NCBI RefSeq assembly: GCF_036365525.1
Contig: NC_090399.1
Span: 13,453,558-13,517,557 of the forward strand
Direction: 5' to 3'
DNA length: 64,000 nt
Source: Heterodontus francisci
Taxonomy: Eukaryota
In this document: piece after piece, positions 1-64,000 of the stretch
Numbering within the stretch: position 1 is the stretch's first letter
Layout of the letters: each line of letters starts with the position of its first letter
Made by a program: the position numbers and the translations under genes
The notes under the pieces: generated by a model
What the model saw: the letters and a program-made list of their open reading frames with translations, nothing else
Databases searched by the model: none
What the model was told of the DNA's origin: nothing

Positions 1-141
1 TTGGTTAGCAGGGCTTTCTTTTAGTTTAGTTGTTATAACAAAAGTCTTAAAAAGTGAAATCTTGTTGTGTAATTCTTTACATTGGTCTGGGGGTTCATAT
101 CTTGTATTTGTAGTGTTAACGGTCTCACTGAGATTGTAACA
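1..141 (+). mobile_element. 3' end of an LTR-like element (window begins inside it)
   Basis: Ends ...GGTCTCACTGAGATTGTAACA. This resembles the reverse complement of the terminus at 28971 (TGTTATGATCCCCGTGGAGACC). TG...CA-type end. Confidence 0.4.
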
Positions 142-319
142 CCAATCGACAATTGCTGCTCATTTGGCCAAAAAGATTCACTTAATGGATTTCAGCAGCT
201 AAGTGCAATGGTTAATGACTTTGGGAGTGACAAGATAGACAAAAACAGATCTTGCCTCAGGGACAACAGTTAAACAGCCAGGCAGAGGTGGGGTAACAGC
301 AGGACGAATGAGGTGCATA

Positions 320-765
320 GCCATGACTCAATCAGTAGCACTCTCAAAGTCAGAAGGTCGTAGGTTTGAGTTGCCATTCCAGCGGCCTAAGCAATTACTT
401 AGGCTTACACACCAGTGCAGTACTGACAGGCTGCTGCACTGTCAGGTGCACTGACTTTCAGATGAAACATTAAACCAAGTCTCAGTCTGGATGAAAAAGA
501 TCCCGTGGCCACTATTTCGAAGAAGAGTAGTGGCGCGTTCTTCTCCAGTGTCCTTTATTTATCCCTCAACCAACATTACTAAAGAAAAACAGATTACCTG
601 ATCATTATCACATTGCTGTTTGTGGGACCTTGCTGTGCACAAATTGGCTGCCACATTTCCTACATTACAACAGAGACTATATGTCAACAAATGTTTACAT
701 TGGCTGTAAAGCGGTTTGGGATTTCCTGAGGTAATGAAAGGTACTGTGCAAATGTAAATCTTTCT
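320..765 (+). mobile_element. Deu-domain SINE (SacSINE1-like), degraded
   Basis: Head gtagcactctcaaagtcagaaggtcgtaggtttgag; core 'gctgcactgtc...tttcagatgaaacattaaacc'; 'ttgctgtttgtgggaccttgctgtgcacaaattggctgcc'. Homologous copies at 4140-4490 and 20780-21540. Confidence 0.6.
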
Positions 766-780
766 ATAATTGGATGGCTG

Positions 781-1365
781 TTTCACAGAGCTGGCATGAT
801 GGGCTGAATGGCCTCCCCTGTGCTGTTTCACAGAGCTGGCACGATGGGCTGAATGGCCTATTCTGTGCTGTTTCACAGAGCTGGCATGATGGGCTGAATG
901 GCCTCCCCTGTGCTGTTTCACAGAGCTGGCACGATGGGCTGAATAGCCTATTCTGTGCTATTTCACAGAGCTGACACGATGGGCTGAATGGCCTCCCCTG
1001 TGCTGTTTCACAGAGCTGGCATGATGGGCTGAATGGCCTCCCCTGTGCTGTTTCACAGAGCTGGCACGATGGGCTGAATAGCCTATTCTGTGCTATTTCA
1101 CAGAGCTGGCACGATGGGCTGAATGGCCTATTCTGTGCTGTTTCACAGAGCTGGCACAATGGGCTGAATGGCCTCCCCAGTGCTGTTTCACAGAGCTGGC
1201 ATGATGGGCTGAATGGCCTCCCCTGTGCTGTTTCGCAGAGCTGGCACGATGGGCTGAATAGCCTATTCTGTGCTATTTCACAGAGCTGGCACGATGGGCT
1301 GAATGGCCTATTCTGTGCTGTTTCACAGAGCTGGCACGATGGGTTGAATGGCCTCCCCCGTGCTG
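781..1365 (+). repeat. 45-bp minisatellite, ~13 copies, derived from a CR1 3' UTR end
   Basis: Unit TTTCACAGAGCTGGCAYGATGGGCTGAATGGCCTCCCCTGTGCTG. It matches the CR1 termini in this window (e.g. 19885-19912, 23035-23062). Confidence 0.9.
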
Positions 1366-1819
1366 TGCATTCTAAGTACCAATGGGCAAACTCTTGTACA
1401 CGTCCCTTCCCTGCTCTCCCAATGTGACCTCTTATATCACTGCAAGATTACAGATGAAAATCCCTCTTCCCCACCGCCCCCTGCTCCAGTCATGTCTGGC
1501 AGATCCTGTGTAATCCCCTGCCAGGTATCAAAAGCACATGCAGCAGAGAAACCCCAGTTACTCCATTCAATGATGGCCTGGATTAGAAGACTGTGAATTC
1601 AATCCAGTATTTCCCACACATTACCCCCACACAAGAGATGACAGATAGCTGCTGACACATGGCTTGCTGGATGAATTTTCTTCCATCTCAATCCTCCCTG
1701 AGATTTTCATAGCTTGGGATAGAGTTCCAGCAAAAGAATGAGGAACCAGACTAGAGTGGCCCCTGTCAGTCATTGCAAAGCGTGCAATCGGGAGTCCTCA
1801 CACTTGTAAGAATATAATG

Positions 1820-2340
1820 CAATAGGAGCAAAAGGCTCCCCGAGCCTCCTCTACCATTCAGTAAGATCATGGCTGAGCTTCTAAATCGGCTCCGCTTTCA
1901 CGCACTGTTGCACATCCCCTGATTCCCTTAGTTCCCAAAAATTCTATCTATCTCAGTCTTGAATACCCAAAGATTCATAACTCTGAGCAATGTTTCCTCT
2001 AAGCTGTGTGACTACACAGCAACCTGGAAGTTACTGTGCAGGCCAAGCACAATCAGCCCCTTTAAGCTAGTGCCCATGCACAGCTGTGCAAAACAACTTA
2101 AAGGCCCTCCCCACTTAAATGAATAGGTTGCGCACAGTGAAAAAAAATGAGATGGGATGTTGCCTCTCAGTTAAAGAAAAATTTCTCCTCATCTCTGTCC
2201 TAAATGGCTGACCCCTTATCCTGAGCCCTCGGTCTAGATTCCTCATTCAGGAAAAACAACCTCTCAGCATCTACCTTGTCAAGCCCTCTCAGAAATTTAT
2301 GTTTCAATAAGATCACCTCTCATTTTCCTAATCTTCCTCA
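1820..2340 (-). mobile_element. CR1 LINE 3' fragments, degraded
   Basis: Reverse-strand CR1 3' motifs (aagatcatggctga..., tttctcctcatctctgtcctaaatgg..., aataagatcacctctcatt). Confidence 0.55.
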
Positions 2341-2714
2341 GTCACCTTTCCTAACTCCTCCACTGCTTCCTGCTCCATGCCCCTTATTCCCACTAGGAAG
2401 CATCTCAGACAGCTGATGTATGGTCATCGACTTGCAACATGTGTTCATGGTCATTCTAACTAAACTGGCCAGGTATGAATCCCATGGGATCGGGTCGAAT
2501 GCCAGATTTAGACCCCACCCAATATTGACATCAGTGGAAACTAAAATCGGGAGTTGGGGGGTAGGGGGGTGGGGGTGGTGGGGGTGTAAAACCACCGGTG
2601 CACCCAGTCCCTCAGTTTCCCAAATGGCAGGTTAGGTTCAAATTGCCCCAAAATATTAACCCCATGTTTCTCTCTCCGCAGGTGCTGCCTGACCTGCTGA
2701 GTGTTTATTTTATT

Positions 2715-3090
2715 CGTTCTTGGGATATGAGTATAGCTGGCACGACCAGCGTTTATTGCCCATCCCTCATTGCCCTTGAGAAGGTGGTGGTGAGCTGCCT
2801 TCTTGAACTGCTGCAGTCCATGCGGGGCAAGCACACCCACATTGCTGTTAAGAAGGGAGTTCCAGGATTTTGACCCAGCGACAGTGAAGGAACAGCGATA
2901 TAGTTCCAAGTCAGGCTGGTGTGTGACTTGGAAGGGAACCTGCAGGTGGCGGTGTTCCCATGCAGCAGCTTCCCTTGTCCTTCTAGGTGGTAAAGGTCAT
3001 GGGTTTGGAAGGTGCTGTCTAAGGAGACTTGGTGAGTTGCTGCAGTGCATCTTGTAGATGGTACACACTGCTGCCACTGTGCGGCGGTGG
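2715..3090 (-). mobile_element. 3' fragment of the same LINE family as 35980-39190
   Basis: Near-identical to 35990-36360; the ORF-track peptides share QWQQCVPSTRCTAA...QLTTTFSRA. Confidence 0.75.
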
Positions 3091-3324
3091 TTTCCAGCAT
3101 TTTATTTCCGATTTCCAGCATCCGCACTGTTTTGCTTTTGCATAGTATGTCAGGATATTTGGTAAGATGAATGGCAACGATAGGTAGACTCTGTCATATA
3201 GCAGACCAGTTTCCTGACATTTGCCTTTGGAAAACACTCACTCCCCAGTACAAAAAAGGTTAGGAATAGGGAAAGTGGGGCAGCCAGTAGAACCCTGAGG
3301 TCATCATGCAGATGACTGGGTTCA

Positions 3325-3830
3325 GACCTTAGGGTGGAGATATTGGCCCTGGAAGGAGTGCAGCACAGATTCACCAGAATGATACCGGGGCTAAAAGGGT
3401 TAAACTATGAGGACAGGTTGCATGGACCAGACTTGTGTTCCAATAAGTATCGAAGATTAAGGGGTGATCTAATTGAGGTGTTTAAGATGATTAAAGGATT
3501 TGATAGAGTAGATAGAGAGATAAACTATTTCCTCTGGTGGAGGAGTTCAGAACCAGGAAGCATAACCTTAAACTTAGACTAGACCATTCAGATGTGTTGT
3601 CTGGAAGCACTTCTTCACACAGAGCATAGTGGAAACCTGGAACTCCCTCCCCTAAAAAGTTACTATACTGTGGGGTCAATTGAAAACTTCAAATCTGAGA
3701 CTCATTAGATTTTTGTTAGGCACAGGGGTCAATGGTGACAGATGGAGGTAAGATACAGGTGAGGCATGATGTAATTGAATGGCAGAACAGGTTTGAGGGG
3801 CTGAATGGTCTCCTGCTGTTCCTATCTTCC
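3325..3830 (+). mobile_element. CR1 LINE 3' fragment
   Basis: Peptide ALEGVQHRFTRMIPGLKGLNYEDRL...RRLRGDLIEVFKMIKGFDRVD followed by the CR1 3' UTR. Confidence 0.85.
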
Positions 3831-4139
3831 TATACCTGAAGCTGCCTCTTAGTCCTACACAGCTTGTGTTCTTGTGTCGCTTCCCAATGCAAGGGGCTGT
3901 CGGGGCACTGGGCATGTGACTGAACCATGTTCATAGTCTGGTGCACCAGAATCAGGGCAGAATGGCCTGTCCAGTGCCAGGGCCAGTGGAAAACTGGGAA
4001 CATCGGCCCCTATTCACTCCTCTCAGGTGTACGTCCTGAATGTATCCTGTGTGGCGTCCATAGAAACCTTATTAGTGCTTAGGATGTGGGCAACACTTGA
4101 CAATCCTGCATATATTGTCCATCCCGAGCAACCCGAAAC

Positions 4140-4490
4140 TAGGCTGACACTCCAGTGCAGCACTGAGGGGCTGCTGCACTGTCAAAAGGGCCGTCTTTTG
4201 GATAAGATGTTAAATCGAAGCCCCATCTGCACTCTTAGGTGGAGGTAAAGGTCCCCACGTCAGTATTTCGAAGAAGAGCAGTGGCGTTCTCCCCGGTGTC
4301 CTGGGCCAATATTTATCTCCCAGTCAACATCGCTAAACATCTGGTCATTATCTTATTGCTGTTTGTGGGAGCTTGCTGTGCGCAGATTGGCTGCCGCACT
4401 CCCAACATTACAACAGTGACTACACCTCAAAAGTACTTTGTTGGCTGTAAAAGTACTTTGAAACCATGAAAGACACCATATGAATGCAAA
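4140..4490 (+). mobile_element. Deu-domain SINE (SacSINE1-like)
   Basis: aggctgacactccagtgcagcactgaggggctgctgcactgtc... homologous to 320-765. Confidence 0.65.
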
Positions 4491-5064
4491 TTATTTCAAC
4501 GTCATTATTCTCTGCACCAACAATGTTTGAATGACATTCATTCTGGATCGTATGCAGGAAGTTGGCTCGTTCTGCTTGATAAAAATGGTCTCTTTATTTG
4601 CAAAGCTGCACAGTTGGTTCAGGTCAGGGTCAAATCAGTTAAGACTGGATCAGATGCATTCTCATGATCAACTTCATTAAAAGTTAAATGGGAAAAAGAT
4701 CAATTAACACTGTGACCTCAATTACTGAACAGAGTAGAAAAACACATTCGAAAGTAACGTCGAGGAGAGTGTGCCTGGAGTTTGCAGCATGTTCCCCACT
4801 CATGACTTTGTCCAAATAACTTAGCGGTTAATGAATGGGGTACAAAAAACCAGCTCCGGTTCCACTCTCTCCCCAGAGGATGCTGAATCAATTGGGTTGT
4901 GGGCCTGCAGGATTAGCCAGACTATGGAACCTCCCCATTTTCCCATTCTCCATGTGTGAGCTTAAACAGTGATGGGCTATTCACCCATGGAGGGCATTGC
5001 TTGACATCCAGGCATGTGCAAATTCTGACAGAGGTTGCTGAATCAGGTTCAGGATTAGGAACCC

Positions 5065-5088
5065 AACCCTAACCCTAACCCTAACCCT
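5065..5088 (-). repeat. Short interstitial telomeric repeat (TTAGGG)x4
   Basis: AACCCT repeated four times. Confidence 0.75.
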
Positions 5089-6603
5089 GTTGGACCTTCA
5101 GTGGAAGGACTCCTACCCAAGTCCTCGATGAATTGAATTGACTGAACACAGCCTGGTGACTCAACCCAAGGCCTCTTGGTCTGTTTGCTTCAATGGGTTT
5201 AATAGCATAGTGGTTATGTTACTGGACTACTAATCCAGTACGATTGAACCCCTTGACCAGAGAATGTGGGTTCAAATCCCACAGTGGGAAATTTGAACTC
5301 CGCTTTCAAAAATCTCAGTGACCATCAGGCTGTCATTAAAAACCCCAACTGGTGCACTAATGCCCTTTTAGGGAGGGAAACGTGCCATCCTTACCCATTC
5401 TGGCCTACATGTGTGATTCCCATCCAGCACCACTGTGGTTGACTCTTATCCGCCCTCTGAAACACTCGATTAATAGCTACACCATACAGACTGCAGCAGT
5501 TTAAGAAGACGACCCACCTTCTCAAGGGCAGTTAGGGATAGGTAATAAACACCAGTCTCCACGGTGACACCACATCTTGAAATGAAAATAAAATCCACAC
5601 CTCTAACCACTGTTATAGGAGGCAACCACTGGTTTTGACTCTGGTAGAAACCTGCTTTCTACTGATATCACTTTGATTTGCTACGTGTTTGAGATTAGAA
5701 TAGGATTTTAGAGTTAATGTTGTGAGTGGGAAGGCAAGGCTTTGAACGCACTCAGTAATAACTGACACACTACATTAGCATCTGGGATGAACTTTGGGGC
5801 CACGACCTCAATTGTTCTATCCAGTGCTGAGGATTTTTTTTTTTCATTTATTTTCCTCTTGTTCCAGTTTGCAATCTTTGCCAGTTGTGTTCTTTAACTG
5901 AGAGGAAATGGGTTAATTAACCCTCCCTCCCTAACAGCACTGTGGGTGTACCTACACCACATGGACTACAGCGGTTCAAGAAGGCAGCTCACCACCAGCT
6001 TCACAAGGGCAATTAGGGATGGGTAACAAATGCTGGACTTGCCAGTGATGCCCACATCCCATGAATGAATTTTTTTTTTTAACCAGGGATCAAGTGAAAT
6101 GCTGGTTTTATAGCCCGCCTGATAATCAGATTCTAATTGGATCTGGTGTAAAGCCAGTGTTGCACCTGATACCATCAGCTCCCCAACTGATGGGTTGGGT
6201 TTGTGACTCTCCCTGCATCCCACTTCGGTTTAACAACTGGCTCTCTGTTTTATTACACACACACAAACACACACACCAGCTGAGAATAACTCACTGTCTG
6301 TGGACTCAGACCAGCTCTGGGTTGTTCAAATGCACTGAATGCCTTATCATGTCATGTAACCTCCTCTCCCTCGCTGCAAAACAAAAAGCTGCTGTTTCAA
6401 ATTGGACTGATTCCTAATGCTGTCAAATCGAGCTGTGTGCCTGTGCACAGATGAGCAATATATGTCAATGCTTCTGGTCCACTGGTGAACAGGATTGACA
6501 TTTAGTGAGTCAACAGCAGGAGCTGGACCTCCAGGGACTGAAGTCATTCGGGTGCATGGCATTTCATATCAGATAAGGGTTCCAGGAAAAGGGCCTGCCT
6601 GAT

Positions 6604-6775
6604 TGTGTGTGAGAGAGAGAGAGAAAGAGAGGGGAAGGAGGTGATAGGCGGAGGGATGGAGAGGGGGAGAGAGAAAGAAAAAGTGAGAGGGAGAAAAATA
6701 GAGAGAGAGGAAGTGAATGAGAGATAAAGGAGAGATAAGAGAGAACGAGAAAGAGAGAGAACACAAGAGAAATGG
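6604..6775. repeat. GA-rich low-complexity tract
   Basis: Runs of GAGA/GGAG. Confidence 0.8.
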
Positions 6776-6939
6776 ATCATGGATGGGCTGGGAGAAGTAT
6801 GAAAAAGCCCAGCCTTCTATACGTCTGCTCCCAGACTGTTTATTAATTATCTTTTTACATATTTATCCATACAGTTGATACTTATTCATACTGAGTTCCC
6901 ACACTCCACTGTCAGGCTATTATATTATTAATAATCTGA

Positions 6940-9548
6940 TATTCACTCACTCTGTGCCAAGTTCCTGCCCTCTTTTACAGGACTGTATTATTATTATTAT
7001 TAAATATATTAAATGATCTAATATTCACTGACTCTGTGCCAAGTTCCTGCCCTCTTTTACAGAACTGTATTAATAAATACATTAAATGATCTAATATTCA
7101 CTCACCGTGCTTCTTGCTGTCTGTTACAGTACTGTTATCATTAAATATATTAAAAGATCTGATATTCACTCACCTTCTGCCCAGGTCCTGCTTTCTATTA
7201 CAGAACTGTTTTATTATTAAATATATTAAATGATCTGATATTCACTCACCTTCCCCCCAGGTCCTGCTTTCTATTACAGGACTGTTTTATTATTAAATAT
7301 ATTAAATGATCTGATATTCACTCACCTTCTCCCCAGGTCCTGCTTTCTATTACAGGACTGTTTTATTATTAAATATATTAAATGATCTGATATTCACTCA
7401 CCTTCTCCCCAGGTCCTGCTTTCTATTACAGAACTGTTTTATTATTAAATATATTAAATGATCTGATATTCACTCACCTTCTCCCCAGGTCCTGCTTTCT
7501 ATTACAGGACTGTTTTATTATTAAATATATTAAATGATCTGATATTCACTCACCTTCTCCCCAGGTCCTGCTTTCTATTACAGGACTGTTTTATTATTAA
7601 ATATATTAAATGATCTGATATTCACTCACCTTCTCCCCAGCTCCTGCTTTCTATTACAGGACTGTTTTATTATTAAACATATTTAATGATTTGATATTCA
7701 CTCACCTTCTCCCTAGGTCCTGCTTTCTATTACAGGACTGTTTTATTATTAAATATATTAAATGATTTGATATTCACTCACCTTCTCCCCAGGTCCTGCT
7801 TTCCATTACAGGACTGTTTTATTATTAAATATATTAAATGATTTGATATTCACTCACCTTCTCCCCAGGTCCTGCTTTCTATTACAGGACTGTTTTATTA
7901 TTAAATATATTTAATGATTTGATATTCACTCACCTTCTCCCCAGGTCCTGCTTTCTATTACAGGACTGTTTTATTATTAAATATATTAAATGATTTGATA
8001 TTCACTCACCTTCTCCCCAGGTCCTGCTTTCTATTACAGGACTGTTTTATTATTAAATATATTAAATGATTTGATATTCACTCACCTTCTCCCCAGGTCC
8101 TGCTTTCTATTACAGGACTGTTTTATTATTAAATATATTAAATGATTTGATATTCACTCACCTTCTCCCCAGGTCCTGCTTTCTATTACAGGACTGTTTT
8201 ATTATTAAATATATTAAATGATTTGATATTCACTCACCTTCTCCCCAGGTCCTGCTTTCTATTACAGGACTGTTTTATTATTAAATATATTAAATGATTT
8301 GATATTCACTCACCTTCTCCCCAGGTCCTGCTTTCTATTACAGGACTGTTTTATTATTAAATATATTAAATGATCTGATATTCACTCACCTTCTCCCCAG
8401 GTCCTGCTTTCTATTACAGGACTGTTTTATTATTAAATATATTTAATGATCTGATATTCACTCACCTTCTGCCCAGGTCCTGCTTTCTATTACAGGACTG
8501 TTTTATTATTAAATATATTTAATGATATGATATTCACTCACCTTCTCCCCAGGTCCTGCTTTCTATTACAGGACTGTTTTATTATTAAATATATTTAATG
8601 ATCTGATATTCACTCACCTTCTCCCCAGGTCCTGCTTTCTATTACAGGACTGTTTTATTATTAAATATATTAAATGATTTGATATTCACTCACCTTCTCC
8701 CCAGGTCCTGCTTTCTATTGCAGGACTGTTTTATTATTAAATATATTTAATGATCTGATATTCACTCACCTTCTCCCCAGGTCCTGCTTTCTATTACAGG
8801 ACTGTTTTATTATTAAATATATTAAATGATCTGATATTCACTCACCTTCTCCCCAGGTCCTGCTTTCTATTACAGGACTGTTTCATTATTAAATATATTA
8901 AATGATCTGATATTCACTCACCTTCTCCCCAGGTCCTGCTTTCTATTACAGGACTGTTTTATTATTAAATATATTTAATGATTTGATATTCACTCACCTT
9001 CTCCCCAGGTCCTGCTTTCTATTACAGGACTGTTTTATTATTAAATATATTAAATGATTTGATATTCACTCACCTTCTCCCCAGGTCCTGCTTTCTATTA
9101 CAGGACTGTTTTATTATTAAATATATTTAATGATTTGATATTCACTCACCTTCTCCCCAGGTCCTGCTTTCTATTACAGGACTGTTTTATTATTAAATAT
9201 ATTAAATGATTTGATATTCACTCACCTTCTCCCCAGGTCCTGCTTTCTATTACAGGACTGTTTTATTATTAAATATATTAAATGATCTGATATTCACTCA
9301 CCTTCTCCCCAGGTCCTGCTTTCTATTACAGAACTGTTTTATTATTAAATATATTAAATGATTTGATATTCACTCACCTTCTCCCCAGGTCCTGCTTTCT
9401 ATTACAGGACTGTTTTATTATTAAATATATTAAATGATCTGATATTCACTCACCTTCTCCCCAGGTCCTGCTTTCTATTACAGGACTGTTTTATTATTAA
9501 ATATATTAAATGATCTGATATTCACTCACCTTCTCCCCAGGTCCTGCT
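6940..9548. repeat. 76-bp tandem array (~31 near-identical copies at 7163-9548, plus ~3 degenerate copies at 6940-7160) spanning the exon/intron junction of the SAPCD2-like gene
   Basis: Unit TATTCACTCACCTTCTCCCCAGGTCCTGCTTTCTATTACAGGACTGTTTTATTATTAAATATATTAAATGATYTGA; period 76 (7391 to 7467). The last unit runs directly into coding sequence at 9530. Confidence 0.95.
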
Positions 9549-9941
9549 GTCTGTCGTTGGTTTTTCGGTCCCCTTCGCCCCCGGGTCCCTTTGCTCGGAG
9601 CTGCCCAGGGGTGAGCGGTCGTATGGTCGCTGCTCCTGCCCGGCTCCCGGACCCTGGCTCTCGCTTTCTTGCTGCAGCGCCGTCCTGATGCCGGCCAGCA
9701 GGCGGGGGAAGGTGAGCCGGCCGGAGGGCGCTGCCACTCGGCGGAGGCAAGGCATCAGCCCGGGCGGCAGGGCCGGCTCCCGGCTGCTTTCCCCCCGCCA
9801 GCGGCTCTCGATCTCCCGCAGGTCCACCGAGCCGCGACCCTCCTGGTCCAGGATGTCGAAGAGGGTCCGCAGGCTGAGCAGGAAAGTGCGGGGCAGGCAG
9901 CGCTGCTGCTCCCGGGGCTGGGCCGGCTCTGCCCGGCTCAT
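9530..9941 (-). CDS. SAPCD2: First coding exon of a suppressor APC domain-containing protein (SAPCD2-like)
   Basis: Peptide LPRTFLLSLRTLFDILDQEGRGSVDLREIESRWRG...LPPGLMPCLRRVAAPSGRLTFPRLLAGIRTAL closely resembles the SAPCD2 N-terminal domain as I recall it (LPRAFLQSLRTLFDILD...VHLREIESRWQG...LTFERFVAGLRTSL). ATG at 9941; phase-1 donor AAG|GTGAGT at 9530/9529; GC/CpG-rich. Downstream exons not identified; SAPCD1 vs SAPCD2 orthology unresolved. Confidence 0.8.
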
Positions 9942-10085
9942 GCTGCCTGCTGCCTGCTGCCAGCAGCCGCGCTCAGCCCAGGCGGACTGCAGCCCAGGCG
10001 GACTGGAGCCCAGACCCGGCTCACATTGCAAAACAAGTCCCGCTCTGCTCCCCCTTTCGGGAGTATGATCCTGGGCGGAGAGGCA
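9550..10085. promoter_or_regulatory. CpG island over exon 1 / promoter of the SAPCD2-like gene
   Basis: High GC and CpG density relative to flanks; GGGCGG box at ~10072. Confidence 0.6.
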
Positions 10086-10604
10086 AGGAAAAGAGGATCA
10101 GTGTGTGTCATTCAGTGTTGTGTGTGCAGCGAGAGAGCTCAGCGATCAGAAACAAACACTGAAAGTGAAATGGAAAATGATAACAGACTGACTGAGACAG
10201 ATGATCAGCGACAAGATAGACGCACCAATGAGCACAGAAGCTGGAAAACACAAAACCAATGTTGGAAAGGTATAAAAAAAACATATACAGACGGGAAAAC
10301 ACATAAATACTGATAGGGTCAGAAATGGAAACACAGATTGGAAAGATTTAAACACAATTTTTGTGAGAGAGGGAAACCGACATAGTCATGAATAGTAAAC
10401 AAAACTGCTGGGTCGAAAAATAAACAGATATAAGGCATAAATACAAAACACAATGCAGAAATACGGATCATATAAGATGAGGTTATTTGTACTTTTCTGC
10501 ACACTTATTGCACTGAAAGAGACACTCACAGGGAACGGGATAACAGATTAATGTTCCTGTGTACTTGAGTCCAACTATCAGCCCGTGTCACTGCCCGGCC
10601 GAAT

Positions 10605-13600
10605 CCCAGAGGGGGAAAGGACAGTGTCTGACCCACTGCCCCACCCAATCCCACAGTGGGGAAAGGACAGTGTCTGACCCACTGCCCACCCAGTCCCAGA
10701 GTGGGGAAAGGACAGTGTCTGACCCACTGCCCCACCCAGTTCCAGAGGGGGAAAGGACAGTGTCTGACCCACTGCCCACCCAGTCCCAGAGTGGGGAAAG
10801 GACAGTGTCTGACCCACTGCCCCACCCAGTTCCAGAGGGGGAAAGGACAGTGTCTGACTCACTGCCCACTCAGTCCCAGAGGGAGGAAAGGACAGTGTCT
10901 GACCCACTGCCCCATCCAGTCCCAGACAGGAAAAGGATAGTGTCTGACCCACTGCCCACTAAGTCCCAGAGGGGGAAAGGACAGTGTCTGAACCACTGCC
11001 CACTCAGTCCCAGAGAGGGAAAGGATAGTGTCTGACCCACTGCCCACTCAGTTCCAGAGGGAGGAAAGGACAGTGTCTGACCAACTGCCCGCTCAGTCCC
11101 AGAGAGGGAAAGGACAGCGTCTGAACCACTGCCCACTCAGTCCCAGAGGGGGAAAGGACAGTGTCTGACCCACCGCCCACTCAGTCCCAGAGAGGGAAAG
11201 GACAGTGTCTGACCCACTGCACCACCCAGTCCCAGAGGGGGGAAAGGACAGTGTCTGATCCATTGCATCACCCACTCCCAGAGGGGGAAAGGACAGTGTC
11301 TGACTCACTGCCCCACCCAGTGCAAGAGGAGGGAAAGGACATTGACTGACCCACTGCCCCACTCACTCCCAGAGGGGGGAAAGGACAGTGTCTGATCCAT
11401 TGCATCACCCACTCCCAGAGGGGGAAAGGACAGTGTCCGACCCATAGCCCCACCCAGTCACAGAGAGTGAAAGGACAGTGTCTGACCCACTGCCCACCCA
11501 TCCCAGAGGAGGAAAGGACAGTGTCTGACCCACTGCCCAACCCAGTCCCAGAGGTAGGAAAGCACTGTGTCTGACCCACTTCCCACCCAGTCCCAGAGGG
11601 AGGAAAGGACAGTGCCTGACCCACTGTCCCTCACAGTCCCAGAGGGGGGAAAGGACAGTGTCTGACCCACTGTCCCTCACAGTCCCAGAGGGTTAAAAGA
11701 CAGTGTCTGACCCACTGTCCCACCCAGTCCCAGAGGGGGGAAAGGACAGTGTCTGTCCCACTGCCACAACCAGTCCCAGTGGAGGAAAAGACAGTGTCTG
11801 ACCCACTGCACCACCAAGTCCCAGAGGGGGAAAGGACAGTGTCTGAGCCACTGCCCCACCCAGTCCCAGAGGGGGAAAGGACAGTGTCTGACCCACTGCA
11901 CCGCCCAGTCCCGGAGGGGGAATGGACAGTGTCTGACCCACTGTCCCACCCAGTCCCAGAGGTGGAAAAGACCGTCTCTGTCCTACTGTACTACCCTGTC
12001 CCGGAGGGGGAAAAGACCGTCTCTGACCCACTGTACCACCCAGTCCAGGAGGGGGAAAGGACAGTGTCTGACCCACTGCCCCACCCAGTGCCAGAGGAGG
12101 GAAAGGACAGTGTCTGATCCACTGCATCACCCACTCCCAGAGGGGGAAAGGACAGTGTCCGACCCACTGCCCCACCCAGTCACAGAGAGTGAAAGAACAG
12201 TGTCTGACCCACTGCCCACCCAGTCCCAGAGGGGGAAAGGACATTGTCTTACCCACTGCCCCACCCAGTTGCAAAGGGGTAAGGACAGTGTCTGACCCCC
12301 TGCCCCACCCAGTCCCAGAGGGGGAAAGGACAGTGTCTGACCCACTGCCCCACCCAGTCCCAGAGGGGGAACGGACAGTGTCTGACCCACTGCATCACCC
12401 AGTCCCAGAGGGAGGAACCGACAGTGTCTGACCCACTGTCCCACCCAGTCACGGAGGGGGAAAGGACAGTGTCTGACCCACTGTCCCACCCAGTCCCAGA
12501 GGTGGAAAAGACCGTCTCTGACCCACTGTACCATCCATTCCCGGAGGGAGAAAGGACAGTGTCTGAACCACTGTCCCACCCAGTCCCAGAGGGGGAAAGG
12601 ACAGAGTCTGACCCACTGTACACTCAGTCCCAGAAGGGGGATGAAAAGTGTCTGACCCACTGCCACACACAGTCCCAGAGGGGAAAAGACAGTGTCTGTC
12701 CCACTGCCCCACCCAGTCCCAGAGGGGGAAAGGACAGTGTCTGACCCACTGTCTCACGCGGTCCCAGAGGAGGAAAAGACAGTGTCTGACCCACAGTCTC
12801 ACCCAGTCCCGGAGGGGGAAAGGACAGTGTCTGACCCACTGCCCCACCCAGTCCCAGAGGGGGAAAGGACAGTGTCTGTCCCACTGCCCCACCAGTCCCA
12901 GAGGAGGAAAGGACAGTGTCTGACCCACTGTCTCATCCAGTCCCAGAGGGGGAGAAGACCGTCTCTGACCCCTGTCCCACCCAGTCCCAGAGGAGGAAAA
13001 GACAGTGTCTGACCCACTGCACCAGCCAGTCCCAGAGTAGGAAAGGACAGTGTCTGACCCACTGCATCACCCAGTCCTAGAGGAGGAAAGGACAGTGTCT
13101 GACCCACTGCATCACCCAGTCCTGGAGGAGGAAAGGACAGTGTTTGACCCACTGCACCACCCAATCCCAGAGGAGGAAAGGAAAGTGTCTGACCCACTTC
13201 CCCACCCACACCCAGAGTGGGAGAGTACAGTGTCTGACCCACTGCATCACCCAGTCCCAGAGGAGGAAAGGACAGTGTCTGACCCACTGTCCCACCCAGT
13301 CCCAGAGGTGGAAAAGACCGTCTCTGACCCACTGTACCATCCATTCCCGGAGGGAGAAAGGACAGTGTCTGAACCACTGCATCACCCAGTCCTGGAGGAG
13401 GAAAGGACAGTGTTTGACCCACTGCACCACCCAATCCCAGAGGAGGAAAGGAAAGTGTCTGACCCACTTCCCCACCCACACCCAGAGTGGGAGAGTACAG
13501 TGTCTGACCCACTGCATCACCCAGTCCCAGAGGAGGAAAGGACAGTGTCTGACCCACTGTCCCACCCAGTCCCAGAGGTGGAAAAGACCGTCTCTGACCC

Positions 13601-16600
13601 ACTGTACCATCCATTCCCGGAGGGGGAAAGGACAGTGTCTGACCCACTGTCCCACCCAGTCCCAGAGGTGGAAAAGACCGTCTCTGACCCACTGTACCAT
13701 CCATTCCCGGAGGGAGAAAGGACAGTGTCTGAACCACTGTCCCACCCAGTCCCAGAGGGGGAAAGGACAGAGTCTGACCCACTGTACACTCAGTCCCAGA
13801 AGGGGGATGAAAAGTGTCTGACCCACTGCCACACACAGTCCCAGAGGGGAAAAGACAGTGTCTGTCCCACTGCCCCACCCAGTCCCAGAGGGGGAAAGGA
13901 CAGTGTCTGACCCACAGTCTCACCCAGTCCCGGAGGGGGAAAGGACAGTGTCTGACCCACTGCCCCACCCAGTCCCAGAGGGGGAAAGGACAGTGTCTGT
14001 CCCACTGCCCCACCAGTCCCAGAGGAGGAAAGGACAGTGTCTGACCCACTGTCTCATCCAGTCCCAGAGGGGGAGAAGACCGTCTCTGACCCCTGTCCCA
14101 CCCAGTCCCAGAGGAGGAAAAGACAGTGTCTGACCCAATGCACCAGCCAGTCCCAGAGTAGGAAAGGACAGTGTCTGACCCACTGCATCACCCAGTCCTA
14201 GAGGAGGAAAGGACAGTGTCTGACCCACTGCATCACCCAGTCCTGGAGGAGGAAAGGACAGTGTTTGACCCACTGCACCACCCAATCCCAGAGGAGGAAA
14301 GGAAAGTGTCTGACCCACTTCCCCACCCAGACCCAGAGTGGGAGAGTACAGTGTCTGACCCACTGCATCACCCAGTCCTAGAGGAGGAAAGGACAGTGTC
14401 TGACCCACTGCACCACCCAGTCCCAGAGGGAGGAAAGGACAGTGTCTGACCCACTGCACCACCCAGTCCCAGAGGGAGGAACGGACAGTGTCTGACCCAC
14501 TGCCCCACCCAGTGCCAGAAGAGGGAAAGGACAGTGTCTGACCCACTGCACCACCCAGGCCCAGAGGGAGTAAAGGACAGTGCCTGACCCACTGCCCCAA
14601 CCAGTCCCAGTGGAGGAAAAGACAGTGTCTGACCCACTGCACCACCAAGTCCCAGAGGGGGAAAGGACAGTGTCTGACCCACTGCACCGCCCAGTCCCAG
14701 AGGGGAGAAAGGACAGTGTCTGAGCCACTGCCCCACCCAGTCCCAGAGGGGGAAAGAACAGTGTCTGACCCACTGCACCGCCCATTCCCGGAGGGGGAAT
14801 GGACAGTGTCTGACCCACTGCCCCACCCAGTCCCGGGGGGGGGGGGGAAAGGACAGTGTCTGACCCACTATCCCATCCAGTCCCAGAGGTGGAAAAGACC
14901 GTCTCTGTCCTACTGTACTACCCTGTCCCGGAGGGGGAAAAGACCGTCTCTGACCCACTGTACCACCCAGTTCCGGAGGGGGAAAGGACAGTGTCTGACC
15001 CACTGCCCCACTCACTCCCAGAGGCGGGAAAGGACAGTGTCTGATCCACTGCATCACCCATTCCCAGAGGGGGAAAGGACAGTGTCTGACCCACTGCCCC
15101 ACCCAGTCACAGAGAGTGAAAGAACAGTGTCTGACCCACTGCCCACCCAGTCCCAGAGGGGGAAAGGACATTGTCTTACCCACTGCCCCACCCAGTTGCA
15201 GAGGGGTAAGGACAGTGTCTGACCCCCTGCCCCACCCAGTCCCAGAGGGGGAAAGGACAGTGTCTGACCCCCTGCCCCACCCAGTCCCAGAGGGGGAAAG
15301 GACAGTGTCTGACCCACTGCCCCACCCAGTCCCAGAGGGGGAAAGGACAGTGTCTGACCCACTGCCCCACCCAGTCCCAGAGGGAGGAAAGGACTGTGTC
15401 TGACCCACTGTCCCACCCATTCCCAGAGGGTTAAAAGACAGTGTCTGACCCACTGTCCCACCCAGTCACGGAGGGGGAAAGGACAGTGTCTGACCCACTG
15501 TCCCACCCAGTCCCAGAGGAGGAAAAGACCGTCTCTGACCCACTGTACCACTCATTCCCGGAGGGAGAAAGGACAGTGTCTGAACCACTGTCCCACCCAG
15601 TCCCAGAGGGGGAACCGACAGAGTCTGACCCACTGTACACTCAGTCCCAGAGGGGGGATGAAAAGTGTCTGACCCACTGCCACACACAGTCCCAGAGGGG
15701 AAAAGACAGTGTCTGTCCCACTGCCCCACCCAGTCCCAGAGGAGGAAAGGACAGTGTCTGACCCACTGTCTCACGCGGTCCCAGAGGAGGAAAAGACAGT
15801 GTCTGACCCACAGTCTCACCCAGTCCCATGAGGGAGAAGACAATGTCTGACCCACTGCCCCATCCAGTCCCAGAAGGGGAAAGGACAGTGTCTGTCCCAC
15901 TGCCCCACCCAGTCCCAGAGGGGGAAAGGACAGTATCTGTCCCACTGCCCCAACCAGTCCCAGCGGAGGAAAAGACAATGTTTGACCCACTGCCCAACTC
16001 CCTCCCAGAGGGGGAAAGGACAGTGTCTGACCCACTGCCCCACCCAGTCCCAGAGGGGGAAAGGACAGTGTCTGACCCACTGCACCACCCAGTCCAGAGG
16101 GAGGAAAGGACAGTGTCTGACCCACTGCCCTGCCCAGTCACAGGGGGAGAAAGGACAGTGTCTGACCCACTGCTCACCCAGTCCCAGAGAGGGAAAGGGC
16201 ATTGTCTGACCCACTGCACCACCAAGTCCCAGAGGGAGGAAAGGACAGTGTCTGACCCACTGCACCACCCAGTCCCAGAGGGAGGAAAGGAAAGTGTCTG
16301 ACCCACTGCCCCACCCAGTGCCAGAGGAGGGAAAGGACAGTGTCTGACCCACTGCACCACCCAGGCCCAGAGGGTGGAAAGGATAGTGTCTGACCCACTG
16401 CACCACCCAGTCCCAGAGGGAGGAAAGGACAGTGCCTGACCCACTGCCCTGCCCAGTCACAGAGGGAGAAAGGACAGTGTCTGACCCACTGCTCACCCAG
16501 TGCCAGAGGAGGGAAAGGGCAGTGTCTGACCCACTGCACCACCCAGTCCCAGAGGGAGGAAAGGACAGTGTCTGACCCACTGCACCACCCAGTCCCAGAG

Positions 16601-18595
16601 GGAGGAAAGGAAAGTGTCTGACCCACTGCCCCACCCAGTGCCAGAGGAGGGAAAGGACAGTGTCTGACCCACTGCACCACCCAGGCCCAGAGGGAGGAAA
16701 GGACAGTGTCTGAACCACTGCACCACCCAGTCCCTGAGGGAGGAAAGGACAGTGCCTGACCCACTGCCCTGCCCAGTCACAGAGGGAGAAAGGACAGTGT
16801 CTGACCAACTGCTCACCCAGTCCCAGAGAGGGAAAGGACAGTGTCTGACCCACTGCCCCTCCCAGTCCCAGAGGGGGAAAGGACTGTGTCTGACCCATTG
16901 CCCCACCCAGTCCCAGAGGGGGTAAGGACAGTGTCTGACCCACTGCACCGCCCAGTCCCAGAGGGGGGAAAGGACTGTGTCTGACCCATTGCCCCACCCA
17001 GTCCCAGAGGGGGAAAGGACAGTGTCTGACCCACTGCCCTACCCAGTCCCAGAGGGGGAAAAGACTGTGTCTGACCCACTGCCCCACCCAGTCCCAGAGG
17101 AGGAAAGGACAGTGTCTGACCCACTGCCCCACCCAGTCCCAGAGGGGGGAAAGGACAGTGTCTGATCCACTGCATCACCAAGTCCCAGTGTTGGAAAGGA
17201 CAGTGTCTGACCCACTGCCCCACACAGTCCCAGAGGGGGAAAGGACAGTGTCTGACCCACTGCACCACCCAGTCCCAGAGGGAGGAAAGGACAGTGTCTG
17301 ATCCACTGCATCACCCACTCCCAGAGGGGGAAAGGACAGTGTCCGACCCACTGCCCCACCCTGTCCCAGAGGGGGGAAAGGACAGTGTCTGACCCACTGC
17401 ACCACCCAGTCCCAGAGGGAGGAAAGGACAGTGTCTGATCCACTGCATCACCCAGTCCCGGAGGGGGAATGGACAGAGTCTGACCCACTGCAGCGCCCAG
17501 TCCCAGAGGGGGGAAACGACAGTGTCTGACCCACTGCTCCACCCAGTCCCAGAGGGGGGAAAGGACAGTGTCTGACCCACTGTCCCACCCAGTCCCAGAG
17601 GGGGAAAGGACAGTGTCTGACCCACAGTCCCACCCTCTCCCAAAGGGGGAAAGGACATTATCTGTCCCACTGCCCCACTCAGTCCCAGAGAGGAAAAGGA
17701 AAGTGCCTGACTCACTGTCTCACCCAGTCCCAGAGGGGGAAAGGACAGTGTCTGACCCACTGCCCCACCCAGTCCCAGAGGGGGAAAGGACAGTGTCTGT
17801 CCCACTGCCCCACCCATTCCCGGAGGGGGAAAGGACAGTGTCTGACCCACAGCCCCACCCAGTCCCAGAGGGGGAAAGGACAGTGTCTGTCCCACTGCCC
17901 CACCAGTCCCAGAGGAGGAAAAGACAGTGTCTGACCCACTGCCCCACCCAGTCCCAGAGGGGGAAAGGACAGTGTCTGTCCCACTGCCCCACCCATTCCC
18001 AGAGGGGGAAAGGACAGTGTCTGACCCACTGTCTCATCCAGTCCCAGAGGGGGAGAAGACCGTCTCTGACCCCTGTCCCACCCAGTCCCAGAGGAGGAAA
18101 AGACAGTGTCTGACCCACTGCACCAGCCAGTCCCAGAGTAGGAAAGGACAGTGTCTGACCCACTGCATCACCCAGTCCTAGAGGAGGAAAGGACAGTGTC
18201 TGACCCACTGCATCACCCAGTCCTGGAGGAGGAAAGGACAGTGTTTGACCCACTGCACCACCCAATCCCAGAGGAGGAAAGGAAAGTGTCTGACCCACTT
18301 CCCCACCCAGTCCCAGAGTGGGAGAGTACAATGTCTGACCCACTGCATCACCCAGTCCCAGAGGAGGAAAGGACAGTGTCTGACCCACTGCACCACCCAA
18401 TCCCAGAGGAGGAAAGGAAAGTGTCTGACCCACTGCACCACCCAGTCCCAGAGTGGGAGAGTACAGTGTCTGACCCACTGCATCACCCAGTCCCAGAGGG
18501 GGAGAGTACAGTGTCTGACCCACTGCATCACCCAGTCCCAGAGGAGGAAAGGACAGTGTCTGACCCACTTCCCCACCCAATCCCAGAGGGGGAAT
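10605..18595. repeat. ~8-kb GC-rich satellite, 44-46-bp unit, ~175 copies, with higher-order block duplications
   Basis: Consensus CCCAGAGGGGGAAAGGACAGTGTCTGACCCACTGCCCCACCCAGT; period 45 (15241 to 15286). Confidence 0.95.
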
Positions 18596-18989
18596 GGCGA
18601 GTGTTTTATCCTTCACACCATCCAGTCTCTCTCTTAGTGTGTACGTTCTGAAACTAGTTGCATGGACTTTCCAATGCAATGGCAGAGCTTGATTGACTCA
18701 TTTGCCCCTTTTTCATTCGTCAACTAATTCCAAAATCAATGGTTCACAATTTGTCCTCAAGAAATGTGATTGTCCGCTTGGTCTTTGAACAATAGCAACA
18801 AGCCAACCTTGAAATAAATGGGCTAATTTATTTTTTGTCCAATTTTGTGTTCAGTTAATTCTTTGTGTTCTTCTTGTTTTTTTGTTAAAGCAGACAGAAA
18901 ATTTTCAGAATACTTCTCGTTCTGAGATATCATCAAGAACTTGCATTTATATAGAACCTTAATACATCACAAGGCACTTTGTGGGAAAC

Positions 18990-19930
18990 ACAATTTGTTC
19001 TGATTAGTAAATTTGCAGACGACACAAAGGTTGGTGGAGTTGCGGATAAGGATGAGGATTGTCAGAGGATACAGCAGGATATAGATCGGTTGGAGACTTG
19101 GGCGGAGAAATGGCAGATGGAGTTTAATCCGGACAAATGTGAGGTAATGCATTTTGGAAGGTCTAATGCAGGTGGGAGGTATACAGTAAATGGCAGAACC
19201 CTTCGGAGTATTGACAGGCAGAGAGATCTGGGCGTACAGGTCCACAGGTCACTGAAAGTGGCAACGCAGGTGGATAAGGTAGTCAAGAAGGCATACGGCA
19301 TGCTTGCCTTCATCGGTCGGGGCATCGAGTATAAAAATAGGCAAGTCCTGTTGCAGCTGTACAGAACTTTAGTTAGGCCACACTTAGAATATTGCGTGCA
19401 ATTCTGGTCGCCACACGACCAGAAGGACGTGGAGGCTTTGGAGATGGTACAGAGGAGATTTACCAGGATGTTGCCTGGTCTGGAGGGCATTAGCTATGAG
19501 GAGAGGTTGGAAAAACTCGGATTGTTTTCACTGGAACGACGGAGGTGGAGGGGTGACATGATAGAGGTTTACAAAGTTATGAGCGGCATGGACAGAGTGG
19601 ATAGTCAGAAGCTTTATCCCAGGATGGAAGAGTCAGTTACTAGGGGACATAGGTTTAAGGTGCGAGGGGCAAAGTTTAGAGGGGATGTGCGAGGCAAGTT
19701 TTTTACACAGAGGGTGGTGAGGGCCTGGAACTTGCTGCCGGGGGAGGTGATGGAGGCAGATACGATAGCGACGTTTAAGAGACGTCTTGACAAATATATG
19801 AATAGGATGGGAATAGAGGGATATGGGCCCTGGAAGTGCAGAAGGTGTTCGTTTAGGCAGGCATCAAGATCGGCGCAGGCTTGGAGGGCTGAATGGCCTG
19901 TTCCTGTGCTGTACTGTTCTTTGTTCTTTG
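18990..19930 (+). mobile_element. CR1 LINE, 5'-truncated, with open RT C-terminal region
   Basis: ISKFADDTKVGG...WQMEFNPDKCEVMHFG...LVRPHLEYCVQFWSP...RGDMIEVYK; ends in a TTCTTTG microsatellite tail. Confidence 0.95.
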
Positions 19931-20779
19931 TTTGACAGCAAGCCACGTATCAAGGCGATATCGGGAATAGTGACCAAAAGCTTAATCAATCAAGTAAGTT
20001 TTAAGGAGCATCTTAAAGGACGAGACAGAGGTAGAGAGGTCGAGAGGTGGAGAGGTTTAGGGAGGGAATTCCACAGTTTGGGCCTCGGCAGCAGATTGCA
20101 TGACAGCCAGTGCCTAAACGACTAAAACCTGGGATGCGCAAGAGACCAGGTTGGGGGGAGCAGAGATATATTGGAGGTTTGTAGTAATGGAGAAGGTTAC
20201 ACAGAGAGGGAGGAGTGAGGCCTTTGCTATCATCACCTTGAATATTTAATGACCAGATTTAAGCTGATAAATGAATTATTGACTTGACAAGGAACTATTG
20301 TTGATTACAATTAAAACATAGTCATATTTTTCACATAATACATCGCGTTTTCCATAGAAAATGAACTTTGGCAAAAATATTAAATAAAACATGTAACTTT
20401 ATGCTAAAGTGAAGGGGGGGTGGATTTTGTCTCAAAATGGATTCTGAAAAGTGAACCTTGTCTTTTAAAAGCTATTCTTCACAAATTATTGTTGTAGGTT
20501 CCTGAAGTGTCCACAGAACATTACTTTATCTGTCAGTCAACCTTCTTTTAAATGGCTTAATTTGTCAATGTGCAGAGAAATTGTGATGCAGGGATCCAAA
20601 CAACTGCCTCCTGTCTGTCACTGATAGTGATGTCTTGGTTCACAATTCGTTTCATCAGGAAGCAAAATATCACCCTCTGTTGGCTTGTACATGTAAACGG
20701 ACTGAGAAATAAACTCTTGGTGCAGTTTATTGTATGGAAACTGGTGCAGCTTCTGACACTTACATAGAGAGGAAATGTC

Positions 20780-21540
20780 ACAATGTTATATAACATCCCA
20801 AAGCGCCTGCAGCCAATGAAGTATTTTTGAAGAGTAGTTGCCGTTGTAATGAAGGAAACACAACAGATAATTTGTGCACAGCAAGCTCCCACAGGCAGCA
20901 ATGTGACAAATAACCAGATCTTAGTGATGTTGGTTCAGGGCTAAAGATTGGCTAGGAAACTGGGTGGAAGTCTTCTTCAAATTAATGTCACAGGATCTTA
21001 TACTAAAGTGAGCTACCCGACCCGAACCCAATCAGAACTGATGACATGTGTCGGGTTCGGGCGGGTCAGATCTCTCTTCTGGGTCCAGCATTCGGGCTCG
21101 GGTTGGGTCGGGCTGGATGTGGACAGTGCTGCCTTGCTCTGGGAAGTAACCTGCAAATGAACATTCAGGACGTCAAGGCGGGAAACATACAGTCTGGCCT
21201 CCGCACTCTGCAGTAAAGCCTGTCTACCCGACCAAACCCAACTACACGTGTCGGGTTCGGGTCGGGTCGGGCATTGAAAGAAATTAAAGGACTCGGGGCC
21301 GGGGTTGGGCCCGGGTCGGGTTTTAATTTTATACCCGAGCCAGGCCTTTCCTTATAAATCCACCGGAGAGGGCAGACGGGCCTTAGTTTAATGTCTTGTC
21401 CAAAAGATAACACCTCCAACAGCGTAGCATTCCCTCGAAGCGGCAGCCTAGATTTTGTGCTCAAGCCTCTGGAGTGGTACCTGAACACACAAAGCTGACT
21501 CAGAGACAAGGGCGCTACTGAGTGAGCCACAGCTGACACC
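20780..21540 (-). mobile_element. Deu-domain SINE interrupted by a MITE
   Basis: Reverse complement of the 320-765 family, split at 21004-21349. Confidence 0.65.
21004..21349. mobile_element. Non-autonomous DNA transposon (hAT-like MITE) with ACCCG/CGGGT subterminal repeats
   Basis: Termini TAAAG...CCAGGCCTTT; flanks TCTTATAC / CCTTATAA (degenerate 8-bp TSD). A second copy lies at 49870-51322. Confidence 0.6.
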
Positions 21541-22054
21541 ATGAATCATTGGCTCCTATCACTTGTTAGCCTTGATTACAAATGCTTTCTCTCTACTCCC
21601 CAGTGGCTTTATTGGTATGTACTTTCCTGAGGAGGTACCATTGGGCCGTACAGACCAAGTTTGACTTCTGTTATGCGCTTTTGTAGCTAACCTCACCTGG
21701 AGCAGCAGTATAAAGAGTCACAGTTGGCTTCTGACTCTCTCCTGTGTCAGGGGTGAGAAAGACAGTCAGGGTTCCTGTTCCTGATTGTGATCCCCATAAC
21801 TCCTGCTGGAGAGTCCATCCACTTCTACATGGGAACATCAGGTGAGAAGAGGGTAGGTGGCTGCGATGCCCACTGTTCACCGCTGACCCATTTTAATTGC
21901 TCCATCATTGGTGGCCGTGTCCTCAGCTGCTTGTGCCCTAAACTCTGAAACTCCCTCCCTACACCTCACTGACTCTCTACCTCTTTTTCCTTCTTTAAGA
22001 TGCTCCTCACTTGACCTCATACCACCTTATGGTGGCTCGGTGGCAAACTTTGTA

Positions 22055-22590
22055 TCGGAGCATAGGAGCAGGAGGATGCTACTTAGCTCCTTGAGTTTGT
22101 TCCGCCCGCCAGTCAATGAGAATATGGCTGATCTGCGACCTATCTCCATCTGCTCGCCTTTGCCCCCATATCCCTTAATGCCTTTGGTTAACAGCAGTCT
22201 ATCAATCTCAGATTTCACATTAATAATTGATTTAGCATCAATTGCCATTTGCAGAAGAGAGTTCCAAACTTGCACCACCCTGTACATGAAGACGTGGTTC
22301 CTAATTTCACTCTTGAAAGGTCTGGCTCTAATCTTTTAGACTTCCCCCCCCTAGAACTAGGCTATGCAACTAGCAGGAATAATTTCTCCCTATCTACCCT
22401 ATCAGTTCCCCTTAATATCTTGAAAACCTGGATCAAATCACTCCTTAACCTTCTAAATTCCAGGGAAGGCCACCCTAATTTACTCTCCTCGTAATTTAAC
22501 ATTTGGAGTCCAGGCACATTGCACTTTCTCCAAGGCCAGTATATCTTTCCTTACATGTGGTGCCCAGAACTGCTCATAGAATTCCTTGTG
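22055..22590 (-). mobile_element. CR1 LINE 3' fragment
   Basis: Peptide RVVQVWNSL...INVKSEIDRLL plus 3' UTR. Confidence 0.7.
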
Positions 22591-25500
22591 AATCGCTCTT
22601 GTGCGGGGCCTTGCGGACGTCTTGCTATGTTAAAACCTCAAGTTGTTACTGTTGTTGATATCCGCCAGGCTGGCATGTGACAGAATGATGATGGAAGGTG
22701 TGAAAACATATCACAGTAGGTGTCAGTGAATTCAGTAAAGGAAGAGACACATTAGCAGAGAGTCACTGATTCCAGGAAAGGAGGGTGAAGTGCCCTCATC
22801 GCTCTTAGCCTCGATATTTTATTTAACACGATCTGTTATTTCTTACGCTGTCATTTTTTTTTTTTGTTGTGACCTGGAATGCACTGCCTGAAAGGTTGGT
22901 GGAAGCAGATTCAATATTAATTTTCAAAAGGGAATTGGATAATTACTTGAAGGGGGGAAAAAAATTACATGGTCATGGGGAAAGAGCGCAGAAGTGGTCT
23001 CGATAGATTTCTAAAGGGCCGGCAGAGGCACCGTGGGCTGAATGGCCAAATTCTGTGCTGTATCATTCTATGATCTTATGAAACACAAGGCAGAGTTGGG
23101 TCGTAACCTACTGACACTCGGTGCCAAATAATAGGTGGTTTATCATGGGTACATTGTCATGCGTCTGTGATTTTCTGATAAGCCCCACCACTGTGTGAGT
23201 TTGGGGGGGGTGGTGGTCTCAGAAAATTCCACCCAGGCTCTCCAACTGAAATAGAAACCTATCCTTTCCCTTTCAGATCCTGATCCATCTGATCAGTACT
23301 TCCAGCATCCGAATTCTCTGCAGTTTTTTTGTACAATAACTGATTGTTATCACATTTAATCGTCCTCATTGCCCTGTAGCTTTTTTGCATAACCCGCCCT
23401 GTGGACGTGTGCACACTACAAGATAACCCCCGGTTTAATTTTTTTCTTAACCAGCCGTAACTACAGTCTCATTCTGTGATAACATTCTCCTTTAACTCAG
23501 AGAATTGTACAGCACAGGAGGGAGCCATTCGGCCCTTCATGCCTGTGCTGGCTCTTTGAGAGGGCTATCCAATTAGCCTGCCTTTTCCCCATAGGCCTGC
23601 AAATTTTTTTCTGTGCTCGAATCCCAAGAGAGTATAGCTTTTGTAGGCAAAATAGGTCAGAATGTTTATTTATGGTTAAATATAAAAAACAACAGAATTC
23701 TAAAGAAATTATAACAGAGTAAAGACATGACACGGAAATCAGAATAGCAAATCCTGGAAGGCATTCATTTACCCTTTCTGATCATATCTAAAGTATTTAG
23801 AATAATACAAGGATTCAAAAATAGATAAAAAGGAACAATGTCTTCTTGTTGGGGAGGGGGAGTCCAAAACAACCAGGCCTAACCTTAAGATTAGAGCCAA
23901 GCTGTTCAGGAATGACGTTAGGGTGCACTTCACAAAATGGATTTTAGAAATCTAAGACTCTCTCAGCCCTAAATTGAGTCCTGAGATCGACAGGTTTTTG
24001 TTGGGTAAGAGTGTTAAAGGACAGGGAGCTAAGGCAGGTAAGTACATTCGAGATACAGAGCAGCCAGGGTCGAATTGAATGGCAGAACAGGCTCAAGGGG
24101 CTGAATGGCCTCCCTCCTGTTCCTATGTTCTCCTGAATTCCTGTATAAATCTTTACTGTTTCAAACAACATAGGCCAGATGCTGTGCCTTTCTGGAGTTG
24201 GGCTGCATCATCAGTATAGCTGGAATTCCACCCACCACTAAGACTGAGCCCTGACTCCAGCCTGACCTGGGTGTAGGGGCGGGGTGGGGGTAATGCGGTC
24301 ATTCTAATAGTTTTGGCCAGTTCAACCCTGGGAGTGTGCCTTGAGCGGGAGTGGATATTGGTCTCATCATAATGCTCAGGCCATCATGGTGATCATGGTG
24401 TGCGGTCTGGAAAGGCTTTGATGGACCTGCTGATCTTTTCTTGTCCATCAATTGCCTATGCCCGTACGTAACCTTCAAACAGCAGCCTATGGTTTGACCC
24501 TCTGGTTACAGAGGCACAACTTGTGACAAAGACAGTAATAAAAGGCCTGACCTTCACTGTCAATGAGAATTGCTGGTGATCTGTCAGGGGTTTCCATCTC
24601 TGTACAGATCCACAATAAAAAACCAGAAGTTACAGCATTGTCTATATTACACATGAGGATGGTATGACGAGTAAATGCAGTGTGACAAGAGTCACGTAGA
24701 TCGCCAACTTCCACCTCCGTACCAAACTTCACTGACAACTTCATCGATTGTAAAGCACTTTGAGACATCCGGTGGTCATGAAAAGTGTTACATAAATACA
24801 AGCCTTTCTTTCTCTTTTCCGTAACATCACCTAATTCGCCCTGCCTCAGTTTATCTGCTGCTGAAACCCTCATCCATACCTTTGTCGCCTCTCGTCTTGT
24901 CTATTGCAAAGCTGTCTTGGCCAGCCTCCCGTCTTCCACCGTCTATAAATCTGAGCTCACCCAAAACTGCTGAAGGCACAGTTGCCACTTGTGGAGCGAT
25001 TAAAATTGGGAATGCTCAAGAGACCAGAATTTAGAGGCACGCAGAAATCTCAGAGGGTAAGTAGGGCTGGAGGAGGTTATTGACTTCTCCGTCACTCCCT
25101 CTCTTTCTCTCTCTCTCTCTCCTCCTTTAAGACACATTGTAAAACCTACCTCTTTGACCAAGCTTTTGGTTATCTGTTCTAATATCTCCTTAGGAGACTC
25201 GGTGTCAAAGTTTGTTTGCTAACACTGCTCTGAAGTGCCTTGGGATGTTTTGCTACATTAAAGGCAGATCCCATTCCAATTAGCATCGCCAAACTCGAAG
25301 TGTTCAAAACAATGGAAAATAGAACACATAATATTTAATGCCCTCTGATTATATTTTTCCCTGATGTTTGCTCCTAGCAGTGGCCTGGAAATTAACGTGT
25401 ATTGCCTGGCAACTCTAGGCTCGATGCCCCTATTTGCACAAAATGATCTGAACTCAGTTCAGGCAAAGTCGGGATCTTATAATTTGCTTCATCACTTAAT

Positions 25501-26052
25501 AAGGGTTCTACTTGAAATGTGTTTTGGGCAGTTGTGAGCTAGGACTAGTAAATGAAGCATTGAAAACTTTGGAAGTATTCTAATTTCTCAACTGGTTCAC
25601 CAATCATCTTTAGAGGAGGGAGCCTGCCTACCCTACCTGACTTGGCCTACATGTGACTGCAGTCCCACGTACATGACTCTGAATACCTCAAAACGGTTGG
25701 TAACCAAAGGGCACACAGATTAAAGATAATTGGCAAAAAAAATGGAGCAGCAGTCTGGGGAGAATTCTTCCTCGCAGTGAGTTGTTATGATCTGGAACAA
25801 ACTGCCTGAAAGGCAGATGGACACAGATTCAGTAGTAACTTACAAAATGGAATTGGATATATACTTCAAAAGGAAAAAAAAAATCAGGGCTACAGGGAAA
25901 GAGCTGGAAAAGTGGGACTAATTGAATAACTCCTTCAAAGAGTTGGCACAGGTACGATGGGTCAAATGGCCTGCATTCTCTGCTGCATCATTCTATCATT
26001 TCTGGGTACGTAAAAGAAAAGTCAAGAAGTACCGAGCTCCTCCATCAATACA

Positions 26053-26441
26053 TCACTTCCTTCCAAAGAAAGCCACAATTCCCATAAGAGCCAAGAGTTT
26101 TGCACAAGTAAGTGACACCACTGCAGCTATAGCGTGCCCTGGTATCTTCTTTGATGCTATTTCAATGGAGCCATCATGGTGGCTTGTCCCGTTATCTTCA
26201 ATGCCTGAGCCCAACCCAGAGTCATCAATAAATAATCCCGAAACAGAATCATCAATGGGTAATCCCGAACCAGAATCAACAATGGATATTCCCGAATCAG
26301 AATCATCAATGGGTAATCCCGAAACAGAATCAACAATAGATATTCCCGAATCAGAATCATCGATGGGTAATCCCGAAACAGAATCATCAACAGGAAATCC
26401 CATATACATATCTTCAAGTGGCAAGGCCCAACAGCAGAACT
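26053..26441 (-). CDS. Exon 2 of the putative small membrane proteoglycan-like gene (acidic Ser-Gly 9-aa repeats plus C-terminal hydrophobic segment)
   Basis: Acceptor CTAAT...TTTTTTTCCC...TTGTAG|AG is phase-compatible with exon 1. Spliced peptide EFCCWA-LPLEDMYMGFPVDDSVSGLPIDDSDSG...NGT...IPGHAIAAVVSLTCAKLLALMGIVAFFGRK*. Contains a 27-bp internal repeat x7. Confidence 0.72.
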
Positions 26442-26952
26442 CTACAAGTCAAGGTTTTTGGGAAAAAATAACAGATTAGAAGTTCCTTGTTATTATCCAG
26501 AAAGCTTATTGTTGAAGGATGATCCTGGAGCCAATCTGTACACAGCGTTACATTTATTTTAGAGTAAAAGGATTACAAACATGTAGCTCCTTACTCAAAA
26601 AAACCTCCAGCAGTCTCACTAAGTGTCTCCTTATTAATACCCTCCACCTGCATATAATTAAACCATTGATATACAATTAACATTCCTCAATGTGTTTTAG
26701 TCTTAAAAACATACAGGCTGAGGATTTTCACTTCTGAACTCATATTAAGAAACTCTGCAGCTCCCAGCGTATCATTTTCCTACCGCCAATTTCAATTGTC
26801 AAAAAGAAAATCATGGAATGTCAGTGTGGAATTTCCCCCATTGCATGCCAGGCGTTCTGAAAGTGGAAAATCCTTTCCCCAAACACACAGTAATGACCCA
26901 TTTCTATACACATTGGATGTCACCTCAGTGTCATTTTCAAAAATTCACTTAC

Positions 26953-27007
26953 CCGAAATGGACAGAAAGAGAATAAATGTTAAATGGATGCTGACTTTAC
27001 CAGCCAT
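26953..27007 (-). CDS. Exon 1 (signal peptide) of a putative small membrane proteoglycan-like gene
   Basis: AATATGG start context; MAGKVSIHLTFILFLSIS + G, then canonical donor G|GTAAGT (phase 1). An in-frame upstream ATG exists at 27046. Confidence 0.7.
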
Positions 27008-27239
27008 ATTTGTCAAGCACCGATTTCGCCTGGAGTTTGTAGTCATCTGAGTTAGTTCCTTTATCTTCAAAATGAAAAGGTTTGATTTCCTGTCCTTCAG
27101 CTAAATCCAGAAGATTTAGCAAACGCTGGCAGTGGTTTGGACAGGGGAATTACACAATGTTAGTGTGGTTAGAATTTGCTGTTTGACAAAAGCTGAACAA
27201 CATTTGCTGAGTGAGCTTTTCTGCATTGCTCATCTGCAA

Positions 27240-27595
27240 TTGCACACTATGGGCAAAGAGTTGTCCACAACCGAGTGTTGCAGACTGGCACATTCCAAGG
27301 TGCAGGACTACGTGCTGAGCGACGCAATAAAGCTTGGGGCATCTGCTGCAAAGGCTCTTTGGGGAAAGACCACTGTGTAAGATCCTCCCTCCATTGTGAA
27401 CCGAGGGGCTGGAACCTGTGTAAAACCCCCTCGGGCTGTATACACCAACATATGATATATGTGTGCATTGTACATAAAATGGAATAGCAAGGGTTGTGAG
27501 GAAACTGATATCTTTCTGGAATGTCAAATTGGAACTGTTTGGTAATGTATTTATCTTTTTACAGATTTTTATGAATAAAGTATATTTTTGGAAAA
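27240..27595 (+). mobile_element. L1/Tx1-clade LINE 3' end
   Basis: ORF end ...ECCRLAHSKVQDYVLSDAIKLGASAAKALWGKTTV*, then a 3' UTR with AATAAA and an A-rich end. Confidence 0.55.
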
Positions 27596-28970
27596 CAAAT
27601 TGCTCACTCTGGCAGAATATTGTGCGCTTTAAAAAATAATCGAAGGCCGGGAACCATTTCCAGGTCCCGACCCCAGACTGGCTGTCAGGGTGCCCACCTG
27701 GGAGATCTTCCCAGAGGCAGTCAGGTCGGAGGACAGCTGCCGGGTTGCTGAGGCTGCAGGCCCAACAGGAGGCCCTGTAGCCTTGGGCGGATGGCAACCC
27801 CACCTGCAGAGGTGGGCTTTGCCGCCACAGCATGGGGACCGCGAGGGCACCTCCATCTTGAAGGTACCCTTTGAAGAGGTTAGAATTTTTAAAATATAAA
27901 CTCTGGCCACTGCTGCCTGGCCGCCTCTGTGGAGGGGTAACCCCTTCCCAGGATGGCCTCTGCTGCTGCTGTTTTCCCACTGGTCAATGCTGCTCCAGTG
28001 ATGGTGGGTGTGTTCGAACTGGAGATCTAGTGGGCCACCCCAGAACAGCCCACCAGCAAGCCCCTCCAGGCTTGGCCCTCAGTGGGGGGGGGGGTGGGGT
28101 CCGTCCATTGCCGGGAAGATCCGGCGGCATCTCTAAGCAGACCACAAATGAGCAGTTAATTATACAAGTTAGCTAGCTGCTGCCTCTGGGTAGGTAGCCT
28201 CTGCGGTGATTACCATCCTCTGGGAAAGATCGGCTGGAGGCAGGAACACGTCAGCCCGCTGACCCAGCGCTAATATTTTTGAATTTCCTCCCTGTCCCGC
28301 CTTCAATCCCGCCCTGACAGGACCAGGGAGAATCCGCCCCCTATTGCGATCTCCCGAGTGTCTTTATCTTATCCATATTGCTATCATTCGCTTTCCTACT
28401 CCAACCGATTATTTTCCAGAACCTTGGAAATGTGGAATTCCTTGTGATGAAAAGCAAGAGCTTGCGACTTTATCTGATGTGATTTTTAAACTAGCTTGGG
28501 TGAATGTGGAAGCTGCTCTCTCTTTGCTTAGTCTATAAGTGAAAGTCAGGGGCAGTCTGCAAATATGAAGCCTTGATCAATACAGCAAAACCACAGTGAG
28601 AGCAAATCAGCAGTCCCATTTTATATCTCTCCAACTTTTATTTCCATTCAAATCAATGGGTTCTCATAAGATTCCACGTTGATTTTCTGAGGATCATAGG
28701 AACAGCCATAGGTCAGTCAGCCCCTCAATTCTGTTACACCAGTAGAGTAGAAAAAAACACTTGAATTTATATAATGCCTTCCATGACCTCAGAATGTCCC
28801 AGAGCACATTAAAGCCGATTAAACACTTTTTTGGAAATGTAGTCACTGTTGTAATTCTATTAGATCACGTTTGATCAGTACCTCATTTACCTACCTTTAC
28901 CCCATATCCCCTTGATACCCTCACGCGACAAAAATCTGGTGATCTCAGACTTGGAAATTTGAATTGACCA

Positions 28971-30077
28971 TGTTATGATCCCCGTGGAGACCACCAACAA
29001 ACAAAAAGAATCATCGTGTTCATGCCGGCCAACAAGGAGCCATCTAGCCTAATCCATAGCTGAGTGATTTTTGACTTTAACTCCTTATAGGGACTAAACC
29101 AAATCAGGAGTACATCCCTATGAATCTTCCTTAATTAAGTTCAAACCAGAGAAATTCTTATAGACTCTTATTTGGGTCCAAAGAATTGAACTAGTTTTCC
29201 CTCAAAGAAAGAAAACTAACAGAGAATATTACCATCTTTTGGATAGCCTTTTTAAAATAATTATGGCTAAGTCATAAGTATAAAGGTCTGGGAAACTCTC
29301 TTCAATACGTATCTCTCCACTTAAAGAGACTCAGAGAGGGGGTTCTTGTAGTTGTATACAGAATACTACATGAGACGATTTATTAACTTTTATATATTTA
29401 TTAAAGAATTTAACATCACAATATCAAATATTACTAAGAGATGTAACACATAATCTTATTTCTAACATAGAATCCAAAAGTTTAACCCTGCTAATGCTAT
29501 AGCAAACTATCTTAGAATATCCATCAAAATTTAAAGCTAACCTTTCCCTTAAATTCCCCAAGTAAGTCATAGGGTGAGAAGTATTGTTGAGGAATTCAAC
29601 ACTTCTAATTTTTGCTCCAGAAACCCTCATGTTTATACTGTTTCTAAGGTATCATCCGACCTCTTAGCATATAGGTGTTACCTTTCTGTGTGTGTTTTTC
29701 CTGCTTTTAAGATCCATATTTGATAGTACCATTAACTAACATCTCCACTTAACGTATTGCTGGAATTCCCCTGCTCTTGAAGTTGTGAGCATTTATCTGG
29801 TCAACATGTTTATAATTGTGTTTACTTGACCTCTTGTTCCTGTAAGTACTATTCCATTTATTATTTTATTATCTATAATTATGTTTTTATGGTACCTGGT
29901 AACAACCTTTTGAGTCCATCTGTCTATATCACCAACCAACACTATCAATTAAGTTTATTGCTACCTCTTACTGATGTCACACAGGATATTTCAATCTTCT
30001 AAGTCTCTGGCAACAGAAATGCTGAAAAGGATTTCCCAACTTAAAAGGGTGTTTCTGGTTCACATTCGATTGTAACA
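28971..30077 (-). mobile_element. Solo-LTR-like element (~1.1 kb)
   Basis: Begins TGTTATGATC and ends GATTGTAACA (imperfect inverted termini); related end at 121-141. No TSD recognisable. Confidence 0.5.
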
Positions 30078-30369
30078 GGGACCTTGAAAGACCTTGACAT
30101 TTCTAACTCCACCTTCTTAAAGATATTAAGGGATATGGGCAAAAAGCAGGCATATGGAGTTAGGCCACATATCAGCCATGATCTCATTGAATGGCAGGAC
30201 AGGCTTGAGGGGCTGAATGGCCTACTCCTGTTCCTATCTTCCTATCTTCCTATTAAAGGGGAATTTCAGTGAGTCTTGAAAACTGACCATTTATTCAATC
30301 TCTAATTCTAAATGGCACAATATATTAACTATATCTAAATTCTACCTAATTAAGCCTATGATACCTATA

Positions 30370-31875
30370 TTCCATTATATAGCCTTGTGGGTTATGGCAT
30401 CTGAAGTGCAGATCTGAATACCTTTTAAAATGTTATGAAGGTTTCTGCCTCTACCAGTCTTTGAGGTAGTGAGTTCCTCTGCGTGAAAAAATTTCCCCTT
30501 GAATCCCTTCTAAATCTTCGACCTCTTACCCTAAATCTATGCCCGCTGATTATGGACCCCTCAGCCAAGGGGAATAGGGCCTTCCTACCAATCTTTCCTC
30601 ACAACTAAAATTCTCCAGTCCAGGTAACATCCTCTCCACTGTACCCTCTCTAGTGCAACCACATCTTTCCAGTAGTGTGGTGACTAGAACTGCTGTACAG
30701 GACCTTGGTAAGGCCTCATTTGGAGTACTGTGTGCAGTTCTGGTCGCCTCATTTTAGGAAGGATGTGGAAGCCTTGGAGAGGGTGCAGAGGAGATTTACC
30801 AGGATGTTGCCTGGAATGGAGAATAAGTCTTACGAGGAAAGGCTGAACATTCTAGGCCTCTTCTCATTAGAACGGAGAAGGATGAGGGGTGACATGATAG
30901 AGGTTTATAAGATGATCAGGGGAATAGATAGGGTAGACAGTCAGAAACTTTTTCCCCGGGTGGAGCAAAGCGTTACAAGGGGTCATAAATTTAAGGTGAA
31001 GGGTGGGAGATATAAGGGGGATGTCAGGGGAAGGTTCTTTACCCAGAGAGTGGTCGGGGCATGGAATGCCTTGCCTGGGGAAGTTGTTGAGTCAGAAACT
31101 TTAGGGACTTTCAAACGGCTTTTAGATAGGTATATGGATAAAGGAGAATGATGGGGTATAGATTAAATTGTCCTTGACAGAGGACAAAGGATCGGCACAA
31201 CATCGTGGGCCGAAGGGCCTGTTCTGTGCTGTATTTTTCTATGTTCTATGTTCTATGTACTCCAACTGTGGGCTAACTAGTGTTTTATACACTTCCAGCA
31301 TAACCTCCCAGCTCTTATATTCTATGCCTCAGCTAATAAAGGCAAGTATCCCATATGACTGCTTACCCACCTTGTCTACCTGTCCAGTCACCTTCAGGGA
31401 TCTGTGGACATGCACTCCAAGGTCCCTCACTTCCTCTGTAATGCACAGTATTCTACCATTTATTGTGTATTTCCTTGCCAAATGCATCACCTCACACTTC
31501 TCCGATTGAATTCCATTTGCTACTGCTCCACCCACTTAACTAGAACATTGCTATCTTCTTGCAGTCTGCAGCTTTCTTCTTCATTATCAATCGCACAGGA
31601 AATTTCGAGAGCATCAGCCAAGTTCTTAATCATATCATGGCATTCAAGTCCAAATTATTGATATATACCACAAAAAAGCAGGGGACTTGGTACAGAGCCC
31701 TGCGGAACCCCACTGGAAACAGCCATTCAGTCACTAAAACACCCATTGACCATTACCCTTCGCTTCCCTGTCTCTGAGTCAATTTTGGACCCGACTTGCC
31801 ACTTTGTTTTTTGATCCCATGGGCTTTACTTTCATGACCATGTTGGACCTTATCTAAGGCTTGCTAAAATCCATG
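30370..31875 (-). mobile_element. Older CR1 LINE fragment (host of the 30692-31257 insertion)
   Basis: Minus-strand peptide EKCEVMHLARKYTINGRIL...RDLGVHVHRSLKVTGQVDKV. Confidence 0.8.
30692..31257 (+). mobile_element. Younger CR1 3' fragment inserted antisense in the older CR1
   Basis: VRPHLEYCVQFWSPHFRKDVEALERVQRRFTRMLPG...; (TTCTATG)n tail at ~31237-31257. Confidence 0.9.
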
Positions 31876-33387
31876 GCCTGGATTTTACGGTCCCAATAGC
31901 GGTGAACTCCGAGACACTCGCCGCTACTGAGGGGCCGCAACGGCACCGCGAACACCCAGCGATTGCAGTTGCGCCAAAAAAACAGAAGTTCATTGCGCCT
32001 CAATGGGCCCTGGAGGAGCACAGACCAATGGCCCTGCCGTGATGTTTTGCAAAGAGGCAGGGACATGTAATTCAGGAATTTGGGCTGATTTCCCACCAGT
32101 GACGATGATTTTCATGCCTATTTTCTGAAAGCTGATATTAGCAGGTGCAAGAGAGCATCTTGTGGCGAATCTCAGGAGATTCCGCACTATTAAATTATGA
32201 AAGTAACAAGACTGGTTTGTTTGCTTTATGCGGTAATAGAAATTCACTATGCAGTACATACAACCACATGTATTACGTATTACTGCGGTTCTGGCACAAT
32301 TCTCAGAAAAGTATGTTGCAAATAAGGAAGTGGTTTCATGAGCTGGCCACAGACCTGGAGTTGCTCTCATTCATTCCCATTGTGATCAGGGAGGGGTGGG
32401 GGGCATGAGGAGTTGGTGGGGAGAGGGATGAGGAGCCAGGATGGGGGGAAGAGGACGCGGGAGGGGGGGGGGATGGTGGTGGGGGGCACGCAGGGGGTGT
32501 TGTTTTGTACGTGGAGAAGATTAGCTGGGTGACGTTGATACCTGAGGGACAGACCCCGGCAGACATGAGGTTTGGGTAAAACCAGGGCCAGAGAGATTCT
32601 CGACAACACGGAACTTGCCCGTTCCTGTCAATTCTCCAAACCCAGCGGCACGTAAACTTTCCACGAGGATGAGTACCGGCTGTGTGGGGAAGGGGGAAGG
32701 AGATTTAACCTTGGGCTTGAATTCATGCCAAGACTTTGTTTAAAGGGGCTGTGAAGGTTGTTTTTGGTGTGAGGGGGAAGGCTCCTGGAGCCTGATTGAA
32801 GGTATTAAGCAGAGACTGGACTGAGTGGGGGGCTCTAGCTTATCTCCCTCTCTGTCTCTGGCTGCCTCTCTGTGTCTGGAGTTTCAGTCTTTCCCTCTGT
32901 CTCAGTCTCTCTGGGTCTGGATCTCTCACTCTCTCTCTGTCTTAGTGTATGTTTAGGGTATCTATCTCTCTATGTGTCTGGTGTTTAAGTCCCTCTCTCT
33001 CTCCCTCTGTGTTTCTCTCTATCTGGGACTCAATCCGCTCGCTCATTGTGTTTCTCTCTCTGGGTCTGGTGTCTGTCTCTCAGTTTCTTTCTGTCTCCTT
33101 CGATCAATGTCTAAGGTCTCTCTCCCAGTTTCTCTCCCCCTCCCTGTTTCGGCCTCAGTGCTATTATCATAGCTGAGCATTTTATCATACTGCCTTCTCT
33201 GCTGCTCCCTCTGTTGGGAAGGTGTGAATAAACTTGTTCACTAATGGCTGCTTGCTCGGTCTGAAGAACATTGTGACACACTTTTTGGAACTCCCAAAGT
33301 TGATTTTGAGGAAGTTTGGATGATTTGAAAGATGAGTCCGTGTGCGTGCACATTGTGTTCAGGTATGACTCAGTGAATCAGCATGTT

Positions 33388-35100
33388 ATGGAATTGAAAA
33401 AAAATGACACTGAAAATATATTTTGGGACAATGGGCCTAACAAAGAGGACTGGTGTAATTACAAACGAAGGTTACACATTTGGCTGAAAGCTCATAAAAT
33501 AGGTGATGAGGATAAAGTAATTTATTTCCTCACGATGATGGGGCCAGATGATTTTGAGGTAGTGTGAGATGCCTGTGAGACCCCAGTACTATGGACTATT
33601 CTGAAATTAATGAGATTCTGGACTCATATTATGGCATAATTAAGAACAAAATTGCATTCCGCGAAAGGTAGCAATTGCCAAGAGAGACTATTGCAGATTA
33701 TATTCTTAAATTAAAGAAACTGTCTCATCACTGTGAGTATGGCATGAACTTAGAAGTCAACCTTAAAGACATGTTGGTTGGAGGTCTAAAGATAAGTAAA
33801 ATCCAGGCCAATCTTTTGAATAAAGACAATAAGCTGATGTGGAAGAAAGCCTGCGATGAGACTGCAGCCATGGAAATGGCAGGAAGAGATAGCTACAGAC
33901 TGCAAAGCAGTTCTTTTCCTAAGCTGACAGGGGAGGTGAAGTTAGTGTTAGGGTGGAATACGATGATGCATCCTATTACTTGCCATTGGTAGTAGTAGGA
34001 GGGAACAAAGTCCCCCTAATGGGAAGGATTTGGCTCAAGAAAATACGGTTAAACTGGGCTGAGTTATTTACAATAGGGATCAGTAAGAGTACGTCTGACA
34101 TTGATGAAGTATTAAGGTAGCACAAAGTGGTCTTTGAGCAAGGAGGACCAAATGATAAAATTAGGCATCACAGGCCCGAAGTCAAGATAAAGGACAATGT
34201 ACAGCCAACATTTTGCAAAGCTAGGCAGTGTCTTATGCACAGTCAGAAGCAGTAAATAAAGAGCTGGTCAGATTAGAAAGAACAGCAGCAATTAAGAAGG
34301 TAAAGAACAGTGAATGGGTGCACCCAATGCGGCAGTTCAAAAAGCAGATGGGTCTATTTAGATTTGTAAAGATTATAAACAAATGGTAAATAAGGTGTTT
34401 GAAAATGATACTTGTCTACTGCCTACTAGTGATGATTTACTGTCTAATTTAGCAAATGGGAAGGTGTTCAGTAAGATAGGTCAATCAAATGCATATTTAC
34501 AATTAGAATTTACTAGCAAGAGCAAGGAATTGCTCACTATTCATACACACAAAGACTTGTACCAGTACAAAAGTTTAACATTTGGGGTGTCTACTGCTCT
34601 GGTAATGTTCCAGAGCATCGTGGATCAGTTACTAAGTGGGATGAAAGGTGTGTGCTGCTTCTTAGATGACATTTTAATCAACAGTAAGATAGAAAAAGAG
34701 TATATTGTAAGGTTGAACAAAATCCGAGATTGACTTCAAGAGTATGGCATCAAAGCTAAAAAGCACAAGTGTTATTTGATGGTGCCAAGTGTAACATACC
34801 TGGGTCACCAACTAGATGGTGAAAGTATCCACCCAACACAGGAGAAGGTTAGGGGGATTTTGAAAGCAAAGAGACTCAAGAACAAAGAAGAACTCTGAAC
34901 ATTCATAGGAATTGTTGTGTACTATTCAAAGTTGAAAGTTGAAAGTTCATCCCCGATTTAGCTAATACATTCACCCCATTGTATCAACTGCTCAAAGATG
35001 GAATAGTTTGGGAGTGGTCTGTGGAACGTCAGAAGGCATTTGAAGAAGTGAAGAAATTACTGACCAGTGATGCTGTTTTGACCCATGATCCCAAGAAACA
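33388..35100 (+). mobile_element. Degenerate Gypsy/Ty3 LTR retrotransposon, gag-pol remnant
   Basis: Gag-like ETIADYILKLKKLSHHCEYG...LKDMLVGGLK; RT motifs FSKIGQSNAYLQL, TFGVSTALVMFQ, CFLDDILI; WEWSVERQKAFEEVKKLLTSDAVLTHDP. Many stops and frameshifts. Confidence 0.85.
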
Positions 35101-35979
35101 ATTTGAATTCCTTCCAACTATGGAAGATCTTTGTACTCTATGTAAATTTAAAATCATTAAAAGGTCCAATTTGACAATTTATTTTGACTGAATTCAATGT
35201 CACTTGCAACTATACTTCCTCTATATGACCTTGCACGTGAGAATTGCTTCAAATATACTATCTGACTGCTTCCACCGCCTTTTGAGGAAGAGAATTCCAA
35301 ACACTCACAACCCTCTTTATACTTCCTCTTTCACTATGTTAATTTCATCTAATAATTAATACCTTTCTTCCCTGATTGCAATGTCTGTAATGTCCCTCTC
35401 TTTTGTGAAAACAGATGCAAAATATTCATTAAGAACCATACCTGTAGTATAATGTAATAGAGTGGACATGGGGTTGTTACTGGGTCGATTATGTAAATAG
35501 ACTGTGTGTATCATCACAGGAAATTATGTAATATAATCTGTACAGAACCTTGCAGAGAGCTGTAGAGGAAACCTTAGATGCAAGACATGTTCAGTAAACT
35601 CCTGTTATTCTAAGCTTCAGACTCTTATGTATTCTGTACTAAGACTTAATAGTTATCAGAATATTATATGGTGGCAGCAGGAAAAGAAGATGGAGAAATC
35701 TTTGCCTTTACTGGAAAACTTCTAGAACGTAGCTGGGCTGAACCAAGCCGAGGTGTGGCTGAAATGGGACCAGAGGTTTGCAAGGTATTGTGATGCATTG
35801 GGTCTCATGCAGAAGCCAGACAAGGAGAAGGTCAATATGCTGTTGTATGCAATAGGGGAGTGTGCAGACAATATGCTCATTACTCAAGGTATAGATGAAG
35901 AGAAAGCTACATGTGAAGAAGTCATTACGGCACTCAGGACGTACTTTAATGTAAGGAAAAATGTCATTGTGGAGTTTTT

Positions 35980-38900
35980 TTTATTCATTCATGGGATGTG
36001 GGCATGGCTGGCCAGGCCAACATTTATTGCCCATCCCTAATTGCCCTTGAGAAGGTGGTGGTGAGCTGCCTTCTTGAACTGCAGCAGTCCATGGGAGGTA
36101 AGTACACACACAGTGCTGTTAGGAAGGGAGTTCTAGGGTTTTGCCCCAGCGACAGTGAAGGAACGGTGATATAGTTCCAAGTCAGGATGGTGTGTGACTT
36201 GGAGGGGAACTTGCAGGTGGTGGTGTTCCCATGCATTTGCAGCCCTTGTCCTTCTAGTTGGTAGAGGTCATGTGTTTGGAAGGTGCTGTCTAAGGAGCCT
36301 TGGTGCATTGCTGCAGTACATCTTGTAGATGGTACACACTGCTGCCACTGTGCATCGGTGGTAGAGGAAGTGAATGTTTGTGGATGGGGTGCCAATCAAA
36401 CGGGCTGCTTTGTCCTAGATGGTGTCGAGCTTCTTAAGTGTTGTTGGAGCTGCACCCATCCAGGCAAGTGGAGAGTATTCCATTACACTCCTGATTTGTG
36501 CCTTGTAGATTGTGGACAGGGTTTGGGGAGTCAGGAGGCGAGTTACTCGCCGCAGGATTCCTAGCTTCTGACCTGCTCTTGTAGCCATGGTATTTATATG
36601 GCTACTCGAGTTCAGTTTCTGGTCAATGATAGCCCCCATAATGTTAATATTGGGAGATTCAGTGATGGTAATACCATTGAATGCCAAGGGGAGATGGTTA
36701 GATTCTCTCTTGTTTGAGATGGTCATTGTCTGGCACTTGTGTGGCGCGAATGTTAATTGCCAGTTATCAACCCAAGCCTGGATATTATCCAGGTCTTGCT
36801 GCAACTCTACATGGACTGCTTCAGTATCTGAGGAGTCACGAATGGTGCTGAACATTGTGCAGTCATCCCCAGTTCTGATCTTATGATGGAAGGAAGGTCA
36901 TTGATGAAGCAGCTGAAGATGGTTGGGCCTAGGACACTACCCTGAGGAACTCCTGCAGTGATGTCCTGGAGCTCAGATGATTGGCCTCCAACAACCACAA
37001 CCATCTTCCTTTGTGCTAGGTATGACTCCAACCAGCGGAGAATTTTCCTCCTGATTCCCATTGACTTCAATTTTGCTAGGGCTCCTTGATGCCATACTTG
37101 GTCAAATGCTGCCTTGATGTCAAGGGCTGTCACTCTCACCTCACCTCTTGAATTCAGCTCTTTTGTCCATGTTTGAACCAAGGCTGTAATGAGGTCAGGA
37201 GCTGGGTGGCCCTGGCGGAAACCAAACTGAGCATCAGTGAGCAGGTTATTGCTAAGCAAGTGCCGCTTGATGGCACTGTTGATGACACCTTCCATCGCTT
37301 TACTGATGATTGAGAGTAGGCTGATGGGGCGGTAATTGGCCGGGTTGGACTTGTCCTGCTTTTTGTGTACAGAACATACCTGTGCAATTTTCCAGATTGC
37401 AGGATAGATCCCAGTGTTGTAGCTGTACTGGAACAGCTTGGCTAGGGGTGCGGCAAGTTCTGGAGCACAGGTCTTCAGTACTATTGCTGGAATATTGTCA
37501 GGACCCATAGCCTTTGCAGTATCCAGTGCCTTCAGTCATTTCTTGATATCACGCGGAGTGAATCGAATTGGCTGAAGTCTGGCATCTGTGATGCTGGGGA
37601 TTTCAGGAGGAGGCCAAGATGGATTATCAACTTGGCACTTCTGGCTGAAGATTGTTGCAAATGCTTCCAACTTACCTTTCACACTGATGTGCTGGGCTCC
37701 CCCATCATTGAGTATGGGGATATTTGTGGAGCCACCTCCTCCAGTTAGTTGTTTAATTGCCCACCACCATTCATGGCTGGATGTGACAGGACTGCAGAGC
37801 TTACATCTGTTCCGTTGGTTATGGGATCGCTTAGCTCTGTCTATTCAGTTTGGCAAGCAGATAGTCTTGCGTTGTAGCTTCACCAGATTGACACCTCATT
37901 TTGAGGCATGCCTGGTGCTGCTCCTGGCAGGCTCTCCTGCACTCTTCATTGAACCAGGGTTGGTCTCCTGGCTTGATGGTAATGTGGGAGATATGCCGGG
38001 CCATGAGGTTACAGATTATGGTTGAGCACAATTCTGCTGCTGCTGATGGCCCATAGCGCCTCATGGATGCCCAGTTTTGCATTGCTAGGTCTGTTCAAAA
38101 TCTATCCCATTTAGCATGGTGGTAATGCCACACAACACGATGAAGGGTATCCTCAATGTGAAGGCGGGACTTTGTCTCCACAAAGACTGTGCGGTGGTCA
38201 CTCCTACCAATACTGTCATGGACAGATGCATCTGTGGCAGGCAGATTGGTGAGGACGAGGTCATGTATGTTTTTCCCTCTTGTTGGTTCCCTCACCACCT
38301 GCCGCATACCCAGTCTAGCAGCTTTGTCCTTTCGGACTCGGCCAGCGGTGGTGCTACCAAGCCACTCTCGGTGATGGAGATTGAAGTCCCCCACCCAGAG
38401 TACATTCTGCACCCTTTCCACCCTCAGAGCTTTCTCCAAGTGCTGTTCAACATGGAGGAGTACTGAGTCATCAGCTGAGGGAGGGCGGTAGGTGGTAATC
38501 AGCAGGAGGTTTTCTTGTCCATGTTTGATCTGATGCCATGAGACTTCATGGGATCCGGAGTCCATGTTGAGGACTCCCAGGACAACTCTCTCCCGACTGT
38601 ATAGCACTGTGCCGCCACCTCTGGTGGGTCTGTCCTGCTGATGGTGATGGCAGTGTCTGGGATATTGTCAGGTATGATTCCGTGAGTATGACTATGTCAG
38701 GCTGTTGCTTGACTAGTGTGTGGGACAGCTCTCCCAATATTGGCACAAGCCCCCAGATGTTAGTAAGGATGACTTTGCAGGGTCGACAGGGCTGGGTTTG
38801 CCGTTGTCGTTTCCAGTGCCAAGGCCGATGCCAGGTGGTCCGTCTGGTTTCATTCTTTTTCATTGACTTCGTAGCGGTTTGATACAATTGAGTGGATTGC

Positions 38901-39190
38901 TGCGCCATTTCAGAGGGCATGTAAGAGTTAACCACATTGCTGTGGATCTGGAGTCACATGTTGGCCAGACCAGGTAAGGACAGCAGATTTCCTTCCCTAA
39001 AGGGCATTAGTGAACCAGATGGGTTTTTACAACAATTGACAATGGCTTCATGGTCATAAATAGACCAGCTTTTAATTCCAGATTTATTAATTAAATTCAC
39101 ATTCCACCTTCTGCTGTGGTGGGATTCAAACCCATTCTCCAGAGCAATACCCGAGGTCTCTGGGTTACTAGTCCAGTGATAATACCACTA
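35980..39190 (-). mobile_element. CR1/L2-superfamily LINE, near full-length ORF2 (APE + RT), frameshifted
   Basis: APE motifs QQPDIVILTESYL, TTYRPPS, VGDFN, SDHRTV; RT motifs NYRPISLLSIISK, QFGFRQG, LDIKAAFD, GVPQGSVLGP. Confidence 0.9.
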
Positions 39191-40353
39191 CACCACCGCC
39201 AAATTTGGTAAGTGTACCCAGCAGAAAGGGGAGAGCATTGATTCATTTATCAATGACTTGTACAAACTCGCGGAGGAGTGCGAATGCAGCAGCTTATGGG
39301 AAGAGCTGATTAGAAACAGGATTGTAGTCGGGGTATTAGACAATGCCTTTCGGATCATTTGCGGTTGAGGGATGATCTCATGAAAGTGATTCAGTTGAGC
39401 AGACAAGCAGTGGTTAGAAGGTTTAACCGATTCGCTGTTTGAGGGGACAGAGAGAGTCCGATCTCAAGAGTAGCAGACTCCATTGAATTCTTTAAGAAAG
39501 CAAAAGGGGAAAATGGCAGTACAAGACAAGGAAGCTGGGAAGAGCATCTAAAGGTCGCAGCTACCGATTGTAGTAGGTGTGGCCGAGAGAAGCACAAGCG
39601 GGAAAACTGCCCAGCCAGAGAAGCGGAGTGTTTTTCATGCAAAAAGAAGGGACACTTTCAGTCAGTGTGTCACTGTAAAAAAAAAGGGCTGAATTAAATT
39701 AAAAGAAAATCCCGAGAGTGCAAAAAGCTTAATGAAATACAAGATATCCAAAGTGTGGAAATACCTTTTTTTCGGGGAAATCCAGGGAAAAAGTGAGACT
39801 TTCTGGATGGCAGAAATTCTTGTGGAAGGAAACAAGACTAATTTTAAACTGGACACATGAGCAGCAGTTTCAGCACTATCAGACACAGAACCATGATGGA
39901 AAAAGAAAACTCTCAAACCAACAGGCAAAAAATTGTATGAGCTTGGAGTCATTGAGTTGAAGGTAATGGGAGAGTTAAAGACAACATTGAGTTACTGGGG
40001 AAATGACATTTCTGAGACCTTATATGCAATTAAAAATCAAAGTTGTTCCCTCCTAAGTAGGAAGGCTTGCATAGACTTACAACTTATATAATTTTTGATT
40101 CCCTTACCTAACAAGAATCTATCTACCCCTGCCTCAAAATTATTCAATGACCCTGCCTCCACCACATTCTCCGCCTCATTCTCCTCCGAACGCGCGGCAG
40201 TGCTGGCCGCTGGGGTGAAGATCGCGGCGGGACATCAAGAGATGACGGGAGAGTCATTAATTCAGGTATTTTAATTTATTTAGATTGCGGTCCCGCCGCT
40301 GACAATATCGGGCCGGGCCCTGCCGTTGTCAAGGTCCGTGGCGGGCCTCATTT

Positions 40354-40693
40354 GGGCGGCACAGTGGCGCAGTGGTTAGCACCGCAGCCTGACAGCTCCA
40401 GCAACCCGGGTTCAATTCTGGGTACTGCCTGTGTGGAGTTTGCAAGTTCTCCCTGTGTCTGCGTGGGTTTCCTCCGGGTGCTCCGGTTTCCTCCCACAAG
40501 CCAAAAGACTTGCTGGTTGATAGGTTAATTGGCCATTATAAATTGCCCCTAGTATAGGTAGGTGGTAGGGAAATATAGGGACAGGTGGGGATGTGGTAGG
40601 AATATGGAATTAGCGTAGAATTAGTATCAATGGGTGGTTGATGTTCGGCACAGACTCGGTGGGCCGAAGGGCCTGTTTCAGTGCTGTATCTCT
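40354..40693 (+). mobile_element. tRNA-derived V-SINE (HE1-like elasmobranch SINE)
   Basis: A-box TGGCGCAGTGG, B-box GGTTCAATTC, V-domain GTGTGGAGTTTGCAAGTTCTCCCTGTGTCTGCGTGGGTTTCCTCCGGGTGCTCCGGTTTCCTCCCAC, and a CR1-like 3' tail. Confidence 0.85.
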
Positions 40694-42769
40694 GTAACTG
40701 TAACTGGGGTCATGTTCACCACCCCACCACCTCCCCCCCCCCCCCCCCCCCGCCTCCTCCGGCCATGGATCCCGACTTCGAGGGCTTCTTAAAATTTAGC
40801 CCATGGAGTGGAGGAGCTCGAATGTAAGGAAGTCCAGCCTTGAAATTTTAGAGCCGACTTTTCAAAATTATTTAGAGGGTTGGGGAAATTAAAAATGGCT
40901 ATTGTGTTATTCTAAGGAAGGAAATACAGCCAGTGTGTTTGTCCACACCTAGGAAAGTCCCACATCCACTTCTGTATAAAGTAAAAGGCTGCGTTTGCTG
41001 ACAACACAACCACTAGGTGGTGCAGTACTTGCACATTCGCAAATGCAGGCTCTTCAACTGGAACGTCGGTGTCTGCGACATTCAGCTGGCTGCCAGGATT
41101 AAAGATGGCGCTGCTCAATTTATCACAGGAAATGCTTATGTTTAGATTGTTCGAACAAACTAACCTTACACTAAGTTGGATGGAAGCCCAGTAATATGCT
41201 ATGTAGTGCTTGGATACTAACTGGAGGGAAAGGATGCGGCCCAGAGCTAGTGGCTGGTGGGGAGGGGTGGGGGCGGAGAGCGGGGTGGTGAGGAGCGGTG
41301 AACAATCAGCCAGGGGAGTGGGGGTGGGGTGGGGTGGGGGGAGCAGCGAGGAGTGAGATCTGGAGCGAGCGGCTGAGGGGAGGAAGCATCGAGGCCTGGA
41401 GCGAGTTGTAGAGGGGGGAGAGTGGCCAGTGGTTCCAGAGCGAGTGACGGGGATCGAGCTCCAGCCTCAAAGTCTCCCATTCAGCCATTCCTTCAGCCGA
41501 GTGGGGCCGGGGGGGGCGGCTGGATACCCACTGATGCTTATTGCGCATGTGCAAAGATGGACCAGGCGTGGATACGCGATGACGTCATCCCGTGCATGCA
41601 CCACTTAGTCCTGGCAAGCTGTAGCTGCGCATGTGCGCAGCTTGGCGCACTCTGATGACATCAGCGGGCGTTGTCAGGAGTCACTTTGAAAGTTAAAAAG
41701 GAAGTTGCATTAATGACAGAACAAGGAGTCCTTTCACCTGTAACAAAACCCACAGGATGGTGCTCAGGTAATATACCAGTGAAAAAAATCTAACAGTTCA
41801 ATTCAAATTTGTGTGGACCTCACATAATTGAAAAAGGCAGTAGAAAGAGAAATGCATCCAATGTCATCAGTAGATGAGAGTTTGGCAACGCTAGGGACGA
41901 GCTCAGTTTTTACCAAATTGGACGCAAACAGCAGATTTTTGCTATTACCCTTAGATGAGGAACCGAAGCTTCTAACAACATTTATAACACCATTTGGAAG
42001 ATTCTATTTTAACATTACCATTTGGAATAACATCAGTGCCTGAGATCTTTCAAAGGACAATGTCGAGGATTCTCGAAGGATTGGACGGAATTGTTTGCCA
42101 TGTGGATGATGTCCTAATCCATGGGGCCAATCAAAAGGAACACAATACGAGAGTGAGAGCTGTACTGTGAAGATTGGAAGAAGAGGGTCTCACATTGAAT
42201 GAAAGATGTGTTCTTTTGCAGCCAATGGTAAAGTTTCTTGGACATATAATAGTTGGACCAGGTATTAGAGCAGATCCACAAAAGACAAAAGTGATAAGGA
42301 AATTCCCAGAGTCTCAGGATAAGTGGTTGATCATTTAGGACTGAGATGAGAAGAAATTTCTTCATTTAAAAGCTTGTGAATCTTTAGAATTCTCTCCCCC
42401 AGAGGGTAGTGAATGCTCCATTGTTGAATATATTTAAGGCTGCGATAGACAAAGTTTTGGTTAGGGAATCGAGGGATGTGGAGAGCAGGCAGGAAAGTGG
42501 CGTTGAGGCAGAAAATCAGCCATGATCGTATTGAATGGCAGTGCAGACTCGAAAAAAAATTTTCTCAGAGGGTTGAGAGTCTTTGGAACTCTCTTCCTCA
42601 AAAGGCAGTGGAAGCAGAGTCTTTGAATATTTTTAAGGCAGAGCTAGATAGATTCTTGATAAGCAAGGGGGTGAAAGGTTATTGGGGGTAGGCGGGAATG
42701 TGAAGTTGAGGTTACAATCAGATCAGCCATGATCTTATTAAATAGCGGAGCAGCCTTTGGTTCTTTCAC

Positions 42770-44860
42770 CCGATCACCTTAAATCTCGACCCTTCTGCCA
42801 ATGGGAACAGTTTCTCCCTATCGACTCTGTCGAGGAGCCGCATGATTTTGAACACCTCGATCAAACCTCCTCTCAACCTTTTCTAAGGGGAACAGCCCCA
42901 GTTTCTCCAATTTATCCATGTAGCTGAAGTCCCTCATCCCTGGAACCATTTTCGTAAGTCTTTTCTGCATCTTTTTGAAAGCCTTCAGGCCCTTTCTGAA
43001 GTGTGGTGCCCAAAACGGGACACAATATGCCAGTTGAGGCTGAACAAGTGTTTCATAAAGGTGCACCATAACTTCCTTGCTTTTGTACTCTGTGCCTTTA
43101 GTTATAAAGCCCTTGATCCCATATACCTTATTAACTACTTTCTCAACCTGCCCTGCCACCTTCAGTGATTTGTGCACATATATTCCCAGGTTCCTCTGCT
43201 CCTGCACCTCCTTTAGAATTGTATTCTTCATTTTATATTTTCTCTCCTCATTCCAAAATCTACCAATTCACACATCTCTGTGTTAAATTTCATCTGCTAC
43301 GTGTCCACCTATACCACCAACCTGTCTGCACCCTCTTGCAGTCTCTCACTATCCTTCTCACAGTTCACAATACTTCCAAGTTTTGTGTCATCCACCCTGC
43401 ACACCCACGTCTAGGTCATTAATATAGATCAAGAAATGCAGAGGTCCTATTACTAACCCCTGGGAAACCCCACTAGATACCTTCCTCCAGTCCAAAAAAA
43501 AAATCAACTGCTCACACAATGTTGTTTCCTGTCTCTCAGCTAACTACATATCCTTGTTTCCACTGTCCTTTTTATTCCATGGGCTTTGACTTTGCTGACA
43601 AGCCTGTTATGTAACACTTTATCAAGCACCATATACACCACATCAACTACAATACCCTCATCAACCCTCTCTGTTCCCTCAAAGAACTCAATGAAGTTAG
43701 TTAAACACAATTTACCCTTAACAAACTAACTTCCCTTAATTAATCCACATTCGTCCAAATGACTGTTAATTTTTTCCCCAGATTATCATTTTTAAAAGCT
43801 TTCCCACCACTGAGGTTAAACTGGCTGGCCTGTAGTTGCTGGGCTTATCACTACATTCTTTTTTGAACAAGTGTGTAACATTTACAATCCTCCAGTCTTC
43901 TGACACCACCCCCCATATCCAAGGAGGATTGGAAGATCATGGCCAGTGTCTCGGTAATTTCCACCCTTACTTCCCTCAGTATCCTCGGATACATCTGACC
44001 TAGTCCTGGTGACTAATCAACTTTTAACTACAACCAGGCTTTCTAATACATCCTCTTTATCCATTTTTAGCCAATCCAGGGTCGCTATGACTTGGGCAGC
44101 ATCATGTTCTTTGGTAAAGACAGATGCAAATTACTCCTTTAATACATTAGCCATGACCCCTGCCTCAATATGTAAATCCCCTTTTGGTCGCTAATCAGCC
44201 CACTTCTTTTACCACCTTTTTACTATGTATATATCTATAGAACACTTTTGCATTCCCTTTTATGTTAACTACCTGTCTCTTCTCATACTCTCTCTTTGCT
44301 TCTCAGTTCTTTTTTCACTTCCCCTCTGAACTTTCTATATTCAGCCTGGTTCACCTTTGTATTATCAACTTGACATGCGCACCCTTTTACTGCTTCATCT
44401 TAATGGCTATCTCTTTCACCATTCATGGAGCTTAGGCTTTGTTTGTCCTACTTTTACCTCTCGTGGGATTGTACCTCAACTGAACTTGAACTATGACCTC
44501 AGCAGCCCATTGCTCCCCTACAGTTTTGTCAATCTTTGCTTCTAATTTACCTGGGCCAGACCTGTTTTCACCCCTTTAAAATCAGCCCCCATCCGATTCA
44601 TTATTTTTATTCTGGATTACTCCTTGTCCTTTTTCATAGCAAACCTAAACCTTATGCTACTATGATCACTGTCCCCTAAATTTTCCCCTACTGACACTTG
44701 ATCCATATGACCCAACTCATTCCCCAGAACCAGATCCATAAATGCTTCCTTCCTCATTGGACCAGAAACATACAGATGTAGAAAATTCTCCTGAACATAC
44801 TGCATAAACTCTTGCCCCTCTCTGTCCTTTCCACTATCATTATCCCAGTCTATATTAGGA
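42770..44860 (-). mobile_element. Old CR1 LINE, degraded ORF2
   Basis: RNLGIYVHKSLKVAGQVEKVV...LVQPQLAYCVPFWAPH; YVSGPMRKEAFMDLVLGNE. Confidence 0.8.
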
Positions 44861-45433
44861 TCATTAAAAATCAGTTAATCAATACCTCCATTTATGAAGT
44901 CCAAGATCCCATATGTTTTACTAACCATTCTCTCAATATGTCTTGCCAACTACAAAGATCTAAGCACATGCACCCCCAGGTCTCTCTGTTCCTGCACTTG
45001 CTTTAGAACTGTGCCATTAAGTCTATATTACCTCTCCCTATCCCTCCTGCAAAAATGCATCACCTCACAATTCTCTGTATTAAATTTCATCTGCCACTTG
45101 TCTGGTGATTCTGCTAGTCTATCTATTGATTGATATCATCTTCATTGTTTGCCACACCTCCAAATTTGGAATCATCCACAAATTTTGAAGTTGTACTCTG
45201 TATTCCAATATCCAAGTCATTTATGTACATCAAAAAAAGCAATGGTCCCACTACTGACCCTCGAGGAACACCACGGTCAACCATCTCCAATCTGAAAAAC
45301 AACCATTGATGACGACATGCTGCTTTCTGTCCTTAAGCCCTCCTATTCCATGAGCCTCAATTTTGTTAACCAGCCTTTTGGTACTTTGTCAAATGCTTTC
45401 TTAAAATCCATATAGAAAACTTGCATTACATTC

Positions 45434-48026
45434 AAAGAACAAAGAAAATTAAAGCACAGGAACAGGCCCTTCGGCCCTCCAAGCCTGCGCCGATCCAGAT
45501 CCTCTATCTAAACATGTCGCCTATTTTCTAAGGGTCTGTATCTCTTTGCTTCCTGCCCATTCATGTATCTGTCTAGATACATCTTAAAAGACGCTATCGT
45601 GCCCGCGTCTACCACCTCCGCTGGCAACGCGTTCCAGGCACCTACCACCCTCTGCGTAAAGAACTTTCCACGCATATCCTCCCTAAACTTTTCCCCTTTC
45701 ACTTTGAACTCGTGTCCCCTAGTAATTGAATCCCCCACTCTGGGAAAAAGCTTCTTGCTATCCAACCTGTCTATACCTCTCATGATTTTGTACACCTCAA
45801 TCAGGTCCCCCCTCAACCTCCGCCTTTCTAATGAAAATAATCCTAATCTACTCAACCTCTCTTCATAGCTAGCGCCCTCCATACCAGGCAACATCCTGGT
45901 GAACCTCTTCTGCACCCTCTCCAAAGCATCCACATCCTTTTGGTAATGTGGCGACCAGAACTGCACGCAGTATTCCAAATGTGGCCGAACCAAAGTCTTA
46001 TACAACTGTAACATGACCTGCCAACTCTTGTACTCAATACCCTGTCCGATGAAGGAAAGCATGCCGTATGCCTTCTTGACCACTCTATTGACCTGCGTTG
46101 CCACCTTCAGGGAACAATGGACCTGAACACCCAAATCTCTCTGTACATCAATTTTCCCCAGGCCTTTTCCATTTACTGTATAGTTCACTCTTGAATTGGA
46201 TCTTCCAAAATGCATCACCTCGCATTTGCCCTGATTGAACTCCATCTGCCATTTCTCTGCCCAACTCTCCAATCTATCTATATTCTGCTGTATTCTCTGA
46301 CAGTCCCCTTCACTATCTGCTACTCCACCAATCTTAGTGTCGTCTGCAAACTTGCTAATCAGGCCACCTATACTTTCCTCCAAATCATTAATGTATATCA
46401 CAAACAACAGTGGTCCCAGCACGGATCCCTGTGGAACACCACTGGTCACACGTCTCCATTTTGAGAAACTCCCTTCCACTACTACTCTCTGTCTCCTGTT
46501 GCCCAGACAGTTCTTTATCCATCTAGCTAGTACACCTTGGACCCCATGCGCCTTCACTTTCTCCATCAGCCTACCATGGGGAACCTTATCAAACGCCTTA
46601 CTGAAGTCCATGTATATGACATCTACAGCCCTTCCCTCATCAATCAACTTTGTCACTTCCTCAAAGAATTCTATTAAGTTGGTAAGACATGACCTTCCCT
46701 GCACAAAACCATGTTGCCTATCACTGATGAGCCCATTTTCTTCCAAATGGGAATAGATCCTATCCCTCAGTATCTTCTCCAGCAGCTGACGTCAGGCTCA
46801 CCGGTCTATAATTACCTGGATTATCCCTGCTACCCTTCTGAAACAAGGGGACAACATTCGCAATTCTCCAGTCCTCCGGGACCTCACCCGTGTTTAAGGA
46901 TGTTGCAAAGATATCTGTTAAGGCCCCAACTATTTCCTCTCTCACTTCCCACAGTAACTTGGGATAGATCCCATCCGGACCTGGGGACTTGTCCACCTTA
47001 ATGCCTTTTAGAATACCCAGCACTTCCTCCCTCCTTATGCCGACTTGACCTCGAGTAATCAAACATCTGTCCCTAACCTCAACATCCGTCATGTCCCTCT
47101 CCTCGGTGAATACCGATGCAAAGTACTCATTTAGAATCTCACCGATTTTCTCTGACTCCACGCATAACTTTCCTCCTTTGTCCTTGAGTGGGCCAATCCT
47201 TTCTCTGGTTACCCTCTTGCTCCTTATATATGAATAAAAGGCTTTGGGATTTTCCTTTACCCTGTTTGCTAAAGATATTTCATGGCCCCTTTTAGCGCTC
47301 TTAATTCCTGATTTCAGATTGCGCCTACAATCCCGATATTCTTTCAAAGCTTCGTCTTTCTTCAGCCGCCTAGACCTTATGTATGCTTCCTTTTTCCTCT
47401 TAGCTAGTCTCACAATTTCACCTGTCATCCATGGTTCCCTAATCTTGCCATTTCTATCCTTCATTTTCACAGGAACATGTCTCTCCTGCACACTAATCAA
47501 CCTCTCTTTAAAAGCCTCCCACATATCACATGTGGATTTACCTTCAAACAGCTGCTCCCAATCTACATTCCCCAGCTCCTGCCGAATTTTGGTATAGTTG
47601 GCCTTCCCCCAATTTAGCACTCTTCCTTTAGGACCACTCTCGTCTTTGTCCATGAGTATTCTAAAACTTATGGAATTGTGATCACTATTCCCAAAGTAGA
47701 CCCCTACTGAAACTTCAATCACCTGGCCGGGCTCATTCCCCAACACCAGGTCCAGTATGGCCCCTTCCCGAGTTGGACTATTTACATACTGCTCTAGAAA
47801 ACCCTCCTGGATGCTCCTTACAAATTCTGCTCCATCTAGACCTCTAACACTAAGTGAATCCCAGTCAATGTTGGGAAAATTAAAATCTCCTATCACCACC
47901 ACCCTGTTGCTCCTACATCTTTCCATAATTTGTTTCCATATTTGTACCTCTATCTCACGCTCGCTGTTGGGAGGCCTGTAGTACAGCCCCAACATTGTTA
48001 CCGCACCCTTCCTATTTCTGAGTTCC
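45434..48026 (-). mobile_element. Young CR1 LINE (ORF2 split into 411-aa and 412-aa ORFs by one small deletion), nested in an older CR1 (44870-45430 / 48030-48480)
   Basis: APE YYRPPNS, GDFNFPNIDW, SDHN; RT QHGFVQGRSCLTNL, YMDFSKAFDKVPH, SGVPQGSVLGP, KFADDTK. Confidence 0.95.
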
Positions 48027-49869
48027 TTTCATCAACCTTCTCAGTTACTTCATCAAAAATTCAGTTACATTAGTCAAGCACGATCTGCCTTTTATAAATT
48101 TGTGCTGGATCTCCTTAATTAACTCAAACCTCTCCAAACCTCCCCAAGTGCCTGTTGATTTTTTCTCCTGATTATTTTTGTAGAACCTTACCTACCACTA
48201 TTGTTAAACTGACCGGCCTGTAGTTACCAGGGAGGTCCTTCCACTCTTTCTTGAATAAGGGTGTCACATTTGCCACTCTCTAATCCTCTGGCACCTCCCC
48301 TATTTCTAGGGAAGTTTGGAAGCCCTTCCATTATCTCCACACCCCAATTCCTTTAACAAACTGGGATGCAGGCCATCTGGACCAGGCAGCTTATCCACTC
48401 TAAGCATAGGCAGCCTTTCTAGAATATCCTGCCTGTCATCAATTACCTCTACCATCTCCGCTTCTGCCAATATTTTGTCAGCATCCTTTATTTTCCATTC
48501 AGTCATGACTGTGAGTGTCGCTGGCAAGGTTATAATTGTCAAATGACTTTCAACACAAATTAATGTGAGATATTGCATTTTGGTGAGAAAAATAAGGAAT
48601 TTGCGTATTACTTAAAATAAGAATCTAAATGGAGTAAAGGAGGAAAGGTAGCACGAACACACAAATCACTAAAAGTAGCAATACAGGCAAACAAGGCCAT
48701 AAAAAAGCAAACCAAGCACTGGGGTTTATTTCTAGAAAGGTATCATTGAAAATTAAAGAAACTAAACTTTGTTAGACCACACATGAAGTATTACATGCAA
48801 TTCTGGATGCCACAATATAAAAAAATACATCGAGGCACTGGAGAGGGTACAACAAGGATTTACAAGAATGTTTACTCTCCATTGAAGTCAATGAGTAATA
48901 CAAGGCAGGAGTGTAAAACTGGCATTGCACCCGATCTCATGAGATTCCCTCCTGATGAGTAAGGTTAAAATTGCCCTCAGTGTTTCTACTCGATGTTCTC
49001 AAACTAGATGCTCCCGCTGTGTCATACTTGCTGGGATTCTCATATTCTTAATCTGTTCACTTGGAATGAGAAAGTTATTTGCTTCAAATATTTCCCTTTC
49101 AGCTCTCTGTCCATGTTATGCTTTCCACTTACCTATAATTAACTTTCTTTCTGTTAATTATGTTCATTATGTTCAGCCTGACTGAACTGGGTGAGATAAT
49201 ACACCCTGTGAGGTTGAAAAGCATTGAAGAGAAAGCAAGACGAATTAGGTTCAGTGTTTAAAATCTGGAGACAGTAAGGGGAAAGGGAGACGGTAAGAGA
49301 AAAGGGAGACTGGAGAGTGAGGAATTCCAGTTTTATTGTTCTGGGAAAAGATGGGTTAAAGTAAGGAGAGATGCATGAAATCTTGATTTCAACACAGGCT
49401 GGGCAAGGAAGAGAAATGGTGTTTATGATGGTGTATTTAGGAAATTGTGGCAACGAGAGGAAAATCAGAAGAACAATTGACACAATAGTTCGAACATTAA
49501 AGGCTAAAACATAATGAGGGAGGCTGGAGGTGTAGAAAGGAATGATTAAGTGGACAACCGTCATTCTTGTTGCACTCTGTTGGGGAGGGTTGAAAACAAT
49601 CCCAGATATTGGGATAATCGTGGGTGGAATTAGACCTGAGAATCAGAAAGGTTTTAATGGAATATTTGGTACAAGAGCAGAAACTGGGTATCATGGAGAT
49701 GACCCTAGCTATGGAAGAGATGAGAATCACTAGAATGATCAGGAGCAGAGTTTCAGAGCTGCGTAATGAAGAGAACGACAAGCAGTCAAACAGCCGTGGG
49801 AAATGTCAAATTGCCAAGCATGAATTATCCCAGGATTTTTCAGGCGGTGGACAATTTGAGAATCAAGAG

Positions 49870-51322
49870 TAAAGCCTGGCTACCCAACCCGAACCCGTCG
49901 AGACCCGACTACATGTCGGGTTCGGGTCGGGTCGATATTCCGAGTCCAGCATTCATACGAACATATGAATTAGGAACAGGAGTAGGCCACTTGACCCCTC
50001 GAGCCTGCTCCGCTATTTAATAAGCTCATGGCTGAACTGATTACTCCACATTTCCACCTACCCCCGATAACCTTCCACCCCCTTGCTTATCAAGAATCTA
50101 TCTATCTCTCCCTTAAAAATATTCAAAGACTCTACTTCCATCACCTATTGAGGAAGAGAATTCCAAAGACTCGTACCCTCTGAGAGAAAATATTTCTCCT
50201 CATCTCTGTCTTAAATGGGCGACCCCTTATTTTTAAACAGTGACCCGTGGTTCAAGATTCTCCACAAGGAGAAACATCCTTTCCAAATCCACCCTGTGAA
50301 AACCCCTCAGGATTTTATATGTTTCAATCAAGTCCAATCAATTCCAGCAGATACAAGACAAACCTGTCCAATCTTTCCTCATAAGACAGCCGACCCATTC
50401 CAGGTATTAGTCTAGTAAACCTTCTCTGTACTTCCTCCAACACACTTACATCCTTCCTTAAATAAGGAGACCAGTACTGTACACTGTACTCCAGATGTGG
50501 TCTTGCCAATGCCCTTTATAGCTGAAGCATAACCTCCCTACTTTTGTATTCAATTCCCCGCGCAATAAACGATAACATTCTACTAGCTTTCCGAATTACT
50601 TGCTATACCTGTATGCTAACCTTTTGCGATTCATGCACTAGGACACCCAGATCCCTCTGCATCTCAGAGCTCTGCAATCAAGAGAATATGCTTCTTTTTT
50701 GTTCTTCCTGCCAAAGTGGACAATTTCCCACTTCCCCGCATTATGCTCCATTTGCCAGGTCTTTGCCCACTCACTTAACCTATCTATATCCCTTTGTAGC
50801 CTCCTTATGTCCTCTTCACAAGTTACTTTCCTACCTATCTTTGCGTCATCAGCAAATTTAGCAACCATACCTTCAGTCCCTTCTTCTAAGTCATTTATAT
50901 AAATTGTAAAAAGTTGAAGCCCCAGAACAGATCCCTGTAGTACACCACTCGTTACATCTTGCCAACCAGAAAATGACCCATTTATGCCTACTCTCTGTTT
51001 CCTGTTGGCTAGCCAATCTTCTCTCCATGCCATCGGGCTTGGGTCGGGTCTGGTCTATATTCCGAGTCCAGCATTCTGGCTCGGGTGGGATCAGGCTGGA
51101 CGGTGCTGCTTCCGGGAAGTCACGGGATCAGGCTTATCAATGATTCCCCACAACTCCATCTGCAGGAATAGCCCGCTGCCAGAATGGATGAACGATATTC
51201 GCGTTGGGTCGGGTCGGGAGTGAAAAAAGAATTCAAGGACTTGGGCCCGGGTGGGGTTCAGGTTGGCTGTGGTCTCGTTGGGCCCGGGTCGGGTTTTAAT
51301 TTTACACCCGAGCCAGGCTTTA
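49870..51322. mobile_element. hAT-like MITE (same family as 21004-21349) interrupted by a minus-strand CR1 (49957-51030)
   Basis: TIR TAAAGCCTGGCT ... AGCCAGGCTTTA; internal CR1 peptide WLANRKQRVGINGSFSGWQDVTSGVLQGSVLG...KFADDAK. Confidence 0.75.
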
Positions 51323-52304
51323 GTCAACGGCCTTTATTTTTTGTGTAAGTACTTGTAAGGGGCAATAGTCGGAAGGATAAGGGGAAATTACCTTTCTAAG
51401 GAAAAGGGTGAATACATGGAGAGGAAGAGCGACTATTCTTTGTTTTCATCCCTATGATTTCAAAACGATCAGGGTGCAATCACATTACGCATTCCTTTCA
51501 AAATGTTAAATTCAATCAAAACAATTGTATTGATCCACTTTTATTTCATAGCTCAGGACTTGTTTGAATCCGTAAAGATGTAAAACCCGTGGAAATTCGA
51601 AGTGCTAGATCTAATCCATCAATCGTTAAGCTCCCCTCCCCCAAATTTTGACTGGCTAAAGGTGTGGATTTTTACAGAAATAGCCCATTCTGCCCAATCG
51701 GTCAATGCCAGTGTTTATGCTCCGCACAAGCCTCCGCCTATTCCATTTACTTCATCTCAGCCCATCAACATATCCTATTCCGGTTCCCCTCGTGTACTTA
51801 TCTAACGTCACCTTGAAGCCTCAAAGTTTGCCCAAAGTTACTTATTGCCGACTAAAACAAAAGCAAAATACTGCAGATGCTGAAAATCTGAAATAAAAAC
51901 AGAAAGTGCTGGAAATACTCAGCAGGTCTGGCAGCATCTGTGGAGAGAGAAGCAGGGTTAACGTTTCAGGTCAGTGACCCTGCTCAGTTTTGCCTTAACC
52001 CCTCCAAGGGAGTTGGGAGGACAGCAGAAGCGGATATGTGATGCCCGATGCCCCCCCCCCCAATTGAGCCAAATCAACGAGTACAGACGGGCATATAATT
52101 TAGTTTATCTGACAGAATAAGTCATTGCAAATTAACTGATAACATCAAACCGGCTATTCGGCCATGGGGGGAGGGGGAGGGTGATGGCGGGATTGCTACA
52201 TCTCGGCTCTGGAAGTCAAAAGCCCATCTGAAGAGTCCCACCAGCTCAATGTGCAAGTGCCCTCGGAGAAGCTTGTGGCTAGCCCGCCTTGGATGTCGGT
52301 GGGT

Positions 52305-52320
52305 GGCTCTGAAAAGAGCC
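52305..52320 (-). terminator. Histone 3' stem-loop of H2B variant 1
   Basis: AAAAAA-GGCTCTTTTCAGAGCC-ACCCA on the minus strand. Confidence 0.95.
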
Positions 52321-52365
52321 TTTTTTTGAGTTGAACGTCTCGGCGCGGTTCAGCGACCGCGAGTC

Positions 52366-52722
52366 CTATTTGCAGCTGGTGTACTTGGTGACCGCCTTTG
52401 TGCCCTCGGAGATGGCGTGCTTGGCCAGCTCCCCCGGCAGCAGGAGGCGGACGGCGGTCTGGATCTCCCTGGAGCAGAGGGTCTGCTTTTTGCCATAGTG
52501 GACTAGGCGGGAGGCCTCGCAGACGATGCAGTCCAAGATGTCGCTGACGAACGAGTTGAGGACGCTCATGGCCACGGCAGAGATGCTGCTGCCGGGGTGG
52601 ACCTGCTTCAGCACCCTGTGGATGTAGATGCTGAAACTCTCCTTCCGTACCCGCCTGCGCTTCCTCTCGCCTTTGGCCCGCTTCTGGGGCACCACTTTCT
52701 TTGGCCCCTTCTTGGGGGCCAT
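52366..52722 (-). CDS. H2B: Histone H2B, highly divergent variant (118 aa, 4 Cys)
   Basis: MAPKKGPKK...[18 protein letters not shown]...[34 protein letters not shown]; intronless, with 3' stem-loop. Confidence 0.93.
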
Positions 52723-52794
52723 GCCCTCGGACCCTGGCGCAGCTCTTGGCGGTGGGACCAGCAACTCGACCCCGAAGGCAGAAAAACCCCTGGG

Positions 52795-52932
52795 CGCGTT
52801 ATTTAACAGCTAGGGGTACGCAAATGAGGAATCGGAAACTGTCACTTTCCTATTGGTGGACCTGTGAAGAGTCCATCGTGATTTGCGAACAAGGGATGTG
52901 AATTGACCAATCAGGAACCGCTAACTATATGG
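52795..52932. promoter_or_regulatory. H2B-type (bidirectional-looking) histone promoter
   Basis: Minus strand: CCAAT (~52852), octamer variant ATTTGCGT (~52819-52826), TTAAATAA (~52799). Plus strand: CCAATC (~52907) and CTATAT (~52925). Confidence 0.6.
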
Positions 52933-53569
52933 TTGCCGCTTCCAGTCGTTAGCCTGCCCTGACTGTCGAAGCGGATCTCCCGCTGGATTTCAGGGAGGGC
53001 GCACACTCGAGAGAAAAAAAGCATTCAATACGTTCAGTATCGGTAGGGTGACCCCGGGGGAGGGCTGGGAATCCCGTAAGGCACTTGGCCAGGAGAGCGA
53101 TTGGAAGTTGTCCTGAATCTATAGGGCATGCGAGCTGTGTGCCCCACCACAGGGAGTCAGAGAGGGGTAAATGTCTGGGCACAAAACATTGCTTTCGTGC
53201 AGCGCGGCTAAAGGTGCAAGGAAGCCCGCCCAATTTTCCAGTCAATTAAGGTACACGTCGCGCATGACTTATCTGCTACAGATCATTCAGCTGGATGTTA
53301 GGCACCCTGAAAGCTGCCACCGCTCATTTCTGCTATAAAACCCTTCTTAAAACCTACCTCTTACTATCCGAATATCTCCTTAGGTGGCTCGGCGTCAAAT
53401 TGGGTCTGATTACATTCCTGTGAAGTTCTTTGGGACGTCCAAGGCGCTATATAAATGCAACTTCTTGTTGGAATACCAAGACTAGCCAGATGGATTTTGG
53501 AAACCTGGGATTATCGCTTGCTCCACGCTATCGGGACATCATCCACGATTCAAGCCTGCAATCGAATAT

Positions 53570-54205
53570 ATAGAGGTCTCCTCTACATTGGAGAGACCAA
53601 ACGCAGATTGAGTGACTGCTTTGCGGAACACCTCTGCTCAGTCGGAAAACATGACCCCGAGCTTGCTATTTCAACACAGACTCCTGCTGTCGTGCCAACA
53701 TATCTGTCCGTGGCTTGCTGCAGTATTCCAGTGAACATCAACACAAGCTCGAGGAGCAGCATCTGATCTTTCAATTCGGCACGCTACAGCCTGCCGGACC
53801 GAACACTGAGTTCAATAATTTCAGAGCATGACTGGCCTTTTTTACATTATTCTTTTTTATTATTTTATTTGTAAACAACGCCTGTTTTTCGTGTAGACAG
53901 AGCTGCTCATTATTCTGCCATTAACACTCTCTCTGAACTAATGCTTTGTCTTTCACAAGCATTAACACACGCTTTGCCTTTGTCCCTGGACAGCTTTGTT
54001 ATTTAATCTCTCCTGCCCTCTGCCCCATCACACACCCACCCTATTGTTCTCTACCCCAAACCCCCTTCGCTTGCTTAAGACCTAATTCTTTTCTAACCTT
54101 TGCCAGTGCTGCTGAAAGGTCACAGACCTGAAACGTTAACTCTGCTTGTCTCTCCACAGATGCTGCCTGACCCGCTCAGTATTTCCAGCACTTTCTGTTT
54201 CTATC
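53570..54205 (+). mobile_element. Penelope-like element 3' fragment (GIY-YIG remnant)
   Basis: GLLYIGETKRRLSDCFAEHL peptide; tail 'tctccacagatgctgcctgacccgctcagtatttccagcac'. Short related copies at 51855-51985 and 55330-55420. Confidence 0.75.
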
Positions 54206-54741
54206 GCAGCAGATTCTTAATGCCCAACCATTTCAATTAAACATTCAAAGCTCACCTCAGCACAAGCATTCCTGAATGCATGTTTCCAACGAACTGAGGC
54301 ACGGAATCATGCACACCTTTACACTCTCCCCACTCGAACCAGCAAACGTGCCAACGCCATCCATTTCCTGCTAGATATCCACCCCGGTTGAGTGTTTTCT
54401 GTGCACAAAATCAAAGTGATTCCAATAATAGATGCATTGGAAGCAAGACTTGAGTTGTCTCCAACTACCCAATGTACCATTTCCTTGGGCCTTGAGTGCT
54501 AACTTGAATAGGTGACAATCTCCCTTCTGCTGGGTCACACTATTGCTCTATAACTATCATCTATTGTTGTGACTGCTTGAAACTACCCTCTAGCTCAATA
54601 ACTGGATAAGGATTAATTGTTCCGACTAGTGAAATGTTCAATGTCAAGTCGAGTCTTGATGATCTGTAATTTCGCAGTCATTATTACCGGTTTTTATACG
54701 TGCAAACCCTCTTATCCAGCCCTCTTGCTGATTGAATGAGT

Positions 54742-54757
54742 GGCTCTTAAAAGAGCC
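54742..54757 (-). terminator. Histone 3' stem-loop of H4, with purine-rich downstream element
   Basis: GGCTCTTTTAAGAGCC-ACTCA followed by ...CAAGAGG on the minus strand. Confidence 0.95.
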
Positions 54758-54820
54758 TTTTTTGTTGTTGTTTAAACTATCCTAATTCTTGTTCATTTCC
54801 CCACCCCCCCGCCCCGCCCC

Positions 54821-55237
<417 letters not shown>

Positions 55238-55604
55238 CTATAAATGGGTGGAGTCAGGATGAAAATGACACATCCTCGCTTATTTTCAAGCAGCCGGTAT
55301 TGAACCGCATCCAGGGAGGGAATTACACAAAGACAAAAACAAAATGCTGAAATCTGAAATAGAAACAGCAAATGCTGCAACATGCTCAGCAGTGTCAGGC
55401 AGCATCTGCGCAGGGAGAAATTGAGTTGATCTAGTCGATTTAGTCGATTTGTTATGGACACAGTTTTGCCTCCTTGAGCTGTGCTCTATTGAAGCCCCTC
55501 CAGTTTTGTTATGTTTCAGAGTCTGTTTCGGTCCTTCCAGCAAGCAATTTCATTGTGCCACTGCTTTTTTCTTCTTCCGTGTTTGCCTTTTTTTGGGGAT
55601 TTGT

Positions 55605-58600
55605 TCAGGGGGAGGGTGAGCAGCCAGAGATCATGGGACACATCGGTACCGACGCCATAGGTAGAAAAAGGGATGCGGCCCTGCAACAAGAATTTAGGGA
55701 GCTAGGTAGCCGATTAAAAAGCAGGACCTCTAAGGTTGTAATCTCTGGATTATTCCCGGTGCCACGTGCTAGTGAGTATTAGAATAGGAGGATAGAGCAG
55801 ATAAATTCATGGCTGAGCAGATGGTGCAAGAGAGAGGGCTTTAGTTTCCTGAATCACTGGGTCTGATTCTGCCAAAGGTGGGACCTGTACAAGTTGGACG
55901 GGTTGCACCTGAACCGGAATGGCATGAGCATCCTTGCTGGGAGATTTCCTCGTTCCCTGGGGGGGTTAAACTAATTTGGCAGGGGTATGGGATACAGAGT
56001 GGAGGTACAGTAGTGAGAACAGAAAGTGAGTCTGCCTGGAAGGCAGAGCGAATATAGACCTGGTAAGGCACAAGGGAAAAATGCAAGGTTGGATTGCATC
56101 TATTTCAACACAAGGAGTCTAACTAGTAAGAATTGAGGTCGTTGTTTAGCACATGGGATTATGATATTATTGCTATCACAGAGACATGGTTGAGGGAGGG
56201 ACAGGACTGGCAGCTCAATATTCCAGGATATAGAATCTTCAGGCGCGACAGGTGAGGGGATAAAAGAGGAGGTGGCATTGCACTGTTGATCAAGGAGTCA
56301 ATTACTGCAGTGAGGAGGGATGACATCTTAGAAGGTTCCTCAAATGAGGCTATTTGGGTTGAACCTGAAAACAAAAAGGGGGCAATCACTTGACTGGCAG
56401 TGTACTACAGACCTCCAAACAGTCAGGAAGACATAGAGGAACAGATATGTAGGCAAATCTCTGATAGGTGTAAAAATAATAGGGTAATAACAGTAGGGTA
56501 TTTCAACGTCCCCAATATTAACTGGATAGTCTTAGCGCAAAAGGCTTAAAAGGGGTGGAATTCTTAAAATGCATACAGGAGAGCTTTTTGAGCCAGTATG
56601 TAGGAAGTCCTACAAGAGAAGGGGCAGTACTGGATCTAATCCTAGGGAATGAAGCCAGTCAAGTGGTAGAAGTGTCAGTGGGGGAGCATTTCGGGGATAG
56701 TAACCATAACTCTGTAAGATTTAGGTAGTTATAGAAAAGGACAAAGATCGAGCGGAAATAAAGGTACTGAATTAGGGGAAGGCTGATTTCAATATGATAA
56801 AACAGAATCTGGCCAAAATGGACTGGGAGCAGCTACTTGTAGAAAAGTCTACAGCGCATCAGTGGGAGTCATTCAGAGAGGAAATTGTGAGAGTTCAGAG
56901 CCAACATGTACCCGTTAAGAAGAAGAGTAGGACCAACAAGTCCAGGGAACCCTGGATGTCAAGGGATATAGAGGACTGGATCAGGAAAAAAAAGGAGGCT
57001 TATGGCAGATTCAGAGTGCTGCAAACAGCGGAGGCACTAAAGGAGAATATAAAGTGTAGGGTGACACTTTAAAAAGTAATTAGGAGAGTGAAGAGGGGAC
57101 ATGAAAAAACACTGGCGGGCAAGATAAAGGAAAATCCCAAGGCGTTTTATAAGTATATTAAGAGTTAGAGGATAACCAGGGAAAGAGTAGAGCCCATTAG
57201 GGACCAACATGGCAACCTTTGTGTGGAGCCAGAGGACATAGGTGAGGTTTTAAATTATTGCTTTTCATCTGCATTCATGATGGAGAAGGACGATGTAGGT
57301 GTAGAGATCAGGGAGGGGATTGTGATATACTTGAACATATTAACATTGAAAGGGAGGAAATATTCGCTGTTGTAGCGGGCTTAAAAGTAGATAAATCCTC
57401 CAGCCCAGATGAGATGTATCCCAGGCTGTTATGTGAGGCAATGGAGGAGATAGCAGGGGCTTTGACACAAATTTTCAAATCCTCTCTAGCCACAGGAGAG
57501 GTACCAGAGGACTGGAAGACAGCAAATGTGGTACCATTATTCAAGAAGGGTAGTAGGGATAAACCAGGCAATTACAGGCCGGTGAGTCTAACATCAGTGG
57601 TAGGAAAAATATTGGAAAAAATTCTGAGGGACGGGATTAATCTCCACTTGGAGGGGCAGGGATTAATCAGGGATAGTCAGCATGGCTTTGTCAGGGGGAG
57701 ATGGTGTCTAACTAACTTGATTGAATTTTTTGAGGAGGTAACTAGATGTGTCGATGAGGGTAAAGCAGTAGATGTAGTATACATGGATTTCAGTAAGGCT
57801 TTTGATAAGGTCCCGCATGGGAGATTGGGTAAGAAGGTAAGAGCCCATGGGATCCAGGGCAATTTGGCAAATTGGATCCAAAATTGGCTTAGTGGCAGGA
57901 GGCAGAGGGTGATGGTCGAGGGCTGTTTTTGTGATTGGAAGCCTGTGACCAGTGGCGTACCACAGGGATCGGTGCTGGGACCTTTGCTGTTTGTAGTGTA
58001 CATTAATGATTTAGACGTGAATATAGGAGGTATAATCAGTAAGTTCGCAGATGACATGAAAATTGGTGGTGTTGTAAATCGTGAGGAGAAAATCCTTAGA
58101 TTACATGGAGATATAGATGGGCTGGTAAGATGGGCGGAGCTGTGGCAAATGGAATTTAATCCTGAAAAGTGTGAGGTAATGCATTTTGGGAGGACTAACA
58201 AGGCAAGGGAATACACAGTGGATGGTAGGACACTAGGAAGTACAGAAAGTCAGAAGGACCTTGGTGTACTTGTCCATAGATCACTGAAGGCAGCAGCACA
58301 GGTAGATAAGGTGGTTAGGAAGGCATATGGGATACTTGCCTTTATTAGCCGAGGCATAGAATATAAGAGCAGGGAGGTTATGATGGAACTGTATAACACT
58401 CTAGTTAGGCCACAGCTGGAGTACTGTGTACAGTTCTGGGCACCACACTATAGGAAGGATGTGATTGCACTGGAGAGGGTGCAGAGGAGATTCATCAGGA
58501 TGTTGCCTGGGCTGGAGCATTTCAGCTATGAAGAGAGACTTAAAAGGCTAGGGTTGTTTTCCTTAGAGCAGAGAAGGCTGAGAGGGGACATGATTGAGGT

Positions 58601-58953
58601 GTACAAAATTATGAGGGGCATTGTTGGGTTAGATAGGAAGAAACTTTTTCTCTTAGCGGAGGGGTCAAGAACCAGGGGACATAGACTTAGGGTAAGGGGC
58701 AGGAGGTTTAGGGGGGATTTGAGGAAGCATTTTATCACCCAGAGGGTGGTTGGAATCTGGAACGCACTGCCTGAAGAGGCGGTGGAGGTAGGAACCCTCA
58801 CAACATTTAAGAAGTATTTAGATGAGCACTTGAAATGCCATAGCATACAAGGCTACGGGCCAAGTGCAGGAATAGGGGATTAAAATAGTTGGCTGGCACA
58901 AACACGATGGGCCGAAGGGCCTGTTTCTGTGCTGTATAACTCTATGACTCTAT
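55605..58953 (+). mobile_element. CR1 LINE, ORF1 esterase remnant plus near-complete ORF2
   Basis: ORF1 HIGTDAIGRKRD...KVVISGLFPVPRA; broken APE; 541-aa open RT region; CTCTATGA tail. Confidence 0.95.
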
Positions 58954-59689
58954 GGGGTGTGGCTGTTGCTGGATGGGCCAGCATTTGTTGCCCATCCCTA
59001 ATTGCCCTCGAGAAGGGGGTGGTGAGCAGCTTTCTTGAAACGCTGCAGTCCATGTGGTGTAGGTACACCCACAGTGCTATTAGGGAGGGATTTTGAACCA
59101 GGAACAGTGAAGGAAAAGTGATATAGTTCCAAGTCAGGATGGGGAGATGCTTTCAGTTCACCTGGCTTTTCACAAGATACAGGGATGGTGGAATGAAGGG
59201 TAGGTTGGGGGTTGAGTTGCTGGAGGGAGAATGCCTTCAGTTAGATGCAGCCTGGATGAATGCAGCCTCGACACCTCTTTCATAGACCCAGTTAAATGTT
59301 GTAATTGCGGACTAAGAAAAAAAGCTTTAATATAACGGCTGGCAACTGGCTACTCTCTGTTTCTCCTCCTAACCCTCATATTTGAGCAACTGCCAGCAAT
59401 AAATGATATTCCAATTGTGATCTGAGCTAAAACCTCTGCTTTTGAAAGTAGTTCCAGGGATTTCAGAATGCAAGAGCCACTGTATGTGTATTAGGGCCAC
59501 TGTATGTGCATTGTTCACCAGTAACTTTACCATCCAAAAAATTAATCAGAAGAGCAAATAACAAAATAAAGATTCACTTGTCAATATACAGACAAAACTA
59601 TTAAGAATCATCCCCAAAAGAAATGTTACTCCATGTTTCTATATTTCCACTTGCATATGATTACATGACAAAATGAAAGGCACAATTCA

Positions 59690-60911
59690 GCATAGCAGTG
59701 CCTCATCAGACCCCTTTCCTATCCTGAGTGGCGTGAAACAGGGCTGTGTTCTCACACCTACACAGTTTGGGATCTTCTTCTCTCTGCTGCCCTCAACATG
59801 CGTTCAAGTCTTTAGAAGAAGGAATTTTCTTCCACACAAGATCAGGTGACAGGTTGTTCAACCTTGCCCGTCTAAGAGCGAAGACCAAAGTACGGAAAGT
59901 CCTCATCAGGGAACTCCTCTTTGCTGACGTTGCTGCATTAACATCTCACACTGAAGAGTGTCTGCAGAGACTCATCGACAGGATTGCGGCTGCCTGCAAC
60001 GAATTTGGCCTAACCATCAGCCTCAAGAAAATGAACATCATGGGACAGGACATCAGAAATGCTCCATCCATCAATATCGGCGACCACGCTCTGGAAATGG
60101 TTCAAGAGTTCACCTACCTAGGCTCAGTTATCACCAGTAACCTGTCTCTCGATGCAGAAATCAACAAGCGCATGGGAAATGCTTCCACTGCCATGTCCAG
60201 ACTGGCCAAGAGAGTGTGAGAAAATGGCGCACTGACACGGAACACAAAAGTCCGAGTGTATCCAGACTGTGTCCTCTGTACCTTGCTCTACGGCAGCGAG
60301 GCTTGGACAACGTATGTCAGCCAAGAGCGACGCCTCAATTCATTCCATCTTCGCTGCCTCCGGAGAATCCTTGGCATCAGGTGGCAGGACCGTATCTCCA
60401 ACACAGAAGTCCTTGAGGCGGCCAACATCCCCAGCATTACACCCTACTGAGTCAGCAGCGTTTGAGATGGCTTGGCCATGTGAGCCACATGGAAGATGGC
60501 AGGATCCCCAAGGACACATTGTACAGCGAGCTCGTCACTGGTATCAGACCCACCAGCCGTCCATGTCTCCGCTTTAAAGACGCCTGCAAACGCGACATGA
60601 AGTCCTGTGACATTGATCACAAGTCATGGGAGTCAGTTGCCAGTGATCGCCAGAGCTGGTGGGCAGCCATAAAGGCGGGGCTGAAGAGTGGCGAGTCGAA
60701 GAGACTTAGCTGTTGGCAGGAAAAAGACAGAAGCGCAAGGGGAGAGCCAACTGTGTAACAGCTCCGACAACCAACTTTATCTGCAGCACCTATCGAAGAG
60801 TCTGTTAGTCTAGAATTGGCCTTTATAGCCACTCCAGGCGTTGCTTCACAAACCACTGACCACTTCCAGGCGCTTACCCATTGTCTCTCGAGCCAAGGAG
60901 GCCAAAGAAGA
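59690..60911 (+). mobile_element. RTE-clade LINE 3' portion
   Basis: IRELLFAD(V)AAL, EFTYLGS, LDAEINKRMG, LYGSEAWT, RWLGHVSHMEDGRIPK. Confidence 0.9.
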
Positions 60912-61349
60912 CACCTTCAAAAATACTTGGAAACGTCTTGAAAGGCGATATAAAATTGCAAGACTTTTCGAAAAAATATTGGCCTACTTCAGTTCAAGAA
61001 GGTGAGTGTCAATTGGATTGAAAGTTTAGTTTGCATTAGTGCGTATCATGGATGCAAGCGTCCAGGGAGTGAGGGGTGATGGTGGGATTTAAGATTTGAA
61101 ATATGCAAGCAAACGGGACGTTTACATTATTCTATATATTTTGCAGTCACAGCGAGGAAGCTGCAAAGCGCCCCTTCCCTGGGAGCACGCGCCGGCTCTG
61201 CCCGTGGGAGGACTCGCCTCTAAAACGTCCGCCTTGAGCTTTGAAAAGGCGCCGCCGCCGCCGCCCGCTCGGCAGCTTCGGTCCCCGCGGCGAGGAGGGC
61301 GGAGCAGCCGCTGGGGAAGAGAAGGCAAGGCGCCGCCGGCAGCAACCAA

Positions 61350-62000
61350 ATGGCTTCGGGTGATCTGGCCGAAGGCCCCACCCGAGGCAGGAAGCCGAGG
61401 AAGCGGAGGGTCCCGCCCAAGCTGCGGCAGGTGGGCGCGCCCACCATGGCCGGGCACATCCTGGAAGCGGTGTCGTCTTCCCGGGAGCGTCGCGGCCTGT
61501 CGCTGGCCGGCGTCAAGAAGGCGCTGTCGGCCGCCGGCTACGACGTGCCGCGGATCAACTCGCGGGTGAACCAGGCGGTCCGGAACCTGGTGAACGAAGG
61601 CTCGCTGCTGCAAACGGCGGGCACCGGGGCCTCGGGCTCCTTCAAGATCAACCGGCAGCGCCAGGACATTCAGAGCCGCCCGGCCCTCACTGCCACCGCC
61701 CCCCGGGGCGGGCAGCAGAGGGCGGCCGCCAGCGGCGGCACCGCTAAGAGGGAGAAGAAGAGGATCCCCGCCGAGAAGAACAAGCCGGTCAGGCGGAAGA
61801 AGAACGGCACCGCCGGCGGCCGGCGAAAGGCCGCGAAGGGAACCGGCGGCAGGACCGGTCCCCGGAGGGGGGTCGGGCGGCCCAGGAAAGCAGCCAGGGA
61901 GCCGGCGCCAGACGCCGGTCCGCCCGGTGGGCAGGAGGCCGAGCAACAGCCGGGAGGGGAAAGCAGTTCCGAGGGCACCGTCCAAGGCGGGAAACCCTGA
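61350..62000 (+). CDS. H1: Linker histone H1, arginine-rich divergent variant (216 aa)
   Basis: Winged-helix core PTMAGHILEAVSSSRERRGLSLAGVKKALSAAGYDV...SRVNQAVRNLVNEGSLLQTAGTGASGSFKIN; intronless, with 3' stem-loop. Confidence 0.92.
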   Translation: MASGDLAEGPTRGRKPRKRRVPPKLRQVGAPTMAGHILEAVSSSRERRGLSLAGVKKALSAAGYDVPRINSRVNQAVRNLVNEGSLLQTAGTGASGSFKINRQRQDIQSRPALTATAPRGGQQRAAASGGTAKREKKRIPAEKNKPVRRKKNGTAGGRRKAAKGTGGRTGPRRGVGRPRKAAREPAPDAGPPGGQEAEQQPGGESSSEGTVQGGKP

Positions 62001-62042
62001 GGGCGGAATCCGAGTGTGAAATATATCAAAGTGAACAAAAAA

Positions 62043-62058
62043 GGCTCTTTTCAGAGCC
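62043..62058 (+). terminator. Histone 3' stem-loop of H1, with HDE
   Basis: GGCTCTTTTCAGAGCC-ACCAC, then AAAAGAG at ~62072. Confidence 0.95.
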
Positions 62059-62489
62059 ACCACCACCTTCAAAAAGAGAAATCAATATAAATAAACTTTA
62101 GTGCTGTTGCAAAAGGGGACAAATATTATTATTGGCTGAAATGCTACTTTAGAGTCACCGCACCCTTAAAATGATGCACTAAATGTCAGCTTCAGAATAA
62201 TTGTTGCTTCAGTTCCAACTTTATTGATTGACATTTTGAAGATTAACTCGAGAATTTTGACAGCAAAGCATCTTCACCCTTGAGCATTTTGGACCTTTGG
62301 AACAGGCTGCCGGCATCGAGAAACGGTCTGCATGTTGAAATTAGTCAGAGAATGAAATAATGGCAAAAATAGTCCGCAGTTATTGAAGTTGTCTGCAGCT
62401 ATGAGTTGGAATTTCGTCGGAGTTCATGCTCCCCATAAATGCATCCTGCCCCCTTCTTTTACCTCACTCTCACTTTTACTGCGGCGAGT

Positions 62490-62770
62490 AACTCATCTCG
62501 TCAAAGCCTGTCCACCATCTACAAGGCACGAGTCAGGAGTGTGATGGAATACCCTCCATAGTCTGGATGGGTGCAGTTCCAACAACACTCAAGAAGCTCG
62601 ACACCATCCAGGAGAAAGCAGCCCATATGATCGGTACCCCCTCCACCACCTTCAACTTTCACTCTCTCCAGTGTGTATCACCCACAAGATGCACTGCAGC
62701 AACTCGTCAAGATTTCGATGGGCATTAGGGATGGGCAATAAATACTGACCGTCAGTGATACCCAGATCTT
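62490..62770 (+). mobile_element. LINE 3' fragment (family of 35980-39190)
   Basis: ctgtccaccatctacaaggcacgagtcaggagtgtgatggaatac..., the reverse complement of ~36410-36545. Confidence 0.7.
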
Positions 62771-63298
62771 GAGAACTTTATTTCAAAGGCCAAAGTAGCT
62801 GCGGTTCAATATTTGTGTGGTATGTAATGACGGCTTTTAGTAAATAGCTATTACTACAATGGCATTTCTGAGAGCGAGGATAGAAAATGACCTGGATTTT
62901 ACTCTTCGGCAATCTCCTTCGCCGTTTCTGGGACCAGTCTAACTTGATTATGTAGGGGAGCTCCGGGATCTTTGTGGCTCGAATGAATTCACTTTGCATT
63001 AGCTTACGGCCTGAAGGCATGTCACATGAGGGAATGAGATTTAATAATTAAACGAAATATAACTTTGCTGCGGGATTTTGATCCCGTGGCAGCGGCTCCT
63101 GACAACTAAAAAATTAAGTGGTATCTTACCGTGATTTGTGCAGACTGAACATGGGGTACATTAAGGATTAGTCAATTGGAATTGATGATTTGGTATCCTT
63201 CATTAGCATAAAACTGAGTACATCAGGGCGGAGCTGGGGGTGTCATTTTTTTTTTAATGAACTCGTCAACGTTCAAGGGGAATTTGAAGAGTTTTGCA

Positions 63299-63706
63299 AT
63301 GCCGACCGCTGCTGTTTCCACCAGTGCCACGACCGCCGGCGCCAAAGGCGCCGTTTCCAAGAAAGGGTCCAAGAAAACGGCGATGAAAATGTCCAGGAAG
63401 GGCGACAAGAAGCACCGGAGGAGCCGGAAGGAGAGCTACAGCATCTACATCTACAAGGTGCTGAAGCAGGTCCACCCCGACACGGGCATCTCCTCCAAGG
63501 CCATGAGTGTCATCAACTCCTTCGTCAACGACATCTTCGAGCGCATATCCTGCGAGGCTTCCCGCCTGGTCCATTACACCAGGCGCCAGACCATCTCCTC
63601 CAGGGAGATCCAGAGCGCCGTCCGCCTCCTGCTGCCGGGGGAACTGGCCAAGCACGCCGTCTCCGAGGGCACAAAGGCGGTCACCAAATACACCAGCTCC
63701 AAGTAG
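63299..63706 (+). CDS. H2B: Histone H2B, variant with extended N-tail (135 aa)
   Basis: [26 protein letters not shown]...[27 protein letters not shown]...AVTKYTSSK; octamer-like ATTAGCAT at ~63202. Confidence 0.95.
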
Positions 63707-63755
63707 AGCCCCAGAAAGAAACTTGCAATTACTTGACAGTAGAAAACCGTCCAAC

Positions 63756-63771
63756 GGCTCTTTTAAGAGCC
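63756..63771 (+). terminator. Histone 3' stem-loop of H2B variant 2
   Basis: CCAAC-GGCTCTTTTAAGAGCC-AC. Confidence 0.93.
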
Positions 63772-64000
63772 ACTTAACAAGGTCTGAACGTGGGGCTATT
63801 AATCGTGTCTAACTTAGCAAAATACGACAATGTCAGATTCCTGAGTTAACTCAATAGTTAAGCATGAATCCACCATCTACCTGCAGCCGATAACTAGCTG
63901 GGGACTTTTGCCCATAGATGTAGATGATCCACTGTATCGCTTCTTGCAAGACAGTTTTTCGTTTCCTGGGTTTAATACTCTGCTGAGAGTGCTCTCCCTG

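Follow-up and report, generated by a model that had tools for sequence, protein, structure and literature searches.

A lysine in the middle of a transmembrane helix is costly and is normally neutralised by a partner. Such pairing is best exemplified here by the receptors that couple to the adaptor DAP12, whose helices span 20-23 residues with a basic residue at position 7-12, lysine being the residue used by type I partners (available text of PMC1440944). According to the same text, a lysine placed in polyleucine or polyvaline suffices for DAP12 pairing and bulky ectodomains can block assembly, while a central lysine is given as the only feature common to DAP12 partners in the available part of PMC13107469. 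The partners named in these portions of both papers carry Ig or lectin domains, and the first gives the occurrence of DAP12 down to bony fishes only. DAP12 is unmentioned for sharks in the available text and one supplement of PMC3964593 and in the available texts of PMC6795676 and PMC10751288, and sharks are unmentioned in that of PMC4536121.

Small membrane proteoglycans form the other relevant group. SNORC is encoded by three coding exons at human 2q37.1 and carries one chondroitin chain at Ser44 (PMC7210984, available part), and the addition of xylose depends on a Ser-Gly dipeptide that has acidic residues no more than about eight positions away (PMC2063922, available part). Small membrane proteoglycans and lysine-coupled receptors are each known; their combination in one protein without a folded domain was not found described in the open-licence literature.

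The whole stretch of DNA analysed (64,000 nt from the shark Heterodontus francisci; hereafter, the window) harbours a real, spliced two-exon gene on its minus strand, the strand to which coordinates refer unless marked otherwise. Coding exon 1 (26953..27007; 55 nt, phase 1) opens the reading frame and encodes the larger part of the signal peptide; its ATG at 27007 has A at -3 and G at +4, and its donor reads GTAAGT. The 511-nt GT-AG intron (26442..26952) contains a branch-like CTAAT at 26479-26475, a T/C tract, and a TAG acceptor, and is followed by coding exon 2 (26053..26441), which encodes the end of the signal peptide, the ectodomain, the membrane helix, the tail, and the stop. Splicing 27007-26953 to 26441-26053 yields 444 nt and 147 aa. 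An earlier, sequence-only reading had proposed this hidden gene with its 55-nt exon, 511-nt intron, and 147-aa product, and every item was reproduced. Across the window, just two donors are preceded by an open hydrophobic leader, and of these only that of exon 1 is of phase 1 with GTAAGT. The outer end of the earlier proposal, 27046, corresponds to an upstream in-frame ATG (27044..27046) in a weak context; the 13 aa that it would add are unmatched in both homologues described below, whose first residue aligns with the 27007 ATG.

The junction that the reading had expected between 26953 and 26441 appears in contigs from all three public runs, as a skip of 511 nt bounded by CT..AC on the plus strand. 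Depth at the joint is 28.6, 6.8, and 5.2 in the three runs, which represent one sample from one study and whose records name neither a tissue nor RNA, their RNA status having been guessed by a program. The run evidence comprises contigs only, compared over 23200-30100, and these show no transcript start, end, strand, or level. Exon 2 is covered by contigs of all three runs without a difference inside the coding part, and because the contigs run unspliced through the stop at its end, the predicted C-terminus is the real end in these contigs. One contig spans 26441-25236 and others tile down to 23200, the edge of the compared stretch; they would represent a single transcript with a probable long 3' untranslated region (23200..26052), of which no lower end was found. 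Contigs of two runs (X1, X2) stop 29 nt into exon 1 (26953-26981), which suggests a fork at the donor, through either a retained intron or a second acceptor. Bins 28051-28743 lack contig cover in all three runs.

Upstream of the start codon lies a cluster of RUNX-, ETS-, and GATA-type words (27054..27170), located 163, 84/53, and 59 nt before the ATG, respectively. Of 1036 overlapping 200-nt windows, 3 contain all three types (two of the 3 being this place), as do 42 of 5000 shuffles, the motifs having been picked after sight of the sequence. The cluster hints weakly at blood-cell expression. The remaining 200-nt window with all three types, at 51101-51300, has the first H2B gene roughly 1 kb away.

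An unfiltered phmmer search against 1.84 billion representatives returned 32 matches, two of which reach the hydrophobic end of the query: P0011 (scyTo_0019692, GCB74951.1) from the catshark Scyliorhinus torazame and P0031 (chiPu_0019916, GCC21444.1) from Chiloscyllium punctatum. Both are labelled 'hypothetical protein' and each is the sole member of its cluster; identity in the C-terminal part is 46% over 91 residues for P0011 and 36% over 84 for P0031. In the remaining 30 matches the best stretch lies in the repeat region and goes no further than residue 107 of 128; they were dropped because the three inspected were unrelated tandem repeats. The N-termini of the two homologues, which had no counterpart in the query, provide an independent match to exon 1 (10/19 and 12/19 identical in tblastn), with a score reached by 2 and 0 of 2000 shuffles, respectively; leader and helix matches are bettered by at most 2 of 2000. 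In a word-indexed search with exon 2 alone, none of the 281 candidates matched at an E limit of 10, and a profile search among proteins of 9-240 aa gave 2 of 1792, both already known. A weak search for longer relatives (241-2000 aa) found none among the 8000 best candidates, no paralogue occurs within the window, and none of 222 pattern matches in a metagenome scan was confirmed. No solved structure was matched in sequence searches of the PDB (two hits at E about 0.3 in one, none in the other), and no Pfam family is matched by any of the three proteins. Given the phmmer, profile, Pfam, and PDB outcomes, the family is otherwise known, in the collections searched, only from these two unnamed predictions. 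Judged by sequence, the gene is conserved in at least two other sharks and belongs to one family with both 'hypothetical' proteins. This bears out the initial view of a small acidic Ser-Gly membrane protein outside any named family.

Like the Heterodontus protein, the Scyliorhinus and Chiloscyllium homologues combine a signal peptide, a membrane-proximal L-x-S-G, K-x-P, and a helix with a central lysine; unlike it, they are devoid of both the 9-aa repeat array and an N-glycan sequon. In the three-way alignment, 8 of 25 leader columns and 8 of 42 ungapped ectodomain columns are invariant, the latter including Asp91, Leu95, Ser97, and Gly98, as are Lys117 and Pro119 ahead of the helix and Arg146 after it. 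The Chiloscyllium model has Cys at the stop position and continues in frame into a 31-residue tail (residues 107-137) without tyrosine. This tail is identical at 8 of 18 positions to the read-through of the window (26052-25999), a level attained in 1 of 10000 shuffles, and the read-through reflects either a real stop loss or a draft-assembly error.

Signal peptide cleavage is placed by rule after Ala24, leaving a cysteine-free ectodomain of about 97 aa that is strongly acidic (20 acidic, 2 basic residues). Single-sequence AlphaFold2 renders it as coil with pLDDT of about 50 up to the helix, at low overall confidence. The 147-aa product has nine Ser-Gly dipeptides, compared with four and two in the homologues, and much of its ectodomain is built from seven acidic Ser-Gly repeats of 27 nt or 9 aa (26212..26400), the seventh of which deviates from the pattern. 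Tandem Repeats Finder reports a 27-nt unit present 6.9 times with 82% matches and a higher-order unit of 54 nt at 26216-26401. A 185-aa open frame on the opposite strand of exon 2 (25922-26479, plus strand), without a Pfam match, is probably a by-product of the repeat. The 9-aa repeats and the NGT sequon (Asn102; 26185..26193) named in the sequence-only reading are both present, but neither extends to the homologues, and the array is an expansion specific to H. francisci.

Ser-Gly motifs are often unoccupied, and proteoglycan status is here a prediction from the motif. Three to six acidic residues lie within eight positions of Ser-Gly at all 15 sites of the three proteins and one site is invariant, so the site definition in the available part of PMC2063922 applies. 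The invariant site, Ser97-Gly98 (26203..26208), conserved together with Asp91 and Leu95, would be the best candidate for a glycosaminoglycan. It is likely, on this basis, that one or more of the Ser-Gly sites carry chondroitin or heparan sulfate.

Hydropathy predicts a single transmembrane helix at residues 122-144 (23 aa; 26065..26133), and single-sequence AlphaFold2 models one unbroken helix over the same residues, through the lysine, with pLDDT 65-83. We consider it very likely that this segment spans the membrane. Seven of its 23 columns are invariant in the three proteins (Val127, Leu129, Lys133, Leu134, Leu135, Gly139, and Ile140). Lys133 (26098..26100) occupies position 12 in the motif K-L-L-x3-G-I and precedes the first cytoplasmic Arg by 11-12 residues in all three. 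The sequence-only reading had singled out this lysine, rightly so in that it is the most conserved feature and invariant throughout; with 7 of 23 helix columns invariant among three sequences, one invariant column is by count not rare. By hydropathy, all three proteins pair a 23-residue helix with Lys at position 12, fitting the DAP12 rule at the edge of its range. A basic tail of three residues follows the helix in two of the three, here GRK and the stop (26053..26064) without a tyrosine motif, and no ITAM or ITIM occurs either in these short tails or in the tyrosine-free 31-residue read-through of the third. Scans of the three proteins and of 300 window frames detected no Ig or C-type lectin domain. 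The protein is accordingly not assigned to the DAP12-coupled receptors, as the Ig or lectin domain is missing and the pairing is a prediction.

The genomic neighbourhood provides a separate perspective. The first coding exon of a SAPCD gene lies at 9525-10097 on the minus strand (SAPC2_N, E 3e-24), and 17 frames further downstream of it have no Pfam match. On the far side of the gene, Pfam identifies frames for histones H2B (52369-52809, minus), H4 (54824-55237, minus), H1-type (61245-62000, plus), and a second H2B (63218-63706, plus); to our eye the first H2B and the H1 are presumably divergent from canonical histones. We infer from its position next to histones that the SAPCD exon represents the MHC-linked, SAPCD1-type copy. 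Two self-repeating arrays flank it, one GC-rich and about 8 kb long directly upstream (10588-18627) and one AT-rich and about 2.6 kb long downstream (6919-9552), and decayed LTR-type and LINE-type retroelement frames are found at 33672-36040 (plus), 36415-38953 (minus), 18955-19935, 45508-48028, and 57246-58883. The Pfam scan, confined to frames of at least 32 aa outside repeats and outside the array at 10.6-18.6 kb, covered 150 of the 229 listed minus-strand frames, 129 plus-strand frames, four histone frames, and the 17 further minus-strand frames. Its matches were limited to fragments of reverse transcriptase, histones, and a single zinc-finger match below threshold, with no other cellular gene detected in the scanned frames between the SAPCD exon and the histones.

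In the available part of PMC10751288, sawfish chromosome 34 presents vars1, SAPCD (minus), an interval of 50 kb in which no gene is annotated, and then H4 (minus) and H2B (plus); next come abhd16a, nfkbil1, csnk2b, clic1, ddah2, three NCR3 genes, and AIF1. The same part of that source places sapcd1 next to vars1 in reedfish, and in the white shark and small-spotted catshark shows vars1, two unnamed same-strand models, and histone-sized genes. The second of these models occupies the slot and orientation of the present gene, as LOC121291375 (79 kb) in white shark and LOC119975953 (34 kb) in catshark. Since the order SAPCD, gap, H4, H2B in the window matches sawfish chromosome 34, the window, and the gene with it, probably lies in the MHC class III interval of a cartilaginous fish.

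We weigh the evidence as pointing to a membrane proteoglycan of type I whose Lys133 mediates pairing with a DAP12-type adaptor, a reading that we hold with a confidence a little below even. The signal peptide would be cleaved, and the disordered, acidic, cysteine-free ectodomain would be xylosylated on at least one Ser-Gly site. Whether a partner helix supplies the acidic residue that neutralises Lys133, most plausibly from the aspartate pair of a DAP12-type dimer, is in our estimate an evenly balanced matter. It would be the tail of the partner that signals, because three residues cannot. The protein might then work like the chain of an activating immune receptor in which a stalk bearing glycans takes the place of the Ig or lectin domain; alternatively, it might be a regulator that occupies DAP12-type adaptors. 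With the repeat expanded in this species, the candidate chains would number 9 rather than 2-4. That many MHC class III neighbours (vars1, histones, SAPCD) are not immune genes counts against an immune role.

The most durable competitor, which we regard as possible yet somewhat unlikely, is a non-signalling small surface proteoglycan or sialomucin akin to SNORC, podoplanin, or glycophorin, serving in the cell coat, adhesion, or growth-factor binding. Its lysine would pair with another membrane protein (a transporter, a channel, or a second copy of itself) or act as an ER quality-control signal until assembly; charged helix residues do act as retention signals (available part of PMC11335228), and the protein has no folded ligand-binding domain. 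Its Atlas neighbours are likewise small non-signalling membrane proteins. Queried with the catshark homologue, Atlas returns si:dkey-262k9.2 (0.86), SNORC (0.86), podoplanin (0.85), and glycophorin and syndecan (both 0.83), and exon 2 itself scores 0.79 at best, yet all these scores are below 0.9 and are leads only. The SNORC cluster, second by features, shares 157 of 256, below the 170 typical of same-family matches, and because comparable scores recur across podoplanin-, glycophorin-, and syndecan-type clusters, they point to a common architecture. Structure matches of the catshark protein were low-confidence helices and were disregarded. What a non-signalling protein leaves unexplained is the fit of the lysine, in position and identity, to the DAP12 rule, loose as that rule is.

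Genes of the Ig superfamily usually begin with a leader exon of phase 1, and the present leader exon is joined straight to one encoding stalk plus helix. The gene could descend from one for an activating receptor of Ig type, reduced by loss of its Ig exon to a remnant whose present role is that of a decoy or sink for the adaptor, a scenario that we judge improbable. Consistent with it are NCR3 and other Ig genes in the same shark chromosome region, the donor fork suggested by the contigs that end within exon 1, and the unnamed 79-kb and 34-kb models filling the slot in white shark and small-spotted catshark. Against it, the 300 frames contain no Ig or other non-transposon, non-histone domain above the cut-off, the 511-nt intron has no Ig domain, both homologues are equally without one, and the search for longer relatives, weak as it is, was empty.

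That the hydrophobic end is instead a cleaved GPI signal, as the sequence-only reading had offered as an alternative, has very little in its favour. A GPI-anchored proteoglycan would tolerate the lysine since the segment is cleaved off, the hydrophobic stretch lies almost at the C-terminus, and in H. francisci Gly120 is acceptable under a simple omega-site rule. However, by that rule of thumb no omega site is common to the three proteins, the catshark protein having no candidate; no polar spacer follows Gly120, the chain ends in basic residues and is extended by 31 residues in Chiloscyllium, and conservation of the helix is good (61% and 43% identity).

A divergent SNORC orthologue or paralogue acting in cartilage, a protein that the reading had been reminded of by the layout and the segment PGHAIAAVV without establishing homology, has the slimmest prospects of all despite the same layout of leader, short acidic Ser-Gly ectodomain, helix, and tiny tail and the second Atlas rank, and identity with SNORC is probably to be rejected: the segment is not conserved in either homologue; PF15756 (DUF4690) is found in none of the three proteins at E up to 10, HMMER filters dropping most matches above about 0.1; there are two coding exons versus three; the neighbours are the SAPCD exon and histones, not the human 2q37.1 locus; 'snorc' is absent from the MHC and paralogue gene tables in the available part of PMC10751288; and no SNORC protein is among the matches of the word-indexed, phmmer, and profile searches.

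Irrespective of these alternatives, the locus brings a further gene family, expressed but unnamed, to the MHC class III region of cartilaginous fishes, a region that serves in reconstructions of the ancestral MHC and whose sawfish annotation has no gene in this slot (PMC10751288, available part). The gene is not described in the open-licence literature searched, a scope that excludes most subscription journals. Should the adaptor pairing of the preferred reading fail, the result is a modest one, and a new shark-specific small membrane proteoglycan remains. Its boldest extension, which we consider unlikely, would be a small domain-free chain of an activating immune receptor, kept by sharks in their MHC class III region, in which chemokines, microbes, or partner receptors are bound by the glycosaminoglycan chains, the lysine couples the protein to a DAP12-type ITAM adaptor, and repeat number tunes how many chains are carried. 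Were that true, it would constitute a third, domain-free route to ITAM coupling and possibly a relic of early MHC-linked innate receptors.

Comparison with known systems places the protein between its two groups of counterparts. With syndecans, podoplanin, glycophorins, and si:dkey-262k9.2 (the last unmentioned in the main text of the open-licence literature and in the available MHC gene tables) it has in common a leader, an unstructured, predicted glycosylated ectodomain, and a single helix. It differs from the first three in having no Pfam match to PF01034, PF05808, or PF01102, and from syndecans in that a three-residue tail stands in place of the PF01034 cytoplasmic domain. SNORC (C2orf82) is similarly a small type I protein with an acidic disordered ectodomain, a Ser-Gly site, and a tail of few residues, its helix presumably having no charged residue; its own hallmarks include expression confined to chondrocytes and a SOX9 enhancer in intron 1. 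With the DAP12-coupled receptors (KIR2DS, TREM1/2, SIRP-beta1, PILR-beta, and NKp44), to which no sequence homology was detected, the predicted protein shares the type I layout, the 23-residue helix, the lysine at position 12, and a tail without a signalling motif, with a disordered Ser-Gly stalk replacing their Ig or C-type lectin domain.

Follow-up and report, generated by a model that had tools for sequence, protein, structure and literature searches.

Variant histone genes of sharks and rays beside SAPCD in the MHC class III region: a linked set of four in Heterodontus francisci

Background

Surveys of histone variants have so far centred on mammals, whose HIST1 region, the location of TH2B (H2BC1), is MHC-linked. 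In oocyte H1s the tail is often acidic and of low charge, and protamine-like SNBPs are very rich in lysine and arginine (K+R about 35-50 mol%). The main H2B survey placed four of its five variants in mammals and had the elephant shark as its sole cartilaginous fish, for H2B.K, a variant whose changes cluster around L2 (PMC8857922). H4G (H4C7), located in the histone cluster on the MHC chromosome, is the sole H4 variant listed for mammals (PMC11395991), and the chromosomal link between HIST1 and the MHC is touched on in PMC1351924. The word "histone" is absent from the main text of the MHC paper that gives the 'ancestral' MHC map. H2B E76-H4 R92 and H2B Y83-H4 Y88 have been described as the anchor pairs between H4 and H2B (PMC6212774).

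The window analysed here, a 64-kb (64,000-nt) stretch of Heterodontus francisci DNA, carries two H2B genes (H2B_a and H2B_b), an H4 gene and an H1 gene (Table 1).

Results

An earlier sequence-only reading of this DNA had claimed four intact histone ORFs, none of them canonical and each with a perfect 16-nt stem-loop. The intact ORFs and the stem-loops were borne out for all four genes, and the core differences from the canonical sequence number 25 in H2B_a and 10 in H2B_b (against canonical Heterodontus H2B, residues 36-124) and five in H4. A Pfam search found the expected histone or histone-fold families in all four proteins, the H4 match being weak; the Atlas yielded no more than generic clusters of H2B and SAPC2_N. 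The proposed separation from canonical clusters also holds, in that six bulk-type Heterodontus H2Bs sit on five other contigs, and on the same ground it was rejected that the window genes encode the bulk histones of the species. Recent pseudogenes were rejected as well. The relatives of H1 and H2B are intact across sharks and rays. The CpG observed/expected ratio is 0.67-0.95 across the histone genes versus 0.37 in the background, and GC4 is 0.89-0.91 in three of them. H2B_b has an extra in-frame ATG upstream, at 63257, in poor context.

Elsewhere within the 64-kb window no remnant of H3, H4, H2B or H1 was detected by tblastn/blastn. Between 18.7 and 52.3 kb, nine of the 130 stop-to-stop ORFs of at least 70 aa were set aside as known LINE frames or H2B_a, and the other 121 gave no Histone Pfam match. 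A fifth histone stem-loop is absent from the window, and no tRNA genes were found in it.

Table 1. Features of the histone genes and of the neighbouring SAPCD exon (positions in the window)
Feature	Position	Strand	Description
SAPCD first coding exon	9530..9941	-	Pfam SAPC2_N E=1.6e-24, splice donor seen; SAPCD1 by position
H2B_a stem-loop	52305..52320	-	16 nt, 0 mismatches
H2B_a ORF	52366..52722	-	118 aa, 4 Cys, intronless, intact; fast-evolving, N-terminally shortened variant H2B
Putative relic of lost H2B_a N-terminus	52723..52752	-	in frame, no ATG; resembles start of Heptranchias P0073
H2B_a promoter	52818..52856	-	CCAAT 52852-52856; one-mismatch octamer 52818-52825
H4 stem-loop	54742..54757	-	16 nt, 0 mismatches; purine-rich downstream element next
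H4 variant ORF	54821..55132	-	103 aa, intronless, intact; S1T, V65I, A69S, K79R, M84L
H4 promoter	55204..55226	-	GGTCCG at -94; degenerate TATA (CATAAA)
H1 ORF	61350..62000	+	216 aa, intronless, intact; Arg-rich variant, last 35 residues acidic
H1 stem-loop	62043..62058	+	16 nt, 0 mismatches; with purine-rich downstream element
AATAAA after H1	62090..62095	+	31 nt past H1 stem-loop
H2B_b promoter octamer	63202..63209	+	one mismatch
H2B_b ORF	63299..63706	+	135 aa, intronless, intact; variant H2B, extended tail
H2B_b stem-loop	63756..63771	+	16 nt, 0 mismatches

The stem-loops lie 43-64 nt past the stop in all four genes. Each folds into a 6-bp hairpin (z -3.6 to -5.0), and two of the four reach the Rfam Histone3 gathering score. 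At up to two mismatches the 64 kb give six matches, two of which are reverse readings of the same hairpins, and no further site. On visual comparison with the consensus, the purine-rich downstream element (U7) is clear in H4 and H1 and weak in both H2Bs. Alternative polyadenylation at the AATAAA behind H1 is possible, the signal being weak with about 0.2 expected by chance per 300 nt; neither AATAAA nor ATTAAA occurs within some 300 nt of the stop in H2B_a or H2B_b. Of the marks of replication-dependent genes, the intronless ORF and the 16-nt stem-loop are present in all four genes, and the bulk protein sequence is lacking in the two H2Bs and H4. The class-typical promoter motifs ascribed to the H2B and H4 genes can be recognised, but in degenerate form. 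Both H2B promoters have a one-mismatch octamer (at -103/-97; octamer background 0.52 per kb per strand) and CCAAT at -134/-124, and the H4 promoter has CATAAA for TATA together with GGTCCG, which we take to be a site-II-like element. The H1 box and CCAAT are both missing within 300 nt of H1.

The H4 is 95% identical to the canonical protein over its full length. All five reported changes were confirmed and all five are conservative (p=0.001-0.002); the supposed clustering of four of them in the alpha2-C/L2/alpha3 region, within 20 residues, is not significant (p=0.079, with the span chosen afterwards). S69 and L84 also occur in budding-yeast H4, and T1 in the 4UUZ/2NQB H4; V65, A69, K79 and M84 occur in all 31 parsed named non-human H4 matches (33 checked). 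No shark H4 was among the 120 matches listed of 6889, a search swamped by tandem or extended artefacts and unnamed records. In sawfish and white shark the syntenic position is occupied by a 312-bp gene, matched by length and strand. Both anchor pairs are unchanged in the H2Bs and H4 of the window, and because they are intact the proposed co-evolved H4-H2B interface is unsupported.

Both H2Bs have V61, C75, V81, Q87 and a changed N84, as had been observed. S60 had been counted among the shared derived residues, but it is the normal shark residue, present in 26 of 26 canonical elasmobranch H2Bs, so that G60S is not derived. A variant group of shark-and-ray H2Bs has C75 in 10/11 and non-N84 in 11/11, versus 0/26 of the canonical sequences, and Q/H87 in 11/11; the changes gather at late alpha2/L2 (75, 81, 84, 87). 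Tree support for the group is 91/84. On the core only (tail and column 75 removed) two subclades obtain 83/79 and 81/84, and the split from the canonical sequences 73/47. These values suggest, with moderate confidence, a single origin of the group. The trees left out nine of the 44 named chondrichthyan H2B matches, which are Scyliorhinus near-copies and of which none has the scanned variant pattern, and the unnamed matches.

H2B_a is without the N-terminal ~8 residues, and the in-frame relic before its start (Table 1) is probably homologous to the former N-terminus. Its radical changes are R72C, K57V and D51G. In the tree it pairs with white-shark P0078 (94/84, and 93/77 in a second tree), with which it has the truncated N-terminus, L62, L89 and C90 in common, features missing from the remaining 47 rows. 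The dN/dS between H2B_a and H2B_b is ~0.65 (NG86), a value inflated by a GC3 of ~0.9.

The H1 has a K+R content of 46/216 (21%), an R/(K+R) of 0.63, no Cys and no S/TPXK sites. Its C-tail has a net charge of +17 versus about +40 in reedfish/bichir H1, and four globular-domain lysines are missing (K46E, K81N, K90E and K97A, H1.4 numbering). Relatives were found in eight other shark species, with a globular identity of 83-90% in nine galeomorph rows and of 71% in Heptranchias. The acidic end is present in 11 of the 12 shark rows, a PRINSRVNQ-type helix is also conserved, and the tail charge of the shark family is less than half of the usual. In the search of the 50%-cluster library, more than 93 bits on a single stretch were reached by named sharks only. 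Ray members are without the acidic end and have a higher basic charge, +33 to +46 for three of the four, and a loosening of chromatin by H1 may be restricted to sharks. The elasmobranch H1 clade is supported by 100/97 in a tree without Lys-rich elasmobranch H1, the distinction between variant and bulk H1 being drawn from copy number and composition. Judged by its sequence, the window H1 is a member of this elasmobranch Arg-rich family, of which further variant copies lie on other chromosomes (P0004; P0002/P0011). The H1.0/H5 and H1x classes were rejected, the globular domain scoring 29-30 bits against H1x/H1.0 versus 73-77 against the H1.1-H1.4 type; H1oo was not among the matches.

The SAPCD exon is taken as the synteny anchor that places the histone cluster in MHC class III, beside SAPCD1/VARS1, a location that had escaped the earlier reading. 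The order in the window is SAPCD(-), 42 kb, 357(-), 312(-), 651(+), 408(+). On sawfish chr34 it is vars1(+), SAPCD(-), 50 kb, H4-like(-, 312 bp), H2B type 1-A-like(+, 411 bp), an uncharacterised 723-bp gene(+), two H2A-like, two H1-like and then abhd16a. The same place on white shark chr19 has 351 bp(-), 312 bp(-) and then + genes, and a matching block exists in catshark; these matches of the window to annotation are by gene length and strand only. Conserved synteny, one of the checks suggested by the earlier reading, is found, with order and number of genes varying among species, and so is clade formation for H1 and, with moderate support, for H2B. H2A and H3 are both named in the sawfish block, which holds all five histone classes; the window lacks an H3 remnant and a fifth stem-loop, and the H2A and H3 of its locus lie outside it. 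A gene is annotated between SAPCD and the histones in white shark and catshark, and an exon search of the window found nothing identifiable there. Reedfish and lungfish have no histone-sized genes at this locus. Both H4s of the sawfish cluster are named 'H4-like'; 9/9 reedfish H4 rows seen are 'histone H4'. The locus is best explained by a histone cluster that is specific to elasmobranchs and lies, within MHC class III, between SAPCD1/VARS1 and ABHD16A, the window showing the left end of one sub-cluster.

Discussion

We are confident that the four genes encode old variants that are under selection and differ from the bulk histones, with replication-type 3' ends and weakened S-phase promoter elements. 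This much of the original proposal stands, including the conserved locus; the co-evolved interface is unsupported, and the likeness to scylliorhinines is poor. On balance, we lean towards reading the whole as an undescribed, selected variant cluster, probably of the germline and chromatin-loosening, which would work like TH2B and H1t and be a member of neither. Germ cells would then be the main site of expression, with spermatocytes/spermatids the likeliest, by analogy with these mammalian stem-loop variants, and the proteins would loosen rather than compact chromatin. H1 would contribute through its low-charge tail, the four lost globular lysines and the absence of S/TPXK sites, and H2B through the altered late alpha2/L2 (C75, V81, non-N84, Q87) and its tail. 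H4 would add tolerated changes only, the docking surface to H2B being essentially canonical.

The genes could instead belong to an old replication-type 'orphon' cluster, left out of homogenisation and drifting under weak purifying selection, with low ordinary S-phase expression, no special role and a decaying H2B_a. The stem-loops and octamer/CCAAT remnants fit this, as do the yeast- or insect-type, tolerated H4 residues, the dN/dS of the two H2Bs, the 25 differences between H2B_a and P0078 and the variable order and number of genes. Drift, however, does not predict that the variant residues are themselves conserved (C75, non-N84 and Q/H87 in H2B, the helix and acidic end in H1), and two orders have intact ORFs of the truncated H2B_a type; we regard this explanation as unlikely. 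Maternal or early-embryonic (oocyte/cleavage-stage) histones, comparable to H2B.K, H1oo/B4 and the sea-urchin cleavage-stage histones, are suggested by the H1 tail, of a kind frequent in oocyte H1s, and by one H2B subclade that has V69 and S/T84 in common with H2B.K, to which Leucoraja adds G85. Yet the H2B.K gene is interrupted by an intron and carries a poly(A) signal (PMC8857922), unlike the intronless stem-loop genes of the window, among the H2B.K rows shown C75 occurs in human only, and the globular domain of H1 is of the H1.1-H1.5 type (73-77 bits versus 29-30 for H1x/H1.0). A maternal role seems quite unlikely.

The strong form of the original proposal, in which the variant nucleosome co-evolved, H4 and H2B meet in a reshaped four-helix bundle specific to each other, and H1 compacts in the manner of a protamine, appears improbable. 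C75 and residue 84 adjoin E76 and Y83, M84L stands at what we take to be the start of alpha3, and the sawfish cluster comprises five histone classes and two 'H4-like' genes. Against this are the intact anchor pairs, the lack of significant H4 clustering, the occurrence of S69 and L84 in yeast nucleosomes, and an H1 with 21% K+R and an acidic end. It is doubtful, though conceivable, that the cluster is a full germline nucleosome set (variant H2A, H2B, H3, H4 and H1) whose members are used jointly and have been kept from the common ancestor of sharks and rays onwards, including a long-conserved vertebrate H4 variant. If true, such an H4 would be rare in vertebrates.

The variant set of sharks and rays is presumably about 250-300 Myr old. 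As an independent set it would test whether histone innovation in the germline repeats itself in H2B (75/84 and L2) and in low-charge Arg-rich H1, and in the zonally arranged testis of sharks expression could be followed stage by stage. The 'ancestral' MHC map gains an unremarked histone cluster.

Among the known systems, the protamine-like H1-derived sperm proteins and scylliorhinines resemble the locus in the Lys-to-Arg shift of H1 and the Cys gain in H2B. The analogy is a poor fit, the window H1 having few basic residues, an acidic C-terminus and no Cys, and membership of the PL-type SNBPs was rejected on its K+R of 21%. Like the window H4, H4G is a variant that sits among clustered histone genes, on the MHC chromosome; it is hominid-specific, 85% identical and truncated, and was rejected for the window H4, which is 95% identical, untruncated and wholly conservative in its changes. 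H2B.K has its changes around L2, S84 and, in human only, C75. It differs in its intron, poly(A) mRNA, polyQ tail and own locus, and membership was rejected, the window H2Bs being intronless with a stem-loop and having I73/H82/I94 versus L73/Q82/V94.

H1t (H1.6) comes closer, with an H1.1-H1.5-type globular domain, an Arg-enriched low-charge tail and no S/TPXK sites; the R/(K+R) of Oryx H1t is 0.31, with 0 such sites, versus 0.63 and 0 in the window H1. H1t is without the acidic end, unlike the window H1, and its one row in the tree (P0052) falls among tetrapod H1s, outside the elasmobranch clade, for which reason membership was rejected. TH2B shares with the window H2Bs the intronless gene with stem-loop and an MHC-linked chromosome region (HIST1), and the syntenic sawfish gene was automatically named 'H2B type 1-A-like'. 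With the variant profile TH2B ranks 7th of the 60 matches listed, and with the canonical shark profile it is outside the top 60. The H2B_b tail AKGA-VSKKG resembles the xxKG(A/T)TISKKG of TH2B and is one residue shorter; we consider it very improbable that this likeness was inherited from a germline histone set linked to the MHC in the ancestor of jawed vertebrates and did not arise by convergence. S75 and S84 are not ancestral in H2B.1, as cow and sheep keep G75 and N84, and the TH2B matches at those sites are therefore parallel. From the TH2B fold (I39, S60, T67) the window has I39 and S60, which are general in sharks, and at residue 67 S in H2B_a and N in H2B_b. H2B.1 is of eutherian origin, and the window locus is in MHC class III, without a counterpart in reedfish and lungfish; lacking T67 and the eutherian syntenic position, the window H2Bs were rejected as members of H2B.1/TH2B.

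Location of the histone genes in the MHC class III region

Comparison of sequences and gene order shows the four histone genes of the window (H2B_a, H4, H1 and H2B_b, from left to right) to be old, selected, non-bulk genes of the stem-loop type that sit in MHC class III, at a place that is conserved. The placement of the locus itself in MHC class III is based on the first exon of SAPCD (SAPCD1 by position), the gene order in sawfish, white shark and catshark, and the contigs that carry the relatives. The synteny context was taken from the available part of the gene tables for MHC chromosomes in the supplement of PMC10751288. There, sawfish chr34 holds hsp70 and smx5, then eight histone genes, vars1, SAPCD(-) and a 50-kb gap, past which lie an H4-like gene (-, 312 bp), an H2B type 1-A-like gene (+, 411 bp) and an uncharacterised gene of 723 bp (+), and then two H2A-like genes, two H1-like genes, FAM102A, abhd16a and csnk2b. 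White shark chr19, whose genes are unnamed in the table and were paired with the window histones by length, has vars1 and two multi-exon genes (-), then two minus-strand genes of 351 and 312 bp, in that order, and after them seven short genes (+) and a 639-bp gene (-). In both species the syntenic place of H4 is taken by a 312-bp gene, matched by length in white shark. The 351-bp gene agrees in length with white-shark P0078, which is sister to H2B_a in the tree, though a second gene of that length is found to the left of vars1. Catshark chr13 carries a comparable run of short genes in inverted position, and in the reedfish and lungfish tables, as available, no gene of histone size is listed between abhd16a, vars1 and sapcd1/LSM2 (PMC10751288). 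The word 'histone' has 0 occurrences in the available main text of that paper.

Two of the H1 relatives, P0003 and P0009, come from contigs that fit the white-shark and catshark MHC chromosomes in length. In Heptranchias a single contig of 21.08 Mb carries the H1 relative together with three variant H2B clusters, and in Hypanus one H1 and one H2B have a contig in common. The H2A/H3 partners are probably outside the window. In the available MHC chromosome table, another H3/H2B/H3 triplet, as well as CENP-A, is listed elsewhere on sawfish NC_067438.1 (6.16-6.17 Mb and 1.59 Mb).

Two minisatellites lie at or near the SAPCD exon. The unit of the 76-bp one includes the end of exon 1 and the splice donor, so that the 5' splice site of this exon is repeated about 34 times. 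The possible exon at 26 kb, which has no Pfam match, may be part of the unnamed multi-exon gene (-) found between SAPCD and the histones in white shark and catshark.

Gene architecture

Features of the window
Feature	Position	Strand	Remarks
45-bp repeat array	777-1366		
Telomere-type hexamer	5060-5088		x5
76-bp minisatellite	6918-9552		34.8 copies, 96% identical
SAPCD first exon	9530-9941	-	
45-bp minisatellite	10589-18594		G-rich, 177.6 copies, 8 kb, directly upstream of SAPCD
Possible terminal exon	26053-26440	-	27-nt tandem repeat (6.9 copies), hydrophobic C-terminal segment, preceded by acceptor-like AG
Retroelement frame	34362-35191	+	RVT_1/endonuclease match (34.4 kb)
Retroelement frame	36415-38667	-	RVT_1/endonuclease match (36.4-38.7 kb)
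Retroelement frames	45508-47995	-	like the 57414 frame, judged by eye
H2B_a	52366-52722	-	intact intronless histone ORF
H4	54821-55132	-	intact intronless histone ORF
Retroelement frame	57414-58883	+	RVT_1/endonuclease match; between H4 and H1
H1	61350-62000	+	intact intronless histone ORF
H1 second Met (M33)	61445-61448		strong Kozak context
H2B_b	63299-63706	+	intact intronless histone ORF

The four-gene set described in the sequence-only reading was recovered entirely, with 4/4 intact ORFs and a perfect 16-nt stem-loop 3' of each gene. No further stem-loop site was found in the 64-kb window at <=2 mismatches; all four fold as expected and two reach the Rfam gathering score. CpG o/e near the histone genes is 0.67-0.95, versus 0.37 in the 19-52 kb background, and fourfold-site GC is 0.89-0.91 in three of the genes and 0.68 in H4. 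LINE remnants lie between the genes.

The same reading had credited the H2B and H4 genes with class-typical promoters, which holds in part. Both H2B promoters have an octamer (-103/-97), each with one mismatch, and CCAAT (-134/-124), H4 has GGTCCG and CATAAA, and no class-typical element was found for H1. The elements are thus kept but worn.

The H2B variants

The H2B set consisted of 35 of the 44 named chondrichthyan matches, taken from the best 120 of 7677, and the two window proteins; 11 of these 37 rows formed the variant group of shark and ray H2Bs and 26 were canonical. C75 (10/11 versus 0/26), replacement of N84 (11/11 versus 0/26), Q/H87 (11/11 versus 2/26), V/I81 (8/11 versus 0/26) and L45 (11/11 versus 1/26) distinguish the two, counts that are partly circular because the group was defined by those residues. 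S60, earlier listed as derived, occurs in 26/26 canonical rows and so is not a derived residue. The variants come from Heterodontus, Carcharodon, Heptranchias, Pristiophorus, Hypanus, Mobula and Leucoraja. They form a single clade in the full-length tree (91/84); the core tree without column 75 retains only two variant subclades, 83/79 (with both window genes) and 81/84, and a variant versus canonical split of 73/47.

H2B_a pairs with P0078, both having lost the N-terminus and sharing three residues unique among 49 rows, despite which they differ at 25 core positions. These differences, together with dN 0.15 and dS 0.23 (NG86; codon bias lowers dS) between H2B_a and H2B_b, argue that H2B_a is under relaxed or positive selection. 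Relative to canonical Heterodontus H2B, conservative changes number 13/25 in H2B_a and 6/10 in H2B_b (about 30% expected).

P0147/P0096 represent another, minor type of shark H2B, marked by T75, C87 and a tail of its own and kept between Heterodontus and Cetorhinus/Carcharodon (100/97). The variant clusters with squalomorph representatives, P0073, P0075 and P0163, hold 13, 7 and 6 member sequences, which suggests amplification in squalomorph sharks.

H4 and H1

All five H4 changes are conservative (26-29% expected for random non-synonymous changes; p 0.001-0.002), which indicates purifying selection. At p=0.079, the proposed clustering of these changes does not reach significance. The four core changes are absent from all 31 parsed named H4 matches; S69 and L84 are the budding-yeast residues, and T1 is that of the H4 in 4UUZ/2NQB. 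In the available tables the sawfish gene is called 'H4-like' and the reedfish genes 'histone H4' (9/9 rows seen), which hints at divergence of the sawfish H4.

The window H1 is 99% identical (2 differences) to P0001, an H1-like protein named for Heterodontus francisci. Both members of the P0001 cluster come from the same contig; P0001 is probably a second recent copy, or an allele, and such a near-identical copy may lie on the same chromosome. Elasmobranchs account for 15/53 H1 matches (11 shark rows from 9 species, 4 ray rows). Globular-domain identity to the window H1 is 83-90% in 9 galeomorph rows, 71% in Heptranchias, 57-64% in rays and 53-62% in 21 bony vertebrates. In the 50%-identity library the top three matches are named sharks (429, 171 and 159 bits), and the remaining single-stretch matches reach <=93 bits. 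The H1 tree has one clade of 16 elasmobranch rows (100/97).

In a comparison set that holds no Lys-rich shark H1, R/(K+R) of the shark members is 0.55-0.73. Their end is acidic in 11/12 rows, with 6-8 D/E among the last 35 residues (0-3 in bony vertebrates, 0-1 in rays). The window H1 C-tail has a net charge of +17 over 112 residues (reedfish/bichir about +40 over 93-99) and no S/TPXK site, and compared with H1.4 the protein lacks K46, K81, K90 and K97. Four shark relatives are annotated from M33, and a start there would give a possible shorter isoform without the basic N-tail.

Proposed role and alternatives

The reading towards which we lean, by analogy, is that of old selected variants that are expressed in the germline and loosen chromatin. 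The low-charge H1 and the altered L2 and tails of the H2Bs would bring about the loosening, which would precede replacement by protamines, proteins that sharks possess. Germline expression would parallel that of the mammalian stem-loop variants H2B.1 and H1t, as described in the available parts of PMC8857922 and PMC13396413.

A drifting orphon histone cluster seems unlikely. That the genes encode maternal histones is somewhat less probable again. Least probable is a co-evolved H4-H2B interface combined with a compacting H1: the anchor pairs E76-R92 and Y83-Y88, as given in the available part of PMC6212774, are unchanged in H4 and both H2Bs, so that the earlier suggestion of such an interface loses ground.

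Comparison with known systems

Our literature search, with most subscription journals and the older dogfish sperm-protein papers outside its coverage, did not list any work that describes these variants or shark-MHC histones. The human MHC histone cluster is missing from the opossum MHC scaffold (PMC1351924, available part).

Membership in several known families was considered and rejected. The window H2Bs lack the T67 of H2B.1 and occupy a different locus, and they differ from H2B.K in having a stem-loop and no intron. The H1 falls in a clade separate from H1t and, at only 21% K+R, is no PL protein; the H4 does not agree with H4G as described in the available part of PMC11395991. The H2B_b tail resembles that of TH2B (H2B.1, H2BC1), which ranks 7 with the variant H2B profile and lies outside the best 60 listed with the canonical one. 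This relationship is a lead only, because chicken and Xenopus-type H2Bs still outscore TH2B. The likeness of the window set to TH2B and H1t is one of architecture and chemistry.

Follow-up and report, generated by a model that had tools for sequence, protein, structure and literature searches.

The question raised by this locus is what kind of linker histone it encodes. Near the right end of the window (the whole stretch of 64,000 nucleotides analysed here, from contig NC_090399.1 of the shark Heterodontus francisci), one open reading frame (ORF) specifies a histone H1 domain followed by an arginine-rich tail, a motif resembling an AT-hook and an acidic end. A first-pass annotation had taken the product to be H1t-like or protamine-like, with the layout of an HMGA protein. 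The parts of the gene, in window positions, are as follows.

61350..62000, + strand: intronless H1 variant gene, ORF of 216 amino acids (ORF list, RefSeq models)
61350..61430, + strand: N-terminal arm, residues 1-27, with the basic cluster RGRKPRKRR (sequence)
61440..61652, + strand: winged-helix globular domain, residues 31-101, replication-dependent type (Pfam, PDB sequences, structure model)
61569..61571, + strand: Asn74, at the position of K69 of GH5/H1.0, DNA site I (alignment)
61617..61619, + strand: Ala90, at the position of K85 of GH5/H1.0, in the wing, a dyad contact (alignment; passages of PMC2685081 and PMC1963316)
61656..61745, + strand: low-charge Ala/Gly/Gln linker, residues 103-132 (sequence)
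61746..61898, + strand: basic block, residues 133-183, 10 Lys and 12 Arg (sequence)
61860..61889, + strand: PRRGVGRPRK, AT-hook-like GRP motif whose RGR lacks its first Arg
61899..61997, + strand: net-acidic Gly/Pro/Glu end, residues 184-216, net charge -5 (sequence)
62043..62058, + strand: histone 3′ stem-loop, 42 nt past the stop codon (Rfam Histone3)
62073..62078, + strand: AAAGAG, likely core of the histone downstream element
62090..62095, + strand: AATAAA, possible poly(A) signal, present in this copy and missing from the second copy

The composition described by the first-pass annotation held on recounting. The 216 residues include 29 Arg versus 17 Lys, with 15 Asp and Glu; S/T-P-x-K repeats are absent, as is any S/T-P dipeptide; and PRRGVGRPRK occupies residues 171-180. 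The acidic end is also there: the last 33 residues contain six acidic and one basic residue, and their net charge was reached by 4 of 100,000 shuffles of the C-terminal domain, although with 6 acidic residues in 33 the acidity is mild. Pfam Linker_histone (PF00538) matches residues 31-101 at 60.4 bits (cut-off 22.4, E = 2e-16), and beyond residue 108 the predicted model has low pLDDT and no secondary structure. The C-terminal tail is net +18, weaker than usual for a linker histone. At 37.4 bits, against a gathering score of 34 for Rfam Histone3, the stem-loop agrees with the claim of a stem-loop gene. RefSeq has two 'histone H1-like' models here, XP_067865055.1 for this copy, with additional sequence at the N terminus, and XP_067865277.1 for the second.

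We conclude that ORF 61350-62000 is a genuine shark gene, intact and coding for an unusual linker histone. The contrary reading, that it is an ordinary Lys-rich H1 altered by a frameshift or an assembly error, draws on the frameshift-made acidic ends that occur in bulk-type H1 copies L008, L012, L026, L085 and L086; we give it next to no chance. The other frames of the tail are poor in Lys (3 in 120 codons and 0 in 29), and the second genomic copy has the identical frame. Contigs from four runs of one sample contain both copy types and no indel in the ORF, with the qualification that the RNA status of these runs is guessed and that the sample is possibly the assembled individual. Run contigs X1-X3 cover most of 61233-62531, X4 is one 198-nt piece, and 60900-61232 is covered by none. 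The artefact reading is refuted because orthologues conserve the frame and the acidic end, both of which are common to eight other shark species.

The best database match is a Heterodontus francisci model that is 99% identical, and orthologues are present in Hemiscyllium, Chiloscyllium, Stegostoma, Carcharodon, Cetorhinus, two Scyliorhinus species and Heptranchias. These chondrichthyan models (XP_041068338.1, XP_038671872.1, XP_067829793.1, XP_060707147.1 and others), which share frame, domain and acidic end, are named 'histone H1-like' automatically. In the open literature, mostly at the level of titles and abstract openings, we found no paper describing these genes, and none mentions any of six of their accessions or locus ids. 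Together with the stem-loop, the orthologues bear out the earlier view of a real, conserved H1 variant of non-somatic type on a stem-loop gene. Read in the +1 frame, the acidic end (window 61899-62019) gives RPVGR, which resembles the C-terminal motif of several cluster paralogues and arises in 0.5% of synonymous recodings, a post hoc figure. The acidic tail may have originated by an ancient frameshift, though Glu codons give Lys or Arg in the +1 frame anyway.

Overall identity to the relatives in the eight other species is 54-68%, while in the globular domain it is 72-92% for six shark rows of our tree and 85-92% among galeomorph sharks. All nine shark species retain the acidic end. In every one of the ten proteins P0001-P0010 the net charge of the final 33 residues lies between 0 and -5, as it does in 1 of 106 other H1 matches. 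Arg share in the orthologues is 0.55-0.73, versus a median of 0.09 and a maximum of 0.36 in those 106. Two clade members are exceptions: a second Hemiscyllium model, whose read-through end is basic, and a short protein from Mobula.

Both the domain identity among galeomorph sharks and the retention of the acidic end speak against a dispensable minor paralogue that owes its excess of Arg, Gly, Ala and Pro to GC-biased substitution and to weakened constraint on the tail, a possibility that we regard as improbable. In its favour, coding GC is 72% (GC3 0.88) versus 52-54% in bulk H1, the other five H1 genes measured on the same contig (C29) lie at 68-73%, and the cluster has decaying members (a stop in L006, four genes with degenerate domains and the short Mobula orthologue). 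GC-driven drift is thus a partial rival, but the two H1.0 genes keep Lys at GC3 0.75-0.80, with an Arg share of just 0.10-0.11. In addition, of the 10 base differences that separate the two copies and the run contigs from one another, 7 are silent versus 28% expected (p=0.007, by a crude site count that ignores transition bias and pools paralogue with allele differences).

The globular domain bears on the lineage of the protein. Scores against solved structures are 71-81 bits for H1.1-H1.4 and chicken GH1, 38 for H1x and 23-27 for H1.0/H5; domain identity is 53-62% to clustered H1 (55-62% to that of bony vertebrates) and 22-31% to H1.0. The predicted domain superposes on H1.1 and H1.2 at an rmsd of 1.3 Å, and Foldseek fold matches lie at 1.3-1.8 Å. 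Judged by these comparisons, the domain is of the clustered, replication-dependent type, nearer to H1.1-H1.5 than to any of H1.0, H1x and H1oo. The top long matches of a 50%-cluster search (P0139-P0144) are multi-domain or fused bony-vertebrate models and were rejected as tail-sharing relatives.

Our tree had 38 rows and 74 columns, was rooted on a shark H1oo-like gene and contained one H1t row; PL-I and H1x were left out, near-duplicates were thinned, and three long branches of the first tree were dropped (Hfr_C3_L084, Hfr_C29_L096 and Hfr_C29_L034deg). The orthologues form a starred clade of eight rows (support 96/89), nested in a starred 21-row clade of cartilaginous fish that includes shark, ray and chimaera (96/93). 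The shark variants group with bony-vertebrate H1 at 94/97 (unstarred, with long branches), and Oryx H1t groups with amniote H1 (95/90), in agreement with the first tree. Forcing the orthologues with H1t was rejected in an AU test (p=0.0098), and on the one H1t row in the tree we reject H1t orthology. Forcing them with the long-branched H1.0 pair was not rejected (p=0.12); this result and the 74-column alignment temper the support for the lineage.

What survives of 'H1t-like' is a fair analogy. H1t (H1.6) and the shark variant are both clustered genes with a replication-dependent-type domain, a raised Arg share and lower charge (0.21 per residue in Oryx H1t), and low nucleosome affinity is a likely functional parallel, the shark protein being predicted to bind weakly. 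H1t differs in having basic residues at K69 and K85 and a basic end, none of which the shark variant has. Clustered H1 (human H1.1-H1.5, chicken GH1, bony-fish H1) gives the best PDB sequence and fold matches and is like the shark gene, which is intronless, has a stem-loop and lies in a histone cluster. The shark variant departs from it in having more Arg than Lys, half the net charge, an acidic end, no K69 and K85 equivalents and no AC box. The Lys-rich tail with S/T-P-x-K of somatic clustered H1 is missing, with 0 motifs in Heterodontus and 0-4 in orthologues.

The contact residues had escaped the first-pass annotation. Using H1.0 numbering mapped through the gap-free alignment of the tree rows, we found that the K69 equivalent is Asn and the K85 equivalent is Ala in 8 of 8 orthologue rows. 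Site I is traditionally K69, R73 and K85 (passages of PMC2685081), and K85 is placed at the dyad (passages of PMC1963316). Positions K73, R42, R94 and K97 stay basic, and the linker-DNA face, site II (R47, K99, R102), is still basic as well. A basic residue occupies K85 in 0 of 24 scorable clade proteins versus 102 of 102 other H1s, and K69 in 1 of 24 versus 100 of 102, with four unscorable rows in each set. Since amplified bulk H1s of the same shark (C21/C45b) also lack K85, with Ser in its place, that loss alone is tolerated in a presumably ordinary H1.

The H1 variant has gained Arg while losing charge. Its Arg share is 0.63 and its net charge per residue 0.14, whereas three bulk H1 genes of this shark have values of 0.10-0.16 and 0.26-0.28, and Lys+Arg make up 21% of residues versus 28-29% in two mammalian somatic H1s. 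Arg may hold DNA more tightly per residue, so that the lower net charge does not necessarily mean weaker binding. The fold is intact, two of three site-I residues are lost, the tail charge is halved and the acidic end is conserved.

The AT-hook-like motif is less constant. Its canonical central RGR is missing here because Val precedes GRP, and RGRP stands at this position in 2 of 9 species. In a single sequence the motif is just modestly above chance, since bare GRP occurs in 27% of tail shuffles and GRP[RK][RK] in 1.6%. Loss of the motif in orthologues, which the first-pass annotation had named as a refuting outcome, is partly the case: GRP[RK][RK] is found at the homologous place in 4 of 9 species, as VGRP in Heterodontus and Heptranchias and as a perfect RPRGRPRK in Carcharodon and Cetorhinus, and GRP is absent from the other five (three carpet sharks and two catsharks), where the acidic end is still there. 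Among 28 clade proteins, nine have GRP[RK][RK] in their tails (including a chimaera paralogue and two rays) versus 1 of 106 other H1s, with per-protein shuffle rates of 0.2-6%; thus the motif is old in the clade, yet not required in this subtype. A Pfam AT_hook scan hit 0 of 16 aligned relatives, missing even three with a perfect RPRGRPRK, and is too insensitive to count either way. The Tupaia H1t model P0143 has a tail RVGRPK that resembles the shark motif; as Oryx H1t lacks it, the resemblance is probably chance.

These data bear on the claimed HMGA layout. Like HMGA1/2, the shark H1 has a GRP-core motif upstream of a negatively charged end, and like plant GH1-HMGA proteins, in which an H1 globular domain is joined to AT-hooks, it combines the two kinds of element. 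An architectural factor of either type would use the hook to target AT-rich DNA and the acidic tail for tuning. The enrichment of GRP[RK][RK] in the clade and the perfect RPRGRPRK of two species are points in favour, and the core is flanked by basic residues, as in a loose definition of the hook (passages of PMC11354804). However, the central RGR is stressed for minor-groove binding, and it is the first Arg, which enters the groove, that Val replaces here (passages of PMC11354804 and PMC7279267). GRP occurs once in 216 residues instead of as three hooks, it is lost in five species that retain the acidic end, and that end is much less acidic than in HMGA2, which has three hooks and whose 15-residue end includes 8 acidic residues (passages of PMC7279267). 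We consider such a factor unlikely and reject HMGA membership: with a single, non-canonical hook and mild acidity the resemblance is loose.

A protamine-like nature fared no better. Like PL-I of Mullus and bivalves, the variant has a winged-helix domain and Arg-enriched arms, and its Arg residues outnumber Lys and are clustered. Protamines are often produced by cleavage of PL precursors (passages of PMC13251019), and in a sperm-condensing protein or precursor of the PL-I type the acidic end would be a cleavable pro-piece; the unrejected H1.0 grouping of the AU test is a further point in its favour. Against this, PL precursors are related to replication-independent H5 (passages of PMC13251019) and PL-I arms carry more basic residues (passages of PMC4584325), whereas the shark variant is less basic, with arms not more basic than those of somatic H1 (net 0.14 per residue versus 0.25-0.28), half the net charge of bulk H1, a replication-dependent-type domain at low identity to H1.0, and a stem-loop gene located in a cluster. 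The chance that it is a PL-I-type protein is slim, and we reject PL-I membership; nor does the variant look like an intermediate of the H1-to-protamine transition, on which it had been thought potentially informative.

The reading that we favour, with about an even chance of being right, is that the gene represents a conserved shark subtype of clustered H1, predicted to be a weak nucleosome binder that keeps chromatin loose, likely in germ cells or similar specialised cells. The globular domain would dock at the nucleosome entry/exit with a poor grip at the dyad, and the short Arg block would neutralise less linker DNA. The acidic end may fold back on the basic block and lower affinity further, as proposed for the HMGA tail. 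Such a protein would take H1 sites without compacting them, leaving chromatin open, and the GRP motif may provide extra minor-groove contacts in some lineages and be dispensable in others.

Germ-cell use is likely by analogy and composition. H1T has a less tight hold on nucleosomes and favours an open chromatin state, and the divergent, poorly compacting H1 variants of mammals are testis proteins (passages of PMC12751476). Given the match to the reported behaviour of H1T, the likeliest setting is the chromatin of meiotic cells or early spermatids, and H1t's mammalian job would have been reached independently in sharks. This reading is tempered by the Arg-rich erythrocyte histone H5, in which Arg is presumed to raise compaction (passages of PMC4584325). 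Passages of a catshark testis proteomics study name no H1 (PMC13052469).

H5 is also a somatic protein (passages of PMC4584325), and the weak-binding subtype might work in somatic cells instead of the germ line, for example as a non-dividing or broadly expressed replacement H1. Consistent with this, proximal GC boxes lie upstream of the gene, and there is no AC box within 400 nt upstream, while all three bulk H1 genes compared carry theirs at -151/-152. The AC box is an S-phase element. The downstream element AAAGAG is shorter and weaker, since those three bulk genes continue with a CTG that is missing here, AATAAA lies past the stem-loop, and contigs in 3 of 4 runs, whose RNA status is guessed, extend about 470 nt beyond it. 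However, the second copy lacks AATAAA, and the mammalian counterparts in divergence and poor compaction are the testis proteins mentioned above. We think somatic use a minor prospect.

The setting of the gene was likewise missed at first: the H1 variant lies in a variant-histone cluster on the MHC chromosome. Its histone neighbours in the window are as follows.

52366..52722, - strand: divergent H2B gene, same cluster
54821..55132, - strand: H4-like gene, same cluster
63257..63706, + strand: divergent H2B gene, duplicated together with the H1 variant

The second copy of the H1 and its adjoining H2B is inverted and lies 350 kb off (C29:13163315-13163542, L001). Over 990 bases the two copies differ at 6 positions (99.4% identity), with 2 amino acids changed, and since the identity is limited to the genes (window 61104-62093 and 63283-64000), the sequences suggest recent duplication or gene conversion. 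In 120 + 144 kb of contig C29, we counted 21 stem-loop matches, 20 with an upstream histone ORF and nine H1-like; about 150 kb between the two scanned stretches lies outside this count, and two further H1-like genes come in addition. Both MHC class II alpha matches map to C29, as do 59 of 64 class I matches; the closest lies some 19 Mb off. Human histone genes sit in the extended class I region (passages of PMC12619710), and the word 'histone' is absent from the main text of a shark MHC paper (PMC10751288). Bulk Lys-rich H1 genes lie elsewhere (C45, C21, C28 and others), and the genome has at least 150 H1 matches among about 700 candidates.

Other H1 genes of this genome have features of their own. 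The next H1 paralogue on C29, L006 (domain at C29:13518732-13518944), is interrupted by a stop at codon 178, beyond which an acidic tail continues in frame; this downstream tail resembles that of the Carcharodon relative P0146, and L006 is a recently truncated gene. Four stem-loop H1-like genes on C29, near 13208620, 13233043, 13548328 and 13590131, have a domain degenerate in its second half and end in RPVGRK. L013 (C29:13173496) is an Arg-rich H1 without a stem-loop match past its stop, and in the H1 gene L096 a Gly/Arg-rich insertion interrupts the wing. Bulk H1s L005, L014, L053 and L085 (C21, C45, C28) diverge from bony-vertebrate H1 more than the C29 variants do. Bulk-type copies with frameshift-made acidic repeat ends (L008, L012, L026, L085, L086 and L092) are probably pseudogene arrays on unplaced contigs. 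Elsewhere in the window, 9522-9941 (- strand) is the first exon of a SAPCD-like gene (Pfam SAPC2_N), SAPCD1 being a human MHC class III gene, and a long degenerate tandem-repeat array at about 11700-18700 gives spurious ORFs on both strands.

A wider model, which we hold tentatively and think rather less probable than not, starts from an ancestral histone cluster on the MHC chromosome that corresponds to the H1 genes of bony vertebrates. Before sharks and chimaeras diverged, this cluster would have given rise to five or more specialised H1 subtypes, with a separate H1 lineage amplified for bulk use. The gene described here would be a self-damped member, with the dyad grip removed, DNA binding shifted to the Arg block with its tunable GRP hook, and the acidic end serving as a brake within the molecule, which would prime the chromatin of germ cells for the removal of histones. 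On this model it would constitute a second, independent H1t-like system in vertebrates.

The diversity of vertebrate H1 subtypes is known chiefly from mammals, and sharks add an old parallel set. Their natural losses of the two best-studied DNA-contact lysines, combined with an acidic end, are ready variants with which to study what dyad contacts and tail charge contribute to the affinity of H1. If germ-line use is true, a chromatin-loosening H1 would have arisen twice from clustered genes.
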